In this document: positions 1 to 42,451 of the stretch, one piece after another
Position numbering within the stretch: position 1 is the first letter of the stretch
Layout of the letters: every line of letters begins with the position of its first letter
Program-made: the position numbers and the translations under genes
From: an uncultured Acidobacteriota bacterium
GTDB taxonomy: Bacteria > Acidobacteriota > Blastocatellia > RBC074
Reading direction: 5' to 3'
DNA length: 42,451 nucleotides
NCBI GenBank assembly: GCA_903828635.1
Contig: CAIKMY010000092.1
Location: 1 to 42,451 of the forward strand
The notes under the pieces: model-generated
Told to the model about the DNA's origin: nothing
The model's database searches: none
What the model saw: the letters and a program-made list of their open reading frames with translations, nothing else

Positions 1-51
1 CAGGTTGTTATTGAGCCGGAATTTACAGTCAGGCGAGTAAGGAAAGAGGGA

Positions 52-2952
52 GTGATGGAGAGGAAGGGGAAGATACTGGTAACAGTGGTGGGAGCAGTAA
101 TGTCCGTGCTGCTGGCGATGTCTGTCTCTGTAGCCGGGCAGAGCGGGCGCGGTCGTCAGCCTGCGGTACCGCCGCCAAAGCCGACACCGCAGCCGCAGGC
201 ACCGGGGGGAGTGGCCACAGTAGCAGAGGGCGGGAAGCTGGCACGGCAGGAGACATCGGGGATCACTTCACGCTATCAGTTGCGCAATGGGCTGACGGTG
301 TTGGTACGTGAGCGGCACGGTGCGCCACTGGTTGCGGTGACAATGGGGGTGAGGGCAGGTTGGGCCAGCGATCCGAAGGGTATGGAGGGGCTGGCAAAAC
401 TGACGCAGCAGGTGATTCTCGAAAGTGCAGGAGGATCGACGGAGCGCGAGGTAGCAAGACTGGGAGGCTCGATACTCTCCGGGGTTGAGGCAGGTTTTTC
501 GTGGGTAACAATCGTCGCTCCGGCGGAGAGTTACGCGGGTGTGGTCGGGAAACTGGCGTCGCTGATGCTCAACCCTGACTTCAGCGATGAAGTGGTCAGC
601 AGATCAGGGCGTATTCTGTGTCTGAGGGAGGCAGAGGATGCGGCGAGGCCGGGAAATGCCGGGTTGCGGGGCATGCTGGCGACCGCCTTTGCCGGATCAG
701 CACTCGGCAACGGAGGACTGATCTCCGAGACGATGGCCGTGACGGCCGAACAGGCAGGGGCATTTTACCGCCAATACTATGAACCATCGCGCAGTATCAT
801 CGTGGTGACGGGCGACATCTTCTCCCTGCCGGCGCTCAACCGTATCCAGCTCGATTTTGGCGGATATACCAGGATGACTGCGGGGGGTGGAGGCAGCAAT
901 GATGGAGTTGCAGCGGAAAAGTTGGCTGAAGGACTGCGTTACGGGAACGGGCGTTCCGGATCCGGGCTGAGCCATGTGGCAATCGGCTACCGTGTAGCGA
1001 CAAACGCAAGGATACCGTCAAAGGAGCAGGCGACACTGCGGCTGATGGCTGCAATTCTTGGTCTTGGCAAAGGTTCACGCCTCTGGCAGGGATTGCGCGA
1101 GGGGGCAGCCTCGCGTGACCGGAAAAGCGTCGCCATCGAGACGAGCGCGGAGTATGCCTCACTGCCGGGCTATGGCCTGCTGCTGGCGCGGCTGGTGGTT
1201 GAGCCCGAAAGGATCGATCGGGCTGAAGCCGAATATTTCCGTGAGATCGAGCGATTTCGTCGTGAGATTGTCAGTGCAGGAGAGATTGACCGTGCGCGAG
1301 CGATGCTCGAAAAGCGTTACTATGACGCGATGGCCAGCTTCGAGAGTGAGGGGCTGGTGCTGGCGCGTGAGCAGTTGCTGAACGGCGACTATCGGACATT
1401 TGATGAATTTCCGGCGCAATTGAGGGAGGTTACGGCAAAGGATGTGCAAGCGGCGGCGGCAAAGTATCTGACCACAGCCGCGATGGTCGTTTATGAGATC
1501 GAGCCGCTCCGGGCGGCGCCGCGAACCTTCACGCCGGAGAAGTACGCCGAGCTGGTGGCGACCTTTGCCCCGGGTGCCGGACAAGCGATCAAGCCGGAGG
1601 ATATCAGACCGGCGACGGTGCTCAAGACCTTTGCGCAGGGGGCAGAGCGCGTCCGCGTTGTCGAGGGGCAGAACGTGATCGTTGCACCGATGCCCCTGCC
1701 GGTCAAGGATTTCTCGGTGCTGCGCGGTCCGCGAGCCTATGTTCGCGAGGACAAATCGCACCCGAAGCTGGCACTGACGATCGTCTTTCAGGGGGGCCGT
1801 CTCGTCGAGGAGAAGACGACCAGCGGAACAACCGAATTGATGTTGCGGAGCATGCTCAAAAGCACGGCAACACGCAAGGCTGACCTGCTCGCCCTCGAAC
1901 TTGAAAGTTATGGTGCCGATCTGAGAATAGTCAACGAGCCGGACTTTTATGGTTTTTCGCTGGAGGTTCTATCGCGAAACGCCGAACCGGCAGCCAAACT
2001 GCTGCTGGAGATCATCGAGAAGCCCTTCTTCGACAAGGAAGAGGTAGCGAAGGAGCGTGAGCTGCTGCTGGCAGATCAGCAACGAGATGGAGAGAGCCCG
2101 GCGTTACTCAGCAGCGAATTGATGCGACTGGCACTCTTCCCGAATCACCCTTACGGGCTGCCGCGACATGGCCTGGCCGAGGTGGTGAAAGCCATCGACG
2201 AGACGAAGCTGGAGGCGTGGCACGAAAAGACGGTTCGCCGCCAGTATCCACTGGTGACGCTGGTCGGGGACACGGACGGGTCGTCGATGGTCTCGCGGAT
2301 CTTCTCGGATGGGCTCAGGCGGGGAGACCTCGACCGAACACTCAAGGTCAATCTGCCGACGCAGTTCCCGCCGGCCCAGGATCGTGTCGCCGAGTCAGGC
2401 GCGCCGATCACCTCACAAACGATCGGCTTCCGCATCCTCAGCCAGTCGCTGACGGGTCAGTACGACCTGCAGGCACTGACAATGCTTGAGCATCTGCTGG
2501 CCTCAGGACGAATGCCTGATGACCTGCGCGAGAAGGGGCTGCTGACAGCATCGATCAGCACAAGAATGGAGCAACGATTGGCAGCGGGACTATTTCAGAC
2601 ACGGCTGACCACCAGACCGGGTGACGAGACGGGTGCGATCGACACCGTGTTGCGCAGCCTCCAGCAACTGGCCGGAAACGACCCGAGCGACGAAGAGTTC
2701 GAATTTGCACGGAATGCGGCAATCGGCCGTTACGCCATCGCCCTGCAGTCACACATCGAACGATCGCTTGAGTATTCACGTGCCGCCTTGTACGGTCGCA
2801 AGCCGGCCGATGTCGAGAGCCAGCCTGAGGCCATGGTCTCGGTCAGAAAGACCGACCTGCGACGAGTCGCCGAGGGTACCTTCAGGAACATCCAGATCGG
2901 GCGTGGCATTGTGCGAGGCCCGCAAACAGTAAACGTCAAAAGCGGCCAATGA
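52..2952 (+). CDS. Secreted M16 (pitrilysin/insulinase) family protein, two tandem M16 units, apparently non-catalytic
   Basis: Signal peptide and Pro-rich linker, then LRNGLTVLVRE..PLVAV..GV.AG (M16 N-terminus). Second unit starts at GPRAYVREDKSHP; HPYGLP and LREKG motifs present. HxxEH is replaced by KLTQQ. Start is GTG 52 or ATG 55 after AGAGGG. Confidence 0.85.
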   Translation: MMERKGKILVTVVGAVMSVLLAMSVSVAGQSGRGRQPAVPPPKPTPQPQAPGGVATVAEGGKLARQETSGITSRYQLRNGLTVLVRERHGAPLVAVTMGVRAGWASDPKGMEGLAKLTQQVILESAGGSTEREVARLGGSILSGVEAGFSWVTIVAPAESYAGVVGKLASLMLNPDFSDEVVSRSGRILCLREAEDAARPGNAGLRGMLATAFAGSALGNGGLISETMAVTAEQAGAFYRQYYEPSRSIIVVTGDIFSLPALNRIQLDFGGYTRMTAGGGGSNDGVAAEKLAEGLRYGNGRSGSGLSHVAIGYRVATNARIPSKEQATLRLMAAILGLGKGSRLWQGLREGAASRDRKSVAIETSAEYASLPGYGLLLARLVVEPERIDRAEAEYFREIERFRREIVSAGEIDRARAMLEKRYYDAMASFESEGLVLAREQLLNGDYRTFDEFPAQLREVTAKDVQAAAAKYLTTAAMVVYEIEPLRAAPRTFTPEKYAELVATFAPGAGQAIKPEDIRPATVLKTFAQGAERVRVVEGQNVIVAPMPLPVKDFSVLRGPRAYVREDKSHPKLALTIVFQGGRLVEEKTTSGTTELMLRSMLKSTATRKADLLALELESYGADLRIVNEPDFYGFSLEVLSRNAEPAAKLLLEIIEKPFFDKEEVAKERELLLADQQRDGESPALLSSELMRLALFPNHPYGLPRHGLAEVVKAIDETKLEAWHEKTVRRQYPLVTLVGDTDGSSMVSRIFSDGLRRGDLDRTLKVNLPTQFPPAQDRVAESGAPITSQTIGFRILSQSLTGQYDLQALTMLEHLLASGRMPDDLREKGLLTASISTRMEQRLAAGLFQTRLTTRPGDETGAIDTVLRSLQQLAGNDPSDEEFEFARNAAIGRYAIALQSHIERSLEYSRAALYGRKPADVESQPEAMVSVRKTDLRRVAEGTFRNIQIGRGIVRGPQTVNVKSGQ

Positions 2953-4094
2953 ACGGTGAATTCGACTTCATCGAGCATATCCGCCGTCGGGCACAGAGAC
3001 TGGCGGCTCCGGTCGATCTCATTCGCGGGATTGGCGATGATACGGCCATTCTCGGCCAGCGGACTGGCAAAGAAACACTAATCACGGTTGATCTGCTGGT
3101 CGAAGAGGTCGACTTCAGGCTCGACTATGCAATACCGCGCTGGCTGGGCCACAAATCGCTGGCCGTCAGCCTGAGCGATATCGCCGCGATGGGTGGAAGG
3201 CCGCGGTTTTCGCTGCTGACGCTCGGGATAACGCCACAACTCACCTTTCGCGAGCAGACGGAGAGCATCGCACATTTCTGGGAGGAGTTCTTCGCCGGCT
3301 ATTTTGAGCTTGCCGAACGGCACGGCGTCACCCTCGTTGGAGGTGATATCTCTTCGATGCCGGGCAGACTGACAATCGACTCGATCCTGCTTGGAGAATG
3401 TCATGCGGGTCAGGCGGTGAAACGAAGCGGGGCACGGCCGGGAGATGGGATCTATGTCACCGGCGAGCTCGGCGCTTCGGCGGTCGGGCTGCGGCTCCTC
3501 CTCGAAGGTGCGCGTCCCGGTCAGGAGATGAGCGACTGGCAACGGGCCGCGATTGAGGCTCACCTGCGGCCAATCCCGCGGGTGGAGGCTGGCCGTGATC
3601 TTGGCGAGTCACAGCTGGCTGGCGCCATGATTGACATCAGTGATGGACTGGCCCGGGACCTTGGCCATCTCTGCGAGGAGGGCCGCGTCGCCGCAGTCAT
3701 CACCCGTGACGCGATCCCGGTTTCGCCCTGCCTCTTGCAACTCGATGCCAGCGACGACGAGCGACTCCACCTTGCCATTGCTGGCGGCGAGGATTTTGAG
3801 CTGCTCTTCACCGCTCCTCCCGCGAAAGAGGCCGAAATCGGTGCCGTTGCCACCAGCCATGACCTGAAGATTACCCGTATCGGAGAGATCATCGAGCCAC
3901 GCGATGGTCAGCCGCCATTGCTGCTGCTTGACCGCGGAAAGATGCGCCCGATTGCGCCCCTTGGCTTTGACCATTTCACGATGCCTGATGAGCCTCGCGT
4001 GTGTATGACCATGCCCAGGCTATCAGGAGAAACTGCAACGGCATCCGTATCCAGTGAAAGAGCAACGGAAGCTCCGGATAGAGATGGCGGTTGA
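2949..4094 (+). CDS. thiL: Thiamine-monophosphate kinase
   Basis: GEFDFI start, GIGDDTA, SLSDIAAMGG, LVGGD, RSGARPGD.IYVTG.LG, MIDISDGL, GGEDFELLFT and GFDHF motifs. ATGA overlap with the upstream gene. Confidence 0.95.
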   Translation: MNGEFDFIEHIRRRAQRLAAPVDLIRGIGDDTAILGQRTGKETLITVDLLVEEVDFRLDYAIPRWLGHKSLAVSLSDIAAMGGRPRFSLLTLGITPQLTFREQTESIAHFWEEFFAGYFELAERHGVTLVGGDISSMPGRLTIDSILLGECHAGQAVKRSGARPGDGIYVTGELGASAVGLRLLLEGARPGQEMSDWQRAAIEAHLRPIPRVEAGRDLGESQLAGAMIDISDGLARDLGHLCEEGRVAAVITRDAIPVSPCLLQLDASDDERLHLAIAGGEDFELLFTAPPAKEAEIGAVATSHDLKITRIGEIIEPRDGQPPLLLLDRGKMRPIAPLGFDHFTMPDEPRVCMTMPRLSGETATASVSSERATEAPDRDGG

Positions 4095-4356
4095 CCAGCA
4101 TATGAATGTTGGCCGGATAGACTGCCAGCAGCAGGAGAATCACCCCCCATGCTGCCAGCCGGCGATAGCGTGGTAAAAGCAGCAGCAGCCCGAGAATAAA
4201 TTCGATCGCTCCAGCCATCAGGTGCAATGCCGACGGCCACGGAAGGTATGGCGGCATGATCCGCAAATAGAAATCGGGATTGATGAAGTGATTGACCCCG
4301 GCGGTCACATAGAACATGGCCTGAAAATATAGCAGAATCTTTTTGACTGTCGTCAT
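3976..4356 (-). CDS. DoxX-like small membrane protein
   Basis: About four hydrophobic segments with AGVNHF.NPDFY.RIMPPYLP, LLAVYPANI and RMPLQ, typical of the DoxX-like membrane family. Confidence 0.8.
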   Translation of the reverse strand: MTTVKKILLYFQAMFYVTAGVNHFINPDFYLRIMPPYLPWPSALHLMAGAIEFILGLLLLLPRYRRLAAWGVILLLLAVYPANIHMLVNRHLYPELPLLFHWIRMPLQFLLIAWAWSYTREAHQAS

Positions 4357-4409
4357 TCCGGGTATCCCCCTGTCTCACGAATTAAAGCGAATCGAAACCC
4401 GAATCCGGG

Positions 4410-5051
4410 TCAGTTGATCAGGCCATTACGAAAAGCAAAGCGCACCAGTTCACCGACGCTGTGGAGATTGAGCTTCTCCATGATGCGGCCGCGATGAGAG
4501 TCGACGGTATAGGTGCTGATATCGAGCGTCAGGGCAATCTCCTTGTTGGTTCGCCCCTCGGCGATCATCTGCAACACCTCGCGTTCGCGGGTTGTCAGCA
4601 TGTCGATGGGATCGGTGACGTGCTTACGATAGTCGCTGAGCACGGCATCAGAAACCTCCGGGCTGAGATATCCTTGTCCGGCAGCGAGGGCACGCACGGC
4701 GAAGAGCAGGTCTTTATCTCCAGCCTCTTTCAGCAGATAACCGCTGGCCCCGGCACGCAGAATTTCACGAACATAGACCGAATCGCGATGCATGCTCAGG
4801 GCAAGGATGCGGGTGCGCGGCGAGATGGCCAGCAACCGTCGTGTCGCCTCGATACCGTTGAGTTCCGGCATCGAGACATCCATCAGCACGACATCGGGCT
4901 GCAACTGCTCGGCGAGGGTAATAACCTCACGGCCATTGGCCGCTTCACCAATGACACTGAGATCGGGCTCGGCGGCAAGAATCATGCGAAATCCCTGACG
5001 AACGACCGCATGATCGTCGGCAATCAGAATGGTCGTACTTTTTCGCGACAC
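4410..5051 (-). CDS. NarL/FixJ (LuxR-type) DNA-binding response regulator
   Basis: ILIADDHAVVRQG, PDVVLMDVSMP (phospho-Asp), GASGYLLK, LTTREREVLQMIAEGRTNKEIA HTH. Start reassigned to GTG 5051, which follows GAGGAG and the kinase stop codon. Confidence 0.93.
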   Translation of the reverse strand: MSRKSTTILIADDHAVVRQGFRMILAAEPDLSVIGEAANGREVITLAEQLQPDVVLMDVSMPELNGIEATRRLLAISPRTRILALSMHRDSVYVREILRAGASGYLLKEAGDKDLLFAVRALAAGQGYLSPEVSDAVLSDYRKHVTDPIDMLTTREREVLQMIAEGRTNKEIALTLDISTYTVDSHRGRIMEKLNLHSVGELVRFAFRNGLIN

Positions 5052-5055
5052 GGCA

Positions 5056-6366
5056 CTACTCCTCGCCCGGCGGGCTCTCCTCGTGCGGCGGCCTCGCGGG
5101 CACGCGAATGGCGACACGGACTCCGCCGGATGCCTGAACGGTTTCAATATTTGAGATGCTGAAAACACCGCCAAGCTGCTCGGCACGAGCCCGCATACCG
5201 GTCAGTCCCAATCCGGGAGCACGTCCGGGAACCACGGGCCCCGATTGCTTCCTCGGCAAACCGCTGCCGTTGTCGGTGATCGTCAGCATAATTTCGCCAC
5301 CAACTTGTTCAAGCTCAAGGCGAATGCGGGTCGCGCCGGCATTCCTCGCCACATTGGTCAGCGCCTCCTGTGTAATCCGGTAGAGATGGGTCTCGACATC
5401 ATCTTCGAGACGGCCAACGTCCTGAAAATCGGTCTCAACCTGAATTCGTGTCCGCTCTTCGAATCGCTCGGCAAGCCAGCGCAGAGCTGCCGGCAGCCCG
5501 AAATCATCAAGAATCACCGGACGCAGCAACTGGGATAATTCACGCACATTGCCGATGGCCTCGTCAAGAAGGCTCAGGCAGGCGCCACGGCGCACCTGAA
5601 GTTCGTGTGGCTGCACAATGGAGATCGTGGCCTTGAGTGCTGTCAGTGACTGACCAAGTTCGTCGTGCAGCTCGTGTGAGAAGCGACGTGCTGCCTCTTC
5701 CTGCCCCTGAATCAGATGCCACGAGACGCGGTTGATCTCCGTTGCCTGCCAGGCAATTCGACGCATCGACTGGAGGGTGAAGCGGATGGTGACCACCGCA
5801 CAGGCCAGCGAGATCAAAATTGCGCCAATCAGCAGGCTGCCTGTTTCACTTGCCAACCGGGTCGAGGCCTCTTCAATGCTCACTCCACCGGCAGCGGCAC
5901 CAAGGGCATCGAGCTTCAGCGCCTCATCGATCAGCCGGATGAAGTCATCGTAACGCTGCTCGACAAGTGTCAGAGCCACTTTCCGACTCATCGCCTGTTT
6001 TATCGTCGAAGAATAGGCTGCTCCGGCCTGATTCAACTGATCCCAGATCGGACTGGGCAGAACCCGTCCCCCCTCCCGCGTCAGTTCCGGCAGGATACCC
6101 TCAAACTCTCGCAGTCGCTCATCGATGCGGCCAAAATCGGAGCGTGCGACGATCAGCAGCAGCGTGCTGGCACGATGCTGCTCAAGTTCGAGCCTTTCGA
6201 TCAGCTTGACGGCAAAGAGATGATCACCGACGAGGATGTTTGCCTGGCGGCGAATCTCCTCCGCCTGGCGTAGTCCGAGCCATGCGAGTACCGCGAGGAT
6301 GACAATCACCAGCGTGAAACCGGCGGTCAGAATCCACAATGAGCGATTGGCAGTTTTATATGGCAC
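5056..6366 (-). CDS. Membrane-bound sensor histidine kinase (HisKA_3, NarX/UhpB class)
   Basis: Two TM helices flank a helical extracytoplasmic domain of about 140 aa. H-box ELHDELGQSL, N-box QEALTNV, DNGSG and GLGLTGM G-boxes. Confidence 0.92.
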   Translation of the reverse strand: MPYKTANRSLWILTAGFTLVIVILAVLAWLGLRQAEEIRRQANILVGDHLFAVKLIERLELEQHRASTLLLIVARSDFGRIDERLREFEGILPELTREGGRVLPSPIWDQLNQAGAAYSSTIKQAMSRKVALTLVEQRYDDFIRLIDEALKLDALGAAAGGVSIEEASTRLASETGSLLIGAILISLACAVVTIRFTLQSMRRIAWQATEINRVSWHLIQGQEEAARRFSHELHDELGQSLTALKATISIVQPHELQVRRGACLSLLDEAIGNVRELSQLLRPVILDDFGLPAALRWLAERFEERTRIQVETDFQDVGRLEDDVETHLYRITQEALTNVARNAGATRIRLELEQVGGEIMLTITDNGSGLPRKQSGPVVPGRAPGLGLTGMRARAEQLGGVFSISNIETVQASGGVRVAIRVPARPPHEESPPGEE

Positions 6367-6393
6367 CCATCCCCCCCAAATTGGTCAGCAAAC

Positions 6394-6437
6394 ATCCCCG
6401 ATCGGGGGGATATCGTCACCAGCGACGATCGCATAAT
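6394..6437 (+). promoter_or_regulatory. Candidate activator site (ATCCCC-N6-GGGGAT) and -10 element (CATAAT) for the SulP-dab operon
   Basis: Inverted repeat at 6394-6411 (core CCCCGATCGGGG) and CATAAT at 6432-6437. The repeat centre falls at about -41.5 if +1 is near 6444. Confidence 0.45.
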
Positions 6438-6502
6438 CTGCAACGCGACTGAGCAACAATGGTGTCAATGATCGCTCGATACTGTCAATGGGGAAATTAA
6501 CG

Positions 6503-8095
6503 ATGAACGCATCCTCCGCAAAAACATGGAAGACCGACATGGGCTCGGGTTTTCTGGTATTTCTGATTGCTCTTCCACTCTGTCTTGGCATCTCGATGGC
6601 GAGTGGATTTCCGCCGGTAGCAGGAATTCTGACGGCGATCGTCGGCGGCATGATCACAAAATTCATTGGAAGCGCACGGCTGACGATCAAAGGGCCGGCA
6701 GCAGGGCTGATCGTCATCGCCCTTGGTGCAGTGACGGAGCTGAGCAACGGGGATCCTGTCGGCGGATATCGACGCGCACTGGCGGTCGGGGTGGTTGCCG
6801 GGGTGCTGCAGATCCTGCTGGCGCTCGGACGCACGGGGGTGGTTGGTGAGTTGATGCCATCGGCGGTGGTTCACGGCATGCTGGCAGCCATCGGCGTGAT
6901 CATCATCTCGAAGCAGACCCACACGCTGTTGGGGGTGACGCCAGAGGGCAAGGAACCACTCCACCTGCTGGCGGAGATCCCGCACAGCCTCACCCGACTC
7001 AATCCGGAAGTCTTTGTCATCGGGCTGGTATCACTGATTGTTCTCTTCGGGCTGCCTCTGATCAAACAGAAGTGGGCACGCAAGGTGCCGGGGCCGATGA
7101 TCGTCCTCGCGCTGGCAGTACCGCTCGGGTTTATCTTTGATCTGCGCGACGAGCATAACTATTCGCTGCTCGGCCACATCTATCACCTTGGTCCGAAACT
7201 GCTCATCCGCCTGCCGGGATCGCTGCTCGGCGCGCTCTCGTTCCCGGATTTCTCGCAGATACTCAGTCCGGTGTCGATCAAATACATCATTATGTTTACG
7301 CTGGTGGGATCGATCGAATCCCTGCTGAGCGTGACCGCGGTCGATTCACTTGATCCCGAGAAGCAGACGAGCGACCTCAATCGTGACCTCCTTGCGGTCG
7401 GAGTTGGCAACACGATCGCCGCAGCGATTGGCGGACTGCCAATGATCTCGGAGATCGTCCGCAGCAAAGCCAATATCGACAATGGTGCGAAGAGCGCCTG
7501 GTCAAATTTCTTTCACGGTACATTCCTGCTGCTCTCGGTGGCGCTGATCCCCGGGCTGCTGCAACAGATCCCGCTGGCGGCACTGGCGGCGATGCTGATC
7601 TACACTGGTCTGCGCCTGGCGTCACCAAGCGAATTCAAACACGTCTACCACGTCGGGCCGGAGCAGTTGCTGATCTTCGTGACGACAATGATGGTAACCC
7701 TGATGACCGATCTGCTGGTCGGCGTCGGAATCGGGCTGGTACTCAAAATCGTGCTTCATCTGGTCAATGGTGCTCCGCTGAAGAGCCTCTTCCGCAGCAT
7801 CATCGAAGAGAAACAGGAGGGCGACACGCTGACACTCGAGGTGCGTGACGCGGCGATCTTCACCAATTTCCTCGGACTGAGCAATCGTCTGAAGTCACTG
7901 GATGCCTCGGTTCGCCGGGTGGTGATCGATTTCGAGAATGCGTTGGTCGTCGATCACACAGTGCTCAACAAGCTGTCAGGGTTGTCAGGACGTTGGACGG
8001 ATCGTGAAATGGTGCTGGTCGGACTCGACAATCACAAGCCATTTTCGAATCACGATCTGGCAGCGCGGAAGCGTTCCCGTCAGGGAGCAGCTTAA
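6503..8095 (+). CDS. SulP/SLC26 inorganic anion (probably bicarbonate) transporter with short STAS-like C-terminus
   Basis: GFLVFLIALPLCLGIS.ASG, IKGPAAGL, GSIESLLS, GGLPMISEIVRS.ANI and IPLAALAA SulP motifs. Start is ATG 6503 (GGGGA SD) or ATG 6488. Confidence 0.92.
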   Translation: MNASSAKTWKTDMGSGFLVFLIALPLCLGISMASGFPPVAGILTAIVGGMITKFIGSARLTIKGPAAGLIVIALGAVTELSNGDPVGGYRRALAVGVVAGVLQILLALGRTGVVGELMPSAVVHGMLAAIGVIIISKQTHTLLGVTPEGKEPLHLLAEIPHSLTRLNPEVFVIGLVSLIVLFGLPLIKQKWARKVPGPMIVLALAVPLGFIFDLRDEHNYSLLGHIYHLGPKLLIRLPGSLLGALSFPDFSQILSPVSIKYIIMFTLVGSIESLLSVTAVDSLDPEKQTSDLNRDLLAVGVGNTIAAAIGGLPMISEIVRSKANIDNGAKSAWSNFFHGTFLLLSVALIPGLLQQIPLAALAAMLIYTGLRLASPSEFKHVYHVGPEQLLIFVTTMMVTLMTDLLVGVGIGLVLKIVLHLVNGAPLKSLFRSIIEEKQEGDTLTLEVRDAAIFTNFLGLSNRLKSLDASVRRVVIDFENALVVDHTVLNKLSGLSGRWTDREMVLVGLDNHKPFSNHDLAARKRSRQGAA

Positions 8096-8112
8096 CAGGA
8101 GTCTGTTGAACA

Positions 8113-11100
8113 ATGGCACACTCAAAGCATCAGGAGACGGGCACGACTCCGGCCGAGCGGCTGGGCCAGGTGCTGTCGCACGCAGCACACCTGCTGCCGG
8201 CTCAGGGCCCGATCGGTGTCTTTATTCATCACAACACCCTGCACGCCTTCCAGCACCTGCCATTTGAGCAGGCAGTGGTCGAGGCGGGCAGGATCTTTGG
8301 GGCCGAGCCATTCCTGACCGAGGCCCGCTATCGTGACGAGATTCGCCGCGGAAGGATCCTGCCTGGTGATATCGACGAGGTGCTCGGCGAAGAGAAGGAC
8401 CTGACCATCTGGCCACGGACACTCAGCCGACAGGGGCTGCGGCGAACCCTGCTCAGGCAGGGGCTGCGCAGATTTACCGCCGACAACATCGAGTGGATGA
8501 TTGAAGAAGAGGGATTGCTCGACCGGCTGCGTGACGATCTGGAGCCGGCTGCCCGTGAATCAATACTTGGAGTTGCATCGACAGGCAGCACGGACGCCGG
8601 CAACGAACTGACAGCCGGAGAGAGTGAGCGGCAGGCAGCACGGGCGCTCTTTGCGGCCTGCTATCGCCGGCTTCCACTCTCGGAGTCGCCGGAGGCGCCG
8701 CGGCCGGAGCGACCGCGAGATGCGATTCTGACGGCTGGTGGCGAAGACATTGATGAGGAGATCAATGCCCTGCTCATCCGGCTCTGCGCCGTCTTCCTCG
8801 ATCAGGGACAGGCCTACTGGCCAATGCCTCAACGCAGGAGTGGTTTTTATCAGGCGGTTCGCAGCCTCTTTGGAACGGCGGGGATCTTTGCGCTCATGCC
8901 GGATCGTCGCCATTTCAAAGGGCTTGGTGCGCAGTTCCAGCGTCAGGCCAATGACAGAATGACCGCCAGCGAGGTGGTGCTGTCAATCCTCGACAAGTTT
9001 GGAGTTGCGGAAGCGGACTGGGAAAGTTTTCTGACAGCCGAACTGTTATCGCTGCCCGGCTGGGCAGGTCTGATGAGTCAGCTTGAGAGCAATCCGGCGC
9101 TCGCGCCTCATGAGCCTCTTCCGGCGTCACTTCTCGACTATCTGGCGGTGCGATTAACGCTGATGGAGACAGCCGCCGCCAATGCCTGGCGCATGAGCGG
9201 CCAGACCGGCGAAGTCGCGAGTTCGTGGAGAAGAGTGGTCGCACCAAAGTCGTTACCATCGGAAGCCGCGCACATGGCCGAGGTTGCCCGCCTTTATGAT
9301 GCCGCACAAATGCTCGGGATCTCAGCGGGTGAGCTCAGTTCACTGAGCGAGGTGGAGTTTCAGCGGCTGATGGCGGAACTGACAATCTTTGACGAAAACG
9401 AACGGCGCCGCCTGCTGCATCTCGCCTACGAGCGTCGCCATGAAAAGGAGATCCTCGCGCCAATCAATCATCACCGGCAGGCGATCAATCCGTCGAGGAG
9501 CGCGGAGCGACCGCGGGCTCAGGTCTTCTTCTGCATCGACGAACGCGAGGAGTCGATGCGACGGGCACTGGAAGAGTGTGCCCCCGAGGTCGAGACGCTG
9601 GGCGCCGCCGGATTCTTCGGGGTAGCGGTCAATTACAAGGGCATCGATGATGCGCACGGCGTGGCGCTCTGCCCGGTAGTGGTCACACCACAGCATGCGA
9701 TCATCGAGAAGCCGGCTGCGAATGAAGCCCATCTGCATGAAAAACGGCAGCGGCGGCGCCGGCTCTGGGCAGATCTGACTCACGCCAGCTTCATTGGCTC
9801 ACGCACGCTGATTCGCGGATGGATCGGCACAACCGGGCTGGGCATTGCCTCACTCTTTCCACTGGTCATGCGGGTGCTGGCTCCGCGAAGAGCGGGAGAG
9901 ATCTACCGCTGGCTCGGGAAGAGGTTCCTGCCTGATCCGCGCACCGAACTGACGCTGATGCGCAACGACCAGTCAGAACAGGCGGCAGTGACCGATCAGT
10001 TACTCCTCGGATTCACCATCTGCGAGAAGGCAGAGCGTGTCGCCTCAGTGCTGCGTCCGGCTGGTGCGATTCGCAATCTTGCACGCCTTGTCGTCATTCT
10101 CGGACACGGATCGACGAGCCTCAACAATCCGCACGAATCGGCTCACGATTGCGGTGCCTGCGGCGGCAGGCGGGGTGGTCCGAATGCCCGGCTTTTCGCG
10201 GCAATGGCCAATAATCCCAATGTTCGTCGGCAATTGCGTGATATGGGGAGCGACATCCCCGAGGATACCTGGTTTCTTGGAGGCTATCACGACACCTGCA
10301 ATGACGATGTGATCTTCTTCGACGAGCAGCTGGCACCAGCCAGCCACGCCGAAGACCTGAGATTCGCGCGCACGGTCTTGGACGCAGCCCGTGCAGCGAA
10401 TGCGCTTGAACGCTCACGCCGCTTTGAAGCGGCGTGGGCGGACAAGTCGCCCGCAGCGGCGCTTCGCCACGTGCAGGAGCGTGCCGAGCATCTTGCCGAA
10501 CCGCGTCCCGAGTATGGCCACGCGACCAACGCCGTAACGATCGTCGGTCGTCGCCAGATGACAACCGGACTCTTTCTTGACCGGCGAGCATTTCTCATCT
10601 CCTACGACCCGACAACCGACGCTGACGGGCGGTCACTGGCAGCACTGCTTGGAGCCGCAGGTCCGGTCTGTGCCGGGATCAACCTTGAGTATTATTTCTC
10701 CTACGTCGACAACGAACGCTACGGATGTGGAACCAAGCTGCCCCACAACGTCACCGGACTGGTTGGCGTCATGAATGGTCACGCCAGCGATCTGCGCACC
10801 GGGCTGCCCTGGCAAATGGTCGAGGTCCACGAGCCGGTACGGCTCCTGCTGATCGTTGAAAACACCCCGGAAAAGACTCTCGCCGCCGCCTTCCAGAGCC
10901 CGGTTGTCCGTGAATTGATCGAGAAGCGCTGGATTCGCCTGGTCACGATCGATCCTGTGGATGGCACAATTCACGTTTACAGGTCTGGCAAGAATGGCGA
11001 AGACGCCCGGTTTGAGCCCTTTACCGAAACGGTTGAGAGGCTGCCGGAGTTTAACAGCTCGCCGGAATGGTACCTCGGTAAGCTTGAACACCTGCCGATC

Positions 11101-11121
11101 GTGCGTATCCGGCAGTCATAG
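8113..11121 (+). CDS. dabA: Inorganic carbon transporter subunit DabA (DUF2309/UPF0753, beta-carbonic-anhydrase-like)
   Basis: LPAQGPIGVFIHHNTLHAF N-terminus. Zn ligands in FCIDEREES (C, D), GHGS (H) and DCGACGG (C, 15 residues after H). Also EPRPEYGHA, INLEYYFS and GDL-like DLRTGLPWQ. Confidence 0.93.
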   Translation: MAHSKHQETGTTPAERLGQVLSHAAHLLPAQGPIGVFIHHNTLHAFQHLPFEQAVVEAGRIFGAEPFLTEARYRDEIRRGRILPGDIDEVLGEEKDLTIWPRTLSRQGLRRTLLRQGLRRFTADNIEWMIEEEGLLDRLRDDLEPAARESILGVASTGSTDAGNELTAGESERQAARALFAACYRRLPLSESPEAPRPERPRDAILTAGGEDIDEEINALLIRLCAVFLDQGQAYWPMPQRRSGFYQAVRSLFGTAGIFALMPDRRHFKGLGAQFQRQANDRMTASEVVLSILDKFGVAEADWESFLTAELLSLPGWAGLMSQLESNPALAPHEPLPASLLDYLAVRLTLMETAAANAWRMSGQTGEVASSWRRVVAPKSLPSEAAHMAEVARLYDAAQMLGISAGELSSLSEVEFQRLMAELTIFDENERRRLLHLAYERRHEKEILAPINHHRQAINPSRSAERPRAQVFFCIDEREESMRRALEECAPEVETLGAAGFFGVAVNYKGIDDAHGVALCPVVVTPQHAIIEKPAANEAHLHEKRQRRRRLWADLTHASFIGSRTLIRGWIGTTGLGIASLFPLVMRVLAPRRAGEIYRWLGKRFLPDPRTELTLMRNDQSEQAAVTDQLLLGFTICEKAERVASVLRPAGAIRNLARLVVILGHGSTSLNNPHESAHDCGACGGRRGGPNARLFAAMANNPNVRRQLRDMGSDIPEDTWFLGGYHDTCNDDVIFFDEQLAPASHAEDLRFARTVLDAARAANALERSRRFEAAWADKSPAAALRHVQERAEHLAEPRPEYGHATNAVTIVGRRQMTTGLFLDRRAFLISYDPTTDADGRSLAALLGAAGPVCAGINLEYYFSYVDNERYGCGTKLPHNVTGLVGVMNGHASDLRTGLPWQMVEVHEPVRLLLIVENTPEKTLAAAFQSPVVRELIEKRWIRLVTIDPVDGTIHVYRSGKNGEDARFEPFTETVERLPEFNSSPEWYLGKLEHLPIVRIRQS

Positions 11122-11137
11122 AAGTGAGAACTTAGTC

Positions 11138-12547
11138 ATGGAGAAGATTTCAGCCCTTATCGTATTTCTGCCTGGTCTGGTTGCAGCAACGCTCGGATTG
11201 GGATGGCTGCTTGGCTGGAAACCAGGGGAGCGCACCGTCGCACGAATGACCAGCTCCTGTTACCTGCTGGCAGGCGTGGCCGTAGTGGCACTGCTCGGCT
11301 GGATGCTGCAGACAGGTCAACACGAAGTCCGCCTCTCACTCGGTTACTGGTTTGAGCTTGAGGAGTATCGTTTTCCCCTGGTGCTGCTGATCGACCGTTT
11401 GTCGATGCCGCTGGTGGCCTTGAGCGTGCTGCTCGTCGGGGTGATCGGTGCCTTCTCCGTGAGCTACGTCCATCGTGACGAGGGTTTTCTGCGGTTCTTC
11501 GTGCTGCTCAACCTTTTTGGATTCGGGATATTGCTGCTCTTCACGGCAGGATCGTTCGACCTGATGATTGCCGGGTGGGAGTTGGTCGGGCTGACCTCGG
11601 TGCTGTTGATCGGCTTCTTCCAATTTCGTAACGATCCGGTGAGAAGCGCGCTGCGCGTCTTCCTGACCTACCGCATCTGTGACATCGGGCTGCTGACGGG
11701 CGTGGCGATGCTGCATCATTTCGCCGGAACGGGATCATTCGACCAGCTCTTCACCGGGCCCTGGCCGAACGGCATCTCGCTGCTGACCGGTACCGGAGCA
11801 ATGATTGTCGGCGCACTCTTCCTGCTGGCGGCAATGGGCAAGGCCGCGCAGGTTCCTTTTTCAGGATGGTTGCCGCGGGCAATGGAAGGACCAACCCCGT
11901 CGAGTGCGATCTTTTACGGAGCACTTTCAGTCCATGCGGGTGCCTATCTGCTGCTGCGAGCCCAGCCGCTGATCGCCTCATCGCTGGTAGTCTCGGCGGC
12001 GGTGGTGACGATCGGCATCGTGACAGCAATTCACGGAACGATGGTCGGCCGAGCCTGTGCCGATGCCAAAACGGCAATCGGATATGCGGCGATGAGCCAG
12101 CTCGGTATCATCTTTGTCGAGATTGGTCTGGGATTGAAATGGATAGCGTTGACCCATATCACCGGTCATGCAGTGGTACGCACGCTGCAGTTTCTGCGTG
12201 CCCCGTCGATGCTGCACGATCATCATCGATTGCATGCGGCGGCGGGAGGCCATCTGGGCGAGACAGGAGCCCACTTTGAAATGCTGTTGCCGGCAAGCCT
12301 GCGCGTCTGGCTCTACCGCCTGGCAATCGAGCGTGGCCATCATGACACGATGCTCGATCGCTGCATCGTTGCACCGGTGATCAGACTGGCAGGGCAAATG
12401 GAGATGATCGAAGAGCGATTAGCCAACTCCATCATCGGACCGGCAAGACCTGAGCACGAACGGCTGGCAATTCGCAACGGGCTGCGCTCAATTGGTAAAT
12501 CAGGACGGGTAGCTCTCGGCCACAAACTGGAGAATGCGGATGTCTGA
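11138..12547 (+). CDS. dabB: DabB, NuoL/ND5-like proton-conducting membrane subunit (PF00361/PF00662)
   Basis: IDRLS, GWELVGLTS.LLIGF, GKAAQVPFSGWLPRAMEGPTPSSA and HAG.YLL. Shorter than NuoL and directly after dabA. Start reassigned to ATG 11138; the ORF-track start overlaps dabA. Confidence 0.9.
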   Translation: MEKISALIVFLPGLVAATLGLGWLLGWKPGERTVARMTSSCYLLAGVAVVALLGWMLQTGQHEVRLSLGYWFELEEYRFPLVLLIDRLSMPLVALSVLLVGVIGAFSVSYVHRDEGFLRFFVLLNLFGFGILLLFTAGSFDLMIAGWELVGLTSVLLIGFFQFRNDPVRSALRVFLTYRICDIGLLTGVAMLHHFAGTGSFDQLFTGPWPNGISLLTGTGAMIVGALFLLAAMGKAAQVPFSGWLPRAMEGPTPSSAIFYGALSVHAGAYLLLRAQPLIASSLVVSAAVVTIGIVTAIHGTMVGRACADAKTAIGYAAMSQLGIIFVEIGLGLKWIALTHITGHAVVRTLQFLRAPSMLHDHHRLHAAAGGHLGETGAHFEMLLPASLRVWLYRLAIERGHHDTMLDRCIVAPVIRLAGQMEMIEERLANSIIGPARPEHERLAIRNGLRSIGKSGRVALGHKLENADV

Positions 12548-14009
12548 AACGCTGATCCTTCCCTGGGTAAGTCTGAGTGTGCTGACGCTGACGACAGCGG
12601 CCATCTGGTCGTGGCGCCAGCAGACGGCAGAGTCAGCGCGACGTGGTGGAACAATCGCGCTGGGACTGGCGACAATCCTGCTGATTGCCGTCGGAGCAGA
12701 GACTGCATTTGGCGGGCACTCGCTGCACGAACCACTCCCGGTCGCACTGCGCTGGGTGCTGATCGACGCGCTCAACGCCACACCGCTGCCACTCTACGCT
12801 GCATTGGCCCTGGGCCTCATGATTCTTGCGCCGCGACGCAAGGTGACACCGCAGTGGGTCTCGGGCATTCTGCTGCTGACGGTTGCCACCATTGTCGCTT
12901 ATGCGGCCGGGAATCTGGCAATCTTTGCGCTCGGCTGGGTGATTTCGCTGGTGCCGTTTTTTGAGCGACGATTCTTCGCGATCACCGATCAGAATCCGAT
13001 GCCATTGCCGGCACGTATCGTCCTCGCCTTCAGTGCGGTTCTGGTCATTGCCGGGGTGGCAATGATCGCCCTCGAGACGCCGGGCGACCTGACGACGAAG
13101 CTGAGTATCGGATTGCCGCGTACCGGTCTCTCGACAATGCTCTTCCAGGCGTTCGGCTGCCTGATGGCCGCAGTCTTTCTGCGCAAGGGCCTGGTGCCGG
13201 CCCACACCTGGGTACTGCCCTCATTTGAACGCGGTCCGCTGATCCCGCTGACCCTGCTCTTCAATGGCCACCTCGGAGCCTTCCTCATCGCGAGGATAAC
13301 CCTGCCGGCGCTGCCGGATATCTCCTCCCAGGCCCTGCCGCTGCTGGGAAACCTCGGCTTGCTGACGGCCGCCTTCACGGCGGTGCTGGCCATCGTCGAG
13401 CGTCAGCCTCGCCGGCTGCTGGCATTGCTCGCCATCAGTCAGGCATCCTTTCTCGTGGTCGGACTCGAAAGCAGAAATCCCGACGCCATCGCCGGTGCGC
13501 TGGTTCACTGGCAGGTAGTCGCCATCGCCTCATCGATGCTGACCGCGGTCTACGCCGCGATCGAGGCAAGGCTTGGAGCGGCACCCGACGCCAGACAACA
13601 TCTCGGGCTGGCCTCCGGAGCCCCGCGCCTTGCGGTCTTCTTTGCCGCTGGCGGACTCGCACTCGTCGGACTGCCGCTGACCCTCGGCTTCTGCGCCGAG
13701 GACCTTCTGCTCCACGGCACCATGGAGACACATCCACAAATCGGCATCATCCTGCCGATCGTCACCGCACTCAATGCCTTTAACGTGCTGCGGCTCTTCG
13801 CGAGGCTCTTCCTCGGCAAACCATCGCAGTCGGCCATCGAGATCAGGGACGCACTCCCACGCGAGCGCTGGGTGCTGACGGCAGCGCTCCTCTTTCTGCT
13901 GATCGGGGGCCTGCGACCAGCATACTTCGTGCACCTCCCCGCAAAGGCAGCGGAGATGATCCGTCCCGGCTTCGGAGCCGGGGCCACTTCTTCGAGGAGC
14001 GTCAAGTGA
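12540..14009 (+). CDS. Second proton-conducting transporter subunit (NuoM/ND4-like, DabC-type third subunit)
   Basis: Highly hydrophobic, with PAHTW, LALVGLPLTLGFCAEDLLL and DALPRER resembling NuoM. Overlaps the dabB stop; GGAG SD precedes ATG 12540. Confidence 0.82.
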   Translation: MSETLILPWVSLSVLTLTTAAIWSWRQQTAESARRGGTIALGLATILLIAVGAETAFGGHSLHEPLPVALRWVLIDALNATPLPLYAALALGLMILAPRRKVTPQWVSGILLLTVATIVAYAAGNLAIFALGWVISLVPFFERRFFAITDQNPMPLPARIVLAFSAVLVIAGVAMIALETPGDLTTKLSIGLPRTGLSTMLFQAFGCLMAAVFLRKGLVPAHTWVLPSFERGPLIPLTLLFNGHLGAFLIARITLPALPDISSQALPLLGNLGLLTAAFTAVLAIVERQPRRLLALLAISQASFLVVGLESRNPDAIAGALVHWQVVAIASSMLTAVYAAIEARLGAAPDARQHLGLASGAPRLAVFFAAGGLALVGLPLTLGFCAEDLLLHGTMETHPQIGIILPIVTALNAFNVLRLFARLFLGKPSQSAIEIRDALPRERWVLTAALLFLLIGGLRPAYFVHLPAKAAEMIRPGFGAGATSSRSVK

Positions 14010-14758
14010 AATCATTGAAACTTGGGACATCGGGAACCTGGCTGCTCTTCGCGGCTCTCTCAATTGGCATCAGCGGTCGGGCGCAGACCCCGGCAACCTC
14101 GCAGGCCGGACTGGCGGCGCAAACCTCGACCGAGGCATCACAGGTTACTCCGCCGCGCGAGGACCATCAGTTCTGGAACGAGATCCAGCTCACCAAACAT
14201 CTCAATTCGAAGCAGGATCTGGTGACGATAGGTGTGGTGCGTATCGGGCGCAACTGGCAGCGACCGGTAGACGAGCGCATCGGCGTCGGACTTGCCTTCA
14301 GGATCAATCCTCACCTGATGATCATGCCAACCTATCTCCACGTCGAATACCAGCCATACCCCGGCAGGATCATTCACGAGGAACGCCTGATCCTCAATGC
14401 CACCCTCAGGGGAACACTCCGGAAGTTCCTCTTTACCGATCGTAACCTTTACGAGCGCCGCGTCCGCCCGGGCACTGCCGACTTCAATATCTACCGCAAC
14501 CGCCTGCAGATCGACCATCCCGCCCATCTCGGCAGCTTTAAATTCAAGCCATTTGTTGCCGACGAAGCGTGGTATTCTTCCCAACATCGCGCCAATGGCC
14601 AACAATTTGGCTGGTTTCGCAATCGCATCTCGGCAGGGATCATTAAACAACTGAGCGAGCACCTCAGCGGCGAGTTCTTTCTGCTGATGCAGAATGACGG
14701 ACTCTCGCGTCCGGGCAATATCCCTGTGGTTGGCACTCTCTTCCGATATACGCTCTGA
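14006..14758 (+). CDS. DUF2490-like outer-membrane beta-barrel protein
   Basis: Signal peptide, alternating amphipathic beta-strands, EER, DRNLYERR, YRNRLQI, ADEAWY and RNRISAG motifs, C-terminal strand GTLFRYTL. GTGA overlap with the upstream gene. Confidence 0.72.
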   Translation: MKSLKLGTSGTWLLFAALSIGISGRAQTPATSQAGLAAQTSTEASQVTPPREDHQFWNEIQLTKHLNSKQDLVTIGVVRIGRNWQRPVDERIGVGLAFRINPHLMIMPTYLHVEYQPYPGRIIHEERLILNATLRGTLRKFLFTDRNLYERRVRPGTADFNIYRNRLQIDHPAHLGSFKFKPFVADEAWYSSQHRANGQQFGWFRNRISAGIIKQLSEHLSGEFFLLMQNDGLSRPGNIPVVGTLFRYTL

Positions 14759-14808
14759 ACTGTTTTGGAGGCCCCGCTGCCGACGTTCTTCTCTCTGCCC
14801 CCTTCCTG

Positions 14809-14838
14809 ATTGACGAAGTTTCGTCAATGGCCTAATCT
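14809..14838 (+). promoter_or_regulatory. Candidate sigma70 promoter of ttcA overlapped by a 20-bp palindrome
   Basis: TTGACG (14810-14815)-N17-TAATCT (14833-14838). Palindrome ATTGACGAA-GT-TTCGTCAAT at 14809-14828. Confidence 0.5.
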
Positions 14839-14910
14839 TTCACTTTGATCGGATACGATTGAGAAAGAGCAGTGCTGTAAGGAAGGTTTTTCCTGTAAGG
14901 AAGTTTGTTC

Positions 14911-15780
14911 ATGGAACGGTCGGAGCAGCTACAGAAGATTCTGATGCGCCGGATGGGCGAGGCGATCAAGGACTTTGGCATGATAGAGGATGGGGACCGG
15001 ATCATGGTCTGCCTCAGCGGCGGCAAGGACAGTTATACACTGCTGCACTTGCTGATGGCCCTGCAGCGCAAAGCTCCGGTCAGATTTGAGCTGCTGGCAG
15101 TCAATCTCGATCAGAAGCAGCCCGGTTTTCCGGCCCACATTCTGCCCGAATATTTTGCCTCACTCGGGGTTCCGTGGCGGATTATCGAGCGAGACACCTA
15201 CTCAGTAGTCAAGCGGCTGGTACCGGAGGGCAAAACCTTCTGCTCGGTCTGTTCGCGCCTGCGTCGCGGGATCCTCTATAATATTGCCGTTGAGGAGCGG
15301 TGCACGAAGATTGCGCTCGGGCACCATGCCGATGACATTCTGCAGACGTTCCTGCTCAACCTGTTTTATATCGGCACGCTGAAGGCGATGCCTCCAGTGC
15401 TGCGCTCCGATGACGGACGGAACACGGTCATCAGACCTCTCGCCTACATCTGGGAGAAAGATGTTGCCGAGTTCGCGGAGTTGCAGAACTTTCCGATCAT
15501 CCCCTGTGACCTCTGCGGATCCCAGGAGAACCTCAAGCGCAAGCGCATCATGCGGCTGATCGACCAGTTACAGACAGAGATCCCGAACATTCGCAAATCG
15601 ATGCTGACCGCGCTCGGCAATGTGGTCAATACCCACCTGCTGGACAACAATCTCTTTGATTTCCGTGCTTTGGGCATCGGGATCGGCGACATCTCCGGTG
15701 AGCTGGATGCGGCTGTCGGCGTACACGACGAAGCCGGAGCGCCCCTTGCGCAAGCGGCGCTCGTCTCACTGGTCAAATAA
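14911..15780 (+). CDS. ttcA: tRNA 2-thiocytidine(32) synthetase
   Basis: PP-loop [38 protein letters not shown] and [13 protein letters not shown]. Confidence 0.96.
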
Positions 15781-15837
15781 AATAGCGGTCAGCATTCACA
15801 ACTAACATCAAAGGTGGGTGTCGGGCAGACCGTCTTT

Positions 15838-15900
15838 CCTGCTGCTGACTGCCTGCTGCTGACTGACGGCTGCTGACTGACGGCTGCTGACTGACGGACG
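15838..15900. repeat. 14-bp tandem repeat (paired heptamers), about 4.5 copies
   Basis: CCTGCTGCTGACTG x2, ACGGCTGCTGACTG x2, then ACGGACG. Intergenic, no spacers. Confidence 0.9.
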
Positions 15901-15965
15901 TCGTCAATTCTCTCTTTCAGACTATATCGCCATTTTCAGGCTCAACAGCATACCCTGGAGGTTCC

Positions 15966-18602
15966 ATGTCCATTCGCGTCACCAGGCACTTCGTTCCGGC
16001 AATGATTGCCGCAATTCTGATCACGCTTCCTTTCTGGTCGAGTGGAGCCCAGTCTCCGGCGACACGTCGACTGCCGGGCAGCAAGGGGTTGAGCACACTG
16101 CTGCCGAATGGCTGGACACTGACACCGGAGGGCGCGCAGATTCCGGTCAACGACCTGCCGATGAACATGGTCCTCAGTCGTGACGGGCGTTATGTGCTGG
16201 TGACGACCAACGGCAACGGCGATCAGGGTGTCGAGATCATCGACCGGACGACCGGCAAAAAGACGCAGACGATCACGATCAACAAGTCGTGGCTGGGAAT
16301 TGAATTTGCAATTGACGGAAAGAGTTTCTTTGTCTCCGGCGGCGACGACAATGAACTGCTGGTCTTCGATTTTGCCGCCGGACAAGCTACGAAAACCGGA
16401 AAGATCATTCTTGGCAGCGAGGCCTATCACGCGCTTGGCGATCGTGGGCGCGAGGAATCACGAAGCAAGGGGCGTGGCGAATATGCCTTTCCGGCGGGGA
16501 TTGGGGTCTCGCCTGATGGCAAGCGGCTCTACGTGGCAGAGAACCTGACCAACAAGGTTGCGGTGGTCGATATCACCTCGCGCCGGGTGATTGCCAAAAT
16601 CGAAGTTGGAGAGTACCCATACGACTGCATTGTCTCGCCAAATGGCAAGCTGGCCTATGTCAGCAATTGGGGATCACGAAGCGTCTCGACGATCGACACC
16701 TCGATCAATGAAGTGGTCGGGACGATCCAGGTTGGAGACCATCCGAATGACCTCGAGCTGACACGTGATGGCCGATTTCTCTATGTGGCCAATGCCAACA
16801 GCAACACGGTCTCGGTGGTCGATACGCGGCTGGGGAGAGCGGTGGCGGCAATCTCGACGGCGCTCCATCCGAAGTCGCCAATCGGCAGTACACCCAACGC
16901 GCTCGCTCTCTCGCCCGACGAGAAGACTCTCTACATCGCCAATGCCGACAACAACAACATCGCCCTTGCCACCGTGGCCGACCCGGAGGATGGGAAGGTG
17001 CGGGGATTCATTCCGACCGGCTGGTATCCGAGCTCGGTACGCGTCAGCCCGGATGGCCGGCAGCTGATCGTTGCCAACGGAAAGGGGCTCGTTTCGAGCG
17101 CCAATCCGAAAGGACCGATACCAACGAAAGCGCGGGGGAAGGATACCGAATACATCGGCAGCCTGCTGAGGGGGACGATCTCGCTGATCCCGGTTCCGGG
17201 CACGGCAGCGCTGGCGCGAATGACAACGCGGGTCTACGCCAATTCGCCCTACACCGACGACCTGCTGAAAGCAGCACGCCCGCCAAAGGAGAAGACGGCC
17301 ATTCCGGTGCGTGTCGGAGATCCCTCGCCGATCAAACACGTGATCTATATCATCAAGGAGAACCGCACCTACGATCAGGTTCTCGGCGATATGAAAGAGG
17401 GCAATGGTGACGCGAGTCTCTGCCTCTTTGGCGAAGATGTCACGCCCAACCAGCACGCCATCGCGCGTGAGTTCGTGCTGCTCGATAATTTCTACGTCGA
17501 CTCCGAAGTCTCAGCCGACGGTCACAACTGGTCAATGGGGGCCTATGCCACCGACTATGTCGAGAAGACGTGGCCAACCAACTACTCGCGACGCGGGCGC
17601 ACCTACGATTACGAGGGAAGCAGGAAGATTGCGAGGCCAACCGGCGGCTACATCTGGGACTACTGTGCCCGCGCCGGCGTCAGTTACCGCAGTTACGGTG
17701 AGTTTGTCGGCATTCGTGACGTCAAAGCCGGAGGCGGGGGTGAGGCCGATCTTGGTCGTGACCGGGCTCCAGGCTCGGAGAGCTACACTTCAGAAGAGGC
17801 GCTGAGGGGCCACTTCAGTCCGACCTACCCGCCATACGACCTCTCGATCCCGGATGTGAAGCGGTTCGAGCGCTGGCTGGAGGAGTTCCGTGAGTTTGAG
17901 AAGAATGGCAACCTGCCACAGTTTCAAATCGTTCGCTTCGGCAACGATCATACTCAGGGGACGCGGGTTGGCGCGCCAACGCCACGGGCCTATGTCGCGG
18001 AGAACGACCTTGCCGTCGGCAAGCTGGTCGAGGCGGTGAGCAACAGCCGCTACTGGGAGTCGACGGCAATCTTCATCCTCGAAGATGACGCGCAAAACGG
18101 GCCGGATCATGTCGATGCTCATCGCTCGATCGCCTTTGTCATCAGCCCCTACACCAAGCGGAAAGTTGTCGATTCGACGATGTACACGACATCGAGCATG
18201 CTGCGGACGATGGAGCTGATCCTCGGGCTGCCGCCAATGAGTCAGTACGATGCGGCGGCGACCCCGATGTATAACTCGTTCACCAGCAAGGCCGACCTGA
18301 CGCCTTTTCGTCATCGGCCGGCAAAGTATGACTGGAGTGAGCGAAACGCCCCCAATGCGCCTTCGGCACAGCGCTCGGCACAGTTTGACTTCAGCAAGGA
18401 AGACACCCTCCCTGATATCGAGTTTAATGAGATAATCTGGAAAGCAGTGAAGGGTGGCCACTCGGCCATGCCGGCACCGGTACGCAGTGCTTTTGTCCGG
18501 AGCGTTGACCTCGACGATGATGATGAAGAGGACGACGACGAGCGAAAGCCGGCGCCGCGAAGCAAAATCGGACGAAAAGCGACTGAGAGCAGATCACGGT
18601 AA
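15966..18602 (+). CDS. Secreted YVTN/YncE beta-propeller plus phosphoesterase (alkaline phosphatase superfamily) fusion
   Basis: Signal peptide; repeated SPDGK.LYVAN...N.VSVID blades; PIKHVIYIIKENRTYDQVLGD, SEVSADGHNW, NDHT.G and EDDAQNGPDHVDAHRS; acidic C-terminal tail. Confidence 0.9.
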   Translation: MSIRVTRHFVPAMIAAILITLPFWSSGAQSPATRRLPGSKGLSTLLPNGWTLTPEGAQIPVNDLPMNMVLSRDGRYVLVTTNGNGDQGVEIIDRTTGKKTQTITINKSWLGIEFAIDGKSFFVSGGDDNELLVFDFAAGQATKTGKIILGSEAYHALGDRGREESRSKGRGEYAFPAGIGVSPDGKRLYVAENLTNKVAVVDITSRRVIAKIEVGEYPYDCIVSPNGKLAYVSNWGSRSVSTIDTSINEVVGTIQVGDHPNDLELTRDGRFLYVANANSNTVSVVDTRLGRAVAAISTALHPKSPIGSTPNALALSPDEKTLYIANADNNNIALATVADPEDGKVRGFIPTGWYPSSVRVSPDGRQLIVANGKGLVSSANPKGPIPTKARGKDTEYIGSLLRGTISLIPVPGTAALARMTTRVYANSPYTDDLLKAARPPKEKTAIPVRVGDPSPIKHVIYIIKENRTYDQVLGDMKEGNGDASLCLFGEDVTPNQHAIAREFVLLDNFYVDSEVSADGHNWSMGAYATDYVEKTWPTNYSRRGRTYDYEGSRKIARPTGGYIWDYCARAGVSYRSYGEFVGIRDVKAGGGGEADLGRDRAPGSESYTSEEALRGHFSPTYPPYDLSIPDVKRFERWLEEFREFEKNGNLPQFQIVRFGNDHTQGTRVGAPTPRAYVAENDLAVGKLVEAVSNSRYWESTAIFILEDDAQNGPDHVDAHRSIAFVISPYTKRKVVDSTMYTTSSMLRTMELILGLPPMSQYDAAATPMYNSFTSKADLTPFRHRPAKYDWSERNAPNAPSAQRSAQFDFSKEDTLPDIEFNEIIWKAVKGGHSAMPAPVRSAFVRSVDLDDDDEEDDDERKPAPRSKIGRKATESRSR

Positions 18603-18647
18603 TCGCCAGGTTGGCTTTTGACTTTGAACTGCCGGGTTTAAGAGGAG

Positions 18648-19316
18648 ATGGCGATGATCGAAATCAACATCGGAGCGGCGGTTGAGAGTGGTGGAGTCGA
18701 ACTCGGCCGAATCGAGCAGGTGATACTCGACCGCAATACTGGCGAGGTGACCCATCTGGTGGTCAGGCACGGCGGCGCACTCCATTCGCGCCACATTGTC
18801 ATGCCACTGAATTGGATCACCAGCTCTGACTCCGAGCGGGTGGTGATCGAAAGAAACGAGAGCGAGCTCGAGGATCTGCCAAATTTTGAGATGCGCCACT
18901 ATGTCAGTCTCGACAGGCTTGACGAGGAGCAGTGGGAGCATCCCCGATCGCGGATTCGACCGACTGACTGGATCAATTATCTCGTACCACTGATCGCCAA
19001 CGCCTTCGGTGATCCGCTCCACACTCCGGGAGTCGTCGTCACCGACCAGTTGCTCTCGGCGACTGAGAGCGCCATTCATCGTGGAATGGCAATAGTGTCT
19101 GACGACGAACAGAAAGTCGGCGAGCTGCTCGAACTGCTGGTAACCGAGCCCGAAATGCGTTTCAGCGGGCTGATTATCGCTCACGGGCTGATCACCGTGC
19201 GCGCGGTGCACATCCCCGCCGACTGGGTCGAGACGATTCAGCACGATCGCATTCTGCTCAATCGCTCGTACGAACAGGTCGAAAGCTGGATCGAGTCAAA
19301 GGCTGGTGAAGGATGA
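18648..19316 (+). CDS. Tandem PRC-barrel domain protein
   Basis: Two repeats: IGAAVES.G.ELGRIEQVILD...VTHLVV and HRGMAIVSDD.QKVGEL.ELLV. AGGAG SD. Confidence 0.75.
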   Translation: MAMIEINIGAAVESGGVELGRIEQVILDRNTGEVTHLVVRHGGALHSRHIVMPLNWITSSDSERVVIERNESELEDLPNFEMRHYVSLDRLDEEQWEHPRSRIRPTDWINYLVPLIANAFGDPLHTPGVVVTDQLLSATESAIHRGMAIVSDDEQKVGELLELLVTEPEMRFSGLIIAHGLITVRAVHIPADWVETIQHDRILLNRSYEQVESWIESKAGEG

Positions 19317-20830
19317 AGCGGCGCGAATTTCTGCGGCAGGGGGCAATGTTTCCGGCATTGCTGCCATACCTGCGCAGCAGACCATCGATCGATGGCGGCG
19401 TCCAGAGTGGTGACGTGACCACCGACCGGGCAATCGTCTGGAGCCGCGCCGACCGGCCATCGCGCCTGATCGTCGACTACTCGACGCGTGAATCGATGGC
19501 TGGCAGTCGACGAATCGTCGGGCCAATGGCGACGATGGCAACCGATTTCACGGCGCGTGTCGATCTTGGCAGCCTCCCTGATGGTGAGACTATCTTCTAT
19601 CGCGCCAGCTTCGAGGATGCCACCAGCCCCAAAGCCGTCAGCGAGCCGGTCAGTGGCCGCTTCCGCCTGCCATCACGCCATAAACGAGACATCACCTTTG
19701 TCTGGGGTGGCGACGTCTGCGGTCAGGGCTGGGGGATCAATCCCGACTTCGGAGGAATGAAGATCTTTGACGCCATGCGTGCGCTTCAGCCCGATTTCTT
19801 CATCCATTCGGGAGACACGATCTACGCTGACAATCCGATACCCGCCGAGGTCAGACTCGACAACGGCACCATCTGGAAGAACCTTACCTCACCGGCGAAA
19901 TCGAAGGTCGCCGAGACGCTTGACGAATTTCGCGGCAACCATCGCTACAACCTGCTTGACCTGCCCCTGCGGCGATTCAATGCCGAGGTTCCGATACTTG
20001 CGCAGTGGGATGACCACGAAACACGCAATAACTGGTATCCCGGCCAAACCCTCGACGATGACCCGCGTTATGTCGTCAAGAGCGTCGACCTGCTGGCAGC
20101 CCGTGGTCGGCAGGCATTCCTCGAATATCTCCCCGTACGCCACGACCCACGTGATCCTCAAAGAATCTATCGTGGATTCAACTACGGCCCACTGCTCGAA
20201 GTTCTCATGCTGGATGAGCGCAGCTATCGTGGACCGAACACTCCCAATCGCCAGACAACGGCCAGTCCGGAGACGGCTTTTCTCGGAACGCGGCAGATCG
20301 ACTGGATCATGGATCGGCTGCTGAGGTCGCGCGCAAAATGGAAAGTGATTGCCAGCGACATGCCGCTCGGACTGATCATCGGAGACTCCGGTGGGCGCTT
20401 TGAGGCGGTGGCTAATGGCAACGGCCCCGCTCTCGGTCGGGAATTGGAGATCGCTGCCCTTCTCCGCTTCATCAAAGAAAAGAGCATCGACAACGTCGTC
20501 TGGGTCACGGCCGACGTTCACTATGCCGCCGCCCATTACTATGACCCTTCTCGCGCGCAAATGAGCGAATTCAATCCCTTCTGGGAATTTGTTGCCGGCC
20601 CGCTCAATGCCGGGACTTTTGGCCCGGGGCGGCTCGACGACACGTTCGGCCCGACGGCCGGATTTGTTGGCATCCCCGAGGGCACCAGACCCAATCGCTC
20701 CCCGCTTGACGGCTTCCAGTTCTTTGGTGCTGCCAGGATTGACGGCCGAACCGCGGCCATGAACGTCAGCCTTCACGATATCACCGGAAAGAGGCTCTAT
20801 TCCGTAGAGCTTGCTCCAAGATTCAACTGA
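19313..20830 (+). CDS. phoD: Alkaline phosphatase D (PhoD), Tat-exported
   Basis: KRREFL twin-arginine motif, GVQSGDV, WGGD..GQGWG, FFIHSGD.IYAD, QWDDHE..NNW, LDERSYR, ADVHY and WEFVAGPL. Confidence 0.93.
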   Translation: MKRREFLRQGAMFPALLPYLRSRPSIDGGVQSGDVTTDRAIVWSRADRPSRLIVDYSTRESMAGSRRIVGPMATMATDFTARVDLGSLPDGETIFYRASFEDATSPKAVSEPVSGRFRLPSRHKRDITFVWGGDVCGQGWGINPDFGGMKIFDAMRALQPDFFIHSGDTIYADNPIPAEVRLDNGTIWKNLTSPAKSKVAETLDEFRGNHRYNLLDLPLRRFNAEVPILAQWDDHETRNNWYPGQTLDDDPRYVVKSVDLLAARGRQAFLEYLPVRHDPRDPQRIYRGFNYGPLLEVLMLDERSYRGPNTPNRQTTASPETAFLGTRQIDWIMDRLLRSRAKWKVIASDMPLGLIIGDSGGRFEAVANGNGPALGRELEIAALLRFIKEKSIDNVVWVTADVHYAAAHYYDPSRAQMSEFNPFWEFVAGPLNAGTFGPGRLDDTFGPTAGFVGIPEGTRPNRSPLDGFQFFGAARIDGRTAAMNVSLHDITGKRLYSVELAPRFN

Positions 20831-20859
20831 CACCACACGAACCATCGGACATCACTCAA

Positions 20860-21780
20860 ATGAAGAAAAGACTCTCCACGCTGCTGATCATCTGTGTCAT
20901 TGCCCTGGTCGCTCTCTGGTCCACTCCCTTGCCGGTGCGCGGATGGGGAGCCCACGGCCACGAGATCTCCGGACGCGCTGCCGCTTCAGCACTCCCCGCC
21001 GAAATGCCGGGATTCTTTCGCCGTGCAACCGATCAGCTCGGCTATCTCAATCCCGAGCCCGATCGCTGGCGTGACCGCGCTGAGTCGCAGATCGATCGCG
21101 CCATGGACTCCGGTGCCGCTCCTGACCACTTCGTTGACATCGAGCTGGTTCCCGAGGCCGCTCGCAAAGCTGTCAACCGCTATGACTTCACCGCAGACCT
21201 GATCAAAGCCGGCCAAAAACCAACAAACGTTGGGTTTAGTCCCTATCGCATGCTCGAACTCTTTCAGCGGCTGCGAGTTGAATTCCGCCTCTGGCGGGCC
21301 GAAAAGAGCCCGCGCCAACGTGCGTGGATTGAAGAACGCATCATCAATGATGCCGGCATCCTTGGCCATTACGTCTCCGATGCCGCCAATCCTCACCATA
21401 CCACCATTCATTACAATGGCTGGAGCGGCCCCAATCCCAATAACTATACTGTCTTCACTCGCGAGCGTGGCATCCATTTTCGCTTCGAGGAGGAGTATGT
21501 CGGCGCCAAAATCTCGCTCAAGGATATTCTCTCACTCGTCCCCGGCAGCGCGAGGATGATCGATAACCCCCGCAGCGACATCTGGAAATTCATCGGCGAG
21601 TCGAATACCCTTGTCGAACAACTCTATATCCTCGACAAACAGGAGCCATTCAGCGCCACCAACAATTCATCGGCACACAAAGAATTCGTCACCGCAAGAC
21701 TTGCTGCCGGCGCAACCATGCTCCGCGATCTCTGGTGGACCGCATGGAAAAGCAGCGCACCTGCCATGTCCGCCAAATAG
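20860..21780 (+). CDS. S1/P1 nuclease (Zn-dependent phospholipase C/P1 fold), secreted
   Basis: Signal peptide then mature N-terminal WGAHGH; PD.WR, HFVD, LGHYVSD.ANPHH and IH.RFE Zn-ligand motifs. Confidence 0.88.
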   Translation: MKKRLSTLLIICVIALVALWSTPLPVRGWGAHGHEISGRAAASALPAEMPGFFRRATDQLGYLNPEPDRWRDRAESQIDRAMDSGAAPDHFVDIELVPEAARKAVNRYDFTADLIKAGQKPTNVGFSPYRMLELFQRLRVEFRLWRAEKSPRQRAWIEERIINDAGILGHYVSDAANPHHTTIHYNGWSGPNPNNYTVFTRERGIHFRFEEEYVGAKISLKDILSLVPGSARMIDNPRSDIWKFIGESNTLVEQLYILDKQEPFSATNNSSAHKEFVTARLAAGATMLRDLWWTAWKSSAPAMSAK

Positions 21781-21969
21781 CAGCTCTCGTCGATATTCAG
21801 GCTCGATCGAACAAGTTACCATTATTGAGAACTGCCGAGGTTACCTGAGCAGTTCGGCAGGATCTGAGACGTCATTAATTATCGATTGGCCTCCTGGAAG
21901 AGGCTGACCTTGCTGCCCGACCCTGGCAATACAATTAATGATAAGTTAGCGTGACATTGAAGCGCGAAG

Positions 21970-21997
21970 TTGAATATCGTTAATGGTTATATATATT
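21970..21997 (+). promoter_or_regulatory. Candidate sigma70 promoter in an AT-rich stretch upstream of the CadC-like gene
   Basis: TTGAAT-N16-TATATT within a conspicuously AT-rich intergenic region. Confidence 0.35.
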
Positions 21998-22119
21998 ATG
22001 GTTGTCGTTAAGGTTCCATTCAGTTGTCCGACGTTGAGCAGCTCACCGTGTCAGTGTCTGAGATCCGATGTTGAGCTCAGGAATTCAACAATAGCGACAC
22101 CCCTTCAACATAACAGGTA

Positions 22120-24255
22120 ATGGATAACAGGGAAAAGTTTGCCAGATACAGATTTGGCGTCTGCGAGCTGCAAGTGGCGGCACCTGTCCTCATAATAAAA
22201 TCGGTGAGTATCCCCCTGACCCGCAGAAAGCACGAAATCCTGCTTCTGCTGGTAAAGAATGCCGGGAAGACGCTCTCCAAGCATGAGATCATCCATCAGA
22301 TCTGGGCTGATCAGGAGGTCGAGGAGGCCAATCTCGCCAACAATATTCACGCGCTGCGACGACTTCTTGAGGAAGATCTGCGCAACCCGCAACTGATCGT
22401 CACGGTTCCCGGCATCGGCTATAAATTCACCCCCGAGGTAACGCTTGAGTATGAGGCGATCGTCGATCCACCACCAGGGCAAATCCTGCGCTATCCACTG
22501 GTAATTGCCTCCGCCACGGTCGTCCTGCTGGCGATGCTCGCAGGGTGGTGGTTCTTCATCTTCCGGCCAAAGCCGCTGCAGGAGGTTCCTGTTCCCGTAC
22601 CACTGACAGCACTGCCCGGCGTCGAACGCTACCCGGCGCTCTCACCTGACGGCAGGTTCATCGCCTTCAGTTGGGATGGTGACGGTTTGAAGAACGAGGA
22701 CATCTACGTCAAGCAGACGATTGAGAGTGATACGGTGCGGATTACCTCCCACCCGAGCACAGATCGTCAGCCGGTCTGGTCGCCGGATGGGCACCAGATC
22801 GCCTTTCTGCGAGACAGCGATCCACCGGGTGGCTTAGCACATCTCATGATCATCCCGGCGCTCGGGGGCATTGAGCGAGAGGTGGCAAGGGTCGATGGCG
22901 GACTTGACTGGTCGCCTGATGGAAAGTATCTGGCGGTGACCGGTCTCGCCAGCATTGACGGAAAGAAGAGCCGGATGGGTATTCACCTGATCTCGGTCGA
23001 TGGACAAGAGCAACGCAGGATAACCGAACCTGAAAAGGATGGATTCCCATTTGATTCAGGCCCGCGATTCTCTCCCGATGGACGCTCGCTGGCCTTTCTT
23101 CGCTGGAGGAGCGACGCCGACAGTGACATCTTCATTGTTGATCTGGCTGGTGGCGGGGTTACCCAGGTCACCAGTGACCGTAAGGCGATCAGCTCAACCT
23201 CCCTGCAATGGACACCTGACGGTGAAACGCTGCTCTTCATCTCAACACGCGCAGGCAAGCTGCAACTCTGGCAGGTTGAACGCAACGGCAGTAATCTGCG
23301 TGTGCCACCAAACGTCTCTCAACCAATGACAGCCTATTCGGTGGCCAGAAATGCCAACCTGTTTGCGTTCACCAATGAGCAGGATGATTCGAAGATTGAG
23401 ATCCTCGAACAAGCAGCACGCGGGGACAAGCAGGGACGTCAGGTTTGTACCATCAACTCGACCAAGGGGGACTATGGAGCGAGGATCTCCCCTGATGGTT
23501 CATTGATCGTCTTCAATTCCAATCGAACCGGCTGGGACGAGCTCTGGATTGCCCGCACTGACTGTACTGAGGTGAGACAACTGACTAATCTGCGTGAGCT
23601 CGGAATTGGCAGCCCTGCCTGGTCACCGGATGGCACCCTGATTGCGTTCGATCGACGCAACAGGACGGAGAGTGATATTTATACCATCGGAGTCAATGGA
23701 TCCGGCCTGCGCAAAGTGACCGATTCAGTCGGATCAAGCACCACCCCCGACTGGTCTCCTGATGGCCAGTGGATCTACTTCAGCTCCAATCGGTTACATC
23801 CAAGAACCACTGATCAGATCTGGAAGATACCCGTGACTACGGGTGGCGAGCCGGTTCAGGTGACCCGGAGCGGCGGAATGCTCCCCATTGCTGCCGCTGA
23901 CGGCAAACTGCTCTTCTTCATCAGTCATGATCGCCTATGGCAGATAAATCTCTCATCCGGAGAAGAGAGCCAGGTAAGGGAGTTGCCTGATGCCCGCATT
24001 CTCCGCAATTGGAATGTCAACACCAATGCCATCTTCGTGCTGCCTGACCAGACTAATCAGACTGATCCGATCAGCAAAATTCTCAGGCTCGACCTCAATA
24101 CACGAGCGCTCTCGGTATTCGCTATGTTTGAGGGGATTGGTGTCATGGATACTCTGCCAATCTCGGTGAGCAATGATGAGCGTATTTACAGTGTCACCCT
24201 CATCAACCTCAAACTGAGTGACATCATGCTTATTCGTGACTGGTTCAGACCTTAA
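22120..24255 (+). CDS. CadC/ToxR-like one-component regulator: winged-helix DNA-binding domain, one TM helix, TolB-like PD40 beta-propellers
   Basis: YRFG...LTRRKHEILLLLV.NAG..LSK.EII..IW....VEEANL..NI..LRRLL...IVTVPG.GYKF (Trans_reg_C). TM VIASATVVLLAMLAGWWFFIF. About eight (W/F/L/I)(S/T)PDG repeats. Confidence 0.9.
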   Translation: MDNREKFARYRFGVCELQVAAPVLIIKSVSIPLTRRKHEILLLLVKNAGKTLSKHEIIHQIWADQEVEEANLANNIHALRRLLEEDLRNPQLIVTVPGIGYKFTPEVTLEYEAIVDPPPGQILRYPLVIASATVVLLAMLAGWWFFIFRPKPLQEVPVPVPLTALPGVERYPALSPDGRFIAFSWDGDGLKNEDIYVKQTIESDTVRITSHPSTDRQPVWSPDGHQIAFLRDSDPPGGLAHLMIIPALGGIEREVARVDGGLDWSPDGKYLAVTGLASIDGKKSRMGIHLISVDGQEQRRITEPEKDGFPFDSGPRFSPDGRSLAFLRWRSDADSDIFIVDLAGGGVTQVTSDRKAISSTSLQWTPDGETLLFISTRAGKLQLWQVERNGSNLRVPPNVSQPMTAYSVARNANLFAFTNEQDDSKIEILEQAARGDKQGRQVCTINSTKGDYGARISPDGSLIVFNSNRTGWDELWIARTDCTEVRQLTNLRELGIGSPAWSPDGTLIAFDRRNRTESDIYTIGVNGSGLRKVTDSVGSSTTPDWSPDGQWIYFSSNRLHPRTTDQIWKIPVTTGGEPVQVTRSGGMLPIAAADGKLLFFISHDRLWQINLSSGEESQVRELPDARILRNWNVNTNAIFVLPDQTNQTDPISKILRLDLNTRALSVFAMFEGIGVMDTLPISVSNDERIYSVTLINLKLSDIMLIRDWFRP

Positions 24256-24260
24256 AAATC

Positions 24261-24327
24261 AAGGCTGTCCGGACTTAAAGCACGGCCACGCCCCAACCGC
24301 ATGGTCGCCATCCGGACAGCCTTTTCA
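24261..24327. terminator. Extended hairpin directly after the CadC-like gene (terminator-like or structured RNA)
   Basis: Perfect 13-bp arms AAGGCTGTCCGGA (24261-24273) and TCCGGACAGCCTT (24311-24323) enclose an inner stem CGGCCACGC/GCATGGTCG. A-run before, short T-run at the end. Confidence 0.5.
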
Positions 24328-24595
24328 AAAGGGATGAATCCGATCGGCCCTCAGACTATTCCCGCATCAGAGCTCGATCCGGCATCCCGCTTCGCTGTCG
24401 ACAAAGAATATTGCAGCGATTTATCCTTGACTTGTCACGAGCTGGTTGAAAAAGATCTGCCATCAGAGATACTGTCCCGACAAGATGGGTTCTCCGAACA
24501 ATGGCATTTGATCGATTCCGAGTCTGTCTCGCGGTAATGGCTGATGTTGCATCAGGCATGATTATGATACAGATGAAACGGAAAGGATTATTGGA

Positions 24596-25162
24596 ATGAT
24601 GAGACACCCAACAATGTTGAATCGGCAGGCTTGCGCGTTGGCTGTGATCGATATGCAGGCAGGCTTCAGATCGATGATGGAGGAGTTCGACGAGCAGGTC
24701 GAGCGGATGGAGGTGCTGGTGGAGGCCTGCCGCCTGCTCGACGTCCCAATTATCGTCACGGAACAGTATCCGAAGGGGCTGGGACCAACGGCGGAACAGA
24801 TCCTGAGACATTTGCCAGAGGGCTATCAGGCGATCGACAAATTGAGTTTCTCAGCCTGCGGAGTGGCAGAGTTTGACCTGCAATTGCGGGAGCGGCACGT
24901 CGAGCAGGTCATGATCTGCGGCATCGAGGCTCACATCTGCGTGGCACAGACAACGTTGCAACTTTTGCAGCAGAGCTATCAGGTGCATCTGCTGACGGAC
25001 GCCATTGGCAGCCGACTGCCACGCAACCGCGAGGTAGCGATCGGGCGACTGTCACGAGCGGGAGCAATCATCTCATCAATCGAGATGGCACTGTTCGAGC
25101 TGTGTCCGGCAGGGACGCCAGAGTTCAGGCAGATGCAACAACTTATCAAGAGGCTCCGGTGA
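24596..25162 (+). CDS. Isochorismatase/cysteine hydrolase family protein (YcaC/ISOC-like)
   Basis: VIDMQ, TEQYPKGLGPT, KLSFS and GIEAHICV give the Asp-Lys-Cys triad. Confidence 0.92.
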   Translation: MMRHPTMLNRQACALAVIDMQAGFRSMMEEFDEQVERMEVLVEACRLLDVPIIVTEQYPKGLGPTAEQILRHLPEGYQAIDKLSFSACGVAEFDLQLRERHVEQVMICGIEAHICVAQTTLQLLQQSYQVHLLTDAIGSRLPRNREVAIGRLSRAGAIISSIEMALFELCPAGTPEFRQMQQLIKRLR

Positions 25163-25165
25163 TCA

Positions 25166-26143
25166 TCAGTCGATAATCAACACCGCCTTGCCGGAGACCT
25201 GACGATTGGCGAGGGAGCGAAGCAGAACTGGTGCGTCAGCGAGTGGCGCGGTTGAAGTAACGATCGGGTTGATACCCCCGGCGTCGTAAAGTGCGAAAAG
25301 TTCCGCCTGGGCAGCGGCGAGATAGCCCGGGTTCTTTTCGACGTAACCACCCCAGTAAACCCCAACGGCCGAGGCATTTTTAAGGAGCAGGCGGTTGGCA
25401 GCAATCGTCGGGATACGACCAGCGGCAAATCCGATGATCAGAATTCGGCCTTCTGGTGCAATACATTTCGTCGCCTGATCGAAATAGTCAGCGCCGACCG
25501 GATCATAAATGAGGTTGGCACCGGTGCCGGTCATCCTTCGCACCTCGTCAGTCCAGCCTTCACGACCGTAGGTGATCACCTCGTCAGCGCCAAGCTGGTG
25601 ACAGAACGGGAATTTTGACTCGCTGCCAACGGCAGCGATCACTTTGGCTCCCATCGCCTTGCCAAGCTGCACGGCCGAGCTGCCGACCCCGCCCGCTGCA
25701 GCCAGCACCAGCAGCCACTCTCCGGCCCTGATCTCTCCGCGATGCTTGAGGGCAAAGATCGATGTCTGGTAGACGATCGGCATGGCGGCAGCCTGGATAA
25801 AAGTCATCCTCTCGGGCAGGCGAAAGGTCCTGGCCGCCGGGGCAATCGAATACTCGGCATAGCCGCCGTTGGAAAGCATTGCCAGCACGCGATCGCCGAC
25901 AGCCAGCCCGGTCACCCCATCACCAACAGCATCAACGACACCGGCGACCTCGGCTCCAGGGGTGAAGGGAAATGGCGGCCGTACCTGATAATTCCCCTGG
26001 ACCAGCAGAATATCAAAGAAATTGAGCGCGGCAGCATGATTGCGCAGACGCACCTCACCCGGTCCGGGGTTGGGTATGGCCACCTCGGTCAGCGCCATCT
26101 GTTCGGGTTCACACCACTCAGTAACCTGCCAGGCTCGCATCAT
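25166..26143 (-). CDS. NADPH:quinone oxidoreductase (zinc-independent MDR family)
   Basis: LNFFD.L.VQG.YQ.RPPFPFTPGAEVAG, GGYAEY, AAAGGVG, IGFAAG.IP and NRLLLKN. Start reassigned to ATG 26143 after GAGGT. Confidence 0.92.
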   Translation of the reverse strand: MMRAWQVTEWCEPEQMALTEVAIPNPGPGEVRLRNHAAALNFFDILLVQGNYQVRPPFPFTPGAEVAGVVDAVGDGVTGLAVGDRVLAMLSNGGYAEYSIAPAARTFRLPERMTFIQAAAMPIVYQTSIFALKHRGEIRAGEWLLVLAAAGGVGSSAVQLGKAMGAKVIAAVGSESKFPFCHQLGADEVITYGREGWTDEVRRMTGTGANLIYDPVGADYFDQATKCIAPEGRILIIGFAAGRIPTIAANRLLLKNASAVGVYWGGYVEKNPGYLAAAQAELFALYDAGGINPIVTSTAPLADAPVLLRSLANRQVSGKAVLIID

Positions 26144-26252
26144 CTCGGCCACCTCACTGTTCGAAGAGCTCACCATAAGCAATGTGGCCACGACCGGAAG
26201 AGATGTCGGCCGCGGCCACTCGTTTCAATCGATCATCTTTCAATGAATGCTG

Positions 26253-26783
26253 TTACTTTTTGAAGACCATCGTCATCTCCATCGGACCACGGGGTGTCTC
26301 ACGCTTCTGCACGACCTTCAAAGCGCCACCATCGATCAGCTCCCACCGCTCGGAAGTCGACAAGGTTCGAGTCTCACCCTGGAAATCAACGGTCATGACG
26401 GTCGAGATCTCGAGCGCCTTGCCGCCATCGGCCCACTTTACCTTGCTGGCCGACTTGCCACGAGGATTCTCGGTGACCGTCTCGCTGCCGTCCAGCTTGT
26501 AGGTGGCCGGACGTCCACCGCCCATCATCCCCATTCCACGACCACCACCGGGGCCGCCGGCACCACCCTCCATCTTCATCTCACGGGTGATCTGACCGGC
26601 ATCCTGAGTGATCGTCATGGTGATCGACTCAATGTTCTGCATCATCTCGGGCAGGCTGCTCTTCGATTTGTCGAGAGTCCAGGTGCCGGCGAAATTGGCA
26701 CCTTTCTCCTGAGCGGCAGCCGCTCCGGCCAGCATCAGCATAATGAAAAGGGCAAGGGTAACTTTGGAAATCGATCTGCTCAT
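26253..26783 (-). CDS. Secreted hypothetical protein, lipocalin-like beta-barrel with Gly-rich loop
   Basis: Signal peptide ending AAAAQ, NFAGTWTLDKSKS (GxW motif), YKLDGSET; GGAGG SD. Confidence 0.75.
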   Translation of the reverse strand: MSRSISKVTLALFIMLMLAGAAAAQEKGANFAGTWTLDKSKSSLPEMMQNIESITMTITQDAGQITREMKMEGGAGGPGGGRGMGMMGGGRPATYKLDGSETVTENPRGKSASKVKWADGGKALEISTVMTVDFQGETRTLSTSERWELIDGGALKVVQKRETPRGPMEMTMVFKK

Positions 26784-26805
26784 TTGGTTCCTCCGAAAAA
26801 TTTGA

Positions 26806-26844
26806 ACTATCGCGTCTTCACTATTGCGTCTTCACTATTGCGTC
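26806..26844. repeat. 14-bp tandem repeat, about 2.8 copies
   Basis: ACTATCGCGTCTTC ACTATTGCGTCTTC ACTATTGCGTC, in the 5' region of the 26253-26783 gene. Confidence 0.85.
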
Positions 26845-26873
26845 GTTTCGCACAAATATCTGTCACTGACAGG

Positions 26874-26903
26874 TTAGACGATCAAACCGGAGCGCTGGTC
26901 TCA
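26874..26903 (-). promoter_or_regulatory. Candidate ECF-sigma promoter
   Basis: Minus strand reads TGAGAC-N17-CGTCTAA, resembling SigW/SigE-type TGAAAC...CGT motifs. Adjacent palindrome CTGTCACTGACAG at 26860-26872. Confidence 0.3.
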
Positions 26904-26912
26904 AAAATTTTG

Positions 26913-28040
26913 CTACTCCGCCTCATCAACAATGTGACGCGCAATCAGTTCACGGTGATGAGTCGCATCACCAAAGAGGACTTCGCCGGATTTGGCACGC
27001 TTGTAGTAAAGCTGAAGGTTGTGCTCCCAGGTAAAGCCGATTCCGCCGTGTACCTGAATGCCACGATTACCGACCTCACGTGCGGCATCTGAACAGTAGC
27101 CCTTGGCAATCGAGACAGCGAGCGTGGCAAGAGGGTCTCCGGCGGAGACGGCCCAGGCGGCATAGTAGATGGCCGAGCGCGCACTCTCGGCCATCAGAAA
27201 CATATCAGCACACTGGTGCTGAACGGCCTGATAGATGCCGATCGGCTTGCCAAATTGCTGCCGGGTCCGGGCATACTCGACGGTGCTGGCAAGTGTCCAC
27301 TCGATGCCACCAAGCATCTCGGCGCAGAGGATGACGGAGGCGACCTCGGTCGCGGCAAGGAGGGCACGGCGTGTCGCGGTAGTAAAGGCAAGGGTCTCAG
27401 TTGCCGGGACGACAACATTGTCGAGCATGACGGTTGAGAACTTGCGGGTCGCGTCCATCGCCGGTGTCGGAGTAACGGCCAGCCCGGGGCTGGTGCGTTT
27501 GATCGGCAGCAGCAGCAGATCTTCGCCGTGACGGGCAACACAAATGATCAGATCCGCAACACCGGCATCGGTGACGAAGAGCTTGGTGCCATTGAGCCGG
27601 TAATCACGACCATCAAACTCCGCCCGCAACCGCACACCATCGGGATCCCAGTCGAGATCTTCTTCGAGGAGTGCAACCGTCGCCTTCAGATCTCCGGCAG
27701 CAATGGCCTCAAGGTACTGCTGGCGCTGCCCCTCGCTGCCGGCGCGATCGATCAGTGCCGCCGCCCAGAGGGTCGAGAGAAACGGGCCCGGCAGACAGGC
27801 ACGCCCCATCTCTTCAGCCACTGCAATCAGGTCGACCAGCGTTAGTCCAAGACCGCCATACTCTTCCGGCACCAGCATCCCCAGCCAGCCCTGATCGGCC
27901 ATCTCGCGCCAGAGCGCTTCATCATATCCTGTCTCACTGGCCATCAGCGCGCGAACACGCTCCGAAGGACACTCCCGGGCAAAGAAATCTCGCGCCGATT
28001 TCTGCAACAGTTTCTGGGCTTTATTCAGATCAAAATCCAT
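26913..28040 (-). CDS. Acyl-CoA dehydrogenase family protein (FadE27/ChsE beta-type subunit)
   Basis: EEMGR...PGPF, LNGTKLFV.DA, EYARTRQQFGKPIG.YQAVQH and QVHGGIGFTWEH.LQLYYKRA. Confidence 0.9.
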   Translation of the reverse strand: MDFDLNKAQKLLQKSARDFFARECPSERVRALMASETGYDEALWREMADQGWLGMLVPEEYGGLGLTLVDLIAVAEEMGRACLPGPFLSTLWAAALIDRAGSEGQRQQYLEAIAAGDLKATVALLEEDLDWDPDGVRLRAEFDGRDYRLNGTKLFVTDAGVADLIICVARHGEDLLLLPIKRTSPGLAVTPTPAMDATRKFSTVMLDNVVVPATETLAFTTATRRALLAATEVASVILCAEMLGGIEWTLASTVEYARTRQQFGKPIGIYQAVQHQCADMFLMAESARSAIYYAAWAVSAGDPLATLAVSIAKGYCSDAAREVGNRGIQVHGGIGFTWEHNLQLYYKRAKSGEVLFGDATHHRELIARHIVDEAE

Positions 28041-28060
28041 GTGCTCATTCCTGAAAACTA

Positions 28061-29239
28061 TCAGTAGCTCTTGGGCAGACCGAGAACACGCTCGGCAACG
28101 ATATTGCGCTGGATCTCACTGGTACCGGCCTCGATCGTGTTGGCACGGCAACGCAGGAAATTGTAGACCCACTGGCCATTATCAAGCCCCTGCAACTGGC
28201 CGACCGGGCCGAGCAGTTCCTGGGCGATCTGCTGGAATCGCTGATTGTATTCGCTCCACTGCAGCTTGAGAATCGAGCCTTCCGGACCGGGCACGTGCTC
28301 GTTATTCATGCGGCTGAGGGCACGAGTATTGGTCAGCCGAAAGATTTCAAGCTCCATGAAAGCCTGGGCAAGCTTCTGGCGAACAATCGGATCGGTGCCA
28401 CGTGAGCGGCCGTGACGCTGCATCCGGCGGGCATGAGAGATCAACTGATCAAAGTTACGCTTGAACTGGACGTAGGTGCCGGTACCGAGATGAGCACGCT
28501 CATTCATCAGCGTGGCAATTGCCGTATGCCACCCCTGATTGACCTTACCAAGGACATTGCTCATCGGCACACGGACATTGTCGAAAAAGACCTCATTGAA
28601 GCTGGCATCGCCGGTCATCTGCTTCAGCGGGCGAACATCGACGCCGGGCAGGTGCATATCGACCAGCAGCGCGGTGATCCCCTTGTGCTTTGGTACTGTC
28701 GGATCGGTCCGTACCAGCAGCAGACACCAGTCGGCGACGTGAGCAAGGCTGGTCCAGATCTTCTGACCATTGACGACAAAGTGATCGCCATCGACCACTG
28801 CCCGCGTCGTCAGTGAGGCGACATCGCTGCCGGCATTGGGCTCGGAGAATCCCTGGCACCAGATCTCCTCGGCCGAGAGAATCCGTGGAAGATGACTCTT
28901 TTTCTGCTCCTCGGTGCCAACGGCAATGATCGTCGGCCCTATCAGCGAGAGCCCGAGGACATTGATCAGCGGTGGAGCCTCGGCACGTGCCCACTCCTCC
29001 TGGAAGATGGCCTGCTCGATCAGCTTCGCACCACGGCCACCATACTCCTTCGGCCATGAGAGCCCCGCCCACCCCCCCTCACAGACCTTTCGCTGCCAGT
29101 CGCGCAGGAACTGAAAATAGTCCCCTTTGCCCTCCTCACTGGTGGTGTCACCGACGAATGGCGGCGGCACGTGAGCCTGCAACCAGGCCCGCAGCTCGTC
29201 CCGGAAAGATTGCTCCTCAGACGTCAGATTCAAGTCCAT
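28061..29239 (-). CDS. Acyl-CoA dehydrogenase family protein (FadE26/ChsE alpha-type subunit)
   Basis: WPKEYGGRG, WCQGFSEPNAGSD, NGQKIWTS, FNEVFFD, LMNER (candidate catalytic Glu) and TIEAGTSEIQRN. Confidence 0.93.
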   Translation of the reverse strand: MDLNLTSEEQSFRDELRAWLQAHVPPPFVGDTTSEEGKGDYFQFLRDWQRKVCEGGWAGLSWPKEYGGRGAKLIEQAIFQEEWARAEAPPLINVLGLSLIGPTIIAVGTEEQKKSHLPRILSAEEIWCQGFSEPNAGSDVASLTTRAVVDGDHFVVNGQKIWTSLAHVADWCLLLVRTDPTVPKHKGITALLVDMHLPGVDVRPLKQMTGDASFNEVFFDNVRVPMSNVLGKVNQGWHTAIATLMNERAHLGTGTYVQFKRNFDQLISHARRMQRHGRSRGTDPIVRQKLAQAFMELEIFRLTNTRALSRMNNEHVPGPEGSILKLQWSEYNQRFQQIAQELLGPVGQLQGLDNGQWVYNFLRCRANTIEAGTSEIQRNIVAERVLGLPKSY

Positions 29240-29284
29240 GATCTTCTCCTCGATCTTCTTCTCAGTTCGACAGGTTCAAGCGGC

Positions 29285-31312
29285 TCAGGCCTTTTTGCCG
29301 ACCGACTCCCAGAGCAGTTCGGCGACATCCATGACGCGAACATCCCTCTCACCGCGACGGGCATTGATGCCGTCTTCAAGCATGGTCATACAGAAGGGGC
29401 AGCCAACGGCAACGACCTCGGCACCGGTTTTGAGGGCTTCACGCGCACGCTCCTGGTTGACGCGTTGTCCGGCCGGTTCATCAACAAAGCTCATCCCGCC
29501 GCCACCACCGCAACAGAACCCGTTCTCGCGACGGCGCTCCATTTCAACCATCCGCCGGGAGGAGATCTGCACCAACTGCCGTGGCGCATCAAAAACTCCG
29601 TTATGCCGGCCAAGATAGCAGGGGTCGTGAAAAGTCACGGTTTGATCGAGCGGTGTCGCCGAGGCCAGGCGCCCCTCGCTCACCAGTTTCGCCAGATATT
29701 CGCTGTGATGATAGACCTCAAAGCTGCCACCAAATTGCGGGTATTCGTGGCGCAACGTGTTGAAACAGTGAGGACAGGAGGTGACAATCGTTTTCACTGC
29801 GTGGCGGTTGAGTGTCTCAACGTTTTCACGCGCCAACATCTCGAAGAGGAACTCATTGCCAATGCGCCGTGCCGGATCGCCGGTGCATTTCTCCTCGCGT
29901 CCAAGAATGGCAAAATTGACGCCGGCGGCAGCCAGCAATTGTGCAGTCGCCCGCACCACCTTCTGGTTACGCTCGATCAGTGCGCCGCCACACCCGACCC
30001 AGAGGAGTACTTCGGCATCAAGCGCCTCTCCGATCGTCTTCACCGGCAACCCTTCCGCCCAGTCGAGCCGTGTACTCTGCGTACCACGGAATGGATGACC
30101 GCGAGTTTCGAGCGAGGTAACAGCCTGCTGCATCGTCTCCGGAAAGTCAGACTCCTCCATCACAAGGTAGCGGCGCAGATCGACGATCTTTGGCATCTGC
30201 TCGATGAAGACCGGACAGGCTTCCATGCAGGCACCGCAGGTGGTGCACTGCCAGAGGGAGTCGGGCGCAGCCGCCGTGACCGTCGAGGTGATCCCCGCCG
30301 GCTCCCCTGCCTGTGGCGCTCGAACCAGATCACGCAGATCGAGAATCAGATCACGCGGAGAGAGTGATTTGCCGACCGTGTTGGCCGGACAGACATCAGT
30401 GCAGCGGCCGCATTCGGTGCAGGCGTCGAGGTCGAGCAGATCTTTCCAGGTCAGTTGCGCTGCCGTTCTGACACCCATCGGCTCACCGGTCTCCGCCAGC
30501 CGGTCGAGATCGAGCGGCTTGAGCGACGCGCCACTCGGTGCCAGCCGCGCAGTGTAAATGTTGAGTGGCGCCGTCAGGATGTGCAGCAGCTTGGTATATG
30601 GCACCCAGGCAATGAAGCCAAAGACGAGAACCGAATGAAACCACCAGGTGATGACGTGCGCCAGCTCCATCGATTTCGCCGTCAGAGCCAGCGAGGAGAT
30701 CCGCGCGACAAGGTAACCAAATGGCGACCAGACACCCCACGGATCAGCCGTCGCCGCAATCCGCCAGCCCTCCAGCAGGAAACCGGTCAGCGCCATGAGC
30801 AGTATCAGCCCGAGAATCCGGAGAGATTCGTCATTGAGCACCAGCTTTCGCGGCCGGTGAACGAGCCGTCTGACGAAGGCGATCGCTGTCCCGGCCACCA
30901 CCAGCGCACCAAAAATATCGACGATCAGCGACTGGAACCAGAGGTAGAAGGCTCCACGCATTATCGGCAGACCAAAGCGGTGATCAGCCATGACCACCAT
31001 CGTCGCAATGAAGAGAACAATGAAGCCGGTGTAGAGAAAAGTATGAAAGAAGGCAGCATATCGCTCGCGTACCGTACGGCGCTGGCCAATGGCGTGAGTC
31101 AGCAGCATTTTCAGCCGTGGCCACGGCTGATCGAAGCGCGCGGCCGGCTGACCGCGCCGCCAGGCCATGACGCGGCGATAAAGGCCGTAACCGGCGATCG
31201 CCAGCGAGGCGGCAAACATCACATAGAGCAGCCAGCTCTGCGATATGTTCCAAAGGACCGGCCGAGTCGCCTCACTGTCAAGCGTGTTATCGAGCATCAG
31301 GTTGAAAATCAC
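29285..31312 (-). CDS. Membrane Fe-S oxidoreductase (FadF/HdrD-like; ETF:menaquinone oxidoreductase type)
   Basis: N-terminal NarI-like TM region with His residues, two 4Fe-4S motifs (CTECGRCTDVCP, CTTCGACMEACP), CCG domains (EKCTG...SCPHC; HDPCY...FCCGGGGG...GCPFC). Confidence 0.9.
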   Translation of the reverse strand: MIFNLMLDNTLDSEATRPVLWNISQSWLLYVMFAASLAIAGYGLYRRVMAWRRGQPAARFDQPWPRLKMLLTHAIGQRRTVRERYAAFFHTFLYTGFIVLFIATMVVMADHRFGLPIMRGAFYLWFQSLIVDIFGALVVAGTAIAFVRRLVHRPRKLVLNDESLRILGLILLMALTGFLLEGWRIAATADPWGVWSPFGYLVARISSLALTAKSMELAHVITWWFHSVLVFGFIAWVPYTKLLHILTAPLNIYTARLAPSGASLKPLDLDRLAETGEPMGVRTAAQLTWKDLLDLDACTECGRCTDVCPANTVGKSLSPRDLILDLRDLVRAPQAGEPAGITSTVTAAAPDSLWQCTTCGACMEACPVFIEQMPKIVDLRRYLVMEESDFPETMQQAVTSLETRGHPFRGTQSTRLDWAEGLPVKTIGEALDAEVLLWVGCGGALIERNQKVVRATAQLLAAAGVNFAILGREEKCTGDPARRIGNEFLFEMLARENVETLNRHAVKTIVTSCPHCFNTLRHEYPQFGGSFEVYHHSEYLAKLVSEGRLASATPLDQTVTFHDPCYLGRHNGVFDAPRQLVQISSRRMVEMERRRENGFCCGGGGGMSFVDEPAGQRVNQERAREALKTGAEVVAVGCPFCMTMLEDGINARRGERDVRVMDVAELLWESVGKKA

Positions 31313-32280
31313 TCCTTGCGCATTGCTGCCAGCCGCTCGCGCAGCAGAGGCAGCACCTTGCGATAGTCTTCGACAATGCCGAAACGACAGTGTTTGAAGA
31401 TCAGGGCATCAGGATCGTTATTGATCGCCGCGATCGTCTTCGCCTCGGAGATGCCGGCAAGGTGCTGGCTGGCGCCGCGAATGGCCACTGCAAGGTAAAG
31501 GCCGGGGGCGACCTTCCTGCCCGTCTGTCCTACCTGCCACGAGGGCGGACACCAGCCCGAGTCACAGGCGGCGCGCGAGGCCGCCGTCTGCCCGCCCAGC
31601 AATCCTGCCAGATCCTGCAGATCAGTGAATGGCTCCGGACCACCAAGCCCGCGTCCTCCGGAAACAATCACCTGCGCATCCTCGAGGCGCGCTTCACCCG
31701 TCACTTCCGACTTGCGCTCGATAATGAATGTTGCCGGCTCCCCTGTCGGAGCCGCTTCCAGCGACTCGATTGGCGCAGGAACTTCCCGCGCCGTCGCCGG
31801 GTCGAAGGCGCGCGCCCTTATCCAGACAACCGCCGGATCACGCAGCAACTCGATCGTCGCCATCGCCTTACCGCCATAAACACTGCGACTGACCCGAAGC
31901 CGACCATCGGCAATCACCAGTTCAACGCCATCGCCGGCAGCGCTGCCACCAAGCCGATGTGCCAGTCGCGGTGCCAGCTCCTGACTCCAGGTGTCATTGC
32001 CAAGCAGCACCGCCTGTGCCCCCTCGCCACGGCAGAGATCGGTCAGGGCCGCCAGGGTCTGCTCCGGCTGATAATCGGCCACTCCGGTGACCGTGAGAAC
32101 CGTCACCGCGTCAGCGACCGCCGCCAGAGATCCGGCCAGATCTCCTCCGCCCCCCCCAACAACCACCATTTGCAGCGGCAGGCCAAGGGCGTCAGCCAGC
32201 CTTCGCCCGGCCCCGGTCACTCCCTGAGCCGCGCGGTCATATCCCGCCGATGAAAAGATTATGCCGATTACCCTGCTCAT
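31309..32280 (-). CDS. etfA: Electron transfer flavoprotein alpha subunit
   Basis: [50 protein letters not shown]. Confidence 0.93.
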
Positions 32281-33095
32281 AATGAACGCACCACTGACAT
32301 GATCCGATCAGCAAGCTGATCAACCCGCTCTTCCAGTGTCTCTCCCGCGACCATCTCGCAGACGATCTCCTTCGTCGGAATCGCCAGATCGACCACCCGA
32401 TAGTAGCCACCACCAGCCCTGATCTCCGCGACATCGATCCCGGCATCATCCGCCGCCAGATCTTCCAGGCTCCACCGTATGATCGGCTGCCGCGATGAGA
32501 GCATGATGTCGCGCGTCTTCGGAATCCGCGGCAGATTCTGATCGTCATTGGTAATTGTCACCACCAGCGGCGTCTGTGCCTCGACATTCTCCCAGCCCTG
32601 ATCGGTCTGCCGGTGCAGCAGCAGCCCGCGCTCCTGCTTCTCCAGTCGGTCAACAAATGAGACGGAGGGGATCCCGAGCTCCTCGGCCATCAACCCACCG
32701 GTCTGACCAACTCCCCAGTCCCCGGACTCCCTCCCAACCATCACCAGATCAATATTGCCCAGCCGGCGCACCGCTGCCGCGAGGACTCGCGCAACTGCCA
32801 GCGGATCGGGATGCGCCGCGCCGTCATTGATCACGTGTACCGCGGCATCAGCCTTCATCGCCAGCGCCTTGCGCAATGAATCCTCACCGCCAGCCGGCGC
32901 AAAGATCAACGCCGTGATCCGCCCTCCAAACTTCTCGCGAAACTGCAACGCCGTCTCCAGCGCATTCTCGCAAAAGATGTTGGTCACCAGGCTTGCCCCG
33001 CCTCGCTGTGCCTCCATCTTCTCACTATCGACACGAAAATCGCGGCTCGGTATCTCCGGATCGAGTATTTGCTTCAGACAGACTACGATATTCAC
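32277..33095 (-). CDS. etfB: Electron transfer flavoprotein beta subunit
   Basis: NIVVCLKQILDP, ENALE.AL, LRKALAM.AD, GRESGD...GQTG, PRIP. Start reassigned to GTG 33095. Confidence 0.92.
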   Translation of the reverse strand: MNIVVCLKQILDPEIPSRDFRVDSEKMEAQRGGASLVTNIFCENALETALQFREKFGGRITALIFAPAGGEDSLRKALAMKADAAVHVINDGAAHPDPLAVARVLAAAVRRLGNIDLVMVGRESGDWGVGQTGGLMAEELGIPSVSFVDRLEKQERGLLLHRQTDQGWENVEAQTPLVVTITNDDQNLPRIPKTRDIMLSSRQPIIRWSLEDLAADDAGIDVAEIRAGGGYYRVVDLAIPTKEIVCEMVAGETLEERVDQLADRIMSVVRSL

Positions 33096-33194
33096 TTTGA
33101 TCTTTTGCTTCTGCGCCGTCGCGCTTGCAGTTGATGTGACGGTACGTTTACTTATAATGTCGGCAGCGATCACTGAATATTCGACCGCGCGGTA

Positions 33195-33224
33195 AATCTA
33201 ATTCCGCTCTGATATCGCTGTCAA
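33195..33224 (-). promoter_or_regulatory. Candidate sigma70 promoter of the etfB operon
   Basis: Minus strand TTGACA (33224-33219)-N18-TAGATT (33200-33195). Confidence 0.45.
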
Positions 33225-33270
33225 GCTCTTTACCAGAAGGTCAACAGACTATTTCCGAGGAATCGAAACA

Positions 33271-34008
33271 ATGAAGACTCGCGCAGCTATTGCATTACTA
33301 TTTATGATATTGGCCGCCTCTCGGGGCCTCGCCCAGGCAAAACCCAACACTCTGAGCACCACCGAAAAGAAAGCGGGATGGCGGCTTCTCTTTGATGGAA
33401 GCACCCTGACCGGCTGGCGCGGCTTTCACAGTCAGGAGCTTCCCTGGGGCTGGTCGGCCGCCGATGGCGCGCTCAAAAAGGAGCCCGGTCGGGGGACCCC
33501 GGAGAAACCGGGGGGAGACCTGATCACCGTCGACCAGTTCTCCAGCTTCGAACTGGCCATCGAATGGAAGATCTCAAAGGGAGGCAACAGCGGGATCAAG
33601 TATCTCGTCAGTGAGAGCCTGCCGCCGACCGGACGCGGCGCCATCAGCTTTGAGTATCAGGTTCTCGACGATGAAAATCACCCTGATGCCAAAATGGGGA
33701 TCGCCGGGAATCGCACCTCCGGGGCACTCTATGACCTCATCCCACCGGCCGCTGCCAAGAGGCTGCGCCCGGTCGGAGAGTTCAATCAGACACGCATCAT
33801 CGCTCGTGGCAACAAGATCGAGCACTGGCTCAATGGCGTCCTCGTAGTCAGTTTCGATCGCACCAGCGAGGATTACCGCAAGCATGTCGCCGAGAGCAAA
33901 TTTAAGAATACCAAGGGGTTCGGCGAGGCTGCCAGCGGCCACGTCCTGCTCCAGGACCATGGCGACGAGGTCTGGTATCGAAACATCAAAATCCGTGAAC
34001 TGAAATAA
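33271..34008 (+). CDS. DUF1080 protein (3-keto-glycoside hydrolase/lyase-like), secreted
   Basis: Signal peptide; GWRLLFDG..L.GW, GNSGIKY, EYQVLDD, GALYD, EHWLNG, LQDHG..VWYRNIKIREL. Confidence 0.92.
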   Translation: MKTRAAIALLFMILAASRGLAQAKPNTLSTTEKKAGWRLLFDGSTLTGWRGFHSQELPWGWSAADGALKKEPGRGTPEKPGGDLITVDQFSSFELAIEWKISKGGNSGIKYLVSESLPPTGRGAISFEYQVLDDENHPDAKMGIAGNRTSGALYDLIPPAAAKRLRPVGEFNQTRIIARGNKIEHWLNGVLVVSFDRTSEDYRKHVAESKFKNTKGFGEAASGHVLLQDHGDEVWYRNIKIRELK

Positions 34009-34022
34009 TCGACATAATCAAT

Positions 34023-34703
34023 ATGAAACCAATAGTACAAATTTCGCTTGACCTGACTGATATCAGGGAGGCGCTGGAGACAGCGCGAATTGCCGTCGAG
34101 GCCGGTGTCGACTGGCTTGAAGCAGGGACACCGCTGATTCTGGCAGAAGGGCTTCACGGGGTGCGTGCGCTGCGTCAGGAATTTCCTGATCATCCGATCG
34201 TCGCCGACCTCAAAACAATGGATGGAGGCTACCTCGAAGCCGAGATGATGGCCAAAGCCGGAGCAACCCACGTCGTCGTCATGGCTCGCGCCCACGAGGA
34301 GACGATCAAGTGCGTCGTCAAGGCAGGGCGTGACTTTGGCGCCAAAGTAATGGGTGACAACATGGTCTGTGATGACAAGGCGGCGGCCAGCAAGTGGATG
34401 GAAGACCTCGGCGTCGATTATATCGTCCACCACACCGGCTTCGACGAGCGCAACGGCATCTTTGCCACCAGCGGAAAACGCCTGAGCCCGCTCGACGACC
34501 TTAAAGCTGTCGTCGACGCCGTCAGCATCCCGGTTCAGGCAGTTGGCGGCCTCTCGATTGAAGAGGCGATTTCGATGCCCAAACACGGGGCACCACTGGT
34601 CGTCATTGGTGCGCCACTCGCCATCGATGCCCATTCATTCAGCACCACCAGCGGTGATCTCAAGGGTATCCTCTCGGAGATCGTCCGCCGCATCAGGGAA
34701 TAA
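34023..34703 (+). CDS. 3-hexulose-6-phosphate synthase / KGPDC (OMPDC suprafamily) homologue
   Basis: QISLD, LEAGTPLI..EG, VADLKTMDGG.LEA (DxKxxD), HHTGFD and AVGGL. Confidence 0.88.
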   Translation: MKPIVQISLDLTDIREALETARIAVEAGVDWLEAGTPLILAEGLHGVRALRQEFPDHPIVADLKTMDGGYLEAEMMAKAGATHVVVMARAHEETIKCVVKAGRDFGAKVMGDNMVCDDKAAASKWMEDLGVDYIVHHTGFDERNGIFATSGKRLSPLDDLKAVVDAVSIPVQAVGGLSIEEAISMPKHGAPLVVIGAPLAIDAHSFSTTSGDLKGILSEIVRRIRE

Positions 34704-34720
34704 AAGAAGGAGCTACAAGC

Positions 34721-35773
34721 ATGACTGCAACCATGACCGCGGTCGTTCAATACGACCTGAAGCCCGGATCCGTTGAGGTCCGTGAAATGCCGATACCGGA
34801 GATTGGCGATGACGAGGTTCTGCTGAAGATCGGAGGAGTGAGTGTCTGCGGCAGCGATGTTCATCAATATCACGCGACGCAGAGCTGGCCGGTGGCGGCT
34901 CCGGTGATCCTCGGCCACGAGTTTGGCGGAACCGTCGCCGCAATTGGCAGTCGGGTACGCAGCTTTCGCGAGGGCGACCGCGTTGTCTCCGAAACTGCGG
35001 CCTACATCTGTGGCCAGTGCATGATGTGCCGCACCGGTGCCTACAATCTCTGCCCGCAGCGCAAGGGCTTCGGCTATGGCATCAATGGCGCGATGGCCGG
35101 CTATGCGCGCGTTCCCGAACGGTGCCTCCACCACATCCCTGATAACCTGCCATTCGAGAGGGCCGCGCTGACCGAGCCCTGCTGCGTCGGCTACAACGCA
35201 GTTATCGAAAAGAGCAAGGTACGACCGGGCGACACAGTGGTCGTTCTCGGGCCTGGTCCGATCGGCCTGCTTTGCGCCGAGATGGCCAGACTTGCCGGGG
35301 CGGGTAGCCTGATCGTCGTCGGCATGTCTCAGGACAAATCACGACTCGAAGCGGCGAAAGAGATCGGCGCTACCCACTGCGTCAACCTCGAGGAGGTAAA
35401 TCTCAGAGATCTCGTCTTCAGCCTCGGTGACGGCCTTGGCGCTCACCTCGTTGTTGATGCGGCTGGTGCCTCGGTGGCACTCAAAACCGCTATGGAGATC
35501 GTTCGCCCCGCCGGCCAGATCACCAAGGTGGGATGGGGCCCCCAGCCTTTTGGCGCCTCGCTCGATCCCCTCGTCCAAAAAGCCGTTCGTCTTCAGGGCA
35601 GCTTCAGCCACACCTTCCAGAATTGGGAGATGGTCGTCTCGATGCTTGCCTCCGAACAGATCAATCTCAAGCCGATCATCAGCCGCATCGCAACCCTCGA
35701 AGAATGGCAACCCTGCTTCGACGGAATGCACGATGGCACTTACGTCAAGGCGGTGCTCAGGCCTGAAGACTAA
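34721..35773 (+). CDS. Zinc-binding polyol/sugar dehydrogenase (MDR, sorbitol/threonine DH-like)
   Basis: VCGSDVH, LGHEF.G, structural Zn C-x2-C-x2-C-x7-C (CGQCMMC...NLC), EP, GPGPIG. Confidence 0.92.
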   Translation: MTATMTAVVQYDLKPGSVEVREMPIPEIGDDEVLLKIGGVSVCGSDVHQYHATQSWPVAAPVILGHEFGGTVAAIGSRVRSFREGDRVVSETAAYICGQCMMCRTGAYNLCPQRKGFGYGINGAMAGYARVPERCLHHIPDNLPFERAALTEPCCVGYNAVIEKSKVRPGDTVVVLGPGPIGLLCAEMARLAGAGSLIVVGMSQDKSRLEAAKEIGATHCVNLEEVNLRDLVFSLGDGLGAHLVVDAAGASVALKTAMEIVRPAGQITKVGWGPQPFGASLDPLVQKAVRLQGSFSHTFQNWEMVVSMLASEQINLKPIISRIATLEEWQPCFDGMHDGTYVKAVLRPED

Positions 35774-35913
35774 ATCGGCTGTTTCCGTTTTGCCCGGGGA
35801 AATGGGGGCGATACAGGACAGATCACGAACAGACATCGTTGTTTTTCTGTCTGTCTGCTTCATCCACGCCCCCTCTTTCTCTGACAACATTTATCAGAAA
35901 GAGTATCTGCAAA

Positions 35914-36798
35914 ATGCCTAAACTTTCAGTATTTCCGAAATGCTACATGGACGAGCTGTGCGTGACACGCAGCATGACTCTCTTTGACTGGATCGATCTG
36001 GCGGCGACACTCGATGTCGACGGGATTGAGCTCTACCCCGGATTTTTCACCAGCTTCGACGACGATTATCTTGACAAGGTGAAGGATCACCTCAAATCAA
36101 GAAACCTTGAAGCACCGATGATGTGCGCCTCTCCCGATTTCACGCAGCACGACGCGGAAGCACGCGCCGCCGAGATTGAGAAAGAGAAGCGAATGATCGA
36201 TCTGACGGCGCGGATGGGCGGGCGTTACTGCCGCGTCCTTTCGGGCCAGCGCCGTGACGATGTCTCGCGCGCTGACGGAGTTCGTTACACCGTCGAGTGC
36301 ATCAACGAGGTGATACCTTATGCCGCCGGGCGCAACATCATCCTCAACATGGAGAACCATTACAAGGATGGTTACTGGAAATATCCGGAGTTTGCGCAGC
36401 ACCTTGACGTCTTCCTCGAAGTGATCAACCAGATCGATTCACCCTGGTTTGGCGTCAACTACGACCCGTCAAACGCGATCATCTGCGGAGAGGATCCACT
36501 TGAGGTGCTGGCGGCCATCAAGCATCGCGTCATTACCATGCATGCGTCGGATCGCTACCTGATCAGCGGCACAATCGAGGATCTCAAGCAGCAGGATGGA
36601 TCGATGGGCTATGCGAAGAATCTCCGCCACGGAGTAATCGGTAAGGGGCTCAACGACTATGATGCCATCTTTTCGACCCTGAAGAACGAGGGCTTCGATA
36701 ACTGGATCTCGATCGAGGATGGCGAAAACGGCATGGATGAGCTGCGTGAATCGGTGCGTTTCCTGCGCGGCAAGATGGCGCAACATTTCGGCGCATGA
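35914..36798 (+). CDS. Sugar phosphate isomerase/epimerase family TIM-barrel (AP endonuclease 2/IolE-like)
   Basis: DGIEL, MENH, NYDPSN, MHASDR, IGKG.NDY and ISIE metal-binding pattern. Start reassigned to ATG 35914. Confidence 0.88.
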   Translation: MPKLSVFPKCYMDELCVTRSMTLFDWIDLAATLDVDGIELYPGFFTSFDDDYLDKVKDHLKSRNLEAPMMCASPDFTQHDAEARAAEIEKEKRMIDLTARMGGRYCRVLSGQRRDDVSRADGVRYTVECINEVIPYAAGRNIILNMENHYKDGYWKYPEFAQHLDVFLEVINQIDSPWFGVNYDPSNAIICGEDPLEVLAAIKHRVITMHASDRYLISGTIEDLKQQDGSMGYAKNLRHGVIGKGLNDYDAIFSTLKNEGFDNWISIEDGENGMDELRESVRFLRGKMAQHFGA

Positions 36799-36806
36799 GG
36801 TGAAGC

Positions 36807-37586
36807 ATGAATCGACTGGCAGGCAAGGTCGCGGTCGTTACCGGTTCAGGCTCAGGCCTTGGAGAGGGGATTGCACGGCTCTTTGCCGAGGAGGGAGCGG
36901 GGGTTGTCGTCTCTAACCGGGACGTCGCCAAGGCACACGCCGTGGCCGCCTCGATCCGGGAGGCGGGGGGCACAGCAATCTCGCTCAAGGCTGACGTTGC
37001 CAGCGAGGCGGAATGTCGCGCGCTGATCGACGGCGCAGTCTCCCATTTCGGGCAGATTGACATCCTCGTCAACACCGTTGGCTACAGCGCACGCGGGACG
37101 ATCGAGAACACCAGCGTCGAGCTCTGGGACGAGGTCTTCGCCCTCAATGTGCGCAGCTCCTTCATTTGTTCACAACAAGCCGTCAGGTATATGAAGGAGC
37201 GTCAGAGCGGCTCGATCATCAATATCGGCTCAGTCAATGCCTACATTGGCGAGCCGAAGCTGATGGCCTACTCCGCCTCCAAGGGGGCGCTTATGACGCT
37301 GACAAGGAACCTTGCGAGCTACCTCAACCGCTACCGAATCCGGGTCAATCAGCTCAATGTCGGCTGGACGCTCACTCCGAATGAGCATCACGTCAAGGTG
37401 AATGTCGAGGGAAAAGGCGAAAACTGGCTTGATGAAGCGGTGCAGACCCGGCCGTGGGGACGATTGTTGTCGCCAAGGGACATCGCCCACGCGGCAGTCT
37501 ACTTTGCCAGCGATGAGAGCGAGCCGATCACCGGCTCGGTTCTCGATATGGAGCAGTATCCGGTGGGCGCTCCACCCAACTGGTAG
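36807..37586 (+). CDS. Short-chain dehydrogenase/reductase (SDR)
   Basis: TGSGSGLG, IDILVN, NIGS, YSASK and IRVN; GAGGTG SD. Confidence 0.94.
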   Translation: MNRLAGKVAVVTGSGSGLGEGIARLFAEEGAGVVVSNRDVAKAHAVAASIREAGGTAISLKADVASEAECRALIDGAVSHFGQIDILVNTVGYSARGTIENTSVELWDEVFALNVRSSFICSQQAVRYMKERQSGSIINIGSVNAYIGEPKLMAYSASKGALMTLTRNLASYLNRYRIRVNQLNVGWTLTPNEHHVKVNVEGKGENWLDEAVQTRPWGRLLSPRDIAHAAVYFASDESEPITGSVLDMEQYPVGAPPNW

Positions 37587-37595
37587 TCCCGATAG

Positions 37596-37630
37596 CCGGC
37601 AGGTCGTCTCATTCGGCCTGCCGGTCTTTC
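37596..37630 (+). terminator. Probable intrinsic terminator at the convergent SDR/DinB junction
   Basis: 11-bp stem CCGGCAGGTCG / CGGCCTGCCGG (one G-U), 7-nt loop, followed by TCTTTC. Confidence 0.55.
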
Positions 37631-38190
37631 AATGAGTTCCTGATACCGGCCGCCTGCCAGAGATGGCGACGCTCGTGGGCAAGAAGAAGCGCCAAGACCC
37701 GCCCGAGAGAGAATCTGAGGGCCATGATCCCCGGTAGGGAGACACGAGCGCGACCGAGATCAACCCCATCAGCCCGTTGCAGCAGTTCAAGCAATCGCTC
37801 CTGCGTGGCAAAGAACGACGATCTGATCTCGGCGAGTGGTCGATCCGGTGGTGGAACATAGCGACGCGGAGCCCGGAAGCGACGTCGCGGTGGTGGTTCC
37901 ATTGAGTTCGCCAACCAGTTCTCCAGCCAGCCATACCTGTAGGGACCGGCACCAGTCAATCCCGCAGCCCGTGCCTCATTGATTGATTGGTTGATTACCG
38001 GCAAATAGTGCCTTGCGATGACATTGAGGTGCTCGAAGCACTGGGAGATCGACCACGAACGCGCTGTCGGCTGCCAGGCGCACTCTTCCTCTGTCAGCCC
38101 GTCGAGCACGGTCTCTGCCTCTCGCCGTACTGCCTCGATCTGCTCGCACAATGACTGCAACTCCGGGTGCATCTGTCGTCCCTCACTCAT
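37609..38190 (-). CDS. DinB/YfiT superfamily (DinB_2) protein
   Basis: GLTEEE..WQP...WSISQCFEHL and AHERRHLWQA His-triad pattern. AGGAGG SD; start is ATG 38190 or GTG 38193. Confidence 0.88.
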   Translation of the reverse strand: MSEGRQMHPELQSLCEQIEAVRREAETVLDGLTEEECAWQPTARSWSISQCFEHLNVIARHYLPVINQSINEARAAGLTGAGPYRYGWLENWLANSMEPPPRRRFRAPRRYVPPPDRPLAEIRSSFFATQERLLELLQRADGVDLGRARVSLPGIMALRFSLGRVLALLLAHERRHLWQAAGIRNSLKDRQAE

Positions 38191-38206
38191 CACACTATCC
38201 TCCTAG

Positions 38207-38230
38207 TGTCCGGCTGCTGTCCGGCTGCTG
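38207..38230. repeat. 11-bp direct duplication
   Basis: TGTCCGGCTGC x2 plus TG, between sbcC and the DinB SD. Confidence 0.6.
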
Positions 38231-38249
38231 AAAGAGCCTTGCCGAAAGA

Positions 38250-41200
38250 TTATACGGACAATTCTCCCAGGTTGATCGTCTGATCCGTAAACCCTTCGAA
38301 AGTATCATCGTGACTAATCACGAACAACTGTCGAAAATTTCTGATGCGACCAATCTCCCGGGCAAGGTTGCCACGCCTGACCTCATCCATGTTGGTCGTC
38401 GGCTCGTCAAAAAAAGCGACATCGATCTCTGATAATTCCCGCAACAGAGCAAGACGCACGGAGAGTGCGGCAACCATCTGCTCACCTCCTGAGAGACTGA
38501 GAAACGGGCGGTCGTGACCAGCCTCTTCGATGACGATCTCGTAATCACGGTTCCAGCGCAGAGTCAGGTCGTGTCTGCCCGAAATCTCACGGTAGAGTTG
38601 CGCCGCCTCCTGCGAGATGGAGAAGATATAGGACTCGGTGATATATGGAGCCGCACTGACCAGCAGGGTACGGATCATCTCAACCCTCTCGCGCTGCCGC
38701 GCGTGAGCTTCACGCTCGCTCGTCACCTCGCGCAATCGCTGACGAAGATCGTTGAGTGATTTCAATCGCTCTTCAAGACGCTTGGACTCTGTGCGCAGGT
38801 GACGAAGTTCGGTCTCGACCCTCGCCGCCTCAACTCGGCAATGATCGACAGCTATCCGCAGTCGCTGGTGGTGATCACCATCATAGTCGCTCTCCAGCCG
38901 GGCAAGTTCGCCAATGGCGGCAGACTGCCTGGCAGCGAGACTATGACATTCACCAGCAAGCTGTCGCGCCTCGGACTCTTTTGACTCCAGCGTTCCTGCC
39001 AGTCGCTCATTGGCAATGAATGCCTCATAGTCGCGTTCGCAGCGTGCCCGCTGCTGCGCTGCGGTCATTATCGCGAGGTCGAGCCCGTCAAACACCCCCA
39101 GTTCGATGGCAAGCTGTGTACGTCTTTCCTGAAGTGTGGCAACAGCTTCGGCGGCCGATCTCTCCGCAGACTGCCACTCGATCTCTCGCTCGATCGTCTT
39201 GTGCAGAGCAAGCGTCCGACTGCGCGGATCACCCAGCCCTCGAAGCAGCAACTCGGCCTGTGAAAACTCTCCCTCGATGTCACCAAGAGTGAGGATCCTT
39301 CCCTGCAAGCGATCGAATTCCTCGCGCCTTGTCTCGCCATCAGCGCGGATCTGTGTCTGCTCATCAATCATCACCGCTGCCCGATCAAGCAGTCGCTGCG
39401 CCTCTCGTGCCTCACGAATCTCTTCCTCAACCTCTGAAAGCCGCTGCTGCAGGCGCGAACCATCTGCCTCTTCCTGAGTTGACAGTGACCCGGCCTCGAC
39501 AGCGAGGTCGGCCAAGCGCCTCTCGCAGGCTGCGCACTCCGCTTCGACCTTTGCCAGCCCGCGCCGCAATTCCGATAATGGCGCGACACGCAATGCAGCC
39601 TTGCGCGAAGCACTTACCTCCGCCACCAAGAGCTCGCGCTTCCGCTCCACCGTCTCGATCCCGGCTTCGCGTTGCGCAAGAAGCGCGCTAAATCCGGACT
39701 CCATCGTCTCGCCAATGATCCCGCCTGCCTGGCCCTCACCACCAAGATTGAGGCATCGCTCCCTGAGCAGCGGACAGATGGCACCACTCGTCAGTCCGAC
39801 AATCATCTCGCGATCACGCGCCAACCCGGCTCGCAAATGCGAGATCTCTTCAACGACTGACGACAGCGACTCCTCCAGCCCGCTCAATCGCTCCGCCTCT
39901 GATTCCAGTTTGCACAACACGCCGATCTCGTCCCGCAAACGATCTGCCTCTTGCCGCAACCTCTCCAGATCCTGCCTGACTCTTGCCTGCTCGGCTGATT
40001 GCGTGCGACGCCTCTCCCTCGCCAGATCCTCCCGCCTCAGGGCAGCATCGAGCTCGCGCCGCTCAAGCTCAAGCAATCCGAGGCTCGCGGCCTTCTTCCT
40101 GCCTGACTCCGCGCCATCAATCTGCAGCGAGAGTGCCTGGTAGCGACGGCGCAATGAAGTCAGCTCCGCTTCGAGTGCCTCGACCCTTCGCTTTACCCCC
40201 TGAAGCTCACCTCGCCCCTCGCGCAGCCGTGCCATCTCCTCTTCGAGACTCTCCTGTCGGGCCATATCCCCCGCCAGAGCCGCCACCTCGCACTTCGCCT
40301 CACTGACCTCCCGTAAACGCTCTTCGCTCTGCCGCAATCGGCTCTCAGCCTCAAATATCTGACGATCAAGATTTGCCAGATCCCCTCTCAGCAGGTCACG
40401 CTGATCACGTCGCGGCTCAAGTTCCGCCAACTGACGCTGCGCGGCCAGACAATCGTTGTAGCCTTCGCGGGCCATTTCGACGATCCTTCCCGCCTCACGT
40501 GCCTCCTCGATCGCTCCCTGCAATGCCGCTTCCGCCTCGTGCAATGATCTCAACTGCATCCCCGCCTGCTCAACCCGCTCACGATGCTGTCGTAGTTGCA
40601 CCAGACAATCATCCAGCCGCCTGCATTCCGCACCCAGCCGAATCTCCTCCTCACGCAACTGCGCCTCGGCAGCCTCGGCGTTTCTCAGGCACACGACCAC
40701 CCTGTCCCGCGCCGCGACCACCTCGTCATACCCCTTCAGCTCGCCTTCCAGCATCGCTACCTGTCGATCGGCCTCCACCACCCGGCTTTCGGCCAACCGC
40801 TGTGCCGCCTTTAATTGATCCGCCGCCTGACGGTACTCCTCGACCTTCAAAATCTGGTCAAAGACCGCCTTGCGGCTCGAAAATGGCTGGGCAAAATCGA
40901 CCGTGAAGGTCCCTTGCGGCACTCCGATCGTCGTCCTGAAGAGTGTTGGCAGGTCTACTGCAGCATCAACCCCAAGCCGCTGCCGTAACCACGGCAAGAC
41001 AAAGCTCTTCTGCTCCACCAGTCGTGATTTCGTCACCGGATCGTAGACGAAATACCCACCACCTGTATCCCGCGTTACCTGATATTCCCGCTCATCAAGG
41101 CTCGAAATAAAGGAGATTGTTACCTGCCCCTTCTTCTCACCACGCCGGACAAAGTCTTCCCGCTTGTATTCGAGATGATCGAAGAGAACCCAGGCTATCC

Positions 41201-41324
41201 CCTCAAGAATCGTGGTCTTTCCCGATCCGTTCGGGCCACAAATGGCTGTTACGCCGGGCTGAAAGTTGAAGGTGCTCTCGGCGTGATTCTTGATATTTCG
41301 CAGCTCAACACGCGTGATTAACAA
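38250..41324 (-). CDS. sbcC: SbcC/Rad50-type SMC-family ATPase
   Basis: Walker A GPNGSGKT, Q-loop VPQG, long coiled coil with central CPLLRERC, signature LSGGE, Walker B/D-loop FFDEPT, H-loop ISH. TTG start. Confidence 0.88.
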   Translation of the reverse strand: MLITRVELRNIKNHAESTFNFQPGVTAICGPNGSGKTTILEGIAWVLFDHLEYKREDFVRRGEKKGQVTISFISSLDEREYQVTRDTGGGYFVYDPVTKSRLVEQKSFVLPWLRQRLGVDAAVDLPTLFRTTIGVPQGTFTVDFAQPFSSRKAVFDQILKVEEYRQAADQLKAAQRLAESRVVEADRQVAMLEGELKGYDEVVAARDRVVVCLRNAEAAEAQLREEEIRLGAECRRLDDCLVQLRQHRERVEQAGMQLRSLHEAEAALQGAIEEAREAGRIVEMAREGYNDCLAAQRQLAELEPRRDQRDLLRGDLANLDRQIFEAESRLRQSEERLREVSEAKCEVAALAGDMARQESLEEEMARLREGRGELQGVKRRVEALEAELTSLRRRYQALSLQIDGAESGRKKAASLGLLELERRELDAALRREDLARERRRTQSAEQARVRQDLERLRQEADRLRDEIGVLCKLESEAERLSGLEESLSSVVEEISHLRAGLARDREMIVGLTSGAICPLLRERCLNLGGEGQAGGIIGETMESGFSALLAQREAGIETVERKRELLVAEVSASRKAALRVAPLSELRRGLAKVEAECAACERRLADLAVEAGSLSTQEEADGSRLQQRLSEVEEEIREAREAQRLLDRAAVMIDEQTQIRADGETRREEFDRLQGRILTLGDIEGEFSQAELLLRGLGDPRSRTLALHKTIEREIEWQSAERSAAEAVATLQERRTQLAIELGVFDGLDLAIMTAAQQRARCERDYEAFIANERLAGTLESKESEARQLAGECHSLAARQSAAIGELARLESDYDGDHHQRLRIAVDHCRVEAARVETELRHLRTESKRLEERLKSLNDLRQRLREVTSEREAHARQRERVEMIRTLLVSAAPYITESYIFSISQEAAQLYREISGRHDLTLRWNRDYEIVIEEAGHDRPFLSLSGGEQMVAALSVRLALLRELSEIDVAFFDEPTTNMDEVRRGNLAREIGRIRNFRQLFVISHDDTFEGFTDQTINLGELSV

Positions 41325-41593
41325 TTGGTTCCGGAAGATTGCAGAACTGCCCCGAGGATGTAAGTTCAGATGGATGAACCTGTCAGGCAGGCCTTTTAAT
41401 CCTGTTTACTAACCTGTCATACAAACGAAGTGTTACGCAAAGGACAGGGTCAACATGCATTGAGAGGAGTGTCTGAATCTGTACTGAGTGGCGGGCCTGA
41501 GGCGCCAACGGTCAATGACTGAAGATATGCGATCCTTCCTGATCACTTTTCAGAACCGTGCGTCGACGCCCCGCCCGCTCAATCGCCTGCCTG

Positions 41594-41809
41594 CTAGCCC
41601 GCTGCGGCCTCACTCGATTCCTGACCACCGAGCAGATGGCGGCCCTCCGCGCTCCGTGGATCGATCGTCCGCACATGCTTGCGCCCACGCATCTCCCAGA
41701 TTGCGGTGATGCTGCCATTCTTCTCTACCGCGTGGTAGCTGACCTCTTCAGCCACCTGCTCGGCTGCTGCCACTGCTACCTCATTCGTCTCGCTTTTCGT
41801 GTCTGACAT
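41594..41809 (-). CDS. Small hypothetical protein (71 aa)
   Basis: ATG with GGGAG SD, protein-like composition, and a plausible upstream promoter. Confidence 0.6.
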   Translation of the reverse strand: MSDTKSETNEVAVAAAEQVAEEVSYHAVEKNGSITAIWEMRGRKHVRTIDPRSAEGRHLLGGQESSEAAAG

Positions 41810-41858
41810 TTAATGAAACTCCCGATGAAAGATATATTGGATTGGACAGGAAAGGGCT

Positions 41859-41928
41859 ATAATGCCACAGACCCGGCGTGTGCGTCAAAGTTATGATCCT
41901 TGACGCCCCCCTGACCGTCAACTAGAAT
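41859..41928. promoter_or_regulatory. Back-to-back sigma70 promoters (secA on +, small ORF on -)
   Basis: Plus strand TTGACG (41900-41905)-N17-TAGAAT (41923-41928). Minus strand TTGACG (41888-41883)-N18-CATTAT (41864-41859) with extended -10 TG. The two -35 boxes form the inverted repeat GCGTCAA...TTGACGC. Confidence 0.6.
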
Positions 41929-42097
41929 TTTCGTTTTGAATTGTCGTTTGATTTCCGTCGTGCTGAAGCGACAATGAACAATGTTGAAACTGTCCGCCCG
42001 ATTAGTGCCGCCTGAAGGTCGCCCGGGCGGGTCTTCTTTGCGCAGAGCAGGAGCGGAACGCCTCTACTCAGTCGCGATACTTCGTCCGATATAATCT

Positions 42098-42451
42098 ATG
42101 AACTTCATCGAGAAAGCAATCACCAAGGTATTCGGGTCAGCCAATGAGCGACTTTTGCGCAAACTGTGGCCAATCGTCGCGAAAATCAACGCGCTGGAAC
42201 CGGAGATACAGGCGCTGAGTGACGAGCAACTACGCGGTCAGACCGAGCTCTTCCGTGCCCGTCTGGCCAAACTCTGCACAGAAACTGCAGCAGGTCAATC
42301 TGACGAGGCGCTGCGCCGCAGAATTGAACAGGACGCTCTCGAAGAGATCCTCCCCGAAGCCTTCGCCTGCGTTCGCGAGGCCTCACGACGATCAACCGGC
42401 ATGCGCCACTTCGATGTCCAGATGATCGGCGGGATGGTGCTCCATTCCGGC
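42098..42451 (+). CDS. secA: Preprotein translocase ATPase SecA, 5' part (runs off the window)
   Basis: Manual translation: [49 protein letters not shown]...[38 protein letters not shown]. Absent from the ORF track because there is no stop in the window. Confidence 0.96.

Follow-up and report, generated by a model that had tools for sequence, protein, structure and literature searches.

The stretch of DNA analysed here (42,451 nucleotides, referred to below as the window) carries the genes of a DAB-type inorganic-carbon pump packed together with an anion transporter, an outer-membrane barrel and a two-component system, which raises the question of whether these genes make up a single system and what such a system would do in a bacterium that looks heterotrophic. 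Our preferred reading, predicted from the genes and in our view reasonably probable, is that a heterotrophic bacterium uses this operon, in an inducible way, to acquire inorganic carbon.

Five tightly packed genes occupy positions 6488-14758 of the plus strand. In order, they encode a SulP/SLC26-family anion transporter (6488..8095; Pfam Sulfate_transp, 203.7 bits), DabA of 1002 aa (8113..11121; PF10070, 805.8 bits), a NuoL-like DabB of 469 aa (11138..12547; Proton_antipo_M (PF00361), 136.9 bits, and Proton_antipo_N, 32.2 bits), a NuoM-like third membrane subunit of 491 aa (12534..14009; Proton_antipo_M (PF00361), 81.9 bits) and a DUF2490 (TC 1.B.81) outer-membrane beta-barrel (14006..14758; PF10677, 71.1 bits). 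The open frame of dabB begins at 10961, alignments to relatives set in near residue 50-67 of this long ORF, and the start is most likely the ATG at 11138. As the dabB start was placed there, the spacings within the run are +17, +16, −14 and −4 bp, and these values, along with the Pfam domains, agree with the first-pass annotation, which had described five co-oriented genes with gaps below 20 bp or overlaps. Such a run would be co-transcribed. Head-to-head with it, on the minus strand, lie a HisKA_3 sensor histidine kinase (5056..6366; Pfam HisKA_3, 32.9 bits, and HATPase_c, 48.1 bits) and a response regulator of the NarL/LuxR type (4410..5051; Response_reg, 94.3 bits, and GerE, 75.7 bits). The open frame of the regulator extends to 5186, and its start is most likely the GTG at 5051, 4 bp past the kinase stop. 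Phosphatase genes are found downstream of the locus in the window.

Judged by alignment, DabA is a cytoplasmic beta-carbonic-anhydrase-like zinc subunit. It matches DabA2 (PDB 9rd0_A) with an E-value of 1.1e-61, and the alignment confirmed that all four zinc ligands are present, as had been claimed: C474, D476, H665 and C680 correspond to C351, D353, H524 and C539 of DabA2 and are invariant in all nine of the nine aligned DabA sequences. The motifs GAAGFFG, NNPHES and HDCGACGG are likewise invariant within the branch of this DabA. At other positions the protein departs from DabA2, as the essential Glu444 of the finger motif is unmatched, being aligned with Gly (in a stretch of low alignment confidence), and W656 is replaced by Tyr. 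This is the single DabA gene of the genome, and in a quick tree of our own sample it falls into a clade separate from those of DAB1 and DAB2 (100% SH-aLRT), a clade without a tested member in that sample.

The best PDB match of DabB is Nqo12/NuoL (158 bits), to which it is nearer than to DabB2 (9rd0_B, 92.7 bits), and it retains E148, K235, H266, D309, K311, E328, H340, H344 and R348. Profile comparison indicated that the NuoM-like subunit is not an extra component. When compared with canonical DabC of 247-253 aa by profile-profile alignment (hhalign), residues 220-461 matched at 93.7% (E 1.9e-7), while a negative control of the DabB profile against DabC gave 0.15%. By homology, the third subunit, full-length and NuoM-like, is thus related to the already known DabC but longer, and the core is therefore a DAB with three subunits, from a third clade, rather than the new system that had been proposed. 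NuoM E144 corresponds to V136 in this subunit (Glu in none of 56 relatives), K234 to R217 (Arg in 55 of 56) and E407 to E389 (Glu in 33 of 56). Since the helix-5 Glu is missing and the Arg and the second Glu are conserved, it is more likely that the third subunit tunes or stabilises the complex than that it pumps. Its contact with DabB was predicted with an ipSAE of 0.78, compared with 0.00 for the best control, a mark that 58 of 80 solved complexes attained, as did 2 of 110 mismatched pairs; at least 81% of the contacts were common to the runs and the pLDDT of the partner was at least 80. The predicted interface joins DabB residues 141-194 to partner residues 284-474, which is the DabC-like half, so that the third subunit would dock via its C-terminal half onto helices 5-6 of DabB, although this prediction may echo the resemblance to the solved NuoL-NuoM pair.

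Among the described systems, DAB1 (DabA1-DabB1-DabC; Thermocrinis albus cryo-EM, Halothiobacillus neapolitanus; 10.64898/2026.05.01.722082, PMC13684180) likewise has three subunits. It shares with the window a long DabA (1046 aa in DabA1 of H. neapolitanus, 10.1101/476713), the same motif at the last zinc ligand (E675, D679 and C680 of the window are spaced as E704, D708 and C709, PMC13684180) and a third subunit without the helix-5 Glu. The gene order, however, is dabB-dabC-dabA in 20 sampled gammaproteobacterial loci and dabA-dabB-third gene in the window, and DabC is described in PMC13684180 as about half of NuoM and as belonging to no Pfam family, whereas the subunit of the window scores in PF00361 over a length of 491 aa and, unlike DabC, keeps R217 and E389. 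DAB2 (DabA2-DabB2 of H. neapolitanus, PDB 9rd0; Lo et al. 10.64898/2026.03.13.711513; Desmarais et al. 2019) has in common with the window the PF10070 and PF00361 pair, the four zinc ligands, the GxxGFFG and NNPH motifs and the proton-path Lys, His, Asp and Lys of DabB, but consists of two subunits in the order dabB-dabA, with a DabA of about 825 aa and, as reported by Lo et al., Ile151 in DabB2 at the position of Glu148. A pairing of NuoL-type and NuoM-type subunits with a CO2-hydrating protein is also a feature of NDH-1MS, the cyanobacterial CO2-uptake system (NdhF3-NdhD3-CupA; introduction of Phillips et al.). The window locus differs from it in having no redox module and a NuoM-like subunit that is partly degenerate. 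CupA of NDH-1MS is, moreover, unrelated to DabA.

Whether the remaining genes belong with this core was addressed by a survey of neighborhoods across genomes. Of 71 evaluable loci, which come from at least seven phyla, 70 have the dabA-dabB-third-gene core, and 41 of 80 loci have a SulP gene no more than 6 kb away from it. In 11 of the 80 the kinase adjoins DAB or SulP, in 11 a regulator orthologue adjoins the DAB cluster, and in nine the two occur together, in varying arrangements. The full order SulP-dabA-dabB-third-DUF2490 is present in four of the 10 family loci (L019, L021, L022 and L023), the others being cut or of a second type, while in genome G387 dabA-dabB-third-kinase-regulator is divergent from SulP-DUF2490. 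One could argue that the functional unit comprises no more than dabA, dabB and the third gene, with SulP, DUF2490 and the two-component system as neighbors inherited within the lineage, since DUF2490 is present in just five of the 80 loci, the kinase-regulator pair in nine, and 12 loci without SulP carry an ArsR-type regulator instead. We regard this as very unlikely, as at least five distinct arrangements of the parts exist, spread over different families and two phyla, and as stop and start codons overlap by 14 and 4 bp in the window. The grouping of these genes exceeds chance, and the linkage of DAB, SulP, barrel and kinase-regulator for which the survey had been suggested is conserved across families and phyla. 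The literature searched yielded no description of a barrel or a two-component system at a DAB locus, in line with the first-pass annotation, which knew of none with both.

The barrel gene, which begins within the stop overlap of the third subunit, bears on the same question. The AlphaFold2 model of the DUF2490 protein (pLDDT 86.2) has a helix at residues 3-21, which resembles a signal peptide, followed by about 12 strands, as would suit the putative porins of TC 1.B.81. Foldseek matches at E ≤ 1e-3 were exclusively beta-barrel membrane proteins (eight of nine from bacterial outer membranes and one mitochondrial VDAC), with NanC, KdgM and PcoB just under this group; NanC, of the 12-stranded KdgM/NanC channels, gave TM-scores of 0.46/0.54, and TM-scores of these channels with the window barrel stay below 0.55. 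On this basis the protein is a putative small channel. The family has no established function according to PMC4827864, and a preprint (10.64898/2026.07.29.741452) describes a network of buried charges within many DUF2490 barrels, which could mean a closed lumen and thus count against a channel. Other DUF2490 genes at such loci (Pfam, 144-177 bits) belong to Acidobacteriota of two further families and to a single Verrucomicrobiaceae record, with about 20% identity to the protein of the window. An unrelated barrel family, Alginate_exp, lies between SulP and dabA in four Pfam-verified loci, so that barrels of one or the other family recur beside SulP or dabA. The genome of the window holds two further DUF2490 paralogues: the closer one, C416, adjoins a large barrel protein as well as a phosphodiesterase, which together with the phosphatase genes downstream of the locus would favor a barrel that is merely a neighbor, and the other, C261, is flanked by proteins without a Pfam family. 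Against such a chance neighbor stand two distant genomes, G387 and G370, each of which has a single DUF2490 gene in 4.3-4.4 Mb, located in the DAB locus. The literature searched gave no report of a linkage of DUF2490 to DAB and SulP, and the locus would provide the first functional context for this barrel family.

As for what passes through the transporter and the barrel, SulP shares the Sulfate_transp core with BicA and with the SulP of SulP-carbonic anhydrase pairs, but no STAS domain was detected in its C-terminal 136 residues, even at E ≤ 1, and it reaches the cut-off of no NCBIfam bicarbonate transporter (BicA equivalog, 146.7 bits against 880). Its best NCBIfam similarity, also under the cut-off, is to the C4-dicarboxylate transporter DauA (170.9 bits against 614). 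Close orthologues (500-815 bits) adjoin DAB in records of Verrucomicrobiota, Planctomycetota, Actinomycetota and Bacteroidota. SLC26/SulP proteins include anion:bicarbonate exchangers. SulP and the barrel might therefore import another anion, for instance sulfate or an organic acid such as a dicarboxylate, against bicarbonate, with DAB building the outward bicarbonate gradient, an alternative to which the similarity to DauA, the acidic sugars passed by NanC and KdgM as the nearest small barrels, and the Alginate_exp barrels in the same position elsewhere would lend themselves. We find it unlikely, as no catabolic or assimilatory genes for such anions are conserved in the loci, and as SulP adjoins a carbonic-anhydrase-type enzyme both in the window and at C22 of the same genome. 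This pairing, which Felce and Saier are said to have noted in 2004, is usually taken as bicarbonate transport. For the acquisition operon that we prefer, SulP is a putative bicarbonate route, in keeping with the 'DIC toolkit' idea of a Scott-lab minireview (PMC10880623).

Two hydrophobic segments of the kinase (about residues 10-32 and 176-196) enclose an extracytoplasmic domain of roughly 145 residues. The match of the kinase to 4HB_MCP_1 is weak and non-significant (E 0.046), and its divergent position is kept in L019-L023. The regulator has no NCBIfam equivalog at cut-off (best, MctR, 193 bits against 300), and its orthologue in G387 (L030), 70% identical, lies beside the DAB cluster. Of the kinase-regulator-DoxX unit that had been described, the first two members stand, with conserved linkage. 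The DoxX/MauE gene (3976-4356, minus strand; weak Pfam matches of 26.0 and 27.5 bits, barely above the cut-off) was rejected as a member: tblastn detected none in the 10 family loci, and the only two relatives whose loci cover the far side of the regulator, L020 and L021, have ThiL or Lon there. The 121-bp region between kinase and sulP contains an inverted repeat (6394..6411, ATCCCC-GATC-GGGGGGAT), a candidate operator that the regulator may bind, centered about 33 bp upstream of a CATAAT at 6432-6437. A relaxed pattern of it has a single match in the 42-kb window, the core TCCCC-N6-GGGGATA is kept in six of six aligned family intergenic regions, and the pattern has a match in 8 of the 19 loci that carry the two-component system as against 6 of 79 without. 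This conservation, too, argues against a core that functions without its neighbors.

The genome (92%-complete) encodes PEP carboxylase and, when searched, yielded no RuBisCO large subunit and no CdhC, so that the organism looks heterotrophic, as had been claimed. It also encodes one beta-carbonic anhydrase outside the locus, beside the second SulP at C22, and DAB is therefore not the sole source of bicarbonate. DABs are reported to function in heterotrophs and to rescue E. coli lacking carbonic anhydrases (Desmarais preprint 10.1101/476713; Phillips et al. PMC13684180). By analogy with the solved DAB1 and DAB2, DabA would hydrate CO2 to bicarbonate in the cytoplasm, with proton flow through DabB making the hydration one-directional. 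The barrel would pass the anion through the outer membrane and the STAS-less SulP would carry bicarbonate over the inner one, the direction of transport being presumed, while the kinase would sense an envelope signal through its extracytoplasmic domain and the LuxR-type regulator would activate the operon from the conserved repeat. The bicarbonate would supply PEP carboxylase and other bicarbonate-using carboxylases at low ambient CO2.

An envelope-spanning inducible uptake module, as proposed by the first-pass annotation, is supported in its parts and their linkage, but one observation fits it less well. Sister-type loci consist of SulP, a beta-carbonic anhydrase, dabA, dabB and the third gene, and this carbonic anhydrase has no signal peptide and is hence cytoplasmic, where it would dissipate a pumped bicarbonate pool; it is therefore a poor fit with a pure accumulation pump. 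The locus might instead serve pH or ion homeostasis, with CO2 hydration by DAB, bicarbonate efflux by SulP, protons kept or consumed in the cytoplasm and a kinase sensing envelope pH or alkalinity. A conventional carbonic anhydrase already present in the genome would suit such a role, as would the helix-5 Glu that DabB of this branch keeps in place of Ile151 of DabB2, owing to which gating may differ, and a possible pH role of prokaryotic carbonic anhydrases is named by Desmarais et al. (10.1101/476713). Nonetheless, every tested DAB in the reports cited is an uptake system (Phillips et al. PMC13684180; Desmarais 10.1101/476713; Lo et al. 10.64898/2026.03.13.711513), the operon of the window has no carbonic anhydrase gene, and the surveyed loci show no conservation of Na+/H+ antiporter genes or of others for pH stress, so that we hold this role to be rather unlikely beside inorganic-carbon acquisition. 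The host is of freshwater, soil-type character, and its closest relatives are labelled Blastocatellia.

The five genes of the operon lie together on the forward strand (6488-14758), tightly packed, conserved in relatives and flanked by a regulatory pair. The first, sulP (6488-8095), matches Pfam Sulfate_transp at 203.7 bits and is followed by dabA (8113-11121), whose product covers positions 2-747 of the PF10070 profile with 805.8 bits (cut-off, 25). The NuoL-like PF00361 protein DabB (136.9 bits) is encoded in an open frame from 10961, for which ATG 11138 is most likely the start, as relatives align only from about residue 50-67 of the long frame. A second PF00361 protein of 491 aa (12534-14009; 81.9 bits) forms the third subunit, and the operon ends with a DUF2490 (PF10677) barrel gene (14006-14758; 71.1 bits against a cut-off of 29.8). 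On the reverse strand, Pfam recognizes a HisKA_3/HATPase kinase (5056-6366) and a receiver-GerE regulator, which by translation probably starts at GTG 5051. The five-gene anatomy and divergent kinase-regulator pair described in the first-pass annotation are thus borne out by the ORF list and Pfam, and the spacings (+17, +16, -14 and -4 bp, in order) agree with its statement that all gaps are below 20 bp or overlaps. Its inclusion of a DoxX/MauE gene (3976-4356, reverse strand, weak Pfam match) in the regulatory unit, on the other hand, was rejected on comparison with relatives' loci. According to Pfam and NCBIfam, housekeeping genes flank the locus on both sides (M16 peptidase and ThiL upstream, TtcA downstream); two phosphatase-type genes, a propeller-phosphoesterase (15966-18602) and PhoD (19313-20830), come after the operon. 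A promoter and terminator scan gave one promoter-like site (3.1 expected) and 12 terminator-like sites (8.3 expected), with none in the intergenic gaps of the operon.

The window DabA aligns with the solved DabA2 (9rd0_A) at an E-value of 1.1e-61, and its C474, D476, H665 and C680 fall on the DabA2 zinc ligands C351, D353, H524 and C539. The earlier claim that all four ligands are present is confirmed. These ligands and the motifs GAAGFFG, NNPHES and HDCGACGG are invariant in 9/9 aligned DabA proteins of the phylum. Other positions differ from DabA2. The residue W656, named as a coupling residue in Phillips et al. (section 11), is Tyr801 in the window protein. Glu444 of the finger/elbow motif, described in the available part of the Lo et al. 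preprint (section 10) as essential and inserted into DabB, aligns with Gly, in a stretch where the phmmer alignment is gapped and of low confidence and where the branch consensus conserves no acidic residue. DabB, the PF00361 protein encoded 16 bp after dabA, stands nearer to complex-I NuoL, with 158 bits against Nqo12 and 92.7 bits against DabB2, and retains the proton-path residues E148, K235, H266, D309, K311, E328, H340, H344 and R348. The helix-5 glutamate is kept in DabB of the window's branch, whereas DabB2 carries Ile151 instead; restoring Glu in DabB2 halved activity, as stated in the same part of Lo et al.

DAB1 is a heterotrimer (Phillips et al.), and the third subunit of the window was compared with its small DabC. 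Canonical DabC proteins were drawn from 251 genomes sampled in the class to which a Nitrosomonas locus belongs, 58 of which contain DabA (a tally of 58/251 that includes one unpublished genome, left out elsewhere). Eight loci with long DabA genes were taken from this sample. In 7/8, dabB (555-560 aa), a 247-253-aa protein with 6-8 hydrophobic segments and dabA (1038-1094 aa) follow one another, with sizes that agree with the published H. neapolitanus DAB1; the eighth locus seems to encode the small protein fused to DabA. Work by Schmid et al. in 2021 is said to have found DabC essential. Some gammaproteobacterial DAB1 loci (L159:4961-8827 and L138) have a DabA frame of about 1290 aa, and a separate dabC was not found there, which suggests DabC-DabA fusions.

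When compared by hhalign, the profile of 17 long third subunits matched that of 6 small DabC proteins at 93.7% (E 1.9e-7) and DabB at 98.3% (E 1.1e-14), while a control of the DabB profile against DabC gave 0.15% (E 0.38). The third subunit thus bridges PF00361 and DabC. In the window protein the 229 columns matched to DabC lie at residues 220-461, and in DabC itself at positions 15-246 of 252, so that DabC corresponds to the C-terminal half of the window's third subunit. As judged from these profiles, the third subunit is a long DabC homologue and in this respect resembles DAB1. The DabC of DAB1, however, is about half of NuoM and lies outside Pfam families, in contrast to the full-length PF00361 protein found here, for which NuoM is the best NCBIfam model (123 bits, below the cut-off). 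Four residues of E. coli NuoM, checked in the K-12 translation, were followed in the window protein and 56 relatives: E144 is replaced by V136 (Glu in 0/56), K234 by R217 (Arg in 55/56), K265 falls in an alignment gap, with relatives unscored, and E407 is kept as E389 (Glu in 33/56, Gln in 10/56 and Asp in 6/56). Complex prediction for DabB and the third subunit gave a median ipSAE of 0.78 (best of three controls, 0.00), a mark reached by 58/80 solved complexes and 2/110 mismatched pairs; at least 81% of contacts recur between runs, with a partner pLDDT of 80 or more, and the predicted interface places DabB residues 141-194, E148 included, against third-subunit residues 284-474. Because NuoL-NuoM complexes have been solved, this pass may mirror likeness to them, and the prediction should be considered evidence of likeness to NuoL-NuoM rather than of binding.

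A quick maximum-likelihood tree was built from 127 DabA rows, omitting rows shorter than 800 aa and L133, a locus from an unpublished genome, with a midpoint root that serves the drawing only. The tree splits in two with 100% SH-aLRT support. One side (35 rows) holds the DAB2-type (dabB-dabA) and DAB1-type (dabB-dabC-dabA) loci, and the other (92 rows) consists of an 83-row dabA-dabB-long-DabC group (99% support), within which the window DabA falls, and a 9-row group. The window therefore differs from the DAB1 subtype in gene order (dabA-dabB-third gene) as well as in its clade, separate from that of DabA1. By record titles, the 83-row group includes Acidobacteriota, Verrucomicrobiota, Planctomycetota, Armatimonadota, Gemmatimonadota, Bacteroidota, Myxococcota, Actinomycetota and further phyla. 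The window locus is thus a member of a third, widespread DAB clade, whose third subunit ties the puzzling small DabC to complex-I NuoM. Most loci of the 9-row group, sister to this clade, carry several additional PF00361 genes: six of them (L089, L095, L096, L099, L104 and L115), with labels including Nitrosomonas, Rubrobacter and Actinomycetota, have one such gene 5' of dabA and three 3', a larger multi-antiporter form. Four DabA loci (L038, L066, L075 and L078) come from records titled Heliomicrobium, Kuenenia stuttgartiensis and Akkermansia muciniphila; three of them nest among Acidobacteriota, Planctomycetaceae and Verrucomicrobiaceae rows, L066 being too short for the tree, and the taxon labels or binning of these assemblies may be unreliable.

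Among relatives of the window's genome, DabA was found in 8/8 genomes of the genus and 12/24 of the family, in 0/16 genomes from other families of the class and, above the cut-off, in 10/401 sampled genomes of the phylum, its own genome included. Ten family loci compared by tblastn fall into two types. Type 1 is the window arrangement: four loci (L019, L021, L022 and L023) run from SulP to DUF2490, a divergent kinase is found in all of L019-L023, and the regulator is found in L020 and L021, where the DNA extends to it. Type 2 has the order SulP (35% identical), beta-carbonic anhydrase, dabA, dabB, third gene; in two of these loci (L025 and L026) DUF2490 is convergent and directly downstream, and in L026 a divergent HAMP-HisKA kinase and sigma-54 regulator come after it. 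Three genomes from other families of the phylum present other layouts. In G387, dabA, dabB, the third gene, the kinase and the regulator (70% identical to the window's) are divergent from a SulP-DUF2490 pair, while G370 has SulP, dabA, dabB and the third gene, then a single open frame with both beta-carbonic anhydrase and DUF2490. G250 carries a LysR-dabB-dabA locus of DAB2 type.

In the public survey, 594/600 scanned stretches encoded a relative, and neighbours were counted in the best 80 loci, within 6 kb of the core, by purpose-built HMMs. As many of these loci are cut by contig ends, all counts should be taken as lower bounds. The third gene is present in 70/71 evaluable loci and SulP in 41/80, followed by an ArsR-type regulator immediately 5' of dabA (12/80; Pfam checked on two examples), the HisKA_3 kinase and the LuxR regulator (11/80 each; both together in 9/80), beta-carbonic anhydrase (8/80), an Alginate_exp-like barrel (7/80) and DUF2490 (5/80). 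The neighbours that the first-pass annotation had grouped around PF10070, namely DUF2490, SulP and the HisKA_3/LuxR pair, therefore all recur. A DUF2490-like fragment in the locus L079 reached 50 bits with the purpose-built HMM but was unconfirmed by Pfam. Of five Alginate_exp loci checked, Pfam confirmed L049, L050, L051 and L087 at 181-198 bits and left L064 unconfirmed. DUF2490 is variously co-oriented at the operon end, convergent, 5' of SulP, 3' of SulP or in frame with carbonic anhydrase, and such varied arrangements argue for selection on the grouping rather than inheritance alone, although the relatives are non-independent. Some loci are built otherwise. SulP-less loci (L043-L048, L052, L054, L056, L062, L067, L093 and L101), mostly of Bryobacterales type by record titles, have a small ArsR-type helix-turn-helix gene abutting dabA 5', in place of the two-component system. 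One locus labelled Flavobacteriales (L086:4462-8206) has dabA, dabB, the third gene and SulP, and then three tandem beta-carbonic anhydrase genes. The 23-kb Verrucomicrobiaceae locus L050 contains two DAB clusters 3 kb apart, of different DabA subclades, one with an Alginate_exp-SulP-DUF2490 operon and the other with a distant SulP. Since LysR, ArsR, NarL-type and NtrC-type regulators are all seen, DAB regulators are swapped from one lineage to another.

The DUF2490 protein of the window retrieved 216 homologues at E<=1e-5, of which the named ones are only 'DUF2490 domain-containing' or hypothetical. In TCDB the family is entered as a putative porin with no established function (PMC4827864), and a 2026 preprint describes 238 members as having a buried charge network, with Sec signal peptides in 51/60 (10.64898/2026.07.29.741452). 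Our AlphaFold2 model, based on a 27-row alignment, has a pLDDT of 86.2; residues 3-21 form an N-terminal helix, which a disordered linker joins to about 12 strands. All nine Foldseek matches at E<=1e-3 are beta-barrel membrane proteins and 8/9 are bacterial outer-membrane proteins, among them the EspP beta-domain, chitoporin, LpxR, BtuB and Omp32, the ninth being a mitochondrial VDAC entry; NanC, KdgM and PcoB fall just under this threshold, and TM-scores do not exceed 0.54. The model thus supports a barrel, and an open channel is putative. Among the fourteen invariant alignment columns are six of Arg and four of Glu; such residues should face the lumen if they lie in membrane strands. In L050, Alginate_exp, SulP and DUF2490 (177.5 bits) are divergent from dabA. 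In other DAB loci an unrelated barrel family takes the equivalent place, and this favours a role in passage over an enzymatic one.

DUF2490 genes are not confined to DAB loci, which hold 1/1 of them in G387, 1/1 in G370 (these two proteins are only 19-20% identical to the window's), and 2/3, 1/2 and 0/2 in G009, G022 and G023. In the window's own genome the closest paralogue (59% identical) lies in the stretch C416:4353-10046, where its neighbours are a phosphodiesterase, an NtrC-type regulator and a 987-aa OMP_b-brl_4 barrel, and another, on contig C261, has only unannotated neighbours. The C416 context and the phosphatase-type genes at 15966-20830 hint that some members may have a phosphate-related role. 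The paralogue contexts speak against simple uptake, and they are among the reasons for keeping as a rival the reading of SulP, barrel and two-component system as loose neighbours of DAB, to be set beside the varied arrangements that favour a selected grouping. The G370 frame (L034:14286-15962) encodes 558 aa, with Pro_CA at residues 92-242 and DUF2490 at 358-539; a linker rich in Pro and Gln and an internal segment resembling a signal peptide lie between the two. In this 72% GC DNA, the frame represents either a single fused gene or two genes that no stop codon separates.

The kinase and regulator, 4 bp apart, are of the NarX/NarL type, in which a HisKA_3 kinase and a receiver-GerE regulator are encoded together; neither reached an NCBIfam equivalog cut-off. 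In the kinase, two hydrophobic segments flank a domain of about 145 residues that has no significant Pfam match, an architecture that makes it a probable envelope-sensing kinase. The 121-bp kinase/sulP intergenic region contains the repeat ATCCCC-GATC-GGGGGGAT at 6394-6411, the TCCCC-N6-GGGGATA core of which is kept in 6/6 aligned intergenic regions of the family, with more variable flanks. A relaxed form of the pattern matches once in the 42-kb window and in 8/19 loci with a two-component system, compared with 6/79 loci without one; matches include sites 100-140 bp 5' of dabA in two Prosthecobacter records. We read the repeat, centred about 33 bp upstream of CATAAT, as a candidate operator of the regulator.

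Several points count against reading the operon as a simple uptake system. SulP shares the Sulfate_transp core with BicA but reaches 146.7 bits against a cut-off of 880 for the NCBIfam BicA equivalog and no other curated NCBIfam cut-off, and its C-terminus, unlike that of BicA, has no STAS match even at E<=1. All 14 beta-carbonic anhydrases checked, those of the sister loci included, have N-termini without a signal peptide, and a periplasmic location for the sister-locus enzymes was therefore rejected; as cytoplasmic enzymes they would deplete any bicarbonate pool built up by pumping, a problem raised for autotrophs in a Scott-lab minireview (PMC10880623). The own genome (4.3 Mb, 92%-complete, with one DabA copy) holds a carbonic anhydrase besides. 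A search suggested earlier found one beta-type there (C22:950-1597) and, in the 92%-complete assembly, no alpha-type. The beta-type gene lies directly 3' of a second SulP, which is cut by contig ends (C22:1-1597 and C96:1561-2112), and together they make up a classic SulP-carbonic anhydrase pair outside the DAB operon. These three points weigh against simple uptake, and together with the paralogue contexts they lead us to keep two further rivals, pH homeostasis and bicarbonate exchange. In the same 92%-complete assembly, the carbon-fixation search found neither RuBisCO large subunit nor CdhC, and no PYC_OADA domain was matched, while PEP carboxylase is present. The gene content pictures the host as a heterotroph that consumes bicarbonate in carboxylation and has, in addition to DAB, a conventional carbonic anhydrase.

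DABs in heterotrophs, the DAB1 and DAB2 types, two DAB types having recently been solved, and DabC are already published. In the papers retrieved, a barrel, a STAS-less SulP and a dedicated sensor-regulator pair are nowhere described together with a DAB, in line with the earlier remark that no DAB locus with both a dedicated two-component system and a barrel is known to have been described. Neither a combination of DUF2490 with DabA or DabB nor a carbon uptake role for the family was found among the papers listed, and 'outer membrane' and 'adjacent' do not occur in the available part of the PMC10880623 DIC-toolkit minireview. It is conceivable, though we consider it rather doubtful as a whole, that the parts form a complete envelope-spanning inorganic-carbon route. 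In such a route, DUF2490, and elsewhere Alginate_exp, would be dedicated outer-membrane channels for bicarbonate or small anions, and the NarX-like kinase would directly sense periplasmic bicarbonate, CO2 or pH. R217 and E389 of the long DabC would relay to Glu148 and Lys235 of DabB, by analogy with NuoM-NuoL, and the third DAB clade would be gated unlike DAB1 and DAB2 and would represent the ancestral state with two antiporters, the small DabC having arisen from it by truncation. Were this joint account true, it would give TC 1.B.81, the DUF2490 family, its first function. If the parts cooperate, outer-membrane bicarbonate passage would be a selected, gene-encoded step, DUF2490 would gain a testable function, and the kinase would be a concrete candidate for a bacterial CO2/bicarbonate sensor.

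These questions bear on how bicarbonate is supplied for carboxylations in non-autotrophic soil and freshwater bacteria. Near-identical DNA was found only in wastewater, lake and freshwater metagenome runs (11 DNA runs from 5 studies, and no RNA run). Among public DabA genes, those closest to the window's come from records with Blastocatellia and Acidobacteriota in their titles.
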